Below are positions 1-62,299 of a DNA stretch of 62,299 nt, piece after piece (positions within the stretch are counted from its first letter, which is position 1; every line of letters begins with the position of its first letter). The stretch lies in NCBI GenBank assembly GCA_947587085.1, contig CANPXX010000001.1:1-62299 (forward strand). Reading direction: 5' to 3'. The DNA is from an uncultured Clostridia bacterium (GTDB lineage: Bacteria > Bacillota > Clostridia > Christensenellales > Borkfalkiaceae). The position numbers and the translations under genes are program-made. The notes below the pieces were generated by a model. It did not search any database. It was not told the origin of the DNA and was given only the letters and a program-made list of their open reading frames with translations.

Positions 1-65
1 GCTCCCCTGCTAAGGGAGTAGTACCGGTTACGGTAGCACGAGTTCGAATCTCGTCTTCTGCGCCA
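1..65 (+). tRNA. tRNA-Ser(GCU), 3' portion (5' end lies outside the window)
   Basis: Anticodon stem-loop ctccc/CTGCTAA/gggag gives anticodon GCT. Long variable arm, T-arm acgag-TTCGAAT-ctcgt, discriminator G and an encoded CCA ending at 65. Confidence 0.8.
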
Positions 66-106
66 AGAGCCGCCCGAGGATCTTTCCTCGGGCGGCTCTT
101 GGTTTT
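66..106 (+). terminator. Rho-independent terminator after tRNA-Ser
   Basis: Hairpin agagccgcccgagga / tcttt / cctcgggcggctct followed by TGGTTTT. Confidence 0.8.
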
Positions 107-162
107 CCATAAAAGTTTTGTCCCGCGCGTCATGCGACCGCAAAGGGAGACTGTTTGTTCTA

Positions 163-2724
163 TCAGGATTCCGTGGTGGGGTTCATGAGGTCGCACAGGC
201 GGATGAGGGCGTTCGAGACGGGGAATGCCGCGAGCAGGACGCAGATGATATACAGTATCTCCGTAAAGGTGAAGCGTACCGCGCCCCAAGCGTCAAAGAT
301 GATATTCCCGAGCGCGGGGATGGCAAGGACGATGACGCACGCGGCGATGGACATCGCATACACCGCGAGGCGCAACAGATTGAAGGGTTGCAGGATGCGG
401 AAGAGCATCACGAGTCCGCCGAAGGTCACGGCGAGCAAAAGGAGCGGGGCGCGGTTATAGAGCTGACCCGGCAGGAAGTGATTGCCGAGGTAGACGGCGA
501 GCACGCACAAAATGAGGGTGACGGCGCCCGGGATGGAGCGCGACATGACGTATGGGATAAATTTCCCCTTCACGCGGTCGGCGTTCGGCTGCAACGAGAT
601 GATGAAGGAGGGGAAGGCGGCGACGAAGATCTCGAAGAGCAGCATGTTGTTGGTCTTGAAGAAGTACGTTTCGTGCAGCGAGACGCAGAGGATGGCGAGG
701 AGGGTGATGAAGAGCGTCTTCATGAGATAGAGCGAGGCGCTCGACTTGATGTTGTTGATGACCCGTCTGCCCTCATAGACGACGTTGGGGAGATTGAGGA
801 AGTTGTTGTCCATGAGGACGAGGTGGGAGACGTTCCTCGCCGCCTCCGAACCGGACGCCACGGACACGGCGCAGTCCGCCTCTTTGAGGGCGAGGATGTC
901 GTTGACGCCGTCGCCCGTCATGGCGACGGTGCTCCCCTGCTTCTTGATCGCCTTGACGAGAATCGCCTTCTGCTCGGGGGTGACCCGCCCGAACACGGTG
1001 TATTGGTTCGCCACGTTCTCCACTTCGAGGTCGGTGAGCCCGTCGAGCGAGATGAACTTGCTCGCGTTGCGCACGCCCACGCGGCGCGCCACTTCGGACA
1101 CGGTGACGGGGTTGTCGCCCGAGATGATCTTGATGTCCACGTCGTTTTCGCGGAACCACTTGATGGTGTCCACGGCGTCCGAGCGGATGTTGTCGGCGAG
1201 GGTGATGATGGCGACGGGGCGGAGGAGGGCGGGGAGCCGCTCTCCCACGATGGGATTGCGGGAATGGGCGAGCACGAGCACGCGCAGACCTGCCTGTGCG
1301 TATTGCTTCACGATCTTTTCGACCTTGGGCGGCACGGGGCGCAGGACGAATTCGGGGGCGCCCATGCAGAAGGTGCCCGTCTCCCCGAAGGTCACCGCCG
1401 ACAGCTTGCGCTTGGAGGAGAAGGGGATGGTCGCCGTGGGCAGGAGCGCGCTCGAATGCCCGAAGCGGTTGTAGAGGGCGATGGAGGTCTGGTTGTTGTC
1501 GTCGAGGGCGGCGAGCATGCTCCCCATGATGTCGTCGAGGGAGTAGTCTGTCTCGTTGTTGAGGATGAGGCAGTCATTCACCGTCATTCTTCCGTCGGTG
1601 ATGGTGCCCGTCTTATCGAGGCAGAGCACGTTGACGCGCGCGAGCATTTCGAGGGAATAGAGGTCCTGCACCAGCGTCTGCTTCTTGGCGAGGCGGCGCA
1701 CGCCGATCGCCATGGCGAGGGAGGTGAGGAGGAGGAGCCCGGAGGGAATCATGCCGATGATGACGGCGCCCGTGAGCATGATGGACTGCGGGATGCGGTT
1801 GTGGACGGGTCCCAGCGCCTGCCAGTTGACCCAGAACATGAGGGCGGCGATGACCACGATGAACACGCCGATGAAGCGGATGAACACGCGGATGGAGTTC
1901 ATGATCTCCGACCGCGGCTTCTTATACTTCTTCGCCTTGGAGGTGAGCGAGTTGAGGTAGGTGTTCTTCCCCACCTTCTCGGCGCGGACGCGGCAGGAGC
2001 CGCTCGAAATGAAGGAGCCCGCGTAGAGGATCTCGCCCTCCTGCTTCTTGACGGGCACGCTCTCGCCCGTGAGGAGGGATTCGTTCACCTCCACGTTGCC
2101 GTCGGCGAGCTTGCAGTCGGCGGGGACCTGCTGTCCCGTTTCGAGGAGGACGACGTCGTCCACCACGATCTGTTTGATGGGAATCTCCGTCTTGACGCCG
2201 TCGCGCATCACCTTCGCCGAGGCGGAGATGAGCACGGAGAGCTTGTCGATCTGCTTCTTTGCGAGAATCTCCTGCACGATGCCGATCACGAGGTTGAGGG
2301 CGAAGATTCCCACGAAGAGGAATTGGGTGACGGACGCGCCCGCATAGATGAGCGCCGCCGCGACGGCAACGCACAGGAAGTTGAAGAAGGTGCAGATGTT
2401 GCCGAAGAAGATGCTCTTATACGACTTGGAATAGCGGCGGTTGACGTCGTTGAAGAGGAACTGTTCGAACCGCGTGCGCACCTGTTCGGAGGTGAGCCCC
2501 TTGTCGAGGGCGGGCGTGAAGCGCTCCACCTCGTCGGACGAGGGGATGTTCTTGGCGTGACGGAATTTCTTCATCAGCGCCTTGTTCTCCGCGGCGGCGT
2601 CCTTGCGGCTGTCTGTTTCGAGCACGCGGGAAGAGAAGCTCTGCCTGTGCGGCTCGGGCGTTTCGGGCTCGGCGGGCGCGGGGAGCGGAACTTCGTTCTC
2701 GGCGGGCTGTTCGTTCTTTTTCAA
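163..2724 (-). CDS. Cation-translocating P-type (E1-E2) ATPase
   Basis: 853-aa ORF with phosphorylation motif DKTGTIT, actuator motif LTGESVP and hinge motif TGDGVNDILALKEAD, plus multiple TM segments at both ends. TTG start lies 6 nt after GAGGTGA. Confidence 0.9.
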   Translation of the reverse strand: MKKNEQPAENEVPLPAPAEPETPEPHRQSFSSRVLETDSRKDAAAENKALMKKFRHAKNIPSSDEVERFTPALDKGLTSEQVRTRFEQFLFNDVNRRYSKSYKSIFFGNICTFFNFLCVAVAAALIYAGASVTQFLFVGIFALNLVIGIVQEILAKKQIDKLSVLISASAKVMRDGVKTEIPIKQIVVDDVVLLETGQQVPADCKLADGNVEVNESLLTGESVPVKKQEGEILYAGSFISSGSCRVRAEKVGKNTYLNSLTSKAKKYKKPRSEIMNSIRVFIRFIGVFIVVIAALMFWVNWQALGPVHNRIPQSIMLTGAVIIGMIPSGLLLLTSLAMAIGVRRLAKKQTLVQDLYSLEMLARVNVLCLDKTGTITDGRMTVNDCLILNNETDYSLDDIMGSMLAALDDNNQTSIALYNRFGHSSALLPTATIPFSSKRKLSAVTFGETGTFCMGAPEFVLRPVPPKVEKIVKQYAQAGLRVLVLAHSRNPIVGERLPALLRPVAIITLADNIRSDAVDTIKWFRENDVDIKIISGDNPVTVSEVARRVGVRNASKFISLDGLTDLEVENVANQYTVFGRVTPEQKAILVKAIKKQGSTVAMTGDGVNDILALKEADCAVSVASGSEAARNVSHLVLMDNNFLNLPNVVYEGRRVINNIKSSASLYLMKTLFITLLAILCVSLHETYFFKTNNMLLFEIFVAAFPSFIISLQPNADRVKGKFIPYVMSRSIPGAVTLILCVLAVYLGNHFLPGQLYNRAPLLLLAVTFGGLVMLFRILQPFNLLRLAVYAMSIAACVIVLAIPALGNIIFDAWGAVRFTFTEILYIICVLLAAFPVSNALIRLCDLMNPTTES

Positions 2725-2759
2725 AGGATATCACCTCTTCGAATCGTCTCTTGCCCTCT

Positions 2760-2788
2760 ATTATACACGACGGGAGCGGGCTTGTCAA
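2760..2788 (-). promoter_or_regulatory. SigmaA-type promoter for the P-type ATPase
   Basis: On the minus strand, TTGACA (2783-2788), a 17-nt spacer, then TATAAT (2760-2765). Confidence 0.6.
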
Positions 2789-2847
2789 TTTTTCTCGCCG
2801 TCTTTGAGAATTTTTCGGCGGAACGGACAAACGCGGCGGACAAAGCG

Positions 2848-2876
2848 TTGCGTTTTTGCGCGAAACGATGTATAAT
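2848..2876 (+). promoter_or_regulatory. SigmaA-type promoter for serS
   Basis: TTGCGT (2848-2853), a 17-nt spacer, then TATAAT (2871-2876). The leader to ATG 2902 is only about 20 nt, with GAGGT as RBS. Confidence 0.6.
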
Positions 2877-2901
2877 GGGGAAAAACGTACCGAGGTAAGA
2901 T

Positions 2902-4185
2902 ATGATCGACATCGCATTGCTTCGCGCACAGCCCGATCTCGTGCGCGGCAATCTCACCAAAAAATTTCAGGAACACAAGCTCCCGCTCGTGGACGAGGCG
3001 CTCTCCCTCGACGACAGGCGCCGCGCGCTCCAAACGGAGGGGGACGCCCTCCGCGCGTCACGCAACGCCCTCTCCAAGCAGATCGGGCAGCTCATGCGGG
3101 AGAAGAACACGGAGGAGGCGGCGCGCGTGAAGGCGCAGGTCGCCGAGGACGCCGAGCGGCTCGCCGCCATCGAGGCGGAGAGCGCGGAGGTCGCCGAGCG
3201 GTTGAAGGCGGTGATGATGCGCATCCCCAACATCATCTCTCCCGAGACGCCCATCGGGCGGGACGACAGCGAGAATGTGGAGCGTTGCCGCTTTCTGGAA
3301 CCCAAGGTGCCCGACTTCGAAGTGCCCTACCATCTCGACATCCTCGAGCGGCTCGCGGGCATCGACATCGACAGCGCCCGCCGCACGAGCGGGCAGGGCT
3401 TCTACTATCTGACGGGGGACGTGGCGCGCCTGCATTCCGCCGTGCTTACCTATGCGCGCGACTTCATGATCGATAAAGGCTTCACCTATTGCATCCCGCC
3501 CTTCATGATCCGCTCCGAGGTGGTCTCGGGCGTGATGAGCTTCGAGGAGATGGAGGGCATGATGTACAAGATCGAGGGGGAGGATCTCTACCTCATCGGC
3601 ACGAGCGAGCACTCCATGATCGGTCGGTTCATGAACACCACCCTCGAAGAGTCGCAGCTGCCGCTCACCCTTACGAGCTATTCGCCCTGCTTCCGCAAGG
3701 AGCGCGGCGCGCACGGCATCGAGGAGCGCGGCGTGTACCGCATCCACCAATTCGAGAAGCAGGAGATGATCGTCATCTGCAAGCCCGAGGAGAGCGAGGC
3801 GTGGTACGAGAAGATGTGGAACTACACGGTGGAGCTGTTCGTCTCCATGGGCATCCCCGTGCGCACCCTCGAATGCTGTTCGGGCGACCTTGCCGACCTC
3901 AAATACCGCAGTGTGGATGTGGAGGCGTGGTCTCCCCGCCAGAAGAAATATTTCGAGGTGGGCTCCTGCTCCAACCTCACCGACGCACAGGCGCGCCGCC
4001 TCGGGATCCGCTATAAGGGGAAGGACGGCAGTCACTTCGCGCACACCCTCAATAACACGGTGGTGGCGCCGCCGCGCATGCTCATCGCCTTCGTGGAGAA
4101 CCACCTCCGCGCCGACGGGAGCGTGGAGATCCCGCCCGTTCTGCAAAAGTATATGGGCGGCAAGACGGAGATCTCCGCCAAGTGA
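2902..4185 (+). CDS. serS: Seryl-tRNA synthetase
   Basis: 427 aa with an N-terminal coiled-coil arm (MIDIALLR...) and class II core motifs (FRKE..G...RG..R.HQFEK and SCSN.TD.QARR). Confidence 0.95.
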   Translation: MIDIALLRAQPDLVRGNLTKKFQEHKLPLVDEALSLDDRRRALQTEGDALRASRNALSKQIGQLMREKNTEEAARVKAQVAEDAERLAAIEAESAEVAERLKAVMMRIPNIISPETPIGRDDSENVERCRFLEPKVPDFEVPYHLDILERLAGIDIDSARRTSGQGFYYLTGDVARLHSAVLTYARDFMIDKGFTYCIPPFMIRSEVVSGVMSFEEMEGMMYKIEGEDLYLIGTSEHSMIGRFMNTTLEESQLPLTLTSYSPCFRKERGAHGIEERGVYRIHQFEKQEMIVICKPEESEAWYEKMWNYTVELFVSMGIPVRTLECCSGDLADLKYRSVDVEAWSPRQKKYFEVGSCSNLTDAQARRLGIRYKGKDGSHFAHTLNNTVVAPPRMLIAFVENHLRADGSVEIPPVLQKYMGGKTEISAK

Positions 4186-5138
4186 AGTATGTATTTTTCG
4201 ACATCGAATGCGCGTGCGTGTACAAGCATTGCGCGAAGATCTGCTCGTTCGGCTATGTGGTGACGGACGAGCGCTTCGCCGTGCTCGAACGGGAGGACAT
4301 CCTCATGAATCCCAAGGGGAAGTTCCACCTCACCGACCGCAAGGGGGGAGAGGGGCTGGTGCTCCCCTACGAATACGAGGATTTCAAGAAATATCCTCCC
4401 TTCCCCGCCCACTACCGCCGCATCAAAGAGCTCCTCGAGGGCGACGTCCTCGTGATGGGGCACGCCACGCTCAACGACGTGAACTACCTCAATTTAGAGA
4501 CCAAGCGGTATAAATTGCCCTCCTTCCGCTTCGAATTCCACGACACGCAGTTTTTGTACATGAACACCGAGCGGGACTTTTCTAAGCAGTCAGGGCTGGG
4601 GGCGATCGCGGAGGAGCTGGGCGTGCAGTTCACCCCCCACCGCGCGGTGGACGACGCCTATGCGACCATGCGCGTGTGCGAGGCGCTTTGCGCCCGCGAG
4701 GGCGTGGACGTGAAGGGGCTCATCGCACGCTACGGCGTGCGCGGCGGACGGATCGCCGACTACAAGATCGTGCCCCCCGTCTCGGCGGGGCTGAGGCAGT
4801 ACATCGCCGAGCGGGACGAACAGCGGGAGGCGCGGGCGCGCGCGCACGACGAGTTCTACCGCTTCGTCAACAAGAACATGAACCGCCGCAAGAAGGGCGG
4901 TTCGCTCGAAGGGAAGGTATTTTGCTTCGCGCGGGACGTGGAGCTCGACGTGGAGGTATCGGTGAAGCTGGTGTCCGTCATCTTCAATTCGGGCGGACGG
5001 TACACCTCCCATCCCGCCGAATGCAATGTGTACATCGCGCGCGGGCAGGGCGGACCGCGCTTCCAGAGCGCCATCCAGAGCGGTGCCGCCTACATCCCGC
5101 TCGAAAGCCTCCGCGTGGCGCTGGAGGGCGCGGAATGA
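4182..5138 (+). CDS. DEDDh-type 3'-5' exonuclease with BRCT-like C-terminal domain
   Basis: Exo I motif FFDIECA and Exo III motif HRAVDDAYAT. The C-terminal segment GKVFCFARDVE...VIFNSGGRYTS...NVYIA is BRCT-like. GTG start overlaps the serS stop (GTGA). Confidence 0.65.
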   Translation: MKYVFFDIECACVYKHCAKICSFGYVVTDERFAVLEREDILMNPKGKFHLTDRKGGEGLVLPYEYEDFKKYPPFPAHYRRIKELLEGDVLVMGHATLNDVNYLNLETKRYKLPSFRFEFHDTQFLYMNTERDFSKQSGLGAIAEELGVQFTPHRAVDDAYATMRVCEALCAREGVDVKGLIARYGVRGGRIADYKIVPPVSAGLRQYIAERDEQREARARAHDEFYRFVNKNMNRRKKGGSLEGKVFCFARDVELDVEVSVKLVSVIFNSGGRYTSHPAECNVYIARGQGGPRFQSAIQSGAAYIPLESLRVALEGAE

Positions 5139-6427
5139 ACCTTCCCTCACAATTTCTCGGACGCATGCGGGACAGTCTCAAAGGGGACTATCCCGCCTTT
5201 TTGCGCTCGTACGACGATCCGCCGCGGCGGGCGGTCCGCGTGAACACCCTCAAGCTCTCCGCGGAGGAGTTTGAGCGCATCGCGCCCTTCCCCCTCGGGG
5301 AGCGGGTGCCGTGGGAGCCGAGAGGGTTCTATATCGGGCAGGAGAAGGCGGGGGCGGACGTCTACCACTTTGCGGGGCTCTTCTATTCGCAGGAGCCCTC
5401 CGCGATGTGCGCCGCACCCATGCTCGGGGTGCGGGCGGGGGAACGCGTCCTCGACCTGTGCGCGGCGCCCGGGGGCAAGACGGGGCAGCTCGCCGCGGAC
5501 ATGGGCGGGTCGGGCGTGCTTGTCGCCAACGAACCGGACTTTGGCAGGGCGGAGATCTTGTCGCGCAATCTGGAGCGGCTGGGCGTGCGCAACTGCACGG
5601 TCACGGCGGCACGCCCCGAACAGCTCGCCGCGCGCTTCCCCGCCTATTTCGATAAGATTCTCGTGGACGCCCCCTGCTCGGGCGAGGGGATGTTCAAGAA
5701 GGAGGCGGAAGCCGTCCTCCATTGGAGCGAACGGAACGTGGCGCTGTGCGCCGCGCGGCAGAGGGAGATCCTCGACGAGGCGGCGAAGATGCTGGCGGGC
5801 GGCGGCAGATTGGTGTATTCCACCTGCACCTTTTCCGAGGAGGAGGACGAGCGGCAGGCGGAATCCTTTGCGGCGCGCCACGGGTTGAAGCTCATCGCCA
5901 TGAAGAAGCTGTTGCCGCACGAGGCGGCGGGGGAGGGGCATTTCGCCGCCCTCTTCGAGCGGGAGGACGGCGAGCGGCGCGCCTTTGAAGCGGGGCGAGC
6001 GGAGAGCGGCGGGAGCAAAGAGGGCGTCCGCGCCTACCGCGCCTTCGAGCGGGAGACGTTCGGCGCGGAGAGCGGGGAGAAGATCGTCGTGCGCGGCGGG
6101 CGGCTCTTCGCCGTCCCCGACGGGACGCCCCTCCTTTTTGGTCTCCCCCTGCGGGGGACGGGCGTGGAGCTCGGGACCTTCGACGGGCGGTTCAAGCCTT
6201 CGCACGCGCTGGCGATGGCGCGGGGCGGGGAAGCGGCGCGCTTTCTCTCCCTCACCCGCGCGGAGGCGGAGGTGTACCTCCGCGGCGAGACGCTCGCGGC
6301 GGACCTCCCCGACGGCTGGTGCGTCGTGGGGGTGGACGGCTTCCCCCTCGGCTGGGGGAAGGCGGTGCGCGGGACGGTGAAGAACCACCTCCCCAAGGGC
6401 GCAAGGAGAATGGCGCAGACGGGCTGA
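5135..6427 (+). CDS. RsmB/RsmF-family (NOL1/NOP2/Sun) RNA m5C methyltransferase
   Basis: SAM motif LDLCAAPGGKT and catalytic motifs DAPCSGEG and YSTCT. ATG 5135 overlaps the upstream stop (ATGA). The longer ORF starting at 4676 overlaps the exonuclease gene. Confidence 0.8.
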   Translation: MNLPSQFLGRMRDSLKGDYPAFLRSYDDPPRRAVRVNTLKLSAEEFERIAPFPLGERVPWEPRGFYIGQEKAGADVYHFAGLFYSQEPSAMCAAPMLGVRAGERVLDLCAAPGGKTGQLAADMGGSGVLVANEPDFGRAEILSRNLERLGVRNCTVTAARPEQLAARFPAYFDKILVDAPCSGEGMFKKEAEAVLHWSERNVALCAARQREILDEAAKMLAGGGRLVYSTCTFSEEEDERQAESFAARHGLKLIAMKKLLPHEAAGEGHFAALFEREDGERRAFEAGRAESGGSKEGVRAYRAFERETFGAESGEKIVVRGGRLFAVPDGTPLLFGLPLRGTGVELGTFDGRFKPSHALAMARGGEAARFLSLTRAEAEVYLRGETLAADLPDGWCVVGVDGFPLGWGKAVRGTVKNHLPKGARRMAQTG

Positions 6428-6450
6428 GATTCCGCCTGAAAGGCGGCGGA

Positions 6451-6499
6451 TAAAAAGAGACCCCGTCGGGCATATGCCCGACGGGGTCGTTTTCTTTTC
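6451..6499. terminator. Bidirectional intrinsic terminator between convergent genes
   Basis: 14-bp perfect stem gaccccgtcgggca/tgcccgacggggtc flanked by an A-run upstream and GTTTTCTTTT downstream. Confidence 0.8.
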
Positions 6500-6502
6500 A
6501 AA

Positions 6503-9500
6503 TCATTCGCGGTAGGGGTCGTTCTCGTCCGCGGGAGCCTCGGGTTCGGGTTCGGGCGCGGGAGCGGGAGCGGGAGCGGGCGCTTCCGCCTTGGGCGCCT
6601 TCTCCGCCGTCTTGCGCACCCGCTTCTTCGCGGGCTTGGAAGAATTCTTGTGCGTCCTCTTCCAGATGCGCCGTACGGCGACCGCAATGATGACGAACAC
6701 GAGCACGAAGGCGAGTACGCCGGAGGAGATGAGGAGCCAGACGTTCGGAGCGTTGGGATTGGTCTGCGTCGGCTCCGTCACGTCGGGCGTGTCGTCCCCT
6801 CCCAGCTCGTCGGGCGTCACCGTCTTTTCGTTCTCGGCGAAGCTCACGAACATCGTGTACGAGGGATTGGCTTTGAGCACCGAGCCGTCGGGATCGGCGC
6901 AGAAGAGATAGGCGATGCCCTCCTCATATGCCGACTGCACATAGGAGCCCCAAGGATCGCCGAGGTTGTCCTCGTCCGTCGTCTTGTCGTAGCGGAGATA
7001 GTCGGGCGAGTCGAAGAAGGTGAAGGTGTAGTAGAGCGCGAGCTCCTCTTTCAGCCTATCTTTGAGCGTCGCGGAGGGATCGGCGGGATCGGGCGCGCGG
7101 TTCGCCTCGTCTTTGAGGAGGGCGCTCTCTGCCGCCGAGAGGAGATCGGAATAGTTGTCCACGGTGGAGGTGGAGCAGCGGTCGAAGAACACATAGCCGC
7201 CCGCGGGGAGCCCTTCGGCGTCGTCGCGCGCGCCCGCCCACAGTTCGAGGCGGTAGCTCTTCGCTTCCGCGCCCGTGTTCACGAGGAAGGAGACCGTCAC
7301 CCAGCCATCCGAGCCCACGTCCGAACCCTGCACCGTGAGGACGGTCTCGGGAAGGGCGCTCGAATAGTTGTAGCGCACGCCCGCGTCGGCGGGAAGGTCT
7401 TTCACCTCCTGCGTGAGCGCGCCCGTCGTCTCATCCTTATAGGCGTAGTAGAGGGTGCCGCTCTCCGTCTGTTTGCCGTAGAAGGCGATGGTGCCGTCCG
7501 CGGTCGTCTTGTTGCCCTCGTCGTCCGTCTTGAAGTTTTTGAGGTTGGCGTAGTACACGTTGTCGTTCGCGCCCGCCTTGGTATAGAGCCCGTTCTCTTC
7601 GAGATAGTAGAGGATGTCCGTCTTGGCGTTGTAGTCGGAGGAAGAGGGGTCTTTCGCCGTGATGTTGCCCTCGTCGTCGTACCAATAGGTGACGGAGGGA
7701 AGGGTGGGGCTGAGGCGGTTGCCGAAGCCCTCTTCGAGGTCGGAGACGTCGGTGAGGTAGAGATACGCCTTGGCGTTCGCCGACAGCTTCACGCGGACGG
7801 TGATGCGGGTGGCGGTGTTCGCCGAGAAGGTCGCGTTGGAGGCGAAGAAGCCATAGGAGGGGCTCGCCTTATCGGAGGTGTTGAGGATGACGAGGGGCTG
7901 ATAGGCGGCGTCCGCCCTCGTCCCCTTGTTGCCGAACACTTCCGTCCACCATGCGTCGTCGGTCGCGTCCTCGGAGGCGAGCGCGTTCAGAGCGCCCATC
8001 CAGCGGGTCGTCTCGTCCTCGGGCGCCGCCTTATAGGCGTCGCGGTAGTTCTTCACATATTCGGAGGAGAGGAGCCCCGTGTACACGCCGAGGGTGCGCG
8101 CGAGCTCGCTCGCGCTGGGGTTGGGTGCGCCGTCGCGGTCGAGCACGCGGCTCCCCGCGAGAACGCCCATGTAGTTCGCGGGCCGCGCGAGACCGTCCTC
8201 GATTCTCGTGCCGCTCGCCGCGGCGGCGTCGAAGCTGCTCGAATCCTTCACGTTGGCGGTGAGGGAGACCTTCTGCATGTACGAGCCGGTCGCGGCATAG
8301 CCGTACAGCTTCTTGCTCATGGACGACGTCTCGAAGTTGGCGAAGGCGGCATAGCCGTCGCAGTAGTCGCCGCGGTCCGTCCCCTCGATGGCGGTGGGAC
8401 CGTAGGTGAGTTCGAGGTGGTACGTCTTGTCGTCGTTGGTGTCGTTCTCCACGAAGAAGATGCAGCGCACCCAGCCGTCATAGATGTCGGTGAGCTCCTC
8501 GTCGTCGAGGTCGATATCCACCTTCGCCACGGTGGTGGAATTGAAGGGGGAGATCGCCGTCTTGTTCTCGCCGTCCACGAGCACCGCGCCCGCGCCAGAG
8601 GCGCCCGAGCGCAGATCGCTCGTCTTTACGAAGAAGGAGACGAGCTCTCTCGTATGCGGCGCGAGCGTGCGGTCGGGAAGGACCGCCGTGTAGGCGGCGC
8701 CGTTGGTGGAGAGGAGGGTGAGGATGCCGTCCGTGTTGGCGAAGGGGAACTTCGCGAAGTCCTCCTCCACGATGTTTTTGAGGTAGCCGTTGTCCGTCGC
8801 CCTCAGCTGTGCGAGCGAGAACACGCCGAGCACGCTCCTGCGCGTCTCGGGGACCGTCTCGTCCGTGCGGTTGTCGCCGAGGGAGCTGTCGATGTAGGCG
8901 GAGTTGAACTTGCTGTCTGCGGAATCCGCGGTCAGCTTCAATTCGGTGGGCTCGGGCGTGAACGCCGAGAGGTCGGTTTTGAGGTCGAGCGCGAAGGTGC
9001 TTTCGCCGAAGGCGCCCGTCGTGCGGTCCACCGCGTCGAACTTTCTCGCGTCGCCGCGGTCCTCGATGCCGACGGTCGTCACGCCGTTGGTCTTTTCGGC
9101 GAACGCCGCGTCGGAAATGAGCTTGCAGGTCACGTCGTCGAAGAAGGCGTAGCCGTCCACCGCGTCATAGCGGTCGTCCGAGTTGCCCTGTCCGAGCCCG
9201 AGCACGATGCGGAAGGTGGTCGCGGCGAAGGTGTTGGCGCGCACGTACACCGTGTACTGCTTCCAACCGTTGTTCTCCGTCACGTTCTTCGTGTTGATGT
9301 TGCGGATCTGGAGCTGGTCGAGGGTGGTGCCGCCCACCGTGTTGGTCACGCCGATGTACGCGCCGCCCCGCTTCTCGACCTCCACGTCGTTGCCCGACGC
9401 ATAGTGGTAGAGGTTGGAGGTCTTGACCCAGACGGAGATCTCCGCCGCGCCGCCGGAGGGAACGGTTATAGTGGTGCCCGACGTATAGTACTGCGCGGTG

Positions 9501-10117
9501 CCGCGTACGCCGTCCGAGGAGCGGCGGTTGTGGATCATGAGCACGCTCGTGTCGCCGCTCTCCGTCTGCTTGTCCGCGTCATGCAGCCCCGGACCGCCTT
9601 CCACTTCGTGGAGGTATTGCACGTCCTCGAAGTCGATGGAGTAGGTATAGTCGGAGTACAGCGAGAAGTCGCTCGCGGAGGAGACGGAGCTCTCCTTGTA
9701 GAAGGAGAGACGGTCGTAGGCGGTGACCGCCTCGTCCGTCCAGTTGGCGAGGGCGTCCTCGGGCGAGGTGAGCGGACGTCCCGACTTGGAGAGATAGTCC
9801 CACTCGGTCACGTCCACGATGCCCGAGGCGGTGTCCGAAGAGGGGGAGCCTGAGGTGAACGACCAGCTCGTGGGGGAGTTGATGAGGTCGAGCTTCTTGG
9901 TGACGTCCTCCTCGTCCATCTCGTCGTAGAACTCGAAATTGCCGTTTTTGAGAAGTTGGGTATCGGTGGCGGAGGAGGTGGAGGACTCCGTCTCCTCTTC
10001 CTCCGCGGGCGCCTCGGCGCAGGCGGCGAACACGCCGAGCGTGAGGGCGGCGGAGAGTGCGGCGGCGACTGCGAGAGCGCGCCGCTTTCCCTTTCCCGTT
10101 CTGATAAATCTTGCCAT
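6503..10117 (-). CDS. Large acidic cell-surface protein with putative lipoprotein signal and C-terminal TM anchor
   Basis: Start MARFIRTGKGKRRALAVAAALSAALTLGVFAAC is a signal peptide with a lipobox-like FAAC. At least four strand-rich segments look like jelly-roll/CBM modules (LKNGNFEF..., ...VWVKTSNL, ...FFVKTSDL, ...RVKLSANAKAYLYL, ...SFLVNTGAEAKSYRLELWAG). C-terminal TM is VWLLISSGVLAFVLVFVIIAVAV, followed by a Lys- and Ala/Pro-rich tail. Confidence 0.75.
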   Translation of the reverse strand: MARFIRTGKGKRRALAVAAALSAALTLGVFAACAEAPAEEEETESSTSSATDTQLLKNGNFEFYDEMDEEDVTKKLDLINSPTSWSFTSGSPSSDTASGIVDVTEWDYLSKSGRPLTSPEDALANWTDEAVTAYDRLSFYKESSVSSASDFSLYSDYTYSIDFEDVQYLHEVEGGPGLHDADKQTESGDTSVLMIHNRRSSDGVRGTAQYYTSGTTITVPSGGAAEISVWVKTSNLYHYASGNDVEVEKRGGAYIGVTNTVGGTTLDQLQIRNINTKNVTENNGWKQYTVYVRANTFAATTFRIVLGLGQGNSDDRYDAVDGYAFFDDVTCKLISDAAFAEKTNGVTTVGIEDRGDARKFDAVDRTTGAFGESTFALDLKTDLSAFTPEPTELKLTADSADSKFNSAYIDSSLGDNRTDETVPETRRSVLGVFSLAQLRATDNGYLKNIVEEDFAKFPFANTDGILTLLSTNGAAYTAVLPDRTLAPHTRELVSFFVKTSDLRSGASGAGAVLVDGENKTAISPFNSTTVAKVDIDLDDEELTDIYDGWVRCIFFVENDTNDDKTYHLELTYGPTAIEGTDRGDYCDGYAAFANFETSSMSKKLYGYAATGSYMQKVSLTANVKDSSSFDAAAASGTRIEDGLARPANYMGVLAGSRVLDRDGAPNPSASELARTLGVYTGLLSSEYVKNYRDAYKAAPEDETTRWMGALNALASEDATDDAWWTEVFGNKGTRADAAYQPLVILNTSDKASPSYGFFASNATFSANTATRITVRVKLSANAKAYLYLTDVSDLEEGFGNRLSPTLPSVTYWYDDEGNITAKDPSSSDYNAKTDILYYLEENGLYTKAGANDNVYYANLKNFKTDDEGNKTTADGTIAFYGKQTESGTLYYAYKDETTGALTQEVKDLPADAGVRYNYSSALPETVLTVQGSDVGSDGWVTVSFLVNTGAEAKSYRLELWAGARDDAEGLPAGGYVFFDRCSTSTVDNYSDLLSAAESALLKDEANRAPDPADPSATLKDRLKEELALYYTFTFFDSPDYLRYDKTTDEDNLGDPWGSYVQSAYEEGIAYLFCADPDGSVLKANPSYTMFVSFAENEKTVTPDELGGDDTPDVTEPTQTNPNAPNVWLLISSGVLAFVLVFVIIAVAVRRIWKRTHKNSSKPAKKRVRKTAEKAPKAEAPAPAPAPAPEPEPEAPADENDPYRE

Positions 10118-10193
10118 ATAAACACCTTTTCGCGGAGATACGCGCGGCGCTTGCCGCGCATACCGTTCCTGATTTCGTTGGGATAGCTTCTCT

Positions 10194-10222
10194 ATTTTAA
10201 TATAAATCGACAGGAGAAGCAA
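10194..10222 (-). promoter_or_regulatory. Candidate promoter for the surface-protein gene
   Basis: On the minus strand, TTGCTT (10217-10222), a 17-nt spacer, then TAAAAT (10194-10199). It overlaps the ORF-track TTG start at 10222, which supports ATG 10117 as the real start. Confidence 0.5.
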
Positions 10223-10315
10223 GCTATTTCGCGTTCATTACGGAAAAAAAGGTAAATTTTTTTCAAAGCGGCACAAACTTTTCATGCAAAAGACGGAAAA
10301 GGAGGGAAGGACGGA

Positions 10316-10672
10316 ATGACGGGCGCGGAAAAAGCGAGGCGGATCGCGGGAGGGTGCGCCGTGGGCGCGGCGAACGGACTCTTCGGCGGGGGAGGCGGCA
10401 TGATCGCGGTGCCCGTCCTGCGCGCGGAGGGGATGGAGGCGCGGGCGGCGCACGCCACCGCCATCGCCGTCATTTTGCCCGTCTCGGCGGCGAGCGCCGC
10501 CGTCTATCTCTTTTTGGGGCTGGTGCCCCTCGCGGCGCTCATCCCCGTCGCGATCGGCGTCATGGCGGGCGGGGCGATCGGGGCGCGCCTCCTCGCCCGC
10601 GCGAGCGGGCGCGCCGCCACCTTCCTCTTCGCCTGTCTCATGCTCGCCGCGGGCGTGAGGATGCTCCTCTGA
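10316..10672 (+). CDS. TauE/SafE-family membrane protein, N-terminal half-size unit
   Basis: 118 aa with about 4 TM segments and a Gly-rich motif GLFGGGGGMIAVPVL typical of TauE/SafE repeats. RBS is AAGGAGGG. Confidence 0.7.
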   Translation: MTGAEKARRIAGGCAVGAANGLFGGGGGMIAVPVLRAEGMEARAAHATAIAVILPVSAASAAVYLFLGLVPLAALIPVAIGVMAGGAIGARLLARASGRAATFLFACLMLAAGVRMLL

Positions 10673-11061
10673 TGGCGTTCCTCCTCTACCTGCTCTCGGG
10701 CGTCGCGGGAGGGGTGCTCGGCGGCATGGGGATGGGCGGGGGGACGGCGCTCATCCCTCTCCTCACCCTGCTGTGCGGCATGGAGCAGACGGCGGCGCAG
10801 GGCGTCAACCTCCTCTCCTTCCTCCCCCTGTCGCTCGCGGCGCTCCCCGCGCACCGCCGCAACGGACTGCTGCGGTGCGGACCGCTTCCCTATCTCATCC
10901 CGTCCGCCCTGTGCTGTTCGGTGCTCTTCTCCCTCGCGGCGGCATATCTCCCCGCCGCGGCGCTCCGCCACGGCTTCGGCGTCTTTTTGACCGTCCTCTC
11001 CCTGTTCCAGTTCCGCGCCGCGCTCACGGAGGGGAGGGCACGCCGCCCCCGCGGAAGCTGA
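10672..11061 (+). CDS. TauE/SafE-family membrane protein, C-terminal half-size unit
   Basis: 129 aa with motif GVLGGMGMGGGTALIPLL. Its ATG overlaps the upstream TGA by 1 nt (TGATG). Confidence 0.7.
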   Translation: MAFLLYLLSGVAGGVLGGMGMGGGTALIPLLTLLCGMEQTAAQGVNLLSFLPLSLAALPAHRRNGLLRCGPLPYLIPSALCCSVLFSLAAAYLPAAALRHGFGVFLTVLSLFQFRAALTEGRARRPRGS

Positions 11062-11095
11062 CACGAAAATTTCAAAAATATTTTCAAAAAGGGTA

Positions 11096-11124
11096 TGGAC
11101 AAACCCGCAAAGCTGTGTTAGAAT
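11096..11124 (+). promoter_or_regulatory. Candidate extended -10 promoter for ppx-maf-mreB-like genes
   Basis: TGGACA, a 17-nt spacer, then TGtTAGAAT. An alternative TATAAT at 11134-11139 has a poor -35. Confidence 0.4.
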
Positions 11125-11210
11125 AGAGACGGTTATAATGTAAGATGGGGAATTTCGGTTGCCCCGTGCGGACGGAGGTCCGCAAATTTTTTCAAGGAGA
11201 GCGGGACGGT

Positions 11211-12725
11211 ATGGAAAAAATCGGAATCATCGATCTCGGTTCCAATTCCGCGCGGCTGGTCATCGTCGATCTGTTCGGCGAAGGACATTTTATGGTGACG
11301 GACGAGCTCAAAGAGAGCGTCCGCCTCGGACAGGACATGGACAGAGACGGCTTTTTGAAGCCGCAGCGGGTGGCGGAGACCATCAAGACGCTCAAAATGT
11401 TTAAGCGTCTGTGCGACGCGTCGGGCGTGGAGCGCATCATCGCCGTGGCGACGGCGGCGGTCCGCCGCGCCAAGAACCAGCGCTCCTTCCTCGACGAGAT
11501 TCAGGCGACGTGCGGCATCCGCGTGGACGTGCTCTCCGAGGACGAGGAGGCGGCGCTCGTCTACCGCGGGGTCATCAACTCGATGGACGTGCCCAAGGGC
11601 ATCATCCTCGAGATCGGCGGCGGGAGCACCAAGATCGTCTACTACAACCGCAGGGCGGTCCTGCACCATGTGACGCTCCCCTTCGGCGCGGTCACCCTGA
11701 CCGACCTCTTCTCGGACGACGGGCTCTCTCCCGAGCGGCAGACCGAACGCATCGAGGAATTCTTCACCGAGCAATTCAAGAAGATCGAATGGCTCGCCGA
11801 GGTGGAGCCCGACGCGCAGATGATCGGCGTGGGCGGCTCCTTCCGCAACCTCTACAAGATCAACCGCGTGGTGCGCAAGTATCCGCTCACCACCGTGCAC
11901 AACTACCAGTTCGCCTCGGAGGACTTCCGCGCCGTCTACGATATGGTGCGCGTGCTCGACGTGGAGAAGCGCAAGCGCATCCGCGGGCTCTCGCCCGCCC
12001 GTGCCGACATCATGCCCGCCGCGCTCGCCATCATCAAGGCGTTCACCGACTATCTGCACATCGAGAACTTTACCATCAGCGGGTGCGGACTGCGCGAGGG
12101 GATCATGTTCAACCAGGCGGTCCCCGTCACGCTGGAACGCCCCATAACCGACGTTCTGAGCTATTCGCTCTCCACCCTCGTGCGCTATTACGGGTGCAAT
12201 GCGAGCCATGTGGAGCATGTGGTGCATCTGAGCATCCAGCTCTTCAAACAGCTCCGCGTGCTGCATAAATTCCCGCGAATCTACCTCAAAGTGCTCAAGA
12301 TCGCGGCGAGCCTGCACGACTGCGGGCTGCGCGTGCGCTACTACAACAACCAGAAGCACAGCCGGTACATGATTCTCAATTCGGGCATATACGGCGCGAC
12401 GCACCGCGAGATCGTGCTCGCGGCGTTCGTGGCGGGGTGCCACCGCAAGGAGGACCTCGCGCCCGCCGAATGGGCTCGCTACAAGGACATCGTCAGCGAC
12501 GAAGATCTGGACATCGTGCGCAAACTCGGGGTGCTCCTGCGCATCGGCGAGAGCCTCGACAGGAGCGGGCTGGGCGTCGTCAAGGGCATCAATTGCGACG
12601 TGCTCGGCGATTCCGTCATCATGAAGACGGAGCTCGCGGGCGACGCGTCGCTCGAGATACGGCAGGCGATGGCGGCGAACGCGGAGTTCAAGCGCACCTT
12701 CAAAAAGAATTTGGAGATCCTTTGA
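11211..12725 (+). CDS. Ppx/GppA-family exopolyphosphatase with HD domain
   Basis: N-terminal IDLGSNSARLVI actin-fold phosphatase motif, EIGGGSTK, and a C-terminal HD-type region (LHDCG). RBS AAGGAGA lies 9 nt upstream. Confidence 0.85.
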   Translation: MEKIGIIDLGSNSARLVIVDLFGEGHFMVTDELKESVRLGQDMDRDGFLKPQRVAETIKTLKMFKRLCDASGVERIIAVATAAVRRAKNQRSFLDEIQATCGIRVDVLSEDEEAALVYRGVINSMDVPKGIILEIGGGSTKIVYYNRRAVLHHVTLPFGAVTLTDLFSDDGLSPERQTERIEEFFTEQFKKIEWLAEVEPDAQMIGVGGSFRNLYKINRVVRKYPLTTVHNYQFASEDFRAVYDMVRVLDVEKRKRIRGLSPARADIMPAALAIIKAFTDYLHIENFTISGCGLREGIMFNQAVPVTLERPITDVLSYSLSTLVRYYGCNASHVEHVVHLSIQLFKQLRVLHKFPRIYLKVLKIAASLHDCGLRVRYYNNQKHSRYMILNSGIYGATHREIVLAAFVAGCHRKEDLAPAEWARYKDIVSDEDLDIVRKLGVLLRIGESLDRSGLGVVKGINCDVLGDSVIMKTELAGDASLEIRQAMAANAEFKRTFKKNLEIL

Positions 12726-13288
12726 AAGGGCTGATTCTCGCGAGCGCCTCGCCGCGGCGGCGGGAACTGCTCGCCTCGCTCGGCGTTCCCTTCGAGGTCG
12801 CCGTCTCCCGCTTCGAGGAGCGGGCGGAGGGGCTAACGCCCGCGCAACAGGCGCTCGCCTTTGCGCGCGGCAAGGCGGCGGAGGTATTTTCCCGCTTTCC
12901 CGATCGCCTGGTGCTCGGCGCGGACACCGTCGTCGCCCTCGAGGGGCGGGCGTTCGGCAAACCCGCCGACGAAGAGGAGGCGAAGCGGTTTTTGCGCCTT
13001 CTCAGCGGCAGGACGCATGAAGTTATCACGGGCATCTGCCTGATGGGGTGCGGCAGTCCGCAGGAGGTGTGCGTCACCACCCGCGTGACCTTCCGCGTGC
13101 TCGGCGAAGAGCTCATCGGGCGGTATGTGGCGAGCGGGCTCCCCCTCGACAAGGCGGGCGCCTATGGGATACAGGACGGATATCCCCTCGCGGAGCGGTG
13201 CGAGGGGAGTTATTCCAACGTCGTCGGGCTTCCGCTCGACGAGACGCGCGCCCTGCTCGAACGGGCGCGAAAAGGAGAGATATGCTGA
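12722..13288 (+). CDS. maf: Maf-like nucleoside triphosphate pyrophosphatase
   Basis: LILASASPRRRELL...GADTVV...GKP...AGAYGIQ. TTG start overlaps the ppx stop. Confidence 0.85.
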   Translation: MKGLILASASPRRRELLASLGVPFEVAVSRFEERAEGLTPAQQALAFARGKAAEVFSRFPDRLVLGADTVVALEGRAFGKPADEEEAKRFLRLLSGRTHEVITGICLMGCGSPQEVCVTTRVTFRVLGEELIGRYVASGLPLDKAGAYGIQDGYPLAERCEGSYSNVVGLPLDETRALLERARKGEIC

Positions 13289-14265
13289 AACTTGCCATCG
13301 ATTTGGGGACTGCGGTCACGAAGATCTACCGCGTCGGGAGCGGCATCGTGCTCGCCGAGGCGACCTGCGTCACCGTGGATAAGACGACGCAGGAGATCCG
13401 CGCCTTCGGCGACGAGGCGAAGCGTCTCCTCGGAAAGACGGCGGACACCGAGGTGTCCTTCCCCGTCTGCGAGGGGGAGATCGTCAACGAGCGGCACGCG
13501 GGCGCCCTTCTCGAATATTTTCTCGCCAAGACGGCGCGCCGACGGTTCGGCGTGGAGGCGCTCTTCTGCGTGCCCTGCGGGTGCAGTACGGAGTCGCGGG
13601 AGCGGTACTACCGCGTGGCGAAGGCGGCGGGCATCTCCCGCGTGGACTTCGCCGAGACGCCCTATCTCGCCGCCCTCGGGCACGACGTCCCGCTCTCCGA
13701 GAGCAACCCCGTGTTCGCGATGGACGTGGGCGCGGGCAAGACGTCCGCCGCGACCTTCTCGCTGGACGGGGTGATCGCGGGGCTCAGCATGAATGTGGGC
13801 GGCAACAATATGGACATCCACATCATCGACCATATCGCGGATCTGTACAACCTCAAGATCGGCATGCTCACGAGCGAGAAGCTGAAAAATTCGGTGGGGA
13901 GCCTCATCGAGAACGACTACCAGAGCACCCTCGTCAACGGGCAGGACATCACGACGGGCAAGCCGCGCACGGTGACCGTCACGTCGGCGGACATTTTGTT
14001 CCCCATCCGCACCTATGTGGACAAAATTCTGGAGTATGCGGAACTCACGCTCCGCAAGTTGCCCGCGGAGGTGTCGGCGGCGATGTGCAAGAACGGCGTC
14101 TTTTTAGCGGGCGGGGTGTGCTCGATCGCGGGATTTGCCGACTACGTCTCCGATAAATTGCAGATGGAGGCGCATCTCGCGAAGGATTCTCTGACCGCCG
14201 TCGTGCTCGGCGGCGGAAGGGTGGTCGGCAACGCCGCGCTGATGAAGCGCATCTGCCTCGGATAG
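13282..14265 (+). CDS. Divergent MreB-like actin-fold protein
   Basis: 327 aa collinear with MreB (DLGTAVTKIY, FCVPCG.S..ER, MDVGAGKTS, LAGGVCSIAGF). The phosphate-binding motifs deviate from canonical DLGTANT and DIGGGTTE. Confidence 0.65.
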   Translation: MLKLAIDLGTAVTKIYRVGSGIVLAEATCVTVDKTTQEIRAFGDEAKRLLGKTADTEVSFPVCEGEIVNERHAGALLEYFLAKTARRRFGVEALFCVPCGCSTESRERYYRVAKAAGISRVDFAETPYLAALGHDVPLSESNPVFAMDVGAGKTSAATFSLDGVIAGLSMNVGGNNMDIHIIDHIADLYNLKIGMLTSEKLKNSVGSLIENDYQSTLVNGQDITTGKPRTVTVTSADILFPIRTYVDKILEYAELTLRKLPAEVSAAMCKNGVFLAGGVCSIAGFADYVSDKLQMEAHLAKDSLTAVVLGGGRVVGNAALMKRICLG

Positions 14266-14280
14266 ATCGCTCCTATAAGA

Positions 14281-14310
14281 CCCGCTTGCTGTTCGGCAGG
14301 CGGGTTTTTT
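14281..14310 (+). terminator. Intrinsic terminator after the MreB-like gene
   Basis: Stem cccgcttgc/gcaggcggg followed by TTTTTT. Confidence 0.7.
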
Positions 14311-14386
14311 CGCGCGCGCAAACGCGCGCAAAACGGTTAAACAGAACGAATTATTGAAATACATACCCTCGATTTATCAAAATTGC

Positions 14387-14417
14387 TTGACGTGCAGGGG
14401 GGGGGTCATGGTACAAT
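14387..14417 (+). promoter_or_regulatory. Candidate promoter of the 17-kb operon (extended -10, G9 tract in the spacer)
   Basis: TTGACG (14387-14392), a 19-nt spacer containing G9, then TGgTACAAT (-10 at 14412-14417). Confidence 0.5.
14397..14405 (+). repeat. G9 homopolymer tract
   Basis: gcaGGGGGGGGGtcatgg read directly from the sequence. It lies between the putative -35 and -10. Confidence 0.95.
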
Positions 14418-14424
14418 GCTGTAT

Positions 14425-15129
14425 ATGAGTCTCTGGATCATCTGGTTCGTCATGGGCATATGCTTTGTGGCGGTATTCGCGGTCATGGTATTCCCCAAGC
14501 TCATGCTCCGCACCTATGCGGCGACGCTCCCCGTCCGCGACCGCACCGTCGGCAGGGAGACGGACGGGCACGGCGAAGTCCTCGTCTGCGAGCCCTCCGC
14601 CCTGTCGCGGCGGTACATCCGTTCGTACCGCGTGGGGCGGGACAAGGAGGGCATGTATTTCCGCGGCGAGCGGGCGAAGCGCGCCGCCTTTCTCGCGTAC
14701 GATCTCATCGTGTTCGGCGCCTCCAATACCATCTTGCAGATTCTGCACGTCAAAGAGAAGTTCAATTCCGACCCCTTCACCGAGACGGTGCGCCTTCCCA
14801 AGCGCACCGACCTTGTGATTCTGCGGGTGGTGTGCGCGGACGACACGCCCTTCCCGCCCGAGCGCCGTCCCTTCAACGCGCGCTATGCGCTTTGGCTCAC
14901 CCTGCTCTCGCTCAGTCTCGCCTTTACGGTGGACCTCTTTCTTTGGCTGTGCGTCACCTTCGCATGCCGCATCCTTGACCGTTTCACCATGACGGTCTCG
15001 CTGCCCCTCTCTTCGTGGGCGGCGCTTCTCGGGGTGACCGCCCTCGCCGTCGTCGCGGTCTGCTGGGCGGTCTCGCTCGCGCGCTTTTTCCTGTTGCGCG
15101 GAAGGGGGAAGGATGAAAACGGTCGCTAA
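14425..15129 (+). CDS. Hypothetical membrane protein (first gene of the operon)
   Basis: N-terminal TM SLWIIWFVMGICFVAVFAVMVF, a soluble middle region, and C-terminal TM helices. The start is chosen downstream of the putative -10; the ORF track starts at TTG 14383. Confidence 0.55.
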   Translation: MSLWIIWFVMGICFVAVFAVMVFPKLMLRTYAATLPVRDRTVGRETDGHGEVLVCEPSALSRRYIRSYRVGRDKEGMYFRGERAKRAAFLAYDLIVFGASNTILQILHVKEKFNSDPFTETVRLPKRTDLVILRVVCADDTPFPPERRPFNARYALWLTLLSLSLAFTVDLFLWLCVTFACRILDRFTMTVSLPLSSWAALLGVTALAVVAVCWAVSLARFFLLRGRGKDENGR

Positions 15130-15688
15130 ACGGTTACCCTATCCGGGCGGGTTCCCCGTCTATCTCTCGCGGTACGTCCTCTTTCCCGAGGGGTGTCGGG
15201 TCGCCCTGCGCTTTTTCAACGCGAGCGAGACGGAGTTCACGGGCGTGCGCTTTCTGCTCGTGGAGAAGGGGGCGGACGGAAGCGAGATCGCCTCGCGCAC
15301 GGTGGAGCGGCGGGGGCTGTCCGCCGAGCGCGGGCGGGAGTTCTCCCTGCCCGACGAGCCCGTGAGCGAGGGCTGCGCCGAAGTGGAGGCGCGGCTCATC
15401 GCCGCCCTCTCCGACGGCTACGAATATTGCGTGGAGGGGAGCGAAGTCATTCTCCGCTACGGGGAGGAGGCGCCCCCCGCCGAGCGGGAGATTTCCTTCA
15501 CCGAGCCCCCCTCCCATTCCGTCTCCAAGCGGTACAAATGGGTGGTCCTGTTCTCGCTGTGCGCGGTGCTCGGGCTCGCCCTCGTGGCGGCGGGATCTGC
15601 ATGGTTTTTCGGTATTTTCGATTCTCTCCTGCCGCAGCCCGACGGCGCGGCGGAGACGGGAACGGTCACGGAATATGTTGAAGCATAG
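15113..15688 (+). CDS. Hypothetical protein with C-terminal TM anchor
   Basis: 191 aa with a C-terminal TM (WVVLFSLCAVLGLALVAAGSAWFF). It overlaps the upstream gene by 17 nt and the downstream gene by 14 nt. Confidence 0.55.
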   Translation: MKTVAKRLPYPGGFPVYLSRYVLFPEGCRVALRFFNASETEFTGVRFLLVEKGADGSEIASRTVERRGLSAERGREFSLPDEPVSEGCAEVEARLIAALSDGYEYCVEGSEVILRYGEEAPPAEREISFTEPPSHSVSKRYKWVVLFSLCAVLGLALVAAGSAWFFGIFDSLLPQPDGAAETGTVTEYVEA

Positions 15689-18600
15689 CGATATCATCGA
15701 AAAACTCGATTCGCTGCAAAAGGTGGCGCTCGTCGCCTCGGCGTTGGAGGACGAAGCCCTCGAACAGGCGGGGGTGCCCCCCGTCGGGCGGGCGGAGCTT
15801 GGCGCGCTCGCCGCAAAGGAGGGGTGCTCCTACCGCAGTGCGGCGTGCTCGTGGAACGCCGCGCTCATCGAGGAAATGACGCGGGAGCTTGCCGCGGAAG
15901 CGGGCGCGGACGGGGCGCGTCTCTTCGTCACGCCCGATCTGAAAGCGGCGGCGGGACCGTACGCGGAGGGGCTCACCGAGGACGCGGAGCTCAACGGCAT
16001 GTACGGCGCCGCGATGGCGCGCGGCGTGCACGCCGCGGGCGGTGCGGTGGGGCTCGGTCGCCTCTCGCTCGGCGCCGCCGAACTTGCCTGTCTCGACCGC
16101 CGCGAGGATCTCCGCGCCGTCCACGAGCTGGCGGTAAAGCCCTTCCTGCTCGCCGCAAAGGAGGGGTGCGACGCGGTGTTCCTGACGCCGAGCCGCGCGG
16201 GGGAGGGATATCCCGACACCAACCGCGCCCTCTTTTCGGACGTCTTGGCGGGGCGGTTCGGAAACGCCTTCGCCGTCGGAGAGGGGACGGCGCCCACGTC
16301 CGAGGCGGTCTTTCTGTTGCAGGGGAGGGCGACCTTGGGCGGCGCGGCGCTCCCGCTCGAGCGGGCGGCGCGGCGGTACGAACAGCTCGCCGCCTTCCGC
16401 GGGGAGGGAAGCGTCTCGGAGCGGGACGTGGAGGACGCGCTCCGCGAGGGGAGCGCGCTCTCCCGCGAACGGTTGGACGAGGCGGCGGACGAAGTCGCCG
16501 ACTTCGCCATCCGCCTGTCAGAGCTCACGTTGGAGCCGCCCGCGGGCGACGCGGCGAGGCGGGCGGTCGCGGAGGAGAGCATCGTGCTCCTCAAAAACAA
16601 CTCCGTCCTTCCCCTCGCGCAGGGGACGAAGATCGCCGTCGTGGGGGAGGCGTATCCCGACCTTTCCCCCCTTGCCTCGCGGTTCGAGGTAGCGGGGACG
16701 GCGCGCGGCTATGACCGCGCGACCGATCGGAGCGACGCCCTCATCCCCGAGGCGATGCGCGCGGCGAACGGCGCGGACGTCGTGCTCGCCTTTCTCCGTC
16801 CCGACCCGAACGGGCGCTCGCTCGCCCTTCCCGCCAACCGTCTCGCCCTGCTCGGGGCGCTCGAAAAGGCGGGGAAGAGGGTGGTGACGGTCCTTCTCGG
16901 CGACCTCGCGGCGGACATGCGCTTCGACCGCGATGCGGCGGCGTCGCTGTATGCGCCCGAGGGCGGGAAATATGCCGCCGAAGCGCTCGCGCGCGTGCTC
17001 GCGGGAGAGGTCTCCCCCTCGGGCAAGCTGGCGCGCACTCTGTACGACGGCGCGGACGAGCGGGTCCGCGCGCTGAGAGAGGAGCGCGATTCGGGGCTCA
17101 CCCGCGTGGGCGGGTTCACGGGCTATCTCCGCTACGATACGGCGGGGGAGACGGTGCGCTATCCCTTCGGGTACGGGCTCTCCTATACGAAATTCGTCTA
17201 TTCCTCCCTCTCGGTGGAGGGGGATACGGTGTCCTTTACGGTGAGAAACGCGGGCAAGCACGACGGCGCAGAGGTCGCCGAGGTGTATATCGGCGAGCCC
17301 GGCAAGTCGCACGTGGCGCCCTCCAAGCGGTTCAAAGCCGCCGCGAAGGTGTTCCTGCGCGCGGGGGAGAGCAAGAGGGTCTCCCTCACCCTCCCGCCCG
17401 AGCGGTATGCCACTTTCGACCGCCGCACCTTCGCGGAGAACGTGGAGGGGGGAACGTACCGCATCTTTGTGGGCGCCTCCTCGCAGGACATCCGTCTGCG
17501 CGGCAAGCGGACGCTCGCGGGCGTCGAACGGGAACGGGAGAAGGAGACGGCGGCGGACTACTTCCCGGGCGGAGACCGCGGCGACGTCGCCGAAGTGGGG
17601 CGGGAGAGCCGCCTTGCGAAGGAGGACGGGCGCGAACGGGTGCCGCGGCGCCTGCGCATCGCGCGGCGGACGGCGCTTTGCCTCCTCCCCGCCGTCTTGC
17701 TCCTCTTCTTTCTGATCGTCACCATGCTCATCTTTTCCTATGCGCTCGACTATGTCCTCCTCTTCACGGTGGACGAACAGGCGGCGGCGTGGGCGCTCTA
17801 TATCCTCGCGTCGGCGGTCGTCGCCTTCGTGCCGCTCTTCGGCTCGCTCAGCCGCAGGCGGATGGTGCGGATCAAAAAGGTCTGCATGACGGCGTGCCCC
17901 ATCCTCCTCCTTGCCGATCTCTTCCTCGGGCACTTCCTCGGAACGGACGGGACGGGGGCGGTCGAAGCCGTGTTTACGGCGGTCACCTGTCTCGCCGTGG
18001 GGACGGTGCTCGCCCTCCTTCTCGGCTTCGTGCTCGAACGCGAGCTCGTGCGCACGGAGAGCGGGGCGAACCGCTGGGCGCGCTTCTATTTCGAACCCGA
18101 AAAGCAGGAGACGACGACGCCCGATACGCAGTTCGAGGAGGCGTTCCGCGCGGCGGACGAGGCGCGCGCCAAAACAAAGGGCAAGCAGGAGGAGCCTCGC
18201 GCGCCCATCGCCGAGGTCCCCCAATTTTACGATCGGCATCTCACCTTCGAGGTGCTCTTCCGCGACTGCAAGCGGTTCGCGGCGGAGCGCGGCGTGCTCT
18301 TCGAGGACGGGGACCTTCGCGACCTCCTCGCCGCGTTCACGGCTTCCCGCCTCATCATCGTGCCTTCGGGCGGCGCCGTGAAGGGGTGCTCCGCCGTCGC
18401 GGAATATCTCGGCGGCAAGCCCTATGTGGACAATGCCGAACAATACATGCGGTGCGACGACCTCTTCTCGGAGTGGCGGAGCGGGGAGCGGCTCTATCTT
18501 CCCACCGCCCTGAGCGAGGCGTTCGCCGAGGCGGGGAGAAAGAGCGCCGTCCTCCATACGGCGATCATCCGCCATGCCGACGTCAACCGCCTCGCCGAGG

Positions 18601-19172
18601 TGTTCGGTCCCGTCGCGGAGGTGCTTTCCCGCAGGCGGACCGCGATTCCCTCGCAGGAGGGCGATCGGCTCCTGCCGCCCAACCTGCAATTGGTGGTGGA
18701 GCTGGACTCCGACGGGACGGACATCCCCGAGAAGATCGCGGAGGTCGCGGCGGTGCTGTCGCCGCAGTGCAAGGAGGGCGCGCCCGCGCAGAGAAAGACG
18801 GTGGTGCACGCGGTCGGCTTCGAGCGCTTCTCGGCGCTCCGCAACGCCGTGCGCGACGAATTCCCCGTCGGCGAGGCGCTGTGGAAGGACGTGGACCGTC
18901 TCGACGCGCAGTGCCGCGCGGCGCACATCGGCAACCTCGCGTGGGTGAGGCTGGAACTGCACGCCTCCGCCGTCATCGCCTGCGGCGGAAAGGAGCGGGA
19001 GGCGCTGGACGGCGCCCTCGCCGCGGAGCTCGTCCCGTGGCTGAACGCGACGTGGGACGACGAGGCGGGCGGGCTTTTTGAGACGTTGCGGGAGATCTTC
19101 GGGAGAGATTTCGCCCGCGCGGCGCAGGCGGCGAAGAGGGCGGCTACGAAAGAGAAGGGGGCGCGCGGATGA
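15675..19172 (+). CDS. Fusion protein: GH3-like domains + Fn3-like domain + four TM helices + degenerate McrB-like AAA+ domain
   Basis: GH3 hallmarks are IVLLKNNSVLPL..KIAVVGE, SPSGKLARTLY and RYPFGYGLSYTKF. There is no N-terminal signal peptide. Four hydrophobic helices fall at roughly aa 660-790. The C-terminal 330 aa are collinear with the two downstream GTPases but lack the Walker motifs. Confidence 0.8.
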   Translation: MLKHSDIIEKLDSLQKVALVASALEDEALEQAGVPPVGRAELGALAAKEGCSYRSAACSWNAALIEEMTRELAAEAGADGARLFVTPDLKAAAGPYAEGLTEDAELNGMYGAAMARGVHAAGGAVGLGRLSLGAAELACLDRREDLRAVHELAVKPFLLAAKEGCDAVFLTPSRAGEGYPDTNRALFSDVLAGRFGNAFAVGEGTAPTSEAVFLLQGRATLGGAALPLERAARRYEQLAAFRGEGSVSERDVEDALREGSALSRERLDEAADEVADFAIRLSELTLEPPAGDAARRAVAEESIVLLKNNSVLPLAQGTKIAVVGEAYPDLSPLASRFEVAGTARGYDRATDRSDALIPEAMRAANGADVVLAFLRPDPNGRSLALPANRLALLGALEKAGKRVVTVLLGDLAADMRFDRDAAASLYAPEGGKYAAEALARVLAGEVSPSGKLARTLYDGADERVRALREERDSGLTRVGGFTGYLRYDTAGETVRYPFGYGLSYTKFVYSSLSVEGDTVSFTVRNAGKHDGAEVAEVYIGEPGKSHVAPSKRFKAAAKVFLRAGESKRVSLTLPPERYATFDRRTFAENVEGGTYRIFVGASSQDIRLRGKRTLAGVEREREKETAADYFPGGDRGDVAEVGRESRLAKEDGRERVPRRLRIARRTALCLLPAVLLLFFLIVTMLIFSYALDYVLLFTVDEQAAAWALYILASAVVAFVPLFGSLSRRRMVRIKKVCMTACPILLLADLFLGHFLGTDGTGAVEAVFTAVTCLAVGTVLALLLGFVLERELVRTESGANRWARFYFEPEKQETTTPDTQFEEAFRAADEARAKTKGKQEEPRAPIAEVPQFYDRHLTFEVLFRDCKRFAAERGVLFEDGDLRDLLAAFTASRLIIVPSGGAVKGCSAVAEYLGGKPYVDNAEQYMRCDDLFSEWRSGERLYLPTALSEAFAEAGRKSAVLHTAIIRHADVNRLAEVFGPVAEVLSRRRTAIPSQEGDRLLPPNLQLVVELDSDGTDIPEKIAEVAAVLSPQCKEGAPAQRKTVVHAVGFERFSALRNAVRDEFPVGEALWKDVDRLDAQCRAAHIGNLAWVRLELHASAVIACGGKEREALDGALAAELVPWLNATWDDEAGGLFETLREIFGRDFARAAQAAKRAATKEKGARG

Positions 19173-20443
19173 ATCTTCTCATCGATATGCAGACCATCTG
19201 GGATACGCTCACCTCTCCCGTCTTTGTCATCGTCTACATCGTGGCGGTGGCGCTCCTCATGCTCGCCATCGTCATCTCGGTCATGGTCAACGAGCACCGC
19301 TTCACCGCCTTCGGCGACCGCCTCGGCAAGAGCGCGGAGATGGCGGAGCGCGGGGAGGAGCGCAGCGGTTCGCGCTTCGATATGCTGAAAAAATTGGACG
19401 GGGAGAAGAAAACGCGGCAGGAGACCGCGTTCGAGGACATCTCCTTGAAGGAGCTGTGCGAGAGCTTCCGCAGCTTTTCGGCGGGGAAGCTCGGGCTGTA
19501 CTATTCCATCGACGTCATCCGCGAGTTCATCGCGGGGCTCGCCGTTTCGCACATCATCATCCTGCAGGGCATGTCGGGCACGGGCAAGACGTCGCTCGCC
19601 TACGCCTTCGGGGAATTCCTCGGCAATCCCTCCACCGTCATTCCCGTCCAGCCCATGTGGAAGGAGCGGAGCGACCTCCTCGGCTATTACAACGAATTCA
19701 CCAAGCGGTTCAACGAGACCCTTCTTCTGCAAAAGATCTACGAGGCGAACGGGCGCGGGGACATCTTCATCACCATCCTCGACGAGATGAATATCGCCCG
19801 CGTGGAGTACTACTTCGCGGAGTTTTTGTCCCTGCTCGAAATTCCAAACCCCGAGGCGCGCTACCTCGAAGTGGTGTCCGACCGATGGGCGGACGACCCC
19901 GAGGAGCTCAAAAACGGGCGGGTGAAACTGCCCGAGAACATGTGGTTCTTGGGGACGGCGAACAACGACGACAGCACCTTCGCCATCTCGGACAAGGTGT
20001 ACGACCGCGCCATGATTCTGAACATGGACCAGCGGTGCGAGCCCTTCGAGGCGAAGGCGTACCGCTCCGTGCCCGTCGCCGCCGCCCGCTTCGAGCGCCT
20101 TGCGGCGGAGGCGGTCAAAGAGATCGGGGTGTCCTTGGAGACGCTTGACAAGCTCAAAAAGGTGGACGCCTATCTCGCGGAGACCTATCAGATCTCCTTC
20201 GGGAACCGCATCCTGCGGCAGATCGTCACCTATCTGCCCGTCTACGTCGCCTGCGGCGGGGATGAGATCGACGCTCTCGACGACATCCTCGCGAAGAAGG
20301 TGCTCAGAAAACTCGAAACGCAGAACATGACCTACCGTGCCTCCGACATGGAGGCGCTGTGCGAGGTCCTCAACGAACTGTTCGGCGCGGAGCGCATGGC
20401 GCGCTGTCTCAAAACGGTGCGGCGCATCGCGCGGAACGGATAG
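19169..20443 (+). CDS. Membrane-anchored McrB-family AAA+ GTPase (paralogue 1)
   Basis: N-terminal TM VFVIVYIVAVALLMLAIVISVMV, Walker A GMSGTGKTS, Walker B ILDEMNIARVEYYFAEFLSLLE, and McrB-type LGTANNDDSTFAISDKVYDRA (NxxD). The ATG overlaps the upstream stop (ATGA). Confidence 0.8.
   Translation: MNLLIDMQTIWDTLTSPVFVIVYIVAVALLMLAIVISVMVNEHRFTAFGDRLGKSAEMAERGEERSGSRFDMLKKLDGEKKTRQETAFEDISLKELCESFRSFSAGKLGLYYSIDVIREFIAGLAVSHIIILQGMSGTGKTSLAYAFGEFLGNPSTVIPVQPMWKERSDLLGYYNEFTKRFNETLLLQKIYEANGRGDIFITILDEMNIARVEYYFAEFLSLLEIPNPEARYLEVVSDRWADDPEELKNGRVKLPENMWFLGTANNDDSTFAISDKVYDRAMILNMDQRCEPFEAKAYRSVPVAAARFERLAAEAVKEIGVSLETLDKLKKVDAYLAETYQISFGNRILRQIVTYLPVYVACGGDEIDALDDILAKKVLRKLETQNMTYRASDMEALCEVLNELFGAERMARCLKTVRRIARNG
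19550..20016 (+). repeat. About 467-bp near-identical tract shared with 22823-23289
   Basis: By eye, roughly nine-tenths nucleotide identity across the AAA+ core of the two GTPase genes. The flanking gene parts are much more diverged. Confidence 0.8.
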
Positions 20444-20454
20444 GGGAAGGGCGC

Positions 20455-22287
20455 ATGAATCAGACCGATCACATCTATCGCGCCTTCACGGAGCTCAAAA
20501 GGGCGCTGGAAGAGAACCGCTCCGTCCTCTCCTTCTCCCGCGCGCTCGCAGAGGCGGCGGAGCAGGACCGCATCACCGTCACGCACAACCTCTGCTATGT
20601 CGAGGAGGATTGGGTGGCGGCGATCGAGCGCGGACTGCCCTTCATCGCCAAGGCGATCGAGGAGGACAGACAGTTCATCCGTTCGGACGGCGAGGTACAG
20701 CCCATCGAGAAGGTGCGGCACATCTCGCGGGAGTCCGTCCAGCACCTCTCCCGCCACAGCGACTACATCACGCGGGAGCCAAAGGAGGACGACATCATCC
20801 CCGACAAGCTCTACACGGTGGAGCGTCTCAACGACTATGCCGTGTACGAGAACCGCTTCCTCTATCTTCTGCTTTGCAAGATCCGCGACTTCGTCTCCCT
20901 GCGCTACGACGCCATCCTCCGCGCCTTCAAGCTGTACCGCGGCGAGCTCTCCGTCCGCAAGAAGGTCGCCCTGCCGACGCGGCGCATGGAGCTCTCGGTG
21001 TCCATGACGGACGAGCAGGACGACGCGCTCGCCGCCTCCGCCGACCCCGTCTGCCTCAGCTATCTCGGGCGCATGGAGAAGATCCAGAGCAGCGTCGCCT
21101 TCTTCCTGCGCACCCCGCTCATGGTGGAGGTGTCCCGCGTAGACAAGATCAAGTCCAAGATCACCAAGACCAACGTCCTGCGCATGGACAAAAATTTCAA
21201 GGAGGCGGTCTCGCTGTACGAGTTCCTCCTCGCCTATGAGGGGGACGGCTACACGGTGGAGCGGAACGTCACCGCGCTCGATCCCGTCTCGGCGGAGATC
21301 GCGTCGGAGCTGGCGGCTCCCTCCGTTCTCTTGTCCTTCCTCGTGTACGAGCACGGGCTGGGGATGGAGGAGCTTCTCCGCGAGGCGTACGAGCGGGAGG
21401 AGGCGCTTCGCGCCGAGCGCGCCCAAAGCGCCCTCGTGGAGGCGATCAAGGAGCTCAAAAAGCGCGTTGCAGAGACGGGGGAGGACATGGAGCGCTATAT
21501 GCTCCTCCTCGAAGAGCGCAACGCGTGGCTCGAAAAGGAACACCTCCTCTACCTCGAAGCGCAGAAGAAGATCGAAGCGCTCGAGGGCACGGTCGGGGAA
21601 TTGCGCGCCGAGAGAGAACGCCTCATGGGGGAGATCGGCGAGCTCACTGCCGAGAACGAGGCGCTCGGGGCGAAGATAGAGGAAATGGCGGAGACGCACA
21701 GACAGCAGCTCGCGGCGCTCAAAGAGGAGCACGCGCGGGAGACGGCGGCGCTCAAAGAGGAGCAGGAAAAGGAGTTGGAGCGCGCCGAACGCAAGCACCG
21801 CGAGGAGATTGCACGCGTCCGCGCGGAGGGCGAGAAGAAGTTGAAGGAGGAGCGGGAGCGCACCGCCGAGCGGATGCGCGAGACGGAGGAGGCGCGCCGC
21901 GAGACGGACGCCGTGCAAAAGGTGCTCGAAAGCGCCGAGGAGGAGTGCGCCATGCTCCGCGCGCGGTACACGGCGCTTCGGAGCGAACACGGGCTCCGCG
22001 GCGACGCGGATTTCACCACCGAGGAGGGATTCAACGAGCTCGAACGCGAGTTCGAGGCGCTCGGCAGATTGGTCCGCAGGGAATGGACGGACGTCAAGCG
22101 CATGTTGCGCAAGGAATTTTACGGGTCGCTCCGCACCGTCATGCGCGGGAAGAAGGGAGAGAAGAGCGCGGCGTACGAGGCGCTCGTTTCCTCCGCGCAG
22201 GCGCGCCGCGCGCAGGGCGAAGAGCCGCCCATAGGGGAAGGCACAAAGGACAGCGAAGAGGCGTCGGATGAAGACGGAAGAGCATAA
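20455..22287 (+). CDS. McrC/DUF2357-like N-terminal domain fused to a long coiled coil (no nuclease motif seen)
   Basis: The N-terminal part (IRSDGEVQPIEKVRHISRESVQHLSRHSDYI ... YAVYENRFLYLLLCKIRDF ... TNVLRMDKNFKEAVSLYEFLL) resembles the McrB-binding part of McrC/DUF2357. From about aa 300 it is E/K/R/A/L-rich heptad-like sequence for about 270 aa. Confidence 0.6.
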   Translation: MNQTDHIYRAFTELKRALEENRSVLSFSRALAEAAEQDRITVTHNLCYVEEDWVAAIERGLPFIAKAIEEDRQFIRSDGEVQPIEKVRHISRESVQHLSRHSDYITREPKEDDIIPDKLYTVERLNDYAVYENRFLYLLLCKIRDFVSLRYDAILRAFKLYRGELSVRKKVALPTRRMELSVSMTDEQDDALAASADPVCLSYLGRMEKIQSSVAFFLRTPLMVEVSRVDKIKSKITKTNVLRMDKNFKEAVSLYEFLLAYEGDGYTVERNVTALDPVSAEIASELAAPSVLLSFLVYEHGLGMEELLREAYEREEALRAERAQSALVEAIKELKKRVAETGEDMERYMLLLEERNAWLEKEHLLYLEAQKKIEALEGTVGELRAERERLMGEIGELTAENEALGAKIEEMAETHRQQLAALKEEHARETAALKEEQEKELERAERKHREEIARVRAEGEKKLKEERERTAERMRETEEARRETDAVQKVLESAEEECAMLRARYTALRSEHGLRGDADFTTEEGFNELEREFEALGRLVRREWTDVKRMLRKEFYGSLRTVMRGKKGEKSAAYEALVSSAQARRAQGEEPPIGEGTKDSEEASDEDGRA

Positions 22288-23716
22288 ACGGAAAAAGATC
22301 AGGCGGAGGGGGAGACGGCGTTTCGTCCTCTCCGTCATGCTGCTCACCGCGGTCGCGCTCGTCGCGGGGTCCTTGGTCGCGGTCCTTTTCTATCTCATGT
22401 CCAACGGCACGTTGGAGACCATGCTCGCCCTCCTTCGCGACGTGTTCCTCGCGCAGGAGATCAACAGCGCGCTCATCATCTTCTGGGCGCTCGTCATCCC
22501 GTTTCTTCTCGCCGCCCTTCTCATCCTCAACACCGTGCGGCGGCGCAAGTTCAAGTACTACCGCCGTACGTGGGAGGACACCGTCCAGCTCGCGGTGGAG
22601 GCGGAACAGCGCGCGAGCGAGAAGGAGCGCGAAAAGGCGGGGCGCGGGCATCGGTTCAGCGCGCTCTACGATATCCCCGTCCGCACGCCGCCCGAGAGGG
22701 AGAGCGGGATCTCCTCGCTCGCCGAGCTTTGCAGGCGCTTCCGCCTGTACGCCGCCGCCGAACTTCATCTCTACTATACCGAAGCGCAGGTGCGGGAATT
22801 CGTGGCGAGCCTCGCCGTCTCGCGCATCATCATCTTGCAGGGCATGTCGGGCACGGGCAAGACGTCGCTCGCCTATGCCTTCGGGGAATTCCTCGGCAAT
22901 CCCTCCACCATCATCCCCGTCCAGCCCATGTGGAAGGAGCGGAGCGATCTTCTCGGCTACTACAACGAGTTCACCAAGAAGTACAACGAGACGGCGCTCC
23001 TGCGCAAGATGTACGAGGCGAACGGGCAGGACAAGATCTATCTCGCCGTCCTCGACGAGATGAACATCGCCCGCGTGGAGTACTACTTCGCGGAGTTTTT
23101 GTCCCTGCTCGAAATACCCGATCCCGAGCTCCGTTACCTCGAAGTGGTTTCGGATTCGTGGGAGGAGGACCCCGACGGGCTCAAAGACGGGCGCATCAAA
23201 TTGCCCGAAAACATGTGGTTCTTGGGGACGGCGAACAACGACGACAGCACCTTCGCCATCTCGGACAAGGTATACGACCGCGCCATGATCGTCGATCTCG
23301 ACAGCCGCGCCGCGCCCTTCGGAGGGGAGGGGGAACAACAGAAGGTGCCCGTCACCTTCCCCGAGTTCACCCGCCTTGCGGAGAGCGCCCGCCGCGGCTA
23401 CGAGCTCACGCGGCGCAACGAGCGTCGGCTCAAAGCGCTCGACGACTACCTCATCGAAACCTTTCAGATAACCTTCGGAAACCGCATCCTGCGGCAGATC
23501 CGCGCGTATATTTCGGTGTATGTGAGCTGCGGGGGCGAGGAGCTCGAAGCGCTCGACGACATCCTCGCGAAAAAGGTGCTCCGAAAGCTCGCCAATAAAG
23601 ATCTGTCTCTTCTTCGCGGCGAGCTCGAAGAGGCGTCCAAATTTTTCGAAACTCTGTTCGGCGACGGCAAGATGCCGCGGTGCCGCGAAACGCTCCTGCG
23701 CGCGGCGAAGCTCTGA
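22268..23716 (+). CDS. Membrane-anchored McrB-family AAA+ GTPase (paralogue 2)
   Basis: Basic N-terminus (KRKKIRRRGRRR) plus two TM helices, then the same GMSGTGKTS, LDEMNIARVEYYFAEFLSLLE and LGTANNDDSTFAISDKVYDRA motifs. It overlaps the upstream gene by 20 nt. Confidence 0.8.
   Translation: MKTEEHKRKKIRRRGRRRFVLSVMLLTAVALVAGSLVAVLFYLMSNGTLETMLALLRDVFLAQEINSALIIFWALVIPFLLAALLILNTVRRRKFKYYRRTWEDTVQLAVEAEQRASEKEREKAGRGHRFSALYDIPVRTPPERESGISSLAELCRRFRLYAAAELHLYYTEAQVREFVASLAVSRIIILQGMSGTGKTSLAYAFGEFLGNPSTIIPVQPMWKERSDLLGYYNEFTKKYNETALLRKMYEANGQDKIYLAVLDEMNIARVEYYFAEFLSLLEIPDPELRYLEVVSDSWEEDPDGLKDGRIKLPENMWFLGTANNDDSTFAISDKVYDRAMIVDLDSRAAPFGGEGEQQKVPVTFPEFTRLAESARRGYELTRRNERRLKALDDYLIETFQITFGNRILRQIRAYISVYVSCGGEELEALDDILAKKVLRKLANKDLSLLRGELEEASKFFETLFGDGKMPRCRETLLRAAKL
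22823..23289 (+). repeat. Partner copy of the 19550-20016 tract
   Basis: See 19550-20016. Confidence 0.8.
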
Positions 23717-23725
23717 GGAGGGACT

Positions 23726-26125
23726 ATGAGACGTTCGAAACCGCTCTATCTCTTCGGAATGATCATCGTGATGAGCCTCATCTTTCTCGGTGGGGTCTGT
23801 TTTGCCGCGGGCTACGGGAGATTCGGGCTCTTGCGGGGGGAGGAAGTCGAGGATCCCAACACGCTGTGGGAGGACATCGTCGAGAACTTCGATTGGAACG
23901 ACTTCCCGTGGGACGACTTCCCCTTCGAGGAGTACGACGACTTCCCTTGGAGCGAGCTCCCTTGGGACGACATGCCCGCCGACTTCGATTGGAACAAGCT
24001 CCCGTGGGAGACGTTGCCCGACGACTTCCCTTGGGACAATCTTCCCTTCGACGATCCGCCCGCTGACTTCCCGTGGGACGATCTCCCGTGGGATTCCCTC
24101 CCCGAGGACTTCCCCATCGACGACGTGCCGTGGGGCGACATCCCCATCGAGGATATGCCTTGGGAGAACCTGCCCGAAGATTTCCCGTGGGGGGATATTC
24201 CCCTCGGCGACGCGGAGGAGTTCCCGTGGGAGAACATTCCGTGGACCGACCTTCCCGAGGACTTCCCGTGGGAGGACGTCCCTTGGGAGAGCGCACCCGA
24301 CGATTTCCCTTGGAACGACGTGCCTTGGGAGGATGTCCCGATGGAGACGCTTCCCGAGGACTTCCCGTGGGAAAATCTTCCTTGGAATGACTTGCCCGAC
24401 GACTTCCCTTGGAACGATGTGCCGTGGGAGGACGTCCCTATGGAGACGTTGCCCGAGGACTTCCCTTGGGAAAACCTGCCGTGGAACGACTTACCAGAAG
24501 AATTCCCTTGGGAAGATGTCCCGTGGGAGGATGTCCCGATGGAGACGCTCCCCGAGGATTTCCCTTGGGAAAATCTTCCTTGGAACGATTTACCCGACGA
24601 TTTCCCTTGGAACGACGTCCCTTGGGAGGACGTGCCGATGGACACCCTCCCCGAGGACTTCCCTTGGGAAAACCTGCCTTGGAACGATTTACCCGAAGAA
24701 TTCCCGTGGGAAGATGTCCCTTGGGAGGACGTCCCGCTCGATACGCTTCCCGAGGACTTCCCGTGGGAGAATCTTCCTTGGAACGACTTGCCCGAAGAAT
24801 TCCCGTGGGAAGATGTCCCTTGGGAGGACGTCCCGCTCGACACCCTCCCCGAGGATTTCCCGTGGGAAAACCTGCCGTGGAATGACTTGCCCGAAGAATT
24901 CCCTTGGAACGACGTGCCTTGGTCGGATGTCCCGATGGAGACGCTCCCCGAGGATTTCCCGTGGGAGAATCTTCCTTGGAATGAGCTTCCCGACGACTTC
25001 CCTTGGAACGATGTGCCTTGGTCGGACGTCCCGCTCGACACCCTCCCCGAGGATTTCCCGTGGGAAAACCTGCCTTGGAACGATTTACCCGACGACTTCC
25101 CTTGGAACGATGTGCCTTGGTCGGATGTTCCGCTCGATACGCTGCCCGAGGACTTCCCTTGGGAAAAGTTGCCGTGGAACGATCTCCCCGAGGACTTCCC
25201 GTGGGATCAGGTCCCGTGGGCAGACCTGCCGTGGGAGGAGATGCCGCTCGACTTCCCGTGGGATAAAGTTCCTTGGAACGACCTCCCCGACGACTTCCCT
25301 TGGCAGAAACTGCCGTGGCCGCTCTTGGCGGCGGGCGGCTTGTTGCTCGGGCTGGGGCTGCCGTGGGATAAGATCCCGCAGGACGCCATCCCCGAAGGCA
25401 TATTCCCCGAGGGCTTCTCGCCGTGGTGCCAACATGTCTTTACCGAATGGCGGGAGGAGCCCCCGCCCACCTGCGGCGCACCGGGCGTCAGACAAGAGCA
25501 CTGCGTGCTCTGCGGCGAGGTGGTCGGAAGGGAGGACATCCCCGCGACGGGCGCGCACGTCTATGGAGAGGACGGCGTCTGCACGGGGTGCGGACGGAGG
25601 AAGGTGTGCTTTGTGAGCGCCTCCAAAGAGACGGAATACGGCGGCGCGCTTCGGTGCGAAAACGAGGACATCTCGCTCGTGCGGGAGACGGGCTTCGCCG
25701 CGCTCGCGGAGGGGCACTCCTTCGAGGGGATAGATTTTGCCTCGCACAACACCATCGGCGAATGCCCCAACGTCTTTCACGTCCGCATCAAAGACGCGGC
25801 GGGGAACGACGTGACGGATACATACGAAGTGGAGTACCGCTACGGGACTCTCACGCTCACCGCGCGGAGGCTCGTCCTCGTCACGGAGAGCCATGCGTTC
25901 TCCCTCTCCGAATTCACGGGCGAGCCCCTCAAATGGGAGAAGTATTCTTTCGGAGACGGCACGTCGCTCGCCGAGGGCGACCGCATCGTGCTCACCTTCG
26001 AGAGCATCTCGCGCCCGGGCAGAAAGGAAAACATAGCTACTTACCGCATCGAGAATGCGGACGGGGAGGACGTGACGGGGAATTATGCCGTGACCTCCCA
26101 ATGGGGAGAGCTGACGCTCAAATAG
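23726..26125 (+). CDS. DFPW acidic Trp/Pro repeat protein with N-terminal TM anchor, Cys-rich segment and MBG-like C-terminal domains
   Basis: 799 aa with strong RBS GAGGAGGG. The TM is LYLFGMIIVMSLIFLGGVCFAAG. About 480 aa of (F/L/V)PW(E/N/D)D-type units follow. Then comes CGAPGVRQEHCVLCG...CTGCG, and it ends with ...VTGNYAVTSQWGELTLK. Confidence 0.85.
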   Translation: MRRSKPLYLFGMIIVMSLIFLGGVCFAAGYGRFGLLRGEEVEDPNTLWEDIVENFDWNDFPWDDFPFEEYDDFPWSELPWDDMPADFDWNKLPWETLPDDFPWDNLPFDDPPADFPWDDLPWDSLPEDFPIDDVPWGDIPIEDMPWENLPEDFPWGDIPLGDAEEFPWENIPWTDLPEDFPWEDVPWESAPDDFPWNDVPWEDVPMETLPEDFPWENLPWNDLPDDFPWNDVPWEDVPMETLPEDFPWENLPWNDLPEEFPWEDVPWEDVPMETLPEDFPWENLPWNDLPDDFPWNDVPWEDVPMDTLPEDFPWENLPWNDLPEEFPWEDVPWEDVPLDTLPEDFPWENLPWNDLPEEFPWEDVPWEDVPLDTLPEDFPWENLPWNDLPEEFPWNDVPWSDVPMETLPEDFPWENLPWNELPDDFPWNDVPWSDVPLDTLPEDFPWENLPWNDLPDDFPWNDVPWSDVPLDTLPEDFPWEKLPWNDLPEDFPWDQVPWADLPWEEMPLDFPWDKVPWNDLPDDFPWQKLPWPLLAAGGLLLGLGLPWDKIPQDAIPEGIFPEGFSPWCQHVFTEWREEPPPTCGAPGVRQEHCVLCGEVVGREDIPATGAHVYGEDGVCTGCGRRKVCFVSASKETEYGGALRCENEDISLVRETGFAALAEGHSFEGIDFASHNTIGECPNVFHVRIKDAAGNDVTDTYEVEYRYGTLTLTARRLVLVTESHAFSLSEFTGEPLKWEKYSFGDGTSLAEGDRIVLTFESISRPGRKENIATYRIENADGEDVTGNYAVTSQWGELTLK
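24341..25231 (+). repeat. In-frame 99-bp (33-aa) tandem repeat, about 9 units
   Basis: The unit is (M/L)(E/D)TLPEDFPWENLPWNDLP(D/E)(D/E)FPW(N/E)DVPW(E/S)DVP. Consecutive units are highly similar at the DNA level. Confidence 0.9.
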
Positions 26126-26137
26126 GACGGAGGGAAC

Positions 26138-29100
26138 ATGCTCTATCGGTCGTACCAAGAGAGGCTTGCAAAGCTGGCGCGCGCGTTCGAGCGCGTCTGG
26201 CGGTTCCGTCTGCTCTTTTTGGCGGGCTTTGCGCTTCTGCTTGCGGCGGCGGCGACCCTTCTCGGCGTCACGGGGACGGTGTACGGCGAAGAGTTCGCCT
26301 CGGAGGTGGTGTACGGGCAGTCCCTCTCCCCCTCGGCATCGGCGCTCTTTCGCACGGCGTCCTTCGAATACCGTGCGGCGGGCGGCGAATGGACGGAGGA
26401 GGAGCCCCGTCTCGTGGGCGAATACGAGGTCCGCGCCGTCGGAAAGTCGGTGGCGGGCACGCGGTACGCGGGGGAGGCGCATTCCTATCGGATCGTGCCC
26501 CGCGAAACGGAGGTGCGCGCCGCGGCGAGCTCGCTCGTCTATGGGGATGAGCTCGCCTTCTCTGCCTCTCTGTGCTATGGCGATACCCTCACCGTCTCCT
26601 CCTATTCCGCCCGTCCGCTCGGCGGGCGGCTCTTCGTCACGCCCGACGGGGAGAGCATCTCCGCAAGGAGCGAGAGCGGGGAGGACGTCTCTTCCTGCTA
26701 TCTGTTCGTGCCCGTGGAGCGCACGATCGAGGATGTCCCCCGCCCCGTCGTCTTTGAGACGCCCACCCTCACCTTCGGGTACGACGGCAACGTCCACACG
26801 GGCGGCACGGTGGAGGTAGCGGAGGGGAACCTCCTTTCGGGGCACACCGTCGAGGCGGTCATGCCCTCCCTCACTTCGGTAGGGTCTGTCCCCAACAGCG
26901 TGCGCGAACTGCACATCTATGACGAGGCGGGCGAGGAGGTCACCGAGCACTATTCGATCGCCTTTCGGGCGGTGGGAACGCTCACGGTGACGCCGCGCGC
27001 CCTCTCGGTCACGACGCGCTCGGACTCCTTCGTCTATGACGGGACGGCGCATCGGTACGAGGACTTTTCCGTCGCGGAGGGGTCGCTTGCGGAGGGCGAA
27101 ACGCTTCGCCGCCTCTCGGCAGTCTCCCCGACGGAGGCGGGCGAATATCCGAACTACTCCTCCTTCGCCGTCTATGCGGACGGGGAGGACGTCACATCCA
27201 ACTATGCGCTCACCGCCTCGTTCGGGACGGTGACGGTGGAAAAGCGCATCCTTTCGGTCACAACGCGCTCGGACTCCTTCGTCTATGACGGAACGGCGCA
27301 TCGGTATGAGGACGGCGCCGTCTCGGATGGGTCCCTCGCGGAGGGGCAGGAGCTTCGTCGCCTCTCGGCGATCTTCCCGACGGAGGCGGGCGAGTATCGG
27401 AACTATTCCTCCTTCGCCGTCTATGCGGACGGGAAGGAGGTCACATCCAACTATGTCCTCTCCCTCTTCTTCGGGACGGTCACGGTGGAGAGGATACGGC
27501 TTACGGTGGAAGCCATGTCCGACTCCTTCTTATACGACGGGGCATACCATGTCTATGATACGCCATCGAGCGTGACGCGGCATGAAAAGGACGGGACGTA
27601 CCATGTCTACCGTTCGTTTGAGGACGCCGAGGGCATGCTCGCCCGCGGGCAGACGCTCGTCCTCTCGGCGGTCCGCGTCAGGGACAGGGGCGTCCATCCC
27701 AATGCGCCCTCCGCCGCCGTTTATGCGGGGGAGACGGACGTGTCGGCGAACTATGAAATAGAGCTGCGGGCGGGGGAGCTTACGGTCACGCCCCGCCCCG
27801 TCTCCCTCCTCAGCGCTTCGCTAAAAGGCATCGTCTATGACGGCGCGCCGCACGCCGCCGAGGGATACGAGGAGGAAAACCTCGTCGCGGGGCACCGCGT
27901 GGAGGCGACCTACCGTACGTTCACGGAGGCGGGCACGCACACAAATGATTTCGAGAAAGACCCCGTCATCTTGGACGGGGCGGGGAACGACGTCACTTCC
28001 AATTATGAAATTGATTGGAAGTTCGGCACGGTGACGATCGATCGGCGCCCCGTTACGCTCGTCTCGGACAGCGAGCGGTTCGTCTATGACGGTATACCTC
28101 ACGCCGTCAGAAATTATTCTCATATGGGCGAATACGACCTCGTCAAAGGGCATTTCGTCTCTCCCGAATATCCGAGCTATACGGAGGCGGGGGAGCATCC
28201 GAACGAGTTCTCCACGCCGCTCGACGTGTACGACGGCGAGCGCAACGTCTCTTCCGATTATGAAATACAATGGCAGTTCGGCACGGTGACGATCGACCCT
28301 CGCCCCATCGCCTTTGTCACGGGCACGAAGGAGGACTTCGTCTACAACGGGGCGGCGAACGTTTGGCATACGGTCGGGCTCGCCGCGGGCTACACGCTCG
28401 CCGCGGGGGAGAGCTTCGCGGTGACGGTGACGAAGGACGTCTCGGTCACAGGCGTGTGCAAAGGGGTGAGGAACGAGCTCGAATTCGAGTGGAGGGTGTA
28501 CCGCGACGGACGGGAGACCACCTCCAATTACGCGCAGGACGAAACGGAGTACGGCACGCTCGGCGTCCTGCCCCGCCCCGTCGTCCTCACTTCCTCCTCC
28601 GTTACCGTCGTCTATGACGCCGCTGCGCACGCCGCCGCAGGATACGAGGAGGACAACCTCGTCGCGGGGCACCGCGTGGAGGCGGACTATCGTACGTTCA
28701 CGGAGGCGGGCACGCACACCAACGACTTTGAAAAGGAGCCCTCCATCTTGGACGGGGGCGGGAACGACGTCACCGCGAATTATGATATCACATGGGAATA
28801 CGGTAAAGTGGTCATCCAACGGAGGAAGGCGACCGTCGAGACGGGCTCGGGGAATACGATGTACGACGGAACGTCGCACACCTTCGGGGAATTTTCCGTC
28901 TCCGTCGAGGGCGGCGCGCTCGAGGGGCACACCTTCGAGCCCGTCTTTCACGTTTTCAAGGATGTCTGCGAGCAGCCGAATAAGCCCGACGCCATCACTG
29001 TGCGAGGCGGAGAAGCCGACGTCACCGCGAATTACGATATAACTTGGCAATGCGGTACGGTGACGATCGCGCCCCGTCCCGTCACGGTGACCGCGCCGAG

Positions 29101-31468
29101 CGAGACGCGGATGTACGACGGAAAGGCGTACCCCGCGGGGGGAGAGTCCACGGTCTCCTATCCCGAGGGCGGGCTCGGGCACGACGTCTCTCCCGAGTAT
29201 CGCGTGACGCCTGAGATGGCGAACGTGGGGGAGCACGAGAACGAAATCCAAAGCGTCCGCATTACGGCGGAGGGTGAGGACGTCACGGGCAACTATCAAA
29301 TTACGACCGTCTCTGGGACGCTCACCGTTACCGCCCGCCCCGTCTCCCTCCTCAGCGCTTCGCTAAAAGGCATCATCTATGACGGCGAACCGCACGCCGC
29401 CGAGGGATATACGGATACGGGAATGGACCCCGTCACGGGGGAAACCGTGCAAAAGCTCGTCGAGGGGCACCGCGTGGAGGCGACCTACCGTACGTTCACC
29501 GAGGCGGGCACGCACACAAATGATTTCGAAAGAGACCCCGTCATCTTGGACGGGACGGGGAACGACGTCACTTCCAATTATGAAATCGATTGGAAGTTCG
29601 GCACGGTGTCGATCGATCGGCGCCCCGTTACGCTCGTCTCGGACAGCGAGCGGTTCGTCTATGACGGCGCGCCGCACGATGTCCGCAGGTATTTCCATAC
29701 GGGCGAATACGACCTCGTCGAAGGGCATTTCGTCTCTCCCGAATATCCGAGCTTCACGGAGGCGGGGGAGCATCCGAACGAGTTCCCCACGCCGCTCGAC
29801 GTGTATGACGGCGAGCGAAACGTCTCTTCCAATTATGAAATACAATGGCAGTTCGGCACGGTGACGATCGACCCTCGCCCCGTCGTCCTCCTCAGCGATT
29901 CGCTGGAAGGCATCGTCTATGACGGCATTGCGCACGCCGCCGCGGGGTATGAAGATACGGGAATGGACCCCGTCACGGGGGAAGCCGTGCAAAAGCTCGT
30001 CGATGGGCACTATGTGGAGGCGACCTATCCCTCCTTCACCGACGTGAAAGAGGGGTACGACAAGGTGGACAAGGCGACGCAGGCGTACGAGAATGTCCCG
30101 ACGAATGTCGTCGTGCGCGACAAGGAGGGGAACGACGTCACAAGGAACTATCAGGTCGAATGGCAATACGGCACGGTGACGATCGACCCCCGTCCCCTCC
30201 ATGTCGAAACCCTTTCGGGCGAGTGGGTCTACGACGGAAAGCCGCATACGATGCCGGAATACGTCGTAACGGAAGAGGACCTCGTCGCGGGGCAGACCTT
30301 TCACAAAGGGGAGGTCACAGACGCTCCGTCGATCGCCTTTTTCACGCAAAGCGGTAAGGAGAACAAATTTGGGATCGAGTTCCGCATTCGGAACGAGCGG
30401 GACGCGGAGATTCCCGCACGGAACTATGAACTCATCTGGACGTACGGCACGCTCACCATAGAACAGCGCCCCATTAAAGTTACCTCGCAATCGTACACAT
30501 GGGTGTATGACGGAACAGCCCACAGACCGGCGACGGAGGGAGAATGGACGTTGGAGATGGCTTCGGAGACGACGGCTGACCGAGGGTTCTTGGGCAAAAA
30601 GGAGCGTGCTCGCCTGTCCTATCAATCTTTCACCGATATCACCGACATTTGGAACGCGGCGAAACGCGAATACGAAGTGGGGACCGTCGAAAACGAATTG
30701 ACTGTACTTCTCTATGATGACGACTATGGTGGCTCGCTCACCGGTCCTAAGGATACAGCCTCAAACTATCTCTTTGAATGCGAATGGGGAAAGATCCGCA
30801 TCAAATCGCCCATCGTCGTGGACCTCTTCGCCATCGAAGCGGAGTACGACGGCAAGGAGCACGCCCTCCGCGCGGACGACTACTTCATCGCGCGCAAGCC
30901 GCCCGAGGTGAAGAGCGAGTGGATCCGCGTCGAACTCAACGTTGAACACAACGAGAAGCTCATTTCGGTGGGCGGGCTCACCGCGACGGAAGTGTCGGGC
31001 GCGTCCGTCTGTTCGGTATGGGACGGGGAGAACGACCTCACGGGCGAAAACCGCTTCGTATTCGTCTGCTCGGGCGGGCTGGGCTGCGCGGGCGGCGAAG
31101 GGTGCAATGGAGCGCACTGCAAGGGATGCGAGGAGAAGTGCGTCTCCCTCGGGGGCTGGGAGGGCTGTCCCAATTGCTACGCGCTCAAAATCAGTCCGCG
31201 CCGCATCACCCTCCGTACGGCTTCCATCAAGCGCGTCAAGGGGAGCGAACCGCTCCTCGGGTCAGATCCTGCGAATCGGTGGTGGATCTCGTACGGCAAT
31301 CTGGTCGAGGGACACGAGATCCGTTGCACGTTCACGGGAAGATTGGAGCTCGACGAAGAGAGAGCTTTGAACACGGCGGAGTTCTCCGTCTGGAACGGCG
31401 AGGAGGACGTCACGGCTTGTTATGAGGTGACGACGATTTTGGGCGAGCTCGCATGGTACGGAGGATAG
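26138..31468 (+). CDS. Giant membrane-anchored MBG-domain repeat protein
   Basis: 1776 aa with N-terminal TM FRLLFLAGFALLLAAAATLLGV. More than 15 units match the MBG pattern (...LTVTPRP(V/L)...FVYDG.AH......G..L..GH........EAG.H.N........G.DVT.NY.I....GT(V/L)TI). There is a Cys-rich segment near the C-terminus (CSGGLGCAGGEGCNGAHCKGCEEKC...CPNC). Confidence 0.85.
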   Translation: MLYRSYQERLAKLARAFERVWRFRLLFLAGFALLLAAAATLLGVTGTVYGEEFASEVVYGQSLSPSASALFRTASFEYRAAGGEWTEEEPRLVGEYEVRAVGKSVAGTRYAGEAHSYRIVPRETEVRAAASSLVYGDELAFSASLCYGDTLTVSSYSARPLGGRLFVTPDGESISARSESGEDVSSCYLFVPVERTIEDVPRPVVFETPTLTFGYDGNVHTGGTVEVAEGNLLSGHTVEAVMPSLTSVGSVPNSVRELHIYDEAGEEVTEHYSIAFRAVGTLTVTPRALSVTTRSDSFVYDGTAHRYEDFSVAEGSLAEGETLRRLSAVSPTEAGEYPNYSSFAVYADGEDVTSNYALTASFGTVTVEKRILSVTTRSDSFVYDGTAHRYEDGAVSDGSLAEGQELRRLSAIFPTEAGEYRNYSSFAVYADGKEVTSNYVLSLFFGTVTVERIRLTVEAMSDSFLYDGAYHVYDTPSSVTRHEKDGTYHVYRSFEDAEGMLARGQTLVLSAVRVRDRGVHPNAPSAAVYAGETDVSANYEIELRAGELTVTPRPVSLLSASLKGIVYDGAPHAAEGYEEENLVAGHRVEATYRTFTEAGTHTNDFEKDPVILDGAGNDVTSNYEIDWKFGTVTIDRRPVTLVSDSERFVYDGIPHAVRNYSHMGEYDLVKGHFVSPEYPSYTEAGEHPNEFSTPLDVYDGERNVSSDYEIQWQFGTVTIDPRPIAFVTGTKEDFVYNGAANVWHTVGLAAGYTLAAGESFAVTVTKDVSVTGVCKGVRNELEFEWRVYRDGRETTSNYAQDETEYGTLGVLPRPVVLTSSSVTVVYDAAAHAAAGYEEDNLVAGHRVEADYRTFTEAGTHTNDFEKEPSILDGGGNDVTANYDITWEYGKVVIQRRKATVETGSGNTMYDGTSHTFGEFSVSVEGGALEGHTFEPVFHVFKDVCEQPNKPDAITVRGGEADVTANYDITWQCGTVTIAPRPVTVTAPSETRMYDGKAYPAGGESTVSYPEGGLGHDVSPEYRVTPEMANVGEHENEIQSVRITAEGEDVTGNYQITTVSGTLTVTARPVSLLSASLKGIIYDGEPHAAEGYTDTGMDPVTGETVQKLVEGHRVEATYRTFTEAGTHTNDFERDPVILDGTGNDVTSNYEIDWKFGTVSIDRRPVTLVSDSERFVYDGAPHDVRRYFHTGEYDLVEGHFVSPEYPSFTEAGEHPNEFPTPLDVYDGERNVSSNYEIQWQFGTVTIDPRPVVLLSDSLEGIVYDGIAHAAAGYEDTGMDPVTGEAVQKLVDGHYVEATYPSFTDVKEGYDKVDKATQAYENVPTNVVVRDKEGNDVTRNYQVEWQYGTVTIDPRPLHVETLSGEWVYDGKPHTMPEYVVTEEDLVAGQTFHKGEVTDAPSIAFFTQSGKENKFGIEFRIRNERDAEIPARNYELIWTYGTLTIEQRPIKVTSQSYTWVYDGTAHRPATEGEWTLEMASETTADRGFLGKKERARLSYQSFTDITDIWNAAKREYEVGTVENELTVLLYDDDYGGSLTGPKDTASNYLFECEWGKIRIKSPIVVDLFAIEAEYDGKEHALRADDYFIARKPPEVKSEWIRVELNVEHNEKLISVGGLTATEVSGASVCSVWDGENDLTGENRFVFVCSGGLGCAGGEGCNGAHCKGCEEKCVSLGGWEGCPNCYALKISPRRITLRTASIKRVKGSEPLLGSDPANRWWISYGNLVEGHEIRCTFTGRLELDEERALNTAEFSVWNGEEDVTACYEVTTILGELAWYGG
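27001..27498 (+). repeat. Tandem 249-bp (83-aa) duplication inside the giant gene
   Basis: LSVTTRSDSFVYDGTAHRYED...FGTVTVE(K/R)RI occurs twice in tandem with high DNA identity. Confidence 0.85.
27788..28306 (+). repeat. About 520-bp dispersed direct repeat, copy 1 (partner 29333-29881)
   Basis: Near-identical DNA encoding PRPVSLLSASLKGI(V/I)YDG...QWQFGTVTIDPRP. The copies differ by one roughly 30-nt indel. Confidence 0.85.
29333..29881 (+). repeat. About 550-bp dispersed direct repeat, copy 2
   Basis: See 27788-28306. A shorter related segment lies at about 28560-28800. Confidence 0.85.
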
Positions 31469-31490
31469 AGGGAATTTTGAAAGTTACCAT

Positions 31491-31519
31491 GCGGCGGGCG
31501 AATTGGTCTCGCCCGCCGC
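31491..31519. terminator. Hairpin between convergent genes (probable operon terminator)
   Basis: Perfect 11-bp GC stem gcggcgggcga/tcgcccgccgc with a 7-nt loop. The U-tract is weak on both strands. Confidence 0.5.
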
Positions 31520-31530
31520 TTATCGGTCGG

Positions 31531-32292
31531 TCAGTATGCCGTCGTGAGGGTGCTCACCGTGAGGGCGAGCAGTTTGTTGTGCCGCCGTGCGGCGGAGAGC
31601 ACGGCGGGGGTCACCCGCTCTCCCGCGAGGGCGATGGGCTCGCCGTTCGCGCCGTACACGCTCCGCTTCACCCTCCGTCCGAGGAGGTTGGTCCTGTCGA
31701 GGAAGCGGATGGCGTTGGGCTCTTTTTGCATGGGCGCATTCTCGGGCATGGGTGTATCCTCGGGCATGGGCGCTTTCTCGGACATGGTAGGCGGCTCGGC
31801 GGGCTCTTGGGCGGGCATGGGCGCCTTTTGCGGCGCGGACACGGTCCGCTTTTTTGTACCCCGCTTCGCGGTGCGGGCGGCGGCCTCGCGGGAGGCGGGG
31901 TCGGGATAGACGACGACGGTCGCCCCCGCCTGCATGAGCGGGACGGGCACGGCGGTCTTGGCGCCGTCCTTGGAGACGATGAGCTCAGGCGCGTCCTGCA
32001 AGAAGAGCTCGCTCGCCGTGCCGAGGTATTCCCCCGTGTGGGCGTAGACGGCGCTCCCGAGGGGATTGGGCACGCCGACGGGGGAGGCGAGGCGGGCGCG
32101 TCCCGCCACGACGGCGTCCGCGAACGAGAGCACGGCGCGCGCGGGGAGGCAGAATTCCTCCTCCTCTTCGTCCGTGCAGAGGAGGCAGGAGAGCTTGCGA
32201 TAGTCGCGGGTGAGGCGGGCGTCCGTCACATAGCCGCACCGCTCGCCCGACGGGGTGATGACGGGGCTTCCGATGATGTTGGAAAGTTGCAT
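31531..32292 (-). CDS. PRC-barrel-like domain protein with Pro/Met-rich linker
   Basis: 254 aa starting at MQLSNIIGSPVITPSGERCGYVTD, with RBS AGAGAGG. The linker reads KAPMPAQEPAEPP..KAPMPEDTPMPENAPM. The C-terminal part is LLGRRVKRSVYGANGEPIALAGERVT. The upstream part of the 431-aa track ORF is implausible low-complexity basic sequence. Confidence 0.6.
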   Translation of the reverse strand: MQLSNIIGSPVITPSGERCGYVTDARLTRDYRKLSCLLCTDEEEEEFCLPARAVLSFADAVVAGRARLASPVGVPNPLGSAVYAHTGEYLGTASELFLQDAPELIVSKDGAKTAVPVPLMQAGATVVVYPDPASREAAARTAKRGTKKRTVSAPQKAPMPAQEPAEPPTMSEKAPMPEDTPMPENAPMQKEPNAIRFLDRTNLLGRRVKRSVYGANGEPIALAGERVTPAVLSAARRHNKLLALTVSTLTTAY

Positions 32293-32391
32293 GTCGATTA
32301 CCTCTCTTTGCCCTATCGTACGCCCGTGTGCTACAAAGGATTCGGGCACACTTTGAAAGTTCGGTACGATTTTTGTCGAGCGCCGTCCCGC

Positions 32392-32420
32392 TTGACAAAT
32401 GCGGACGGGAATGGTATCAT
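32392..32420 (+). promoter_or_regulatory. SigmaA-type promoter for comEC-holA
   Basis: TTGACA, a 17-nt spacer, then TATCAT. This places the first usable start at ATG 32444, preceded by GGAGA. Confidence 0.65.
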
Positions 32421-32443
32421 TTTCCAAAGCATGGAGAAATGAG

Positions 32444-34393
32444 ATGGAACCGCCTTCCGGGAAAAAGTGTATCGTCAACCTGCGTCCCCTCCTCGTGTGT
32501 GCCGCGGGGTTTTGTCTCGGATTCTTTTTGTATGAGCGCATCCGCTTCGGAGGGGGCTCGCCCGCCGATTGGCTTTTGCCGCTCCTGCTCTTTCTTGTAT
32601 TGCCGCCCTTCTCGCGGCGGCGCACGCTCGCCCTCCTTCTTCCCCTCGTCCTCTTTCTCGGCGCGGGCGTTCTCATGCTACATCTTGCGACCGAGCGCTT
32701 CCTCGGCGGTGCGGAGGCGGGCGAATACGAGGTGACGGGGGTGGTCGTCGAACTCTCGGCGCAGAGTGGATATGCGTCCGTTCTTTTGGACGAGCTCTCC
32801 TTCGACGGCGAGCGGCAGGAGGGCAAGCTCGCCGCGCGGCTCTCGGGCTCTCCCGAGATCGGGGACAGGGTGCGCTTTCATGCTTTGGTGGAGCGGACGG
32901 AGCTCTCGGCGGAGCGCGCCCTTTCCACCCGCTTTGCGGAGGACGCGCGCTATTGGGTGCAGAGCGCCTCGTACGAGCGGGCGGGCAAGACGGACGACCT
33001 CTTTGCGCGCCTCAGGGCGCAACTGCACATGCGGCTCGCGGCGGCGATGGGAGGCGAGGAGGCGGAGATCGCCTTTGCCCTTCTCACGGGCAATTCGGGC
33101 GGGATAGACGACGGGTTGGAGGAGGAGATCCGCACGGGCGGCATCGCGCACATCTTCGCGGTGTCGGGATTGCACATCGGAATTTTGTACGGCGCCCTCC
33201 TGTTCGCCTTCCGCCCCGCGGGACGGGCGGCGGCTCTGCCCGCGCTGGCGGGCGCCGCGGTGTATGCGGCGCTGTGCGGCTTTCCCGTCTCCACGGTGCG
33301 CGCCCTCCTCATGTGCGCCGCCCTCGCCGTCTACCGCCTCCTCGGGCGCAAGTACGATCTTCTGCAATCGCTTTCCTTTGCCGCGATCGCCGCCCTTTTG
33401 CTCTTTCCCGCGCAGTGGATGGGGCTCGGGTTCAAACTCTCGTTCGCGGCGTGTTGCGGGCTCGCCCTCTTTCAGCCCGTCTTTTTTCGTCTGTTCTCGG
33501 GCATACCCCTCTTCGGAGGTACCCTCGCCTCGTCGCTCGCGGCGCAGATCGCCGTCGCGCCCATCCTTCTCGAAGCGTTCGGGTTCGTGTCGGTGTGGGG
33601 GACGGCGCTCAACCTGCTCATCCTTCCCTTCCTGCCCGCTCTCTTTCTGCTTCTCTTCGGAACGGCTTCCTTCGCCCTCGCCTTTCCCGCCGCGGCGGGA
33701 GTCCTTATCCTGCCGCAGGGCGCCCTGTCCCTCCTCGTCTGGCTCTTCGCCGTGTGCGACTTCTCCCTCGTGATCTCGGGCTTCTCGCTCGGCGCGGGCG
33801 GCGCGGTGTACGCCGCGGGATGCGCACTGCTTTCCTGCCGCGTCCGCATGACGGGGAAGGTACGCGCCGCCGTCGCGGCGGCGCTCGCGGCGCTCTTCTG
33901 CTTCGCGGTGGCGGCGGAGAACGTGGTGATAGCGGGCTGTAAGATCGTCGCCTATACGCAGGGCGACGGGGACGCCGTCCTGTTCCGCACCAGCGGAGCC
34001 GCCGTGCTCGTCATCGACGGCGATCTCTCCCTTTCCGCCTGCGAGGACTTCCTCGCCCGCCGCTACGGGGGAGAGCTCACGGCGGTGCTCGTGCTCGCCG
34101 ACGACCCGGTGGAGGGGATCAACCGTGCGGCGTTCCTGCCCGCCCGCATGGTCTGCGCCAAGGAATATGCGGAGACGGGGCTCCATCACCCGCCCGTCTT
34201 TGGCGATAGTTTTTCCTTCGACGGCATGCTCTTCCGTTTCGAGAGCAGGGAGAAGCTGAGCGTACAGGCGGAGGACGCCGTCGTGGAAGTGGACTTCTCG
34301 CACGGAGAGGGGCTCGGCGCCGACCTCTTCCTGCAAAAGGGCGGCGGGGGCTTGAAATTTTATCTGAGGCGTGGTATAATCGTATCGCTATGA
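32444..34393 (+). CDS. comEC: ComEC/Rec2-family DNA internalisation channel protein
   Basis: Polytopic membrane protein with the competence-domain motif GIAHIFAVSGLHIGILYG and a C-terminal MBL-like domain beginning YTQGDGDAVLF...VIDGD. Confidence 0.85.
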   Translation: MEPPSGKKCIVNLRPLLVCAAGFCLGFFLYERIRFGGGSPADWLLPLLLFLVLPPFSRRRTLALLLPLVLFLGAGVLMLHLATERFLGGAEAGEYEVTGVVVELSAQSGYASVLLDELSFDGERQEGKLAARLSGSPEIGDRVRFHALVERTELSAERALSTRFAEDARYWVQSASYERAGKTDDLFARLRAQLHMRLAAAMGGEEAEIAFALLTGNSGGIDDGLEEEIRTGGIAHIFAVSGLHIGILYGALLFAFRPAGRAAALPALAGAAVYAALCGFPVSTVRALLMCAALAVYRLLGRKYDLLQSLSFAAIAALLLFPAQWMGLGFKLSFAACCGLALFQPVFFRLFSGIPLFGGTLASSLAAQIAVAPILLEAFGFVSVWGTALNLLILPFLPALFLLLFGTASFALAFPAAAGVLILPQGALSLLVWLFAVCDFSLVISGFSLGAGGAVYAAGCALLSCRVRMTGKVRAAVAAALAALFCFAVAAENVVIAGCKIVAYTQGDGDAVLFRTSGAAVLVIDGDLSLSACEDFLARRYGGELTAVLVLADDPVEGINRAAFLPARMVCAKEYAETGLHHPPVFGDSFSFDGMLFRFESREKLSVQAEDAVVEVDFSHGEGLGADLFLQKGGGGLKFYLRRGIIVSL

Positions 34394-35370
34394 AATTCAT
34401 ACAGCTTGCGGGGAGTCTGAAAGAGAACATCGCGCCCGTCTATCTGGCGGAGGGCGAGGAGGCGTACTTCCGCGACCATACCGTCGCGCAGGTGCGGGAC
34501 GCCTGTGCGCTCCGCATGCCCGCGCTCAACGACGTGCGCTACGAGGGCGAGACGCTCAAAGGCGACAGGCTCGCCGCCTTCGGGGCGGAACTGCGCACGG
34601 CGCCCTTTCTCGACGGGAGGCGGCTGGTGCGCGTCTATGAATGGTATCCGACCGAGCGGGAGTGGGAGAGCGCGCTCGCGCCCTATCTCGCCGCGCCCTG
34701 TCCCACGACGGCGCTCGTCGTCTCCAACGCGGGCAAGAAGGGCGCGTTCGATTGGAAGCGCCGCGCGGGCGTGACCTTCGTGGACTGCGGGCGGGAGAGC
34801 GAGGAGACGCTCTGCCGCTGGCTCCTCGGCGTCGCGCGGAAGCTCGGAATGACTTTGGACGGCGACGCGGCGCCCCTCTTCGTGCGCTATTGCAACCGCG
34901 ACGCGGCGCGGCTCCGCCTCGAAGCGGAGAAGCTGCAAAGGCTGCTCGGCGAGGGCGGGCGCATCACCCGCGCCGCGGTGGAGGAGAACGTCGCCAAGGA
35001 CACCGAGTACAAGGTGTACGAGCTCACGCAGGCGGCTTCGCGGGGCAATCATGCGGCGTTTTGCGAAATTTTGCACGATCTCACCGAGAAGGGGTTCGAC
35101 GAGACGGCGGCGCTCTCGGCGCTCGTCTCGCACTATCGCTCTCTCCTCGAAGTCTCTCAGATGCGGGGGAGCGACGCGGAGGTCGCAAAGGCGCTCGGCG
35201 TGAAGCCGTATGCGGTGCAGAAGAACCGCGAGGCGGCGGCGCGGCTCGGGAAGGACAAGGTGCGGCGGCTCTACTTGGATCTGTACGGATTGGGCGCGGA
35301 CGTGCGCGGCGGGAATCTCTCCAAATCGGGCGCGCTTTCCGCCGCCATCGCGAAAATATTTTTCGGATAG
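34390..35370 (+). CDS. holA: DNA polymerase III delta subunit
   Basis: 326 aa starting PVYLAEGEEAYF... Its position directly after comEC (ATGA overlap) matches the arrangement in Bacillus and Clostridia. Confidence 0.8.
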   Translation: MKFIQLAGSLKENIAPVYLAEGEEAYFRDHTVAQVRDACALRMPALNDVRYEGETLKGDRLAAFGAELRTAPFLDGRRLVRVYEWYPTEREWESALAPYLAAPCPTTALVVSNAGKKGAFDWKRRAGVTFVDCGRESEETLCRWLLGVARKLGMTLDGDAAPLFVRYCNRDAARLRLEAEKLQRLLGEGGRITRAAVEENVAKDTEYKVYELTQAASRGNHAAFCEILHDLTEKGFDETAALSALVSHYRSLLEVSQMRGSDAEVAKALGVKPYAVQKNREAAARLGKDKVRRLYLDLYGLGADVRGGNLSKSGALSAAIAKIFFG

Positions 35371-35391
35371 CGCAAAATAAGGGGAAAAGGT

Positions 35392-35419
35392 TTGCATTTT
35401 TCCGCAAATTCGCTATAAT
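35392..35419 (+). promoter_or_regulatory. Candidate promoter for the cdaA operon
   Basis: TTGCAT, a 16-nt spacer, then TATAAT. The leader contains the hairpin gcgcgc-ttcg-gcgcgc just before RBS AGGAGG. Confidence 0.5.
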
Positions 35420-35461
35420 GAAGTTGAAACACGCGCGCTTCGGCGCGCAAGAGGAGGAATC

Positions 35462-36295
35462 ATGCGTACGCCTGCCGAAGTGTGGGAGGGGATCGAGTCC
35501 GTTTTTTTGGATTTCCATTGGATCATCGTCCTCGAAGCGCTCTTCATCTGCATCATCGCATATGTCGTCTTGAAAACGCTGTGGGATAACAACGCCAAGC
35601 GCTTTATTCCCGTATATATCTTTCTCATCCTGCTCACGGGGACCATCGCCCTCTTCTCCGAGAAGGTGGACTCGGGGATGTTCTACATGTTCCTCATGCT
35701 GCTCTCCCTCTTCTTTCTCTTCCTGTTCAGCGTGGAGATCAAGCGCGGCATCTGGAACGCGGGCAAGCGCGTCCCCAAGACGTCGTCCTCTGCGAGCGCC
35801 GCCCGCTCCACCGCCGTCGCCGCCCGCGCCGACGAGTATGTGACGGGCATCGTGAAGGCGGTGCAGAGCCTCTCCAAGAACAACACGGGGGCGCTCATCG
35901 TGCTCTCCAACGGCAACCTGCCCAAGGAGATCATCGACAGCGGCGTCACCCTCAACGCCAAGATCTCCAACCAGCTTATCGAGGGAATCTTCATCCCCAA
36001 GGCGCCTTTGCATGACGGCGCCATGATCATCTACGGCGACAAGATTCAGGCGGCGGGGTGCTTCTTGCCCCTCACCCAGAAGGACTTCCCCAAGGACTAC
36101 GGCACCCGCCACCGCGCGGGCATCGGCGTGACCGAGGTGGCGGACGTATCCACCATCATCGTGTCGGAGGAGACGGGCATCGTCTCCGTCGTCAAGCACG
36201 GCGAGATCACGCGGTATGTGGACTCCGAGAGCTTGAAACGCTTCTTGAAGGAATATTATTGGAAAGAATTTAACGCGGAGGGCAAGAAGGCATGA
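35462..36295 (+). CDS. cdaA: Diadenylate cyclase CdaA (DisA_N domain, three N-terminal TM helices)
   Basis: TGALIVL....LHDGAMII......AGCFLPL......YGTRHRAGIGVTE..D...IIVSEETG.VS. Confidence 0.9.
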   Translation: MRTPAEVWEGIESVFLDFHWIIVLEALFICIIAYVVLKTLWDNNAKRFIPVYIFLILLTGTIALFSEKVDSGMFYMFLMLLSLFFLFLFSVEIKRGIWNAGKRVPKTSSSASAARSTAVAARADEYVTGIVKAVQSLSKNNTGALIVLSNGNLPKEIIDSGVTLNAKISNQLIEGIFIPKAPLHDGAMIIYGDKIQAAGCFLPLTQKDFPKDYGTRHRAGIGVTEVADVSTIIVSEETGIVSVVKHGEITRYVDSESLKRFLKEYYWKEFNAEGKKA

Positions 36296-36402
36296 AATTT
36301 CTCGAGACGCTCAAAAAGGTATTTCTGCAAAACATCCCCCTCAAATTGCTCGCCGCCGTGCTTGCGGTCGTCTGCGTCGTCATCCTCAACGCGGTATCAT
36401 GA
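36292..36402 (+). CDS. 36-codon ORF resembling only the N-terminal TM helix of CdaR/YbbR (possible remnant or micro-protein)
   Basis: The sequence is MKFLETLKKVFLQNIPLKLLAAVLAVVCVVILNAVS. It has ATGA overlaps with both cdaA (36292) and the next gene (36399). It is too short for the ORF track. Confidence 0.4.
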   Translation: MKFLETLKKVFLQNIPLKLLAAVLAVVCVVILNAVS

Positions 36403-37565
36403 AGAACTGTTTGAAGATCCCGCGCATTCTCATTCCGCGCGGCGATATCTCGCTGTGGCCGGTGATCGCATGCGACCAGCATACCTCCGACCGAGCCTAT
36501 TGGGAGCGCGTGGAGCGTCTCGTGGGGGACGCGCCATCGACGCTTCGTTTCATCTTGCCCGAAGTCTATCTCGGGGAGGACAACGCGGAGCGCATCGAAG
36601 AGATCCACGAGGCGATGTACCGTGCGCTCGAAGAGGATCAGGTGGAGAAGCTCACGCGCGGGTTCATCTATGTGGAGCGGAGCACCTCCTCGGGCGTGCG
36701 GCGCGGCATCGTCGCCGCCATCGACCTCGAACAGTACACCTGTGAGAAGGGGGTCACCTCGCCCATCCGTTCCTCGGAGGAGGTAGTGCCCTCCCGCCTG
36801 CCCGCCCGCGTGGAGGTGCGCAGGGGAGCCCCCCTCGAATTCCCGCACGCCATCCTCTTTTACCGCGACAAGAAGGGGAAGATCGACCATGCGCTCCGCC
36901 GTCAGGGGCTCGAACCGCTGTATGAGACGGAACTCATGGAGGGCGGCGGGCATGTGAAGGGGTCCTTCATCCCCGAGGACCTCGCGGAGGAGATCGCCGA
37001 GGAGCTCCATACCCGCGGCGAGCCCTGTTTCGCGGTCGCCGACGGCAACCATTCGGTGGCGGCGGCGAAGGCGTATTGGGAGGAGATCAAGCCCACGTTA
37101 AAGCGCGGGGAGCTCGCCTCCCACCCGGCGCGGTTCACCCTCGTGGAGCTCGTCAATCTATACGACGGCGCCGTCGTGTTCCGCCCCATCCACCGCCTCG
37201 CGAAGGGGGTGGATACCGAGGCGCTCATCGGGGAATTCATGCGCGCCGTGCGGTGCAAGCGCGTGGGCAACGTGCTGTATCCCGCCTTTTCGCACTGTGC
37301 GGAGGGCGTCGCGCGGACGGACGCGCTCTTGGAGGACCTCGTGCGGCGCCGCGGCGGGACGATCGACTATATCCACGGCGACGATACCCTTCTCCGCCTC
37401 GCGCAGGAGAGCGGCAACGTGGGCATTTTCCTGCCCGCGCTCGACAAGGACGACTTTTTCCCCGCGCTCAAAGGGGGCGCCAATCTGCCCAAAAAGACGT
37501 TCTCCCTCGGCGAGGCGCAGGAGAAACGATACTACATCGAAGGCAGGGAGATCTGCTATGATTAA
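36399..37565 (+). CDS. DUF1015-like protein
   Basis: 388 aa. The central motif AVADGNHSVAAAKAYW resembles the ADGHHR signature of DUF1015. The assignment is tentative. Confidence 0.55.
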   Translation: MKNCLKIPRILIPRGDISLWPVIACDQHTSDRAYWERVERLVGDAPSTLRFILPEVYLGEDNAERIEEIHEAMYRALEEDQVEKLTRGFIYVERSTSSGVRRGIVAAIDLEQYTCEKGVTSPIRSSEEVVPSRLPARVEVRRGAPLEFPHAILFYRDKKGKIDHALRRQGLEPLYETELMEGGGHVKGSFIPEDLAEEIAEELHTRGEPCFAVADGNHSVAAAKAYWEEIKPTLKRGELASHPARFTLVELVNLYDGAVVFRPIHRLAKGVDTEALIGEFMRAVRCKRVGNVLYPAFSHCAEGVARTDALLEDLVRRRGGTIDYIHGDDTLLRLAQESGNVGIFLPALDKDDFFPALKGGANLPKKTFSLGEAQEKRYYIEGREICYD

Positions 37566-38874
37566 AGTGTGTAAATTCGGCGGGACGTCGATGGCGGACG
37601 GGAACACCATGCTCCGCGTGAAGGCGATCGTCGAGGGCGATCCCGCCCGCCGCTACATCGTCGTCTCCGCCCCCGGAAAGCGGTACGGCGGCGACGAGAA
37701 GGTGACCGATCTTCTCTATGCCGTGCATGAAGAGGTCGCAGAGAGCGGTCACGTCGGCGAACGGTACGAAAGAGTGCGCGCCCGCTTTTCGGGCGTGGCG
37801 CGCGAGCTGGGGCTCTCCCTCGACATCGAGGGCATCCTCGACGAGACGGCGAAAGAGATCGAGGCGGAGAACACGCCCGATTTCGTCGCGTCCCGCGGGG
37901 AATATCTCTCCGCGCGCATGATGGCGGCATTGCTCGGCGTGCCCTTCGTGGACGCGCGCGACGTCGTCAAGTTCGACGCGGAGGGGAGGTTGGACGAGCG
38001 GACCTATCCGCTTCTTCGGGAGGCGTTGAAGGGCAAGCGGCGCGCCGTCGTCGCGGGCTTTTACGGCGAGGGGGCGGACGGCAAGATCCGCACCTTCTCC
38101 CGCGGCGGGAGCGACATCTCGGGCGCCGTCGTTGCGCGGGCGGCGGGCGCGGACGTCTATGAGAATTGGACGGACGTGAGCGGCTTCATGGCGTGCGATC
38201 CGCGCATCGTGGAGAATCCCGTGCTCATCCGCTCGCTCTCCTATAAGGAGCTCCGCGAGCTCTCGTATATGGGCGCCAACGTGCTGCACAGCGAATCTAT
38301 CTTCCCCGTGCGCGAGGCGAATATCCCCATCCGCATCAAGAATACCTTCCGCCCCGAGGACGAGGGCACGCTCATCCTTCCCACGTCGCGCTATACCTTC
38401 GGCGGGCGCACCGTCACGGGCATTGCGGGGAAGAAGAATTTCACCGTCATCTTTATCGAGAAGTCGCTCATGAACGCCGAAGTGGGCTTCGCCTACCGCG
38501 TGCTCGCCCTCCTCGTGAAGCACAACATCACCTTCGAACACATGCCCTCGGGAATCGATACCATGTCGTTCGTGATCGACAGCTCGGTGCTCGGGCACGG
38601 CGTCCTCGAACAGCTGTGCGAGGAGATCCGCGAGGAGGTGCACCCGGGCGTGCTCCGCGTGTTCGACAACATCAGCCTCATCGCCGTCGTGGGACACGGC
38701 ATGAGCCGCGCCGTGGGTACCGCCTCCCGCATCTTCCGCGCCATCGCGGACGCGGGCGTCAACGTCCGCATGATCGATCAGGGCTCCTCCGAGATCAACG
38801 TCATCGTCGGCGTGGACAACGAGAATTACGAGCGCACCCTTCGCGCCGTGTACAACGAATTTTTCCGCGAGTGA
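37558..38874 (+). CDS. lysC: Aspartate kinase
   Basis: Opens with MIKVCKFGGTSMAD and contains VVSA.G..T..L and SRGGSD.S. The C-terminus has ACT-like repeats. It overlaps the upstream stop by 8 nt. Confidence 0.9.
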   Translation: MIKVCKFGGTSMADGNTMLRVKAIVEGDPARRYIVVSAPGKRYGGDEKVTDLLYAVHEEVAESGHVGERYERVRARFSGVARELGLSLDIEGILDETAKEIEAENTPDFVASRGEYLSARMMAALLGVPFVDARDVVKFDAEGRLDERTYPLLREALKGKRRAVVAGFYGEGADGKIRTFSRGGSDISGAVVARAAGADVYENWTDVSGFMACDPRIVENPVLIRSLSYKELRELSYMGANVLHSESIFPVREANIPIRIKNTFRPEDEGTLILPTSRYTFGGRTVTGIAGKKNFTVIFIEKSLMNAEVGFAYRVLALLVKHNITFEHMPSGIDTMSFVIDSSVLGHGVLEQLCEEIREEVHPGVLRVFDNISLIAVVGHGMSRAVGTASRIFRAIADAGVNVRMIDQGSSEINVIVGVDNENYERTLRAVYNEFFRE

Positions 38875-38880
38875 TCGACC

Positions 38881-39390
38881 TGTCGCAGGGGAAGGTTTCG
38901 CGAAATTCTTCATCGAATAGCCACGCGCGGTGCACAGGCGCCGCGCGTGTTCTTATAATAAGGGCAAAGAATTTCGCGACGGAAATTAGCGGGGATGGGT
39001 AACGTGGTTTTGTCTCTCCATCGCTTGCTCCGACAACAAGCGCGTACGAGCCGCGCAAATTGAGGCGCGCTCCGCAAAATGCGATTTTGCTCCGCGCGAC
39101 AAGAATTTGAATGGAAGGGCGCTTCTCTTATGTCATGCCGCCCGACGCGAGGTTTCTATTGTAGACCAAGCGCGGGAGCATTCTTTCATGTCATTTTGAG
39201 CGGAGGCGAAGCCGAAGTCGAAAAATCTCTACCTTATGATAGTAATGCGGTAGAGATGTTTCGACTCGAGAGCCCACGTCCAGCGGACGTGGGCTCTCGG
39301 CTCAACATGACAAATTGGAATGTACCGCGCGTGTTCTTATAATAAGGGCAAAGAATTTCGCGAAACTAACAATTTCTCGAAATATTTATA
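38881..39390. repeat. Mosaic intergenic repeat island 1 (modules R1, R2, R3)
   Basis: R1 (ccgcgcgtgttcttataataagggcaaagaatttcgcga) is at 38941-38980 and 39325-39363. R2 is at 39021-39100. R3, a long imperfect palindrome with an embedded GC hairpin gagcccacgtcc...ggacgtgggctc, is at 39190-39311. All three recur at 44941-45400. Confidence 0.85.
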
Positions 39391-39394
39391 TCGC

Positions 39395-40033
39395 TTATTT
39401 TGTGCCGAACAGTCTGTCGCCCGCGTCGCCGAGACCGGGCAGGATGTACCCGTGTTCGTTGAGACAGCGGTCCAGCGTGGATACATAGACGGACACGTCG
39501 GGGTGCGCTTTGGCGACCCGCTCCACGCCCTCGGGCGCGCCGATGACCGACATGAAGATGATCTTGGTCGCCCCGCGCTTTTTGAGCGCGTCGATGGCGT
39601 CGCAGGCGGAGCCGCCCGTCGCGAGCATGGGGTCCACGAGGAACACCGTCTTGGAGCCGATGTCGGGGGGGAGCTTGCAGTAATATTCCTGCGGTTCGAG
39701 CGTCTCCTCGTCCCGATACATGCCGATGTGACCGACCGCCGCCGTCGGGAACACGCGGTGTACGCCGTTCACCATCCCGAGCCCCGCCCGCAGGATGGGC
39801 ACGATGACTACGCTCTCCGATTGGATGCGGTAGCCCGTCGTCACCTCGAGAGGGGTCTCCACCTGCACGGGGACGAGCTCCACGTCCCGCATGCTCTCGT
39901 ACGTCATGACCATGGCGATCTCTTCGACGAGCTCGCGGAATTCCTTGGTGCCCGTGCGCTTGTCGCGCAGGATGCCGATCTTGTGCTTGATGAGGGGGTG
40001 ATCGAACAGAAATACGTTGGGGTATTGTTTCAT
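39395..40033 (-). CDS. upp: Uracil phosphoribosyltransferase
   Basis: Opens with [19 protein letters not shown] and contains the PRPP motif [13 protein letters not shown]. Confidence 0.95.
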
Positions 40034-40061
40034 GATTCCTTTCTCCTCGGCGATGTGCCGT

Positions 40062-40652
40062 TTATTCCGTGCGCTCCACGATCTTTGAGATCGTCGAAAG
40101 AAGCTCGTCCTTCCCCTCTCCCGTGAGCGCGGAGGTGCAGACGACGTTTCCCTCTCCCAGCCCGTAGGCGTTCGCGATCGCCCGCACGCGCTCCCGACGC
40201 TTCATGCGGGAGAGCTTGTCGCTCTTCGTCGCGACGACGGTGAAGGGGAGGATGTGATAGTTCAAAAATTCCGCCATCTGCAAGTCCTCCGCGGAGGGGT
40301 CGCGGCGGAGATCGGCGAGCAGAAAGACGTGGGAGATGTGCTCCTTCGCGGCAAAGAAGGCGTCCAGCGTCTGCGCCCATCTCCGCTTCTCCTCCTTGGA
40401 GACCGCCGCATAGCCGTAGCCGGGGAGGTCGGCGAGGAGAAATTCCCCGAAGTCGAAGTAGTTCACAAGGCGGGTCCTGCCGGGCGCGGCGCTCGTCTTG
40501 GCGAGCCGCTTCTGCCCCGCGAGCAGGTTGATGAGCGAGCTCTTGCCGGAGTTGCTCCTCCCGCACATGACGAGCATGGGCTTTTGGGGGACGAGGAACT
40601 GTGCCGCCGTCGCCGCCGAGAGGAGGAATCTCGCCTCCTTAATGCGCAGCAT
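40062..40652 (-). CDS. engB: Ribosome biogenesis GTPase YihA/YsxC
   Basis: G1 motif [13 protein letters not shown]2 motif PGRT and G3 motif DLPGYG. It sits directly downstream of lon, as in Bacillus. Confidence 0.9.
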
Positions 40653-42963
40653 AGCCCCCTCCCGCGACGGCGCGCGAGAACACCTCGTCGATCTCGCTCA
40701 CGCAGATGAAGTTGAGATTCTTTCGCACCGATTCGGGAATCTCCTCCACGTCCTTGCGGTTCTCCTCGGGGATGATGATGTCGTGGATTCCGATGCGCGA
40801 GGCGGCGAGCGCCTTCTCTTTGAGCCCGCCGATGGGGAGCACCTTGCCGCGCAGGGTGATCTCGCCCGTCATGGCGACGTCCTTTTTCACGGGCTGTCCC
40901 GTGAAGGCGGAGAGGATGGCGGTCGCGATGGTGATGCCCGCCGACGGACCGTCCTTGGGCGTGGCGCCCTCGGGGACGTGGATATGGATGTCCTTCTTGC
41001 CGAATTCCGCCTCGTCGATGCCGTACTTTTCGGCATGGGCGCGGATGTAACTGATGGCGGCGCGGGCGCTCTCCTTCATGACGTCGCCCAGCTTTCCCGT
41101 GAGCAGGATGTCGCCCTTGCCCTGCATCGCGGACACCTCGATGGTGAGCGTGGTGCCGCCCACCGCCGTCCATGCGAGTCCCGTCGCGGCGCCCACTTCG
41201 TCCTCCGCGGGCGCGTCGTCGCGCAAGAAGCGCTTGGCACCGAGGAATTTTTCCAAATTCAGTTTGTTGACGGAGATCTTGCTCTCCTCGCCCTTGGCGA
41301 TGCGCACCGCCGCCTTGCGGCAGACGGCGCCGATGGCGCGCTCCAGACTGCGCACGCCCGCCTCCATCGTGTAGCCGTCGATGATCTCCCCGAGCGCGCC
41401 GTCCGAGATGCGGAGGGCGTCCTCCGCGAGCCCGTTCTCCGCGCGCTTCTTGGGCAGGAGGTACCGCCGCGCGATCTCCTCCTTTTCCTGCGGCGTATAG
41501 CCCGTGAGCTCGATGATCTCCATCCTGTCGCGCAAGGGCGCGGGAATGGTGTCGAGCGTGTTGGCGGTGGCGATGAACATCACCTTGGAGAGGTCGTACT
41601 CCACTTCGAGATAGCGGTCGCGGAAGGTGGAATTCTGTTCGGGGTCGAGCACTTCGAGGAGGGCGCTCGCAGGGTCTCCCCTGAGGTCCGCGGAGATCTT
41701 GTCCACCTCGTCGAGCAAGAATACGGGATTGCGGGAACCCGCGTTCTTCATCTCATAGAGGATGCGCCCGGGCATCGCGCCGATATAGGTGCGCCTGTGC
41801 CCGCGGATCTCCGCCTCGTCCTTGACGCCGCCGAGGCTCATGCGCACGAACTTGCGCCCGAGCGCGCGCGCGATGGACTTCGCGATGCTCGTCTTGCCCA
41901 CGCCGGGAGGACCGACGAGGCAGAGGATGGGCGCCTTCAGCTCGCCCGTGAGTTTGAGGACGGCGAGGTACTCCACCACGCGCTCCTTGATCTTTTCCAG
42001 CCCGTAGTGGTCCTCTTCGAGCACCCGCTCCACGTCCGAAAGCGAGCCCGTATCCTCCGTCTCCTCCCTCCACGGGAGGTCCAAAAGCCAATCCGCATAG
42101 TTGCGGAGCACGGTGTATTCGGGGGAGGAGGGGGGCATCTTGTCCATGCGGTTGAGTTCGGCGATCGCCTTCTCCTCCACCGCCGCGGGGAGCCCCTTGG
42201 CGAGCAGACGCTCGCGCAGGCGGTCGTTCTCCGCGACGTCGTCGCCAAGCTCGGCGTGGATCACCTTGAGCTGTTCGCGCAGATAGTATTCCTTTTGGGA
42301 GCGCTCGATGCTCTTCCTGACCTCTCCCGAGATCTTGCGTTCGAGCCGCGCGATCTCCACCTCGGTGACGAGGGCGCTCTCGAAGAGACGGAGGCGCACC
42401 ACCAGATCGTCCTGTTCCAGAATCTGCTGTTTCGCGTCGTCTTTGAGGTGCAGATAGTTGGTGCAACGGTTGAGATAGGTCTCGATGTCGGCGACGCCCG
42501 TCGTCGCGAGGTCGAGCTCCTTGGCGTTCGCGGAATCGCCCGAGACGATCTCGCGGACCAGCTCTTTCGCCGTGCGGAAGTACGCCTCTTCGAGGTTGGG
42601 GTCGCCGCGGTAGGTGGGAAGGGGATCGACGACGGCGCTTATATAGCCGTTCGCGGGTTCGAAGCTGCGCGCACGGGCGCGGTACAGCCCGCGAACGAGC
42701 ACCCGCTCGCGGTCGCGGCCGAGGGGGGAACGGCGCATGACGTGCACGACCGTGCCCACCATGCTCAGATCGCGCTCCCCGGGATCCTCCTGTTCGGGGA
42801 CGAGCTGACGGGTGACGAAGGCATAGCTGTCGTTTTCCCCCGCGCGGTCGAGGGCGGCGAGAGAGCAACCTCTCCCGACGTCGAAGGAGACCGTCGTATC
42901 CGGGAACAACACCTGCGAACGCATGGGGATGACGGATAAAATTTTGGTGGATATCTCGTCCAT
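40639..42963 (-). CDS. lon: ATP-dependent Lon protease
   Basis: LON N-domain, Walker A GPPGVGKTS, and protease motif PKDGPSAGIT. Start ATG 42963 is preceded by GGAGG. The track start at 43011 falls inside the promoter. Confidence 0.95.
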   Translation of the reverse strand: MDEISTKILSVIPMRSQVLFPDTTVSFDVGRGCSLAALDRAGENDSYAFVTRQLVPEQEDPGERDLSMVGTVVHVMRRSPLGRDRERVLVRGLYRARARSFEPANGYISAVVDPLPTYRGDPNLEEAYFRTAKELVREIVSGDSANAKELDLATTGVADIETYLNRCTNYLHLKDDAKQQILEQDDLVVRLRLFESALVTEVEIARLERKISGEVRKSIERSQKEYYLREQLKVIHAELGDDVAENDRLRERLLAKGLPAAVEEKAIAELNRMDKMPPSSPEYTVLRNYADWLLDLPWREETEDTGSLSDVERVLEEDHYGLEKIKERVVEYLAVLKLTGELKAPILCLVGPPGVGKTSIAKSIARALGRKFVRMSLGGVKDEAEIRGHRRTYIGAMPGRILYEMKNAGSRNPVFLLDEVDKISADLRGDPASALLEVLDPEQNSTFRDRYLEVEYDLSKVMFIATANTLDTIPAPLRDRMEIIELTGYTPQEKEEIARRYLLPKKRAENGLAEDALRISDGALGEIIDGYTMEAGVRSLERAIGAVCRKAAVRIAKGEESKISVNKLNLEKFLGAKRFLRDDAPAEDEVGAATGLAWTAVGGTTLTIEVSAMQGKGDILLTGKLGDVMKESARAAISYIRAHAEKYGIDEAEFGKKDIHIHVPEGATPKDGPSAGITIATAILSAFTGQPVKKDVAMTGEITLRGKVLPIGGLKEKALAASRIGIHDIIIPEENRKDVEEIPESVRKNLNFICVSEIDEVFSRAVAGGGYAAH

Positions 42964-42982
42964 GGGAACCTCCGTAGATACT

Positions 42983-43011
42983 ATTATATCACACATTTTG
43001 CGCAAGTTCAA
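42983..43011 (-). promoter_or_regulatory. SigmaA-type promoter for lon
   Basis: On the minus strand, TTGAAC, a 17-nt spacer, then TATAAT. Confidence 0.6.
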
Positions 43012-43122
43012 ACATTTTACGGCAGTTCAAAAAAGGAAAGGGGCGCGCGTGGGGAAAAGCCGCGCGCCTATGGGACGCATCGCGGAATTTTCGGAAAAAT
43101 TTTGAAAGCCGTGCAAAACGAG

Positions 43123-43151
43123 TTGCAAAAAAGTTTTCCCTATGGTATAAT
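43123..43151 (+). promoter_or_regulatory. Extended -10 promoter for rpsB-tsf
   Basis: TTGCAA, a 17-nt spacer, then TGgTATAAT. The leader is about 115 nt. Confidence 0.65.
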
Positions 43152-43270
43152 CGGAAGGCTCGCAAGGGCAAATCCGCACCCCGTGCTGCGCCGCTCGCCG
43201 TGTCCCGTAAATCTTTTCTGCGGGAAAGGAGCGGAACTGCCGCGGACGGGGGAGGAAAAACGGAGGAATT

Positions 43271-44017
43271 ATGGCAGTTATCACCATGAAGCAGCTTCTC
43301 GAAGCGGGCGTCCATTTCGGACACCAGACGAGAAAGTGGAACCCGAAGATGAAGAAGTACATCTTCGCCGCCCGCCACGACATCCACATCATCGACCTCG
43401 AAAAGACCGCCGCTCTCATCGAAGAGGCGTATTCGTTCGTCGTCGAGAGCGTGAAGCAGGGCAAGAGCGTGCTGTTCGTCGGCACCAAGAAGCAGGCACA
43501 GGACGCCATCAAGGAGGAGGCGACCCGTTGCGGACAGTTCTATGTGAACTCCCGCTGGCTGGGCGGCACCCTCACCAACTTCAAGACCATCCGCTCCCGC
43601 ATCGACTATCTCGAAAAGCTCGAGCGCATGGAGCAGAGCGGCGAGTTCGACCTTCTCCCCAAGAAGGAAGTGCTCGGGCTCAAAAAGGAGATGGCGAAGC
43701 TCGAGGAGAACCTCGGCGGCATCAAGAAGCTCCGCGGCATGCCCGGCGTGATGTTCGTCGTCGATCCCCATAACGAGGACATCGCCGTCGCCGAAGCGCG
43801 CAAGATGCACGTTCCCGTCGTCGCGATCACCGATACCAACTGCGATCCCGACCTCATCGACTATGTCATCCCCGGGAACGACGACGCCATCCGCGCCATC
43901 AAACTCATCTCGTCCGTGATCGCGAACGCGGTCATCGAGGCGAACCAGGGCGAGACCCCTGTCCCCGAGACGGAGAGCGCGGAGGAAGAGCCCGCGGAGA
44001 CCGCAGAGGCGGAGTAA
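43271..44017 (+). CDS. rpsB: 30S ribosomal protein S2
   Basis: Opens with [22 protein letters not shown]. Confidence 0.97.
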
Positions 44018-44027
44018 GGAGGGAGAT

Positions 44028-44939
44028 ATGGCTGAATTTACCGCAAAGGACGTAATGAAGCTCCGCGAACAGACGGGCGCGGGCATGATGGACTGCAAGA
44101 AGGCGCTGACGGACGCCGACGGCGACTTCGAGAAGGCGGGCGAACTGCTGCGCGAGCGCGGGATCGCCAAGGCGGCGAAGCGCGCCTCCAAGATCGCGGC
44201 GGAGGGCATCGTCGCCGCCGCCGTCGAGGGGAAGCGCGGCGTGCTCGTCGAAGTCAACTGCGAGAGCGACTTCGTCGCAAAGGGCGAGAAGTTCCACGCC
44301 CTCGTTGACGTCGTCGCGAAACAGATTCTCGCCGTCTCCCCCAAGAGCGTGGAGGAGCTCCTTGCCTCCGACCTCGGCGGCAAGACGGTGGAGACCTTCA
44401 TCGGGGAGCAGGTGGGCGTCATCGGCGAGAAGATCTCGGTGCGCCGCTTCACCCTCTTCGAGACGAACGGCATTCTCGAAACCTATATCCACATGGGCGG
44501 AACGATGGGCGTCATGCTCGACTTCGACTGCCCCGAGAACGAGGTCACCCGCGAGCTCGCCCACAACGTGGCGCTCCATACGGCGTTCTCCAAGCCCGCC
44601 TACCTCAGCGCCGCCGACGTGCCCGCAGAGGCGGTCGAGAAGGAGAAGGAGATCCTCAAACAGGAGGTCCTCAACGAGGGCAAGCCCGAGGCGATCGCCG
44701 AGAAGATCGTGCTCGGCAGAATCAAGAAGTTCTACGAGGAGAACTGCCTTCTCGAGCAGAAGTTCGTAAAGGACGACAAGGTGACCGTCTCCCAGCTCAT
44801 CGCCGAGGCGAGCAAGAAGGCGGGCGCGCCCGTCGCGCTCAAAGCGTTCGTGTTCTATGTGATGGGACAGGGACTCGAAAAGAAGACCGAGGACCTCGGC
44901 GAAGAGGTCGCAAAACAGGTCGAAGCGATGAAGAAGTAA
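44028..44939 (+). CDS. tsf: Elongation factor Ts
   Basis: Contains VMKLREQTGAGMMDCKKAL (UBA-like N-terminus). It lies directly after rpsB. Confidence 0.97.
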   Translation: MAEFTAKDVMKLREQTGAGMMDCKKALTDADGDFEKAGELLRERGIAKAAKRASKIAAEGIVAAAVEGKRGVLVEVNCESDFVAKGEKFHALVDVVAKQILAVSPKSVEELLASDLGGKTVETFIGEQVGVIGEKISVRRFTLFETNGILETYIHMGGTMGVMLDFDCPENEVTRELAHNVALHTAFSKPAYLSAADVPAEAVEKEKEILKQEVLNEGKPEAIAEKIVLGRIKKFYEENCLLEQKFVKDDKVTVSQLIAEASKKAGAPVALKAFVFYVMGQGLEKKTEDLGEEVAKQVEAMKK

Positions 44940-44940
44940 A

Positions 44941-45400
44941 GCGACTTTCGTGAAATTCTTCATTGAAACATCTCGCGAAATTCTTCATGGAATAGACACG
45001 CGCGGCGTAAGTATGCCGCGCGTGTTCTTATAATGAGGGCAAAGAATTTCGCGACGGAAAGATTTCGCGAAATTCTTCCAAAGAGAAGCTCCCTGCGGGG
45101 CAAGCATAAGGGCAAAGAATTTCGCGACGGAAAGAGGCTATTATGGGAAACAGGTTTAGGGCTCTTTGTCGCTTGCACAAGTAACAAGCGCGGACGAGCC
45201 GCGCAAATTGAGGCGCGCTCCGCAAAATGCGATTTTGCTCCGCGCGAGTCATTAAGAATGGAGGCGAAGCCGCTTCTTTTATGTCATGTTGAGCCGCGAG
45301 CCCACGTCCGTTGGACGTGGGCTCGCGAGTCGAAACATCTCTACCGCATTTTAATAAGGTAGAGATGCCTCGACAAGCTCGGCATGACATTTAAGAATGC
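44941..45400. repeat. Mosaic intergenic repeat island 2 (R1, R2, and R3 in inverted orientation)
   Basis: R1 is at 45016-45055, with a partial copy at about 45105-45135. R2 is at 45169-45247. R3 at 45283-45388 is the reverse complement of 39190-39311 with close similarity by eye. Confidence 0.85.
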
Positions 45401-45606
45401 TCCGCTACTTCGTCTACGGCTACTTCGGCGCAAAGCGCTTGTACCGCCCTTCGACAATAAAGAACGTGCGGGCAGGGCGTGTGCCGCTACGTGCGAGTCA
45501 TGACAAGAAACGCCCTTTGATTGATTCGTCTGCGGCGAGGAAAGTTCTATAAGAATTACTTATAGTTTTCATAAAAAAACGATATATTTGCCGCGAGACA
45601 AAAGAT

Positions 45607-45635
45607 TTGACGGGCGAAACAAAAGCGGATATACT
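45607..45635 (+). promoter_or_regulatory. Candidate promoter for the glutamate synthase cluster
   Basis: TTGACG, a 17-nt spacer, then TATACT. Confidence 0.55.
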
Positions 45636-45717
45636 GAAAGGACCCGCGCAAAGCCGCGCCATCCTGCGGCAGATACGCATCCGCGCGGGCGCCCGCCGCG
45701 GCGGGAAGGGAGGGACC

Positions 45718-46806
45718 ATGATCGAAGGCGAATTTCGCGATCCGTCGGGATGTGCGATCTCGGGCGTGATCGACCGCACGGGGCGCCGCATGAGCGGCGC
45801 GTGCATGATTCGCTCCATCGCCACCATGCACGACCGTTCCAACGGGCTTGGGGGCGGCTTTGCGGGATACGGCATCTACCCCGAATTCAAGGAATATTAC
45901 GCCTTCCATCTCTTCTATGACGATGTGGTCGCCAAGAAGGAGGGGGAGGATTTCATCCAGCGCCACTTCGATATCGCCTTCCAGTCGGCGATTCCCACGC
46001 GCAAGACGGAGGGCTTCGGCGACGCGCCCATCATCTTCCGCTATTTCGTTCTGCCCGACGCGCGCAAGTTGGAGACGAGAAGGCTGGACGAGGAGGAGTA
46101 CGTCGTTCGGTGCGTCAACCGCATCAACACCGAGATAAAGGGGGCGTACGTCTTTTCCTGCGGGAAGAACATGGGCATCTTCAAGGCGGTGGGCTATCCC
46201 GAGGATGTGGGCGAATTTTACCGCCTCGACGAGTACGAGGGCTATGCGTGGACGTGCCACGGCAGATACCCCACCAATACGCCCGGCTGGTGGGGCGGGG
46301 CGCACCCCTTCGGGCTCCTCGACTATTCGGTGGTGCACAACGGCGAGATCTCGAGTTACGACGCCAACCGCCGCTACATCGAGATGTTCGGATATAAATG
46401 CAATTTGCAGACGGATACGGAGGTCATCACCTACATCGTGGACTTCCTCCTCCGCAAACAGAAGCTCACGCTCAGGGAGGTTGCGAAGGTGATCGCCGCG
46501 TCCTTCTGGACGACCATCGCGGACAAGAGCGAGGAGGAGCGGCGGGAGGAGACCTATCTTCGCAAGGCGTTTCCCTCCCTGCTCATCAACGGACCGTTCT
46601 CCATCATCTTCGGCTATACGGGCGGGCTCATGGCGCTCAACGACCGCCTCAAACTCCGCTCCATGGTGGTGGCGGAGCGGGGAGACAGGGCGTACATCGC
46701 CTCCGAGGAGTGCGCCATCCGCGCCATCCAGCCCGAGCTCGACTATGTGCGCGCGCCGCGCGGCGGGGAGCCCGTCATCTTCGAACTCAAAGGAGGCGCG
46801 CCGTGA
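45718..46806 (+). CDS. Class II glutamine amidotransferase (glutamate synthase domain 1-like)
   Basis: Has an N-terminal nucleophile context (...PSGCAISGV) and HDRSNGLGGGFAGYG. RBS is GGAGGG. Confidence 0.8.
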   Translation: MIEGEFRDPSGCAISGVIDRTGRRMSGACMIRSIATMHDRSNGLGGGFAGYGIYPEFKEYYAFHLFYDDVVAKKEGEDFIQRHFDIAFQSAIPTRKTEGFGDAPIIFRYFVLPDARKLETRRLDEEEYVVRCVNRINTEIKGAYVFSCGKNMGIFKAVGYPEDVGEFYRLDEYEGYAWTCHGRYPTNTPGWWGGAHPFGLLDYSVVHNGEISSYDANRRYIEMFGYKCNLQTDTEVITYIVDFLLRKQKLTLREVAKVIAASFWTTIADKSEEERREETYLRKAFPSLLINGPFSIIFGYTGGLMALNDRLKLRSMVVAERGDRAYIASEECAIRAIQPELDYVRAPRGGEPVIFELKGGAP

Positions 46807-48308
46807 AGCCGCTCTTCGTCTATCCCGAATATGAGATCGTGCGCGACCGCGACCTCTGCGTCGCCTGCCGCGTGTGCGAACGGCAGTGCGCCAACGGGGC
46901 GCACCGCTTCGACGAGCGGGCGGGCAAGATGATCGCCGACAGCACCAAGTGCGTCAATTGCCACCGTTGCGTATGCCTGTGCCCCACACACGCCCTCAAG
47001 ATCGTGCGGTCGGGGGACACCTACCGCGACAACGCCAATTGGGGGAACGACCTGATGAATGATGCGTACCGTCAGGCGGGGACGGGCGGCGTGCTCCTCT
47101 CGTCCATGGGCAATCCCAAGCCCTATCCCGTCTATTGGGACAGGATCCTCGTGAACGCCTCGCAGGTGACCAACCCCTCCATCGACCCGTTGCGCGAGCC
47201 GATGGAGACGACGGTGTTCCTCGGTCCCAAGGCGGTCAAGCCCGAGCGCGACGAGCGGGGACGGCTCAAAGACAATCTGCCGCCCCAGCTCAGATTGGAG
47301 ACCCCCATCCTCTTTTCCGCGATGAGTTACGGCTCCATCTCCTACAACGCGCACGCGAGCCTTGCGCGCGCCGCCGAGGAGCTCGGCATCTGCTACAACA
47401 CGGGCGAAGGCGGACTGCACCGCGACTTCTACCGGTATGGGAAGAACACCATCGTGCAGGTGGCGAGCGGCAGGTTCGGCGTGCACCGCGAATACCTCGA
47501 AGCGGCGGCGGCCATCGAGATCAAGATGGGGCAGGGCGCCAAGCCCGGCATCGGCGGGCATCTGCCCGGGGAGAAGATCACCGACGCCGTCTCCAACACC
47601 CGCATGATCCCGAAGGGGGTGGACGCCATCTCTCCCGCCCCCCATCACGACATCTATTCCATCGAGGACCTGCGCCAGCTCATCTATTCGTTGAAGGAGG
47701 CGACGGGGTACAAGAAGCCCGTCATCGTGAAGATCGCCGCGGTGCACAACGTGGCGGCGATCGCGAGCGGCATCGCGCGGAGCGGGGCGGACATCATCGC
47801 CATCGACGGCTTCCGCGGCGGGACGGGCGCGGCGCCCACCCGCATCCGCGACAACGTGGGCATCCCCATCGAGCTCGCCCTCGCGGCGGTGGACAGCCGT
47901 CTGCGGGAGGAGGGCATCCGCGACAACGTCTCCATCATCGCGGCGGGCTCCATCCGTTCGAGCGGCGACCTCGTGAAGGCGATCGCCCTCGGCGCAGATG
48001 CGTGCTATATCGGCACGGCGGCGCTCCTCGCCCTCGGGTGCCATCTGTGCAGGAGCTGTCATACGGGCAAGTGCAATTGGGGAATCGCGACCCAGCGCCC
48101 CGAGCTCGTCAAGCGGCTCAATCCCGACATCGGCGCCGAACGGCTCGTCGCTCTGGTCCGCGCATGGAACCGCGAATTGCAGGAGATGATGGGCGGGATG
48201 GGGCTCAACTCCATCGAGGCGCTGCGCGGCAACCGTCTGATGTTGCGCGGCGTGGGACTCACGGAGAAGGAACTCTCCGTTCTCGGCATCCGCCACGCGG
48301 GGGAATAG
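46803..48308 (+). CDS. Glutamate synthase FMN-binding domain protein with N-terminal 2x[4Fe-4S] ferredoxin module
   Basis: Cys clusters are CVACRVCERQC and CVNCHRCVCLCP. The FMN-domain motifs are GEGG...QVASGRFGV...KMGQGAKPG.GGHLPG...GG(T)GA(AP). GTG start overlaps the upstream stop (GTGA). Confidence 0.85.
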   Translation: MKPLFVYPEYEIVRDRDLCVACRVCERQCANGAHRFDERAGKMIADSTKCVNCHRCVCLCPTHALKIVRSGDTYRDNANWGNDLMNDAYRQAGTGGVLLSSMGNPKPYPVYWDRILVNASQVTNPSIDPLREPMETTVFLGPKAVKPERDERGRLKDNLPPQLRLETPILFSAMSYGSISYNAHASLARAAEELGICYNTGEGGLHRDFYRYGKNTIVQVASGRFGVHREYLEAAAAIEIKMGQGAKPGIGGHLPGEKITDAVSNTRMIPKGVDAISPAPHHDIYSIEDLRQLIYSLKEATGYKKPVIVKIAAVHNVAAIASGIARSGADIIAIDGFRGGTGAAPTRIRDNVGIPIELALAAVDSRLREEGIRDNVSIIAAGSIRSSGDLVKAIALGADACYIGTAALLALGCHLCRSCHTGKCNWGIATQRPELVKRLNPDIGAERLVALVRAWNRELQEMMGGMGLNSIEALRGNRLMLRGVGLTEKELSVLGIRHAGE

Positions 48309-48309
48309 C

Positions 48310-48747
48310 ATGAAAGCGATCTATGTGAACGAGGCATGGTGCCTCGGGTGCCATCTTTGCGAATACATGTGCGCGTTCGCCAACTCGGGAGAGACGGACA
48401 TGGTACGCGCGCTCAAAGGACCCATCCATCCGCGCATCCGCGTAGAGGACGGGGAGAACGACGTGCATTTCGCCGTCAACTGCCGCCATTGCAGGGACGC
48501 GGTGTGCGTGAAGGGTTGCATCGCTGGCGCCCTGCGGCGGGAGGGGAACGGCGTAGTCGTCATCGACAGGGAGAAGTGCGTGGGCTGTTTCACCTGCGTG
48601 GCGCTGTGCCCGTACGGGGCGATCATGCCGGACGGGGAGGGCAAGGCGGCGCAGAAGTGCGCGCTGTGCACCGACAACCTCGCGGGCGAGCCGAGCTGTG
48701 CGGCGAACTGCCCCAACCGCGCCATCGTATTCGAGGACAGGGGGTAA
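48310..48747 (+). CDS. 4Fe-4S dicluster ferredoxin-type protein
   Basis: Several Cys cluster motifs: CLGCHLCEYMC, CRHCRDAVC, CVGCFTCVALCP and CALC....PSCAANCP. Confidence 0.85.
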   Translation: MKAIYVNEAWCLGCHLCEYMCAFANSGETDMVRALKGPIHPRIRVEDGENDVHFAVNCRHCRDAVCVKGCIAGALRREGNGVVVIDREKCVGCFTCVALCPYGAIMPDGEGKAAQKCALCTDNLAGEPSCAANCPNRAIVFEDRG

Positions 48748-48751
48748 CGGC

Positions 48752-49978
48752 ATGCGGTATGTACTGATCGGAAATTCCACGGCGGCGACCTTCGCGCTCG
48801 AAGGCATCCGCGCCGTCGATCGGGAGGGGAGCGTGGTCATCGTCTCCAAGGAGGAGCGTCCCGCCTACGGCAGACCGCTCATCTCCTATGTGCTCGGCGG
48901 GAAGATCTCTCCCGAGCGCGCCGCCTACCGCCCCGCGGACTTCTACGAGCGGATGAACGCCGAGGTGTTGCTCGGCGACCCCGCAATCAGGCTGGATCCC
49001 GCGGCGCGGGAGGTGCACCTTGCGAGCGGCAAGGTTTTACCCTATGATAAACTGCTCGTCGCGACGGGCTCCCATCCCGCCATCCCTCCCATCAAGGGAT
49101 TGGAGACGGTGGAGAAGAAGTTCACCTTCATGACGATGGAGGACGCCCTCGCCCTCGGCAGAGAGGCTGCGGGGAAGCGCGTCCTCGTGGTGGGCGCGGG
49201 GCTCATCGGGCTCAAATGCGCGGAGGGACTCACGGGGACGGCGAAGAGCATCACCGTCGCCGACCTTTGCGACCGCGTCCTCCCCAACGTGCTTGACGCC
49301 CCCGCCGCCGCCATCGTGCGGCGTGTCGCGGAGGCGCACGGCGTCTCCTTCCGCCTCGGCGACGGGACGGAGCGCTTCGAAGGCAACACGGCATATTTCA
49401 AGAGCGGGGCGCGGACGGAGTTCGACCTCGCCGTGATCGCGGCGGGCGTGCGTCCCGCCACCGAGCTCGTGCGGGAGGCGGGGGGAGCTACGGACCGCGG
49501 CATCCTCGTCAACGAACGGCAGGAGACCTCCCTTCCCGATGTCTATGCGGCGGGCGACGTCTGCGAGAGCTTCGATATCTGTACCAAGCGGAGCCGCGTG
49601 CTCGCCATCCTGCCCAATGCGGCGATGCAGGGCGACTGCGCGGGGCGCAACATGGCGGGCGGGAAGGCGTCCTTTCTGAACGCGATGCCCGTCAACGCCG
49701 TGGGGCTGTTCGGCTCGCACATCGTCACGGCGGGCGCATACGAGGGAGAGAGCTATACCGAGGGGGAGGGAGACCGCTACAAGCGGCTGTTCTATGCGGA
49801 CAATGCCCTGAGGGGCTTCATCCTCGTCAACTGCATCGAGGGAGCGGGAATCTATACCTCCCTGCTCCGCGACGGCGTTCCCCTCGACGAGGTGGACTTC
49901 GAGCGGTTGAAGCACGGTCCGTCGCTCGCGGCGTTCCCCCGCCTTGTGCGGGAGCGCAAGCTCACGAGGAGGCAATAG
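48752..49978 (+). CDS. FAD/NAD(P)-dependent pyridine nucleotide-disulfide oxidoreductase
   Basis: 408 aa with Rossmann motifs VLIGNSTAA and VLVVGAGLIGLK, and AAGDV near the C-terminal FAD site. Confidence 0.8.
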   Translation: MRYVLIGNSTAATFALEGIRAVDREGSVVIVSKEERPAYGRPLISYVLGGKISPERAAYRPADFYERMNAEVLLGDPAIRLDPAAREVHLASGKVLPYDKLLVATGSHPAIPPIKGLETVEKKFTFMTMEDALALGREAAGKRVLVVGAGLIGLKCAEGLTGTAKSITVADLCDRVLPNVLDAPAAAIVRRVAEAHGVSFRLGDGTERFEGNTAYFKSGARTEFDLAVIAAGVRPATELVREAGGATDRGILVNERQETSLPDVYAAGDVCESFDICTKRSRVLAILPNAAMQGDCAGRNMAGGKASFLNAMPVNAVGLFGSHIVTAGAYEGESYTEGEGDRYKRLFYADNALRGFILVNCIEGAGIYTSLLRDGVPLDEVDFERLKHGPSLAAFPRLVRERKLTRRQ

Positions 49979-50701
49979 ATGAAATTTTCGGCGCAGGGGA
50001 TGGACCACAGAACGCTCAACGAGCGGGTGCGCGCCTCGGGCGACTCCCTCGCGGAGATCGCGGACTGCTTGGGTCAGAGATACATCGCGGCGGGGCTGAG
50101 CGGCAAGACGCTCCGCCTTTGGGGCACGCCCGGGAACGCGCTCGGCGCCTATCTGGACGGGTGCTCCATCGAGGTGTTCGGCAACGTGCAGGACGCGGTG
50201 GGCGACACGATGAACGACGGCACCATCGTGGTGCACGGGAACGCGGGCGACGCGCTCGGCTATGCCATGCGCGGCGGGAAGATCTTCGTCCGCGGGGACG
50301 TGGGCTACCGCGCGGGCATCCACATGAAGGCGTACAAGGACCACCGCCCCGTCATCGTGGTGGGGGGCGTCGCGGGCTCCTTCCTCGGCGAATATCAGGC
50401 GGGCGGCGTGCTCGTCGTGCTCGATCTCGATCGCGACCCCGCGGGCATCGTGGGGAACTTCTGCGGCACGGGCATGCACGGCGGGGAGATGTATCTGAGG
50501 TGCGCCGCCCTCCCGCACGCCCTTCCCGCACAGGTGCGGGCGGAGAGATTGGAGCGCGTGGAGGACCCCGAGATCTTGCAGATTCTCTCGGAATATGCCG
50601 CGGCGTTCGGCATCCCGTCCGCAGGGCTCGCCGAGGGACCGTATTTCCGTCTCACCCCGAATACCGAAAATCCCTATCGGCTTCTGTACACGAACAACTG
50701 A
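49979..50701 (+). CDS. GXGXG-motif protein (glutamate synthase domain 3-like)
   Basis: Beta-helix repeats: G.PGNALGAYL.G..I.V.GN..D.VG..M..G.IVVHGNAGD..G..M.GG.I.V.GD.G. Confidence 0.8.
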   Translation: MKFSAQGMDHRTLNERVRASGDSLAEIADCLGQRYIAAGLSGKTLRLWGTPGNALGAYLDGCSIEVFGNVQDAVGDTMNDGTIVVHGNAGDALGYAMRGGKIFVRGDVGYRAGIHMKAYKDHRPVIVVGGVAGSFLGEYQAGGVLVVLDLDRDPAGIVGNFCGTGMHGGEMYLRCAALPHALPAQVRAERLERVEDPEILQILSEYAAAFGIPSAGLAEGPYFRLTPNTENPYRLLYTNN

Positions 50702-50718
50702 AAAGTCTTTGAAAACGT

Positions 50719-50747
50719 TTGACAACCGCGGCGGAATCGCCTATAAT
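50719..50747 (+). promoter_or_regulatory. Consensus sigmaA promoter for T-box-pheST
   Basis: TTGACA, a 17-nt spacer, then TATAAT. Confidence 0.7.
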
Positions 50748-50754
50748 AGCGGGG

Positions 50755-50987
50755 AAAGGCAGAGAAGCGGAAGAGACGCGCGCAGGCCGCGGCACAGAGA
50801 GAGGGGCAGGCTGAGAACCCTTGCGTGGCGCGCACGGTATTCCCCCGCCAGCCGCCCCGCCGAACAGAACTTCAAGCGGAGCCGCGACCCGCGTTAAGGG
50901 AGAATGAGGCGCGCTTCGGCGCGCAAAGACGGGTGGTACCGCGAATCGCAACGCCCCGCCGAATCGGCGGGCGCGTTTTATTATTTT
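50755..50987 (+). promoter_or_regulatory. T-box riboswitch leader, Phe specifier (UUC)
   Basis: AGAGA-type stem I elements are present. The specifier UUC at 50871-50873 is followed by A. The conserved T-box AAAGACGGGTGGTACCGCG is at 50925-50943. A terminator hairpin cgccccgcc/ggcgggcg plus a T-run lies at 50951-50987. Confidence 0.85.
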
Positions 50988-51014
50988 GCCGCGGAAGCGG
51001 AACGGGAGGTCGGA

Positions 51015-52031
51015 ATGGAGACGGAAAACATCGAAGAAGAGGCACAGCGGGAGGCGGAAGAGGCGAGCTCCTCGCGCGCGCTGTACGAAGTGAAGATGAA
51101 GTTTTTGGGGCGCACGGGCAAGGTGACAGCGCTCCTCAAAGGCATGCGCGAGATCGCGGCGGAGCACCGCCCCGCCTTCGGCAAGCGCGTGAACGAGCTC
51201 AGGGAAAAGCTCGAGGGGATGTTCTCTTCCCTCGAAGAGCGCATGCGGCGGCGGGAAATGGAGGAGAAGCTCGCGGGCGAGCGCATCGACGTCACCATGC
51301 CGGGCCGGCGGCGGCAGCGCGGCGCGCTCCATCCCGTCACCCGCACCGCGTACGAGCTCATCGACATCTTCTCGGGCATGGGCTTCGAGGTGTTCGAGGG
51401 ACCCGAGGTCGAGACCGACCACTACAACTTTACCGCCCTCAACACGCCCGCCGACCATCCCGCGCGGGACATGCAGGACACCTTCTATATCACGGACAGC
51501 ATCCTGCTCCGCACGCAGACGAGCGCGGGACAGATAAGACTCATGGAGAAGAAGAGCCCGCCCATCAAGATGCTCTCGCCCGGGCGGGTGTTCCGTTCGG
51601 ACGACGACGCGACGCATTCCCCCATGTTCCACCAGATGGAGGGGCTCGTCGTGGACAGGCACATCACGCTGTGCGACCTCAAAGGGATGCTCGACGAATT
51701 CGCCCGCGCGGAATTCTCCTCCTCGTCCAAGACGAGGCTCCGCCCCTCCTACTTCCCCTTCACCGAACCCTCGGTCGAGGTGGACGTGAGCTGCCATATC
51801 TGCGGGGGCAAGGGATGCCCTCTGTGCAAGGGGACGGGCTGGATCGAGGTGCTCGGCGCGGGGATGGTGAACAGGCGGGTGCTCGAAAACTGCGGCGTGG
51901 ACCCCGACGCATATTCGGGCTTCGCGTTCGGCATGGGCATCGAGCGCATCGCCATGCTCAAATACGGCATCAACAACATCAAACTGCTCACCGAGAACGA
52001 CACCCGTTTTCTCGAACAGTTCGAAGATTGA
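51015..52031 (+). CDS. pheS: Phenylalanyl-tRNA synthetase alpha subunit
   Basis: Class II motifs: HP......D.F, FR.D..D.TH...FHQ.EG, and [18 protein letters not shown]. Confidence 0.95.
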
Positions 52032-52043
52032 GGAGGGACGGAG

Positions 52044-54449
52044 ATGAAAGTACCTTATTCGTGGCTGAAAGACTATGTGGATCTCGACATCCCGCCCGAA
52101 GCGCTCGAAGAGAAGCTCTTCTCCTGCGGCTTCGAGGTGGAGGAGCTCGTCTATCTCGGGAAGGACGTCGTGAACGTCGCCGTCGGGCGCATCGTCAAGT
52201 GCGAGAAGCATCCCGACGCAGACAGGCTCACCGTGTGCACGACGGACTGCGGCGTGCACGGGGTAAAGCAGATCGTCACCGCCGCGACCAACGTGTCCGA
52301 GGGGGCGCTCGTCCCCGTCGCGCTGGACGGCGCGACCGTCCTGCATGAGGGCGGCGTCGAGAAGATCAAGGCGGGGAAACTGCGCGGCGTGCTCTCGGAG
52401 GGCATGTTCTGTTCGGGCGAAGAGCTCGGCATCAACGACGATTTCTATGAGGGCGCCGAGGTGAACGGCATCCTCCTCCTCGATCCCGCCGACGCGAAGC
52501 CCGGGGACGACATCCGCCCCGTCGTCGGCATCGACGACTACATCTTCGATATCGCGGTGACGGCGAACCGTCCCGATTGCCAGAGCGTGCTCGGCATCGC
52601 GCGCGAAGTCGCCGCCGTGCTCAAAAAGCCCTTCCGCTATCCCGCGTTCGGCTTCGAGGGCGCGTGCGGGGAGGGAGACGTGACCGTCACGGTGGAGGAG
52701 CCCAAGCTCTGCCCGCGGTACATCGGGCACGCCGTGAAGAACGTCAAGATCGCGCCCTCCCCCCGCTGGATGCGCCGCCGCCTCGCCCTTCTCGGCATCC
52801 GCGGCATCTCTAACATCGTGGACATCACGAATTACGTCCTGCTCGAGATCGGCCAGCCGATGCACGCCTTCGACAGGCGTTCGCTGAGGGGCGGGAAGAT
52901 CGTCGTGCGGCGCGCCGCAGCGGGGGAGAAGATCGTCACCCTCGACGAAAAGGAATTCACGCTCACGCCCGAAAACCTTCTCATCTGCGACGGCGAGCGG
53001 CCCGTCGCGCTCGCGGGCGTGATGGGCGGGCTGGACAGCGAGATCGAACAGGACACCTCCGAAGTGTTCTTCGAGGCGGCGAGCTTCGCGCGCGACAGCG
53101 TGAGAAAGACCTCCCGCGCCCTCGGGCAGAGGAGCGATTCCTCCGCCCGCTTCGAGAAGGGCGTCGATGCCCTCTGGACGCCCGACGCGGGCATGCGCCG
53201 CGCCCTCCGTCTCGTGCAGGAGCTCGGCTGCGGCACCCCCGTCGCGCACGGTGTGGACGCGCTCTCCGTCCCCGTCCGCAAGAGGACGGTCCGCACCTCG
53301 TACGCCGCCATCGACGGAGTGCTCGGCATCCGCGTCCCCAAGGAGGAGACCGACGATATTCTAAGGCGCCTCTTCTTCGAGATCGAGGGCGACGGCGAGA
53401 CGTTCACCGCCACCGTCCCCCCGTGGAGGGAGGATGTGGACGGCTATCCCGACCTCGCGGAGGAGGTCATCCGCATGTACGGCTACGACCACATCGAGCC
53501 CACCTTTCTGGAACGGGCGACGGTCACGCACGGGGGGCTCACCGAGGCGCAGAGGACGGAGCGCAAATTCAAGGACGTGCTCCGCTATGAGGGGTACTGC
53601 GAGGCGTGCACCTATTCCTTCGGCTCGCCCAAGGATTTCGATCTCCTGCGCCTTCCCGCGGACGCGCCCGAGCGGCACGCCGTCTCCCTCCTCAATCCCA
53701 TCGGGGAGGACCTCTCGGTGATGCGCACCCTCCTCACGCCCGCCATGCTGCAAAACGTCGTGCGCAACGTGCGGCGCGGCAACGAATCGGGCAAGCTGTT
53801 CGAGCTCGCCAACGTGTATCTCCCGCAAGAGCTTCCCTTGAAGGAGCTCCCCGAGGAGCGCAGACACCTCGCGCTCGCGCTGTGGGGGGAGGGCGACCTC
53901 TTCGACCTCAAAGGCGCGGTGGAGGCGATCGGGGAGACCTTCCGCGTGAAGTTCACCTTCGAACGCGGCGAACGCCCCTATCTGCACCCCGGCGTCACGG
54001 CGGTCGTCAAGGCGGGGGAGAGGGAGATCGGCACGATCGGCGAATTGCACCCCGCCGTGGCGGAGGCGCTCGCGCTCGAAAAGCGGGTCGTCCTCGGCGA
54101 GCTCGATTACGCCGCGCTCTGCCCGCTCTTCTCCTCCGAGACGGGCTACCGCAACCCGCCCGCTTTCCCCGCCATCTCGCGCGATCTCGCCGTGGTGGTG
54201 GACGAGGAAAAGACGTGCGCTGAGCTCGAAGCGTGCATCCTGCACGCGTGCAAGGCGGTGAAGCGCGCAGAACTCTTCGACGTCTACCGCGACGCGCGCA
54301 TCGGCAGGGGAAAGAAGAGCATGGCGTTCCGCCTCCTGTTCGAGGCGGACGAGCGGGCGGAGAAGCCGCTCTCCCCCGAGACGGTGGACGGCTTCTTCAA
54401 GAAGATCGTGGGCAATCTTTCCCGCCTGTTGGGCGCCGAACTGCGCTGA
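52044..54449 (+). CDS. pheT: Phenylalanyl-tRNA synthetase beta subunit
   Basis: 801 aa opening MKVPYSWLKDYVDL, with tRNA-binding, B3/4, B5 and FDX-ACB regions collinear with PheT. Confidence 0.95.
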   Translation: MKVPYSWLKDYVDLDIPPEALEEKLFSCGFEVEELVYLGKDVVNVAVGRIVKCEKHPDADRLTVCTTDCGVHGVKQIVTAATNVSEGALVPVALDGATVLHEGGVEKIKAGKLRGVLSEGMFCSGEELGINDDFYEGAEVNGILLLDPADAKPGDDIRPVVGIDDYIFDIAVTANRPDCQSVLGIAREVAAVLKKPFRYPAFGFEGACGEGDVTVTVEEPKLCPRYIGHAVKNVKIAPSPRWMRRRLALLGIRGISNIVDITNYVLLEIGQPMHAFDRRSLRGGKIVVRRAAAGEKIVTLDEKEFTLTPENLLICDGERPVALAGVMGGLDSEIEQDTSEVFFEAASFARDSVRKTSRALGQRSDSSARFEKGVDALWTPDAGMRRALRLVQELGCGTPVAHGVDALSVPVRKRTVRTSYAAIDGVLGIRVPKEETDDILRRLFFEIEGDGETFTATVPPWREDVDGYPDLAEEVIRMYGYDHIEPTFLERATVTHGGLTEAQRTERKFKDVLRYEGYCEACTYSFGSPKDFDLLRLPADAPERHAVSLLNPIGEDLSVMRTLLTPAMLQNVVRNVRRGNESGKLFELANVYLPQELPLKELPEERRHLALALWGEGDLFDLKGAVEAIGETFRVKFTFERGERPYLHPGVTAVVKAGEREIGTIGELHPAVAEALALEKRVVLGELDYAALCPLFSSETGYRNPPAFPAISRDLAVVVDEEKTCAELEACILHACKAVKRAELFDVYRDARIGRGKKSMAFRLLFEADERAEKPLSPETVDGFFKKIVGNLSRLLGAELR

Positions 54450-54477
54450 GCAATTTCGCAAAAAGGGAGAAAAAGGA

Positions 54478-54505
54478 TTGACAATCGTGTCGGTTTGTGT
54501 ATAAT
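54478..54505 (+). promoter_or_regulatory. Candidate promoter for the first Wzz-like gene
   Basis: TTGACA, a 16-nt spacer, then TATAAT. It is followed by an 11-bp perfect hairpin at 54510-54534. Confidence 0.55.
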
Positions 54506-54565
54506 GATAGGCGGACGAAATATTTTCGTCCGCCGTTTCATACTGATGAACAGAGGGAGAACATC

Positions 54566-55939
54566 ATGCAGGAAGAAGAGCAGGAAGTGAAAGAGGGAGG
54601 CGTCACCTTCGGGGAGATCGTCCGCGTCGTCTTGAAAAAGATATGGTACGTCCTCGGCGCCTCGGCGCTGTGCACCATCATCGCCGTCCTCCTCGTGCAC
54701 TTCGTCATCAACCCGGGCGCAGTCACCTACGCCACCACCTTCACGGTCCAATATCCCAACCGCGAGACGTTGCAGTATCCCGACGGGACCGAGTTCAACT
54801 ATCAGGACTTCATCTCGGAGGAATTCCTCCTCGCCGCCAAGCAGTCGGACGAGAAATTCGCCGACCTCGACGTGGAGGGGATGATCGCCAAGGACGCATT
54901 CTCGGTCGGCATCGCCTCGCTCGAAAAGGTGCAGGACGGGGAGAAGCTCGAGGACACGGGCACCTACACCATCAGCGTGAAGGGCGGAAAATTCGAGAGC
55001 AAACAGCTCGCCTCGCAGTATCTTCGCGCGGTGGGCGAGCAGATCATCCTCCGCGTCAACGAATCCGTCGCCAAATTCGACAACGGGGTCAACCTCACGG
55101 CGTACGAGAACGCGCGCACCTTCTCCGAGAAGATCGACCGTCTCGTCGCCCAGAAGGACTACCTTTTGAGCCGCTACGATAACTTCATCACGGCGTACGG
55201 CGAGAACTACGAGGTCACGCTCGCGCAGACGGGCAGGACCATCCGCAGTTACCGCTCCGAGGTGGAGCTCGCGATGGATTCGCTCACCGAGCAGGTGCTC
55301 CGCTCCGACCTCGCAAACAACGGCTACCGCGGACCGACGGAGGGGGAGGACCTCGTCAGAATCACCATTCAGGAGCTCAAAGAGGAGCGCTCCGAGAACA
55401 GGCGCATCATTGCGGCGCTCCAATCCCGTCTCGACGATCTCTATACGATCTATAAGGCGGACTCTTCGAGCAGTTCCACCCTCGTGCCGCAGTTCGAGGC
55501 GTTCCACACGCAGATCGCGACGCTCACCACCCGCAACGAGCAGATCAATACCGAGCTCATCATCCGCTATGCCTCCATCGGGCAGGACTACCGTTACGAT
55601 GCCGTCACCGATACCGAGGAGCTCTCGGAGCTCACGGAGGAACGCGGCGACCAAGCCGCCTTCGAGAAGCGGCTCAAAGAGCAGTACGATCTTTTGGCGG
55701 AACTCACCGAGACCTATCATTCGGTGGCGGTCAAGCTGTATGCGACGGAGTCGCAGGTGCGCTTCACCACCATGCAGGCGGTCACGGAGAGCGCGGGCGT
55801 GAGCGTGGCGCTCGTCGCCGTCGCGACCTTCGTCGTCGTGTTCCTGCTCGGCAGCGTCGTGGTGTACGCGGTGGATTGCTCCAAGCGGAACAAGGCGGCA
55901 TCTCAGCCGCCGCAGGATACGGAGGGCCCCGAGGCATAA
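54566..55939 (+). CDS. Wzz-like polysaccharide chain-length determinant family protein
   Basis: An N-terminal TM follows VTFGEIVRVVLKKIWYVLGASALCTIIAVLLV. There is a long helical extracytoplasmic region and a C-terminal TM (VALVAVATFVVVFLLGSVVVYAV). Confidence 0.55.
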   Translation: MQEEEQEVKEGGVTFGEIVRVVLKKIWYVLGASALCTIIAVLLVHFVINPGAVTYATTFTVQYPNRETLQYPDGTEFNYQDFISEEFLLAAKQSDEKFADLDVEGMIAKDAFSVGIASLEKVQDGEKLEDTGTYTISVKGGKFESKQLASQYLRAVGEQIILRVNESVAKFDNGVNLTAYENARTFSEKIDRLVAQKDYLLSRYDNFITAYGENYEVTLAQTGRTIRSYRSEVELAMDSLTEQVLRSDLANNGYRGPTEGEDLVRITIQELKEERSENRRIIAALQSRLDDLYTIYKADSSSSSTLVPQFEAFHTQIATLTTRNEQINTELIIRYASIGQDYRYDAVTDTEELSELTEERGDQAAFEKRLKEQYDLLAELTETYHSVAVKLYATESQVRFTTMQAVTESAGVSVALVAVATFVVVFLLGSVVVYAVDCSKRNKAASQPPQDTEGPEA

Positions 55940-55996
55940 TCGACGGGATTCGACCGAAAAACAGCAAACAGGATAGTCAATTGACCTCGCCGTCGG

Positions 55997-56025
55997 TTGA
56001 CTATTTGTTTATCGCGAAGTATAAT
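55997..56025 (+). promoter_or_regulatory. Candidate promoter for the second Wzz-like gene
   Basis: TTGACT, a 17-nt spacer, then TATAAT. Confidence 0.6.
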
Positions 56026-56053
56026 CGGGGGAAGAAAGCATCGGAGCGTTGGC

Positions 56054-57106
56054 ATGCAGGAAGAGCAGACGGGCGTCTCCCTCTCGGAGATCGGGCGCGT
56101 TTTACGGAAGAGATCGGTCTTGATCGTGCTCCTTTCGATGATCGCGGCGGTCGTGGCGGCGGTCATCTTCGCGTTCTGGATCGACCCTGCGCGCGAGGAC
56201 TTCGTCTTTGTTCTGCGGAACGGATATTCCCCTCCCGCGGACCTTGTCACGGGGGAGAACGTGCGCGCGGCGGCGTCCGACGCCCGCTTTGCCTCGCTCG
56301 ATGTCGGCAAGATCGAGAAGGGCGCGACGTTCGGGCGCACCGAGACGGGCGGGACGCTCTCCCTCCCCGGCAGAGAGTTCCCCGACTTCGAGACGGCTTG
56401 GCGGTTCGCGGACGCGCTGGCGGAGGCGGCGGCGGAGCGTCAGGCGGCGGCGGAGGCGGCGGGCGGCACCTTCTTGCCCGACCGCGTCTATGGGGAAGTC
56501 CCCTTCGAGGAACAGCTGCTCCTTCTCTCCGAGGAGAAGGAGGCGCTTTTAAGCCGCGTGGACGAGTGGATCCGCCTGCTTGGCGGGAGCTACGTCGCGG
56601 GCGGGAGCACGCTTGCGGCGGTGCGCGCGGAGCTTCTCGTCACCTATGCGGACAGCGTCGCGCGGTCGCTCTCGGAGGAGCTCGCGGAGAGCTGTTACGC
56701 CCCCGTGAAGTTTCTGGCGGAGCGCAGGGCGCGCCTTACCGCCGAATACGAACAGAACACGCGCGCCGCGGCGGCGGTCGGCGTGGCGGGAGAGACGCTC
56801 GCGGGACTTCTCGCCCGCAATGCGTACATCGACTATTATTTGGAGAACACCCTCACCGAGGACGCCTCGCGGGCATTCGCCGCGCGGATCGAGACGGAGC
56901 GCGCCTCGCTCGCGGCGGCGGAGGAGCGCGTTTCCGCGCTCGCGTCCGAGCTGTACGGGGAAGAGCTCGCGCGCTACACCGTTGAGAGCGGCGAGCGCAA
57001 GGGGGGGATCTCCCCCGTGCTCGCGGCGGCGGGCGCCTTCCTCCTCACGGCGGTAGTCTGCGTCGTCGCCTTTACGGCGGCGGAGCGCAGGCGGGAGGGC
57101 GGTTGA
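56054..57106 (+). CDS. Second Wzz-like bitopic membrane protein
   Basis: Same architecture as the first Wzz-like protein. It starts VSLSEIGRVLRKRSVLIVLLSMIAAVVAAVIF and ends with TM LAAAGAFLLTAVVCVVAF. Confidence 0.5.
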   Translation: MQEEQTGVSLSEIGRVLRKRSVLIVLLSMIAAVVAAVIFAFWIDPAREDFVFVLRNGYSPPADLVTGENVRAAASDARFASLDVGKIEKGATFGRTETGGTLSLPGREFPDFETAWRFADALAEAAAERQAAAEAAGGTFLPDRVYGEVPFEEQLLLLSEEKEALLSRVDEWIRLLGGSYVAGGSTLAAVRAELLVTYADSVARSLSEELAESCYAPVKFLAERRARLTAEYEQNTRAAAAVGVAGETLAGLLARNAYIDYYLENTLTEDASRAFAARIETERASLAAAEERVSALASELYGEELARYTVESGERKGGISPVLAAAGAFLLTAVVCVVAFTAAERRREGG

Positions 57107-57121
57107 TACGGAGGGAGAAGA

Positions 57122-57715
57122 ATGATCGCTTTTGCGGCGCTGCGCTTTACGGAGGACGAGAATCTGCGCGACCGCGTGTATTGGTACCTCGGCGAGGGCT
57201 TGAAGGAGGGGGAGCGGGTGCTCGCCCCCGTCGGTCCGCATGACAGGCTCCAACGGGCGCGGGTGGAGCGCACCCTCCTCGCGGAGGCGGAAAACGCCCC
57301 CTATGACATCCGCCTCATGAAGAAGGTGGCGGCGCGGGACGGGGCGCGCGTCCTCGCGGCGGGGGGAGTGCGCTGTGTGGAGCTGGGCGGCGTGCGGTAC
57401 GACGACCGCCACTATACGCGGTTCGGGCGGGTGCTGTACGCGGAGGAGGAGCCCGAGGGGGAAGAACTTGCCGCCTACGGCGTGAAGAGGACGGTGCGGA
57501 CGGACCGCCCCGACGGGGAGACGATGCGCCGCATCCTCGGCGCGCCCTGCGTGCTCGTCACGGGGGCGGGAGCGGCGGAGGTCTGTTCCCTTCTCCTCGC
57601 GCTCGCGCGGCGGGAGGAGGACGCCGCGGAGAGGGCACGCGCGCTCGGATTGGAGGAGAAAGAGATCGAAGGATTGCGGCAGCGTCTCATCGGGCCGCAG
57701 GGGAGAGACCAATGA
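57122..57715 (+). CDS. Hypothetical protein
   Basis: 197-aa ORF with coding-like composition and an ATGA overlap with ansA. I recognise no family. Confidence 0.5.
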   Translation: MIAFAALRFTEDENLRDRVYWYLGEGLKEGERVLAPVGPHDRLQRARVERTLLAEAENAPYDIRLMKKVAARDGARVLAAGGVRCVELGGVRYDDRHYTRFGRVLYAEEEPEGEELAAYGVKRTVRTDRPDGETMRRILGAPCVLVTGAGAAEVCSLLLALARREEDAAERARALGLEEKEIEGLRQRLIGPQGRDQ

Positions 57716-58698
57716 AGAAAATTTTGATGATCGCGACGGGCGGGACCATCGCGTCCCGTCCCACCGAAGCGGGGCTGGCGCCCGCCATTTCCCCCGAGGA
57801 GCTCGTCGCCTATGTGCCCGAGATCGCAGGGTGCGCCGAGGTGCATACCATACAGCCCTTCTGCCTCGACAGCACCAACCTCTCGCCCGCCCATTGGCTG
57901 ACGCTCGAGCGGGCGATCGAGGAGAACTATGCCGCCTTCGACGGCTTCGTCATCACGCACGGGACGGACACCCTCGCCTATACGGCGGCGGCGCTCGGCT
58001 ATCTCGTGCAGAACAGCCCCAAGCCCATCGTTTTGACGGGTTCGCAGAAGTCGGTGTACCTGCGCGATACCGACGCGCGCAGAAATCTCGCCGACGCCTT
58101 CTTCTACTGCGCGGACGGCGGCGCATGCGGTGTGAAGGTGGTGTTCGACGGCAACGTCATCCTCGGCTCCCGCGCCCGCAAGACGCGCACGCGGAGCTTC
58201 AACGCCTTTTCGAGCGTGGACTATCCCCCCGTCGCCGTCATGCGGGACGGCGCGCCGTACTACTTCATTCCCCCTTCGCCCGCGGGCGGGGCGCCCTCGT
58301 TCTACCGCGCGCTCGACCGCAACGTGTTCGTGCTCAAACTCATCCCGGGCATCCGCGCGGACGTATTCGACTATCTCGACCGCGCTTGCAACGCCCTCAT
58401 CGTGGAATCCTTCGGCGCGGGCGGACTCCCCGATTACGGGGACGGCGAGCTCTTGGCGCGCGTGAAAGCGTTCGCGGCGGAAAAGCCCGTCGTGTTCGCC
58501 ACGCAGGTGGAGCGGGAGGGGAGCTCGCTCGATACCTATGAAGTGGGGCGCAAGCTCCGCTCGATCGGGCGGGTGCTCGAAGCGCGCACCATGACGTTGG
58601 AGGCGACGCTCTCCAAGCTCATGTGGCTGCTCCCGCAGGCGCGGGGGGAGGAGCTCGAACGCAGATTTTACGAGCCCGTCGATCACGACCTTCTGTGA
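57712..58698 (+). CDS. ansA: L-asparaginase, type I
   Basis: Contains ILMIATGGTIAS and HGTDTLAYTAAAL, with ...PIVLTGSQ. Confidence 0.9.
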   Translation: MKKILMIATGGTIASRPTEAGLAPAISPEELVAYVPEIAGCAEVHTIQPFCLDSTNLSPAHWLTLERAIEENYAAFDGFVITHGTDTLAYTAAALGYLVQNSPKPIVLTGSQKSVYLRDTDARRNLADAFFYCADGGACGVKVVFDGNVILGSRARKTRTRSFNAFSSVDYPPVAVMRDGAPYYFIPPSPAGGAPSFYRALDRNVFVLKLIPGIRADVFDYLDRACNALIVESFGAGGLPDYGDGELLARVKAFAAEKPVVFATQVEREGSSLDTYEVGRKLRSIGRVLEARTMTLEATLSKLMWLLPQARGEELERRFYEPVDHDLL

Positions 58699-58718
58699 GG
58701 CGGAGCTTGGAAAGACCC

Positions 58719-58764
58719 ATGCGGGCGCGCCGCGGCAAATGCCGCGGCGCGCCCGCATTTTTGT
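58719..58764 (+). terminator. Intrinsic terminator after ansA
   Basis: 18-bp perfect stem atgcgggcgcgccgcggc/gccgcggcgcgcccgcat followed by TTTTTG. Confidence 0.85.
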
Positions 58765-58872
58765 GCGTCCGCTGTGTGCGTCCCGACCCCTCCGAGAGGG
58801 GGCGGCGGGAGAAATCTGCGAAAAAACACATAGAAATTTCCGTCTTGCGCACATTGTGCATAGGAGGAAATT

Positions 58873-59610
58873 ATGAAGAAGATTTTGGCAATCGGCGCGC
58901 TGGCGATTGCGCTCACCGCAACCGCCGCCACGGGCGTCACGGCGTACGTCGCCCGCCCGCGGGAAGCCGAAACAGCGCAGACCGCCGTTCTTCCCGCCGC
59001 GGTGCTCCGTCAGGGGAGTACGGGCGGCGAGGTGAAAGAGGTACAGCGCAGACTGAAACAATGGGGCTACTACACGGGCGCGGTGGACGGCGTGTTCGGC
59101 GCGGCGACGCGTCGCGCGGTCATCGCCTTCCAAAAGAAGAACGGGCTCACCGCCGACGGCGTCGTGGGCAAGGCGACCTTCAAGGCGCTCGGCATGAACG
59201 AGTCCTATCAGGCGCTCGACGGAAAGAGTCCGTCGTCGGGCGCTTCGTCGCAGTACACCTCGTCCGACCTCTATCTCATGGCGAAGGCGATCTACGCCGA
59301 GGGAAGAGGGGAGAGCTACACGGGACAGGTTGCGATCGGCGCGGTCATCATGAACCGCGTGCGGAACGCTTCCTTCCCCAACACCGTTGCGGGCGTCATC
59401 TATCAGAAGGGCGCGTTCACGGCGGTCGCCGACGGGCAGATCAACCTCGAACCCGACCAGACGGCGTATAACGCCGCCCGCGACGCGATGAACGGTTGGG
59501 ATCCCACATACGGGTGCATCTATTACTACAATCCCGCCGTCGCGACGAGCGCGTGGATCTTCAACCGTCAGACGGTCACGGTCATCGGCAAGCATGTCTT
59601 TGCCATATAA
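58873..59610 (+). CDS. sleB: Spore cortex-lytic enzyme SleB (PG-binding domain + hydrolase_2 domain)
   Basis: Signal peptide, PG_binding_1 motif (VKEVQRRLKQWGYYTGAVDGVFG..T..AV..FQ) and the catalytic domain AIYAEGRGE...GQVAIGAVIMNRV. Confidence 0.9.
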   Translation: MKKILAIGALAIALTATAATGVTAYVARPREAETAQTAVLPAAVLRQGSTGGEVKEVQRRLKQWGYYTGAVDGVFGAATRRAVIAFQKKNGLTADGVVGKATFKALGMNESYQALDGKSPSSGASSQYTSSDLYLMAKAIYAEGRGESYTGQVAIGAVIMNRVRNASFPNTVAGVIYQKGAFTAVADGQINLEPDQTAYNAARDAMNGWDPTYGCIYYYNPAVATSAWIFNRQTVTVIGKHVFAI

Positions 59611-59619
59611 GGAGGAGAG

Positions 59620-61578
59620 ATGAAAAAGAATATCGGAACCAACGTATCGAGCGGCGCGAAGAAGGTGGAACGCGTGGAAGAGCTTACGCCGCAGGACGCG
59701 AACGCCAAGAGCGCTCCCGCGCCCGCGCCCAAGAAGAAGCGCACGTCGTCCAAGCGGCAAGCCGCCGTCAAACGGGAGAAAAAGGCAGCCGACCGCCGCG
59801 TGGAAGCCGCCCGCGCCCGCGCGGGGAAGAAGGAGCAGAAGCTCGAAAAGAAGGCGGAATTGAAGGCGAAGAAGCTGGAAAAGAAGGCGGCTCTCAAAGA
59901 GCAGAAGCTCGAAAAGAAGCGCGCCCTCGCGGAGCGCAAGCTCGCTAAAAAGGAAGCCCTTCAAAGGAAGAAGACGGAGCGCGCCGAGAAGAAGGCGGAG
60001 AGAAAGGCGGCGCTCAAAGAACGCCGCGTGGAGCGCCGCGCCGAGAAGATCGCCCGCAGGGAGCTCTTGAAAAACGAGACGAAGGCGGAGAAGGAGAAGC
60101 GCATCGCCCGCGAGAAGCGGGAGCACGCCGCCCTCCGCCGCAGAAAGGCGGAGGCGCGGGAGAAGGCGCGCGCCGACAGACGGCAGGCGCGGGAGAATGC
60201 GCACGCGAGAAAGGCGGAGGAGAGGAAGCACAAGCGCGAACAGAGGACGGAGCGCAGACGGCACGCGCCCGGGTTCGGCGGCTGGCTCGCCGCGGTCATC
60301 TCGCTCGGCACGGCATGCCTCGCCCTCGCGACGGTGGTCACGGCGGGCGCCATCCGCATGAACGACATCACCGTGGACGTGGAGGGCGGCTACCGCTCCA
60401 CCCTGTATGAGATGGTGTCCGTCTCCGAACAGCTCGACGACGATCTGTCCAAGCTCCGCGTCTCCTCGGGCTCCAACGAGCAGAGGAAGCTCCTCACCGA
60501 CATTCTGGTGGACGCGGCGCTCATGGAGAGCGCGCTCGAGCGCATCCCCGTGGACAACGCGACGTCCACCGACATCTCTGCGTTCGTGAACGGAACGGGC
60601 TCGTATGCGCGCACCCTCCTCGGAAGGATCGCCGCGGGCGGCACGCTCACGCCCGCCGAAAAGGAGCGCGTCGCACAGCTCTATGAGATCAACGATAAGC
60701 TCTACAACGAGCTCAACACGCTCGCGACGACCATGACGGCGGGAGAGCTCCGCGCCTTCCTCGGCGGCAACGGGCCCATCGCGGACCGCTTCGGCGAGCT
60801 GGCGCAGGGCACCAAGGAAGAACCCCGCGAGACGGAGGAAGCCCCCTTCGCGGATGAGGGGAACGTCGGCGAGAACGCGCTTTCTTCCCTTCCCGAGATC
60901 GCGCAGTCGGAGGCGGAGGAGCTCGCGCGGAAGTACTTCGAGGCGTATCACATGGCCGAGGTGCGCTTCGCGGGCGAGACGGTGGCGGCGGCGTCCTGCT
61001 ACAACTTCACCCTCATCGATGAGAACGGGTTGGAGATCTACGCCCAGATCACCAAAAACGGCGGGAAGCTCGCCTTCTTCGACACCTATGAGGCGTGCAC
61101 GCAGAAGAATTTCGACCTCGAAACGTGCGACGCGATCGCCCGCGAATATCTCGCGGGGCTGGGCATCGCCGACGTGGAGGCGGTATGGCTGTCCGACGGC
61201 GGCATGGTCGCCAACCTCACCTATACCACCGTGCGGGAGGGCGTGCGCGTCTATCCCGAGATCATCCGGATCCGCGTCTGCGAAGAGAAGGGACGCGTGG
61301 TCGGCATGGACGCGCGCGGATACCTTCTCAACGCGCGGGAACGCTCCTTCGGGGCGGCGATGGACGAGAGCGAGGCGCGCGCCCGCCTCTCGGAGGGATT
61401 ACAGCCGTACGCCGTGCATCTCGCGCTCATCCCCGTGGACGGCAGAGAGGTGCTCGCCTATGAGTACGGTTGCACCTACGGCGAGGACGAATATATCGTC
61501 TATCTCGACGCGCAAACGGGCGAAGAGGTGCAGGTGTTCCGCGTCCGTACGAGCGCAAGGGGCAGCTATCTGAGATAA
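59620..61578 (+). CDS. ypeB: Germination protein YpeB with long charged N-terminal extension
   Basis: It lies directly after sleB. TM is WLAAVISLGTACLALATVVTAGAI, followed by a YpeB-type region and C-terminal PepSY-like repeats. The first roughly 215 aa are K/E/R/A-rich. Confidence 0.8.
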   Translation: MKKNIGTNVSSGAKKVERVEELTPQDANAKSAPAPAPKKKRTSSKRQAAVKREKKAADRRVEAARARAGKKEQKLEKKAELKAKKLEKKAALKEQKLEKKRALAERKLAKKEALQRKKTERAEKKAERKAALKERRVERRAEKIARRELLKNETKAEKEKRIAREKREHAALRRRKAEAREKARADRRQARENAHARKAEERKHKREQRTERRRHAPGFGGWLAAVISLGTACLALATVVTAGAIRMNDITVDVEGGYRSTLYEMVSVSEQLDDDLSKLRVSSGSNEQRKLLTDILVDAALMESALERIPVDNATSTDISAFVNGTGSYARTLLGRIAAGGTLTPAEKERVAQLYEINDKLYNELNTLATTMTAGELRAFLGGNGPIADRFGELAQGTKEEPRETEEAPFADEGNVGENALSSLPEIAQSEAEELARKYFEAYHMAEVRFAGETVAAASCYNFTLIDENGLEIYAQITKNGGKLAFFDTYEACTQKNFDLETCDAIAREYLAGLGIADVEAVWLSDGGMVANLTYTTVREGVRVYPEIIRIRVCEEKGRVVGMDARGYLLNARERSFGAAMDESEARARLSEGLQPYAVHLALIPVDGREVLAYEYGCTYGEDEYIVYLDAQTGEEVQVFRVRTSARGSYLR

Positions 61579-61600
61579 CGCCCGATCGACAAACAGAAAG

Positions 61601-61644
61601 GGGACCCCGCCCGCGCTGATGCGCGGACGGGGTCCTGCGTTTTG
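61601..61644 (+). terminator. Intrinsic terminator after ypeB
   Basis: Stem ggaccccgcccgcgc/gcgcggacggggtcc with one mismatch, followed by TGCGTTTTGG. Confidence 0.8.
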
Positions 61645-61676
61645 GGAGGGATTTTTGCGGAGTTCGGCGCAAACGC

Positions 61677-61705
61677 TTGTCAAAAACGGGCATTTGTATT
61701 ACAAT
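61677..61705 (+). promoter_or_regulatory. Candidate promoter for trmL
   Basis: TTGTCA, a 17-nt spacer, then TACAAT. Confidence 0.55.
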
Positions 61706-61727
61706 ATCGGTGTGACGGAGGGGACCG

Positions 61728-62299
61728 ATGTTTCATGTCGTACTCGTAGAGCCCGAGATTCCGCAGAACGCGGGCAACATCGCGCGGACGTGCGCGGCGA
61801 CGGGGTGCGTACTGCATCTCGTGCGCCCGCTCGGCTTCGAGCTCTCGGATAAATACCTCAAACGGGCGGGATTGGACTATTGGAGGTATGCGGACGTGCG
61901 CGTGCACGACGACCTCCCCGCGGCGCTCGCCTCCCTCGGCGGGGCGCCCATCCGCCTCTTCACCACCAAGGCGCCCCGCGTCTACACCGAGGCGGACTAC
62001 CCCGAGGGCTGTGCCCTCCTCTTCGGCAAGGAGACGGCGGGTCTGCCTGAGGAATTGCTCGTCGCGCATGCGGAGGACTGCGTCCGAATCCCCATGCGCG
62101 AGGGACTGCGCTCGCTCAACCTCTCCAACACCGTCGCGATCGCGGTGTACGAGGGCTTGCGCCGCCACGACTTCGGCGGTCTCGCCCGCGCGGGCGCATT
62201 GCACCGCCTGTCATGGGAGGGGAGAGGCGGCTCGCCGTCCTCCTCTGCGCGGCGTTCTTCGTGCTCTATGCCGCCGCCCTGTTCCCGCCGCTCGCGGCG
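61728..62299 (+). CDS. trmL: SpoU-class tRNA 2'-O-methyltransferase TrmL (ORF open to the window end)
   Basis: The sequence is MFHVVLVEPEIPQNAGNIARTCAATGCVLHLVRPLGFELSDKYLKRAGLDYW...LLFGKETAGLP...IPM....RSLNLSNTVAIAVYE. It is absent from the ORF track because no stop codon occurs before position 62299. Confidence 0.8.
   Translation, partial: MFHVVLVEPEIPQNAGNIARTCAATGCVLHLVRPLGFELSDKYLKRAGLDYWRYADVRVHDDLPAALASLGGAPIRLFTTKAPRVYTEADYPEGCALLFGKETAGLPEELLVAHAEDCVRIPMREGLRSLNLSNTVAIAVYEGLRRHDFGGLARAGALHRLSWEGRGGSPSSSARRSSCSMPPPCSRRSR
62213..62299 (+). CDS. Possible start of a membrane or secreted protein overlapping the trmL tail (partial)
   Basis: ATG 62213 in another frame encodes MGGERRLAVLLCAAFFVLYAAALFPPLAA, which is signal- or TM-like. 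Confidence 0.25.
   Translation, partial: MGGERRLAVLLCAAFFVLYAAALFPPLAA

Follow-up and report, generated by a model that had tools for sequence, protein, structure and literature searches.

Within the window, the whole 62,299-nucleotide stretch of DNA analyzed here, a first-pass annotation made from the letters and their reading frames singled out roughly 480 residues of acidic Trp/Pro units that it could not assign to a known family, which raises the question of what this array is, how it arose and what it does. The array lies in a complete gene whose 799-aa product is ordered as a 5-residue basic tail, an N-terminal transmembrane (TM) helix, the W/P/D/E array, a Cys/His module and two Ig-like modules (Table 1). 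The GGAGGG upstream of its start codon begins immediately after the TGA stop (23714-23716) that ends an AAA_5 ATPase gene, and the 9-nt gap between this stop and the ATG suggests translational coupling within an operon. The reading frame is confirmed by a dN/dS of ~0.07 between repeat units; two other long open reading frames, at 23790-25616 on the plus strand and 23812-25041 on the minus strand, are by-products of the repeat.

Table 1. Features of the DFPW-repeat protein gene and its neighbors (positions in the window)
Feature	Position	Strand	Evidence or remark
Upstream partner, membrane-bound (2 TM) AAA_5/McrB-like ATPase	22268..23716	+	Pfam AAA_5 E 3.3e-6
Shine-Dalgarno-like GGAGGG	23717..23722	+	just 5' of ATG at 23726; sequence read
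DFPW-repeat surface protein gene, complete	23726..26125	+	ORF, 799 aa, stop codon included
N-terminal signal-anchor TM helix, aa ~7-29	23744..23812	+	hydropathy scan; MRRSK before helix (positive-inside)
W/P/D/E repeat array, aa 45-531	23858..25318	+	68 pentapeptides (hPWxx) and 27 tetrapeptides (LPED-like); base unit 14 aa
Ten in-register 33-aa (99-nt) super-units, LPED-FPWEN-LPWND-LPDD-FPWND-VPWED-VPMET	24251..25240	+	TRF and unit table
Hydrophobic patch PLLAAGGLLLGLGL, aa 532-545, closing the array	25319..25360	+	AF2 short helix aa 531-541
Cys/His module (C568, H570, C583, C593xxC596, H611, C619xxC622)	25427..25597	+	zinc-ribbon-like pair of beta-hairpins; conserved C/H columns
Two Ig-like, MBG(YGX)-like modules ending YGTLTL and WGELTLK	25598..26122	+	AF2 all-beta, pLDDT ~90
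Downstream partner, 1776 aa, N-terminally anchored, many Ig-like modules	26138..31468	+	adjacency conserved in homologous loci

The array is built hierarchically (5/4 -> 14 -> 33 aa): its penta- and tetrapeptides combine into the base unit [LM]P[ED][DN]F[PD]Wxx[VIL]P[WF][DE][DEN] and these into the super-units. Residues 55-535 (481 aa) comprise 100 Pro, 88 Asp, 59 Trp and 57 Glu with a net charge of -141, the array being ~12% Trp and 21% Pro. The PW dipeptide occurs 57 times, where shuffled sequences would predict 12 (maximum 23); of the 58 W-W gaps, 55 measure 5, 9 or 14 residues against 8 expected, and the Trp autocorrelation peaks at 33, 14, 19 and 5 but not at 11. These counts bear out the acidic Trp/Pro repeat with 4-5 residue periodicity described in the first-pass annotation, which had placed it at 23888-25328; the Trp-rich repeat stands and its extent proves slightly wider. 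The 33-aa tandem super-repeat, previously put at about nine copies, is also recovered, as TRF reports a 99-nt period at 24254-25303 (10.6 copies, 83% matches, score 1137) and the in-register units start at aa 176, 209 and so on up to 473, with eight canonical copies at 24350-25141. Across 265 units from 34 proteins, P2, W7 and P11 are 100% conserved and F5 92%, and position 6, just before the predicted helical turn, alternates between Pro (53%) and Asp (43%), residues that are both favored at helix N-termini for their capping preferences.

From shallow alignments (23-26 sequences), and with a confidence that may be inflated on idealized repeats, AlphaFold2 (AF2) predicts an ordered structure for five super-units, in which short helical turns follow one another along the chain (pLDDT 91.3, pTM 0.80; all five models at least 89). 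One 3-residue helical turn falls at every Wxx, with the same local geometry in each unit and no strands. The full-length model (pTM 0.33) keeps this pattern, its array residues scoring lower at pLDDT 60-88. The rod or solenoid suggested at first reading thus agrees with the AF2 models, from which the ordered turn-repeat structure is predicted. If the prediction holds, the array would represent a new class among ordered repeats of short units, with aromatic residues and proline in its core and acidic residues on its surface, of interest for protein-repeat classification and for the design of rigid charged nanorods.

The earlier failure to place the repeat in any known family was upheld by every search. 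The whole protein and a 99-aa repeat piece yielded no match for the repeat in Pfam (E up to 0.1 and up to 10, respectively), NCBIfam or PADLOC, phmmer against PDB sequences gave one chance match (E 0.12), and none of 50,697 phage records matched the array by tblastn. Foldseek returned 0 matches in the PDB and nothing significant in BFVD for the repeat-only model, and for the full model only weak tandem-Ig matches in the PDB, all with E > 0.008. Literature searches for the motif (DFPW, FPWED and similar) retrieved unrelated acronyms only, and those for PDC-M26, the MBG domain and related taxa nothing relevant.

Several characterized short repeats share features with the array. Pentapeptide-repeat proteins (PF00805, A[DN]LXX, right-handed quadrilateral beta-helix) share the five-residue period, a fixed hydrophobic position and nearby Asp/Asn, but the array lacks the Pfam match, has Pro-Trp as central residues, interrupts its register with 27 tetrapeptides among 68 pentapeptides, and shows neither AF2 beta-strands nor a beta-helix match by Foldseek. 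The Plasmodium CSP NANP/NPNA and elastin VPGVG repeats use, as is predicted for the array, four- to five-residue Pro units, one turn each, to form an elongated repetitive stalk; the likeness to these beta-turn spirals is one of analogy, since chemistry, taxon and sequence are unrelated and the array is hierarchical and Trp/acidic-rich. Aromatic wall-binding repeats (choline-binding CW_binding_1, GW) are also tandem, with a conserved Trp, in extracytoplasmic bacterial proteins, but their units are ~20 aa or ~80 aa long, fold as beta-hairpins or SH3-like domains and are neutral or basic, whereas the array is strongly acidic; no CW_binding_1, GW, SLH or LysM model in Pfam or NCBIfam matched the protein. 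Phage tape-measure proteins, which are helical and determine length, also carry regularly spaced, conserved Trp/Phe, in W/F repeats with a period of 11 (or 11-11-18) residues, [FW]-x10-[FW] (PMC3271669). The array lacks the 11-residue period and any phage tblastn match, and sits instead in a chromosomal surface-protein operon.

Its history can be read from the DNA. The first-pass annotation had taken a very high identity between units to imply recent expansion, and neither part of this claim survived: nucleotide identity among the eight core super-units is merely 74-91% (mean 85%), the longest exact direct repeat within the array is 51 nt, and about half of the synonymous sites differ between the eight canonical units (pS 0.53) against 7% of the non-synonymous ones (pN 0.068; dN/dS ~0.07). 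This combination indicates that the amplification is old and that the peptide sequence is maintained by strong purifying selection. High protein identity between units alongside strong synonymous divergence is also a caution that regular repeats do not imply recent expansion. The first-pass annotation had expected copy-number variability; two relatives carry clean in-register indels (2x38 and 2x14 aa) between proteins that are identical elsewhere, and length is constant in eight other 90% clusters.

On its N-terminal side, the array is preceded by the TM anchor that had been proposed (hydropathy and AF2, which models a helix at aa 5-36). MRRSK before the helix and an acidic stretch after it provide the topology signs, and the motif M[KR]R.K..Y..G followed by a hydrophobic stretch is kept in all homologues. 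A lipoprotein signal was rejected, the Cys in GGVCFAAG having no lipobox context and no conservation (sequences read by eye). So was a second TM helix at aa 532-545: with ~13 residues, the patch PLLAAGGLLLGLGL does not reach the hydropathy threshold, and several homologues lack it (present in P0001, P0003, L008 and L012; absent in P0007, P0017, L017 and L069). The protein has neither an LPXTG motif nor a C-terminal TM helix, ending in WGELTLK, and its sole TM helix is N-terminal.

On its C-terminal side, the Cys/His module carries AF2 strands at 587-593 and 599-605, and the Ig-like modules are clearly homologous to those of the downstream 1776-aa protein (BLASTP E 7e-19, 37% identity). Matches of the C-terminal modules to MBG_2, the MBG domain of YGX type (PF18676; E 0.062, 14.3 bits for a gathering score of 25 bits), and to AgI_II_C2 (E 0.0014) fall below the Pfam cut-offs; the homologue P0017 bears a precomputed PF18657 match. 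No homologue of the C-terminal 246 aa was retrieved at E <= 1e-5. The positive-inside rule and the Ig-like modules point to a probable extracellular location of the array.

The same architecture, with a TM anchor, an hPWxx/LPED array, a Cys/His module and two Ig-like modules, is found in 22 homologues and, among 1.84 billion protein representatives, in ~26 clusters (50% identity), none of them named; those with a stated source all come from rabbit-gut Clostridia MAGs. The family shares a position downstream of the TM-AAA_5 gene, and in all ~26 clusters the array separates the TM anchor from the globular modules. The array itself is the variable element: its length at the orthologous position ranges from 80 to 900 aa among close relatives (L069 and P0018 vs L066), L008 carries a 13-aa DFDW variant, at least 20 tandem copies of the Cys/His module replace it in the positional orthologue L021, and in distant relatives such as Anaerocaecibacter muris (L033) the anchor runs straight into Ig-like modules. 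The array marks a lineage-specific innovation in a conserved, uncharacterized surface-protein operon. Patterns drawn from the protein itself were found in a search for related loci, with no confirmation by tblastn, the family alignment offered no segment of sufficient conservation for such a search, and an exact 35-mer scan of metagenome contigs gave no match.

We propose, with moderate confidence, that the array serves as the extracellular stalk of a surface protein with a type-II (N-in, C-out) membrane anchor, and that this stalk is ordered, polyanionic and variable in length. Each hPWxx pentapeptide would form one short helical or 3-10-like turn begun by its proline, the Trp and Phe residues would line up as a regular aromatic/proline core along the chain, and ~145 Asp/Glu side chains would make the outside strongly negative, charge repulsion, perhaps with bound divalent cations, keeping the array stiff. 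As a putative spacer, its unit number would set the distance of the Cys/His and two Ig-like modules from the membrane, through or past the cell wall, and the displayed modules may work jointly with the giant protein, built of the same modules, that the adjacent gene encodes. Gram-positive Pro-rich stalks (protein A Xr octapeptides, PspA/PspC, the antigen I/II P region) offer a close parallel: they too are tandem short Pro-containing charged repeats between an anchor and functional domains, vary in copy number and have a presumed wall-spacing role, and the weakly AgI_II_C2-like and MBG-like downstream modules recall antigen I/II. This likeness is functional, and there is no sequence homology. 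The Pro-rich tandem repeat between anchor and domains is present here, but an N-terminal TM helix takes the place of the C-terminal LPXTG sorting signal, and the array differs by its 12% Trp, its charge of -141 and a predicted string of helical turns instead of a PPII helix. It is best read as a new repeat type within a known functional class.

Two properties fit a pure spacer poorly. That array length varies 11-fold among relatives sits badly with any fixed distance, wall thickness for example, and the strict Trp/Phe conservation, not obviously needed by a spacer, hints at an additional binding role. Binding could even be the main function, the spaced Trp/acidic motifs serving attachment to a repeated ligand rather than spacing; candidates would be polymers of the cell wall, secondary wall polymers, glycans from host or diet, and cationic groups such as choline, polyamines or metal ions, the cationic groups being held by cation-pi and carboxylate contacts. 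The strictness of W7, P2, P11 and F5 over 265 units and the dN/dS of ~0.07 exceed the needs of a plain linker, Trp is the residue that typically contacts sugars and choline in cell-wall-binding repeats and carbohydrate-binding modules, and the net charge of -141 would bind cations strongly. Short hPW[DE]x runs moreover occur independently in the unrelated proteins P0113, P0150 and P0074 (phmmer); P0113, with 17 FPWDx units, is read from its sequence as a probable phage tape-measure-like protein. We nevertheless consider a primarily binding role rather unlikely, because the protein resembles no CW_binding, GW, SLH, LysM, carbohydrate-binding or other Pfam/NCBIfam family, a reading of the array reveals no DxDxDG or RTX GGxGxD Ca-binding pattern, most positional orthologues dispense with the array, and the protein is already anchored in the membrane.

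The extreme low-complexity composition, the large length variation between species, the in-register indels between otherwise identical proteins and the whole-protein pTM of 0.33 would suit a disordered polyanion that acts through its charge and the volume it excludes, holding cells at a distance, for instance, or screening their surface against phages or host factors; the remaining phmmer matches are indeed typical disordered Pro/acidic pentapeptide repeats. Disordered linkers, however, usually tolerate substitutions, whereas the P, W and F register is invariant here with a dN/dS of ~0.07. A Trp content of 12% would be very unusual in a disordered region, and AF2 predicts the isolated array with identical geometry per unit at pLDDT 91 and pTM 0.80, so that we judge a disordered brush to be unlikely.

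That the array is a misassembly, with repeat units collapsed or expanded, or an open frame arising by chance in a non-coding repeat is highly improbable: although the exact protein of the window is not on record elsewhere by exact look-up, and Logan contigs (k=31, public runs) break inside the array and leave total copy number beyond the reach of this independent check, at least 22 homologues share the architecture and operon position, a Shine-Dalgarno sequence and start codon stand closely after the upstream stop, the codon-position pattern of differences (dN/dS ~0.07) fits a translated sequence, and an assembly artefact is unlikely because every unit can be distinguished at the DNA level (longest exact repeat 51 nt) and three array segments (24220-24694, 24305-24476 and 25088-25245) are reproduced without mismatch by contigs from independent rabbit-gut samples.

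The stalk reading can be taken further by considering the operon, whose conserved members are a GH3-like protein, two AAA_5 ATPases, a coiled-coil protein, the DFPW-repeat protein and a giant Ig-like-module protein. The adjacency of AAA_5 and DFPW-protein genes is kept in L001-L007, and the downstream partner measures 2297 and 2587 aa in homologous loci. The operon occurs in hundreds of gut Clostridia species, plus some MAGs labeled Anaeroplasma, Anaeroplasmataceae or Bacilli, and, with its array, offers a handle on how uncultured herbivore-gut bacteria build their surface. Tentatively, the array might even be a new fold, a rigid polyanionic turn-solenoid that has a Trp/Pro core and lacks any PDB counterpart, the number of its units acting as a molecular ruler for an undescribed, widely conserved Clostridia surface machine composed of the GH3-like membrane protein, the two AAA_5 ATPases, the coiled-coil protein and the giant Ig-module proteins; we regard this as possible, though doubtful.

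Exact look-up of the TM-AAA_5 neighbor found no record of the same protein, and the first AAA_5 protein has an exact match solely on a 2.5-kb contig that ends short of the DFPW gene. Both AAA_5 proteins match the candidate defense model PDC-M26A over the ATPase core, which is the sole ground for a defense-system reading of the locus.

The DFPW repeat lies within a single gene, whose ATG is immediately preceded by a GGAGGG Shine-Dalgarno sequence and which is separated by only 9 nt from the stop codon (TGA) of the gene before it. Six closely spaced genes form a conserved block in which the DFPW gene comes fifth; genes for two small membrane proteins stand ahead of them. The surrounding DNA is chromosomal DNA of a Clostridia bacterium (about 63% GC), with mreB, comEC, holA and a CdaA-like (DAC-domain) gene nearby. 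The same gene order is found around the homologues P0002, P0022 and P0013, in the three homologous neighbourhoods examined (loci L001-L007).

Features of the DFPW protein and of the surrounding gene block
Feature	Position	Strand	Remarks
DFPW gene	23726-26125	+	single gene, 799 aa; contains the interval first flagged
MRRSK N-terminus, then hydrophobic helix	aa about 7-29		DFPW protein
W/P/D/E-rich array	aa 45-531		DFPW protein
Short hydrophobic patch	aa 532-545		DFPW protein
Cys/His module	aa 568-624		DFPW protein
Two all-beta modules	C-terminal		DFPW protein; ends YGTLTL and WGELTLK
GH3_C + Fn3-like protein	15675-19172	+	four or five TM helices, long C-terminal region
First AAA_5 ATPase	19169-20443	+	
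Coiled-coil protein	20359-22287	+	642 aa
Second AAA_5 ATPase (TM-AAA_5)	22268-23716	+	two TM helices
N-terminally anchored protein	26138-31468	+	1776 aa, giant Ig-module type
Whole block	14383-31468	+	eight co-oriented genes including two small membrane proteins; recurs in the three neighbourhoods

The interval first flagged (23888-25328, 481 aa) contains 100 Pro, 88 Asp, 59 Trp and 57 Glu residues, with a net charge of -141. The array comprises 57 Pro-Trp dipeptides, where 2000 shuffles give an expectation of 12 and never exceed 23. Of its 58 consecutive Trp-Trp gaps, 55 measure 5, 9 or 14 residues (8 expected), and TRF detects a 99-nt period at 24254-25303 (10.6 copies, 83% matches, score 1137). 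The repeat is therefore real, far beyond chance, and the tandem acidic Trp/Pro character assigned to it by the first-pass annotation is borne out. It can be divided into 68 pentapeptides and 27 tetrapeptides. The 14-residue consensus, from 265 units of 34 family proteins, is [LM]-P-[ED]-[DN]-F-[PD]-W-x-x-[VIL]-P-[WF]-[DE]-[DEN], with P2, W7 and P11 invariant and F5 conserved in 92%. Periods of 19, 33 and 38 residues are of higher order, by addition of five-residue units; ten 33-residue units are in register (starts aa 176 to 473), eight of them canonical.

AlphaFold2 modeling of the full protein with a 23-sequence alignment yielded a mean pLDDT of 77 and a pTM of 0.33, with pLDDT about 90 for the Ig-like modules and 60-88 for the array, in which each Wxx forms a three-residue helical turn. 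The same turn pattern was predicted for five super-units (aa 209-373; pLDDT 91.3, pTM 0.80, 5/5 models at 89 or above), lending the solenoid or rod-like order first proposed the support of a prediction; the ordered fold stays at that level since AlphaFold2 is prone to over-confidence on idealised repeats. Position 6, directly before each turn, alternates between Pro (53%) and Asp (43%), both of which fit the N-terminal position of a helix by textbook capping preferences. Foldseek searches with the five-super-unit model returned no PDB match (E <= 10) and no significant BFVD match, and the full-length model retrieved from the PDB only weak matches to tandem Ig-like proteins.

As first annotated, the repeat belongs to no known family: it has no HMM match to pentapeptide repeats, its tetrapeptides break their register, and the structure prediction contains no beta-helix. 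Nor is it a choline- or cell-wall-binding repeat, and the phage tape-measure W/F repeat is ruled out by its period of 11. By analogy, the array may be likened in function to the Pro-rich segments that serve Gram-positive surface proteins as stalks or span the wall, and in geometry to the turn-based repeats NANP of CSP and VPGVG of elastin. What sets it apart from these is its hierarchical 5/4 to 14 to 33 organization, together with an N-terminal TM anchor, a Trp content of 12% and extreme acidity. Among surface-protein stalk repeats, a known class, it is new, and there is a moderate chance that its fold is new as well.

A word-indexed search recovered 22 homologues (28-44% identity), all unnamed and all with the architecture of the DFPW protein. 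An exhaustive phmmer search with the array against 1.84 billion representatives (E <= 1e-3) gave 192 matches, of which no more than about 26 clusters count as true relatives, combining a TM anchor with a PW array, a Cys module and two further modules. The remainder are Trp-less Pro/acidic pentapeptide repeats (e.g. IPYHT, IPLQD, VPxED), which share only periodicity and composition with the array. No phage match was found by tblastn against 50,697 phage records, and the window sequence is present in public rabbit-gut metagenome runs. The array represents a genuine repeat family, not described before and of narrow taxonomic range. Similar short hPW[DE]x-like runs occur in three phmmer-matched proteins unrelated to this family, P0113 (1514 aa; 17 consecutive FPWDx pentapeptides near the C-terminus of what, by its sequence alone, reads as a phage tape-measure-like protein), P0150 (246 aa; IPWE/LNW repeats) and P0074, and are apparently convergent, independent inventions.

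Downstream of TM-AAA_5, PW or DW repeats in the anchored protein are confined to the nearest relatives, for the most part rabbit 'Lapin' MAGs. Locus L008, among the closest by AAA_5 identity (70%), carries at the DFPW position (11425-13497) a 13-residue LPEDFDWGxFLxN (DFDW) variant with 4 PW versus 32 D/E-W; unit type shifts fast between species, though it is strictly kept within one array. The 1776-residue positional orthologue in L021 (10464-15794, MAG CANQRP010000026.1) has a stalk made of a Gly-rich linker and at least 20 tandem modules of about 46 residues (H.FGEW.V...PTCG..G.....C..CG......I..T..H); this Cys/His module, present once in the DFPW protein, has no Pfam match. In L033 (Anaerocaecibacter muris) and most other positional orthologues, the anchor leads directly into Ig-like modules. 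Given these swaps and array lengths of about 80 to about 900 residues among relatives, the array is an insert between anchor and ectodomains that is specific to one lineage, exchangeable and variable in length. The protein of the cultured relative (L033:11414-14677) lacks a W/P array; amid its Ig-like modules lies a transglutaminase-like core domain (PF01841, E 2.8e-23).

Copy number was checked in ten 90%-identity clusters of relatives. Full-length proteins are of one length only in eight, one of which also includes two fragments of 147 aa that stem from short contigs. The only difference between P0007 and P0175 is a clean in-register gap of 76 residues (2x38), and that between P0011 and P0183 is a gap of 28 (2x14); these gaps are either real alleles or short-read collapses. 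In the tenth cluster, P0017 (465 aa) and P0177 (457 aa) differ in length by 8 residues.

The 'very high DNA identity' and recent expansion initially ascribed to the units do not hold: identity among the eight core units spans 74-91%, with a mean of 85%, and Nei-Gojobori comparison between units gives pS 0.53 (dS about 1.05) against pN 0.068 (dN/dS about 0.07). The longest exact direct repeat is 51 nt, and the units at aa 308 and aa 341 share one protein sequence yet differ by 9% in nucleotides. It follows that the repeat was amplified long ago and that strong purifying selection acts on the peptide sequence.

We favor, at about an even chance, the reading of the array as an extracellular stalk that is ordered, polyanionic and variable in length. 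Such a stalk would keep the Cys/His module and the pair of Ig-like modules at a distance from the membrane, beside the giant same-module protein. The two C-terminal modules of the DFPW protein are homologous to the repeated ones of that neighbour (E 7e-19, 37% identity). Strict Trp conservation would suit a multivalent binder of wall polymers, glycans or cations, a possible but doubtful role that no homology supports. Composition and length variation would fit a disordered polyanionic brush, an unlikely reading against which the strict residue register, the dN/dS and the AlphaFold2 result all speak. An assembly artefact is highly improbable: collapse or expansion, the caveat raised at first pass, is unlikely because each unit is distinguishable, and 24220-24694, 24305-24476 and 25088-25245 were recovered without mismatch in contigs of independent rabbit-gut runs (k=31), which break inside the array and cover pieces rather than total copy number.

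In species-representative genomes, loci related to TM-AAA_5 number more than 563. Most belong to Clostridia, and some carry the label Anaeroplasma or Bacilli; the taxa named in their record titles include Candidatus Borkfalkiaceae, Christensenella, Candidatus Gallimonas, Pumilibacteraceae, Oscillospiraceae, Anaeroplasma and Anaerocaecibacter muris, among others. The PADLOC candidate-defence model PDC-M26A matches both the first (E 2e-48) and the second (E 3e-51) AAA_5 protein, best over the ATPase core only (profile positions 312-430 of 724), and the second alone shows weak McrB similarity (NCBIfam). Logan contig depth in rabbit-gut runs is 10-30x higher over the AAA_5 core (23000-23350) than elsewhere, with many variant contigs, probably through cross-mapping from many related AAA_5 genes of co-resident species. 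The coiled-coil protein of the block has a weak DUF2357 match in one homologue. After the giant gene, a 329-residue ORF (31453-32442, +) is probably spurious, because its Gly/Arg/His-rich composition is non-protein-like and it has no family match. It is overlapped by 31531-32826 (-), whose C-terminal half looks like a real small protein, possibly PRC-barrel-like; if real, this protein would be encoded convergently to the operon, whose end it would mark.
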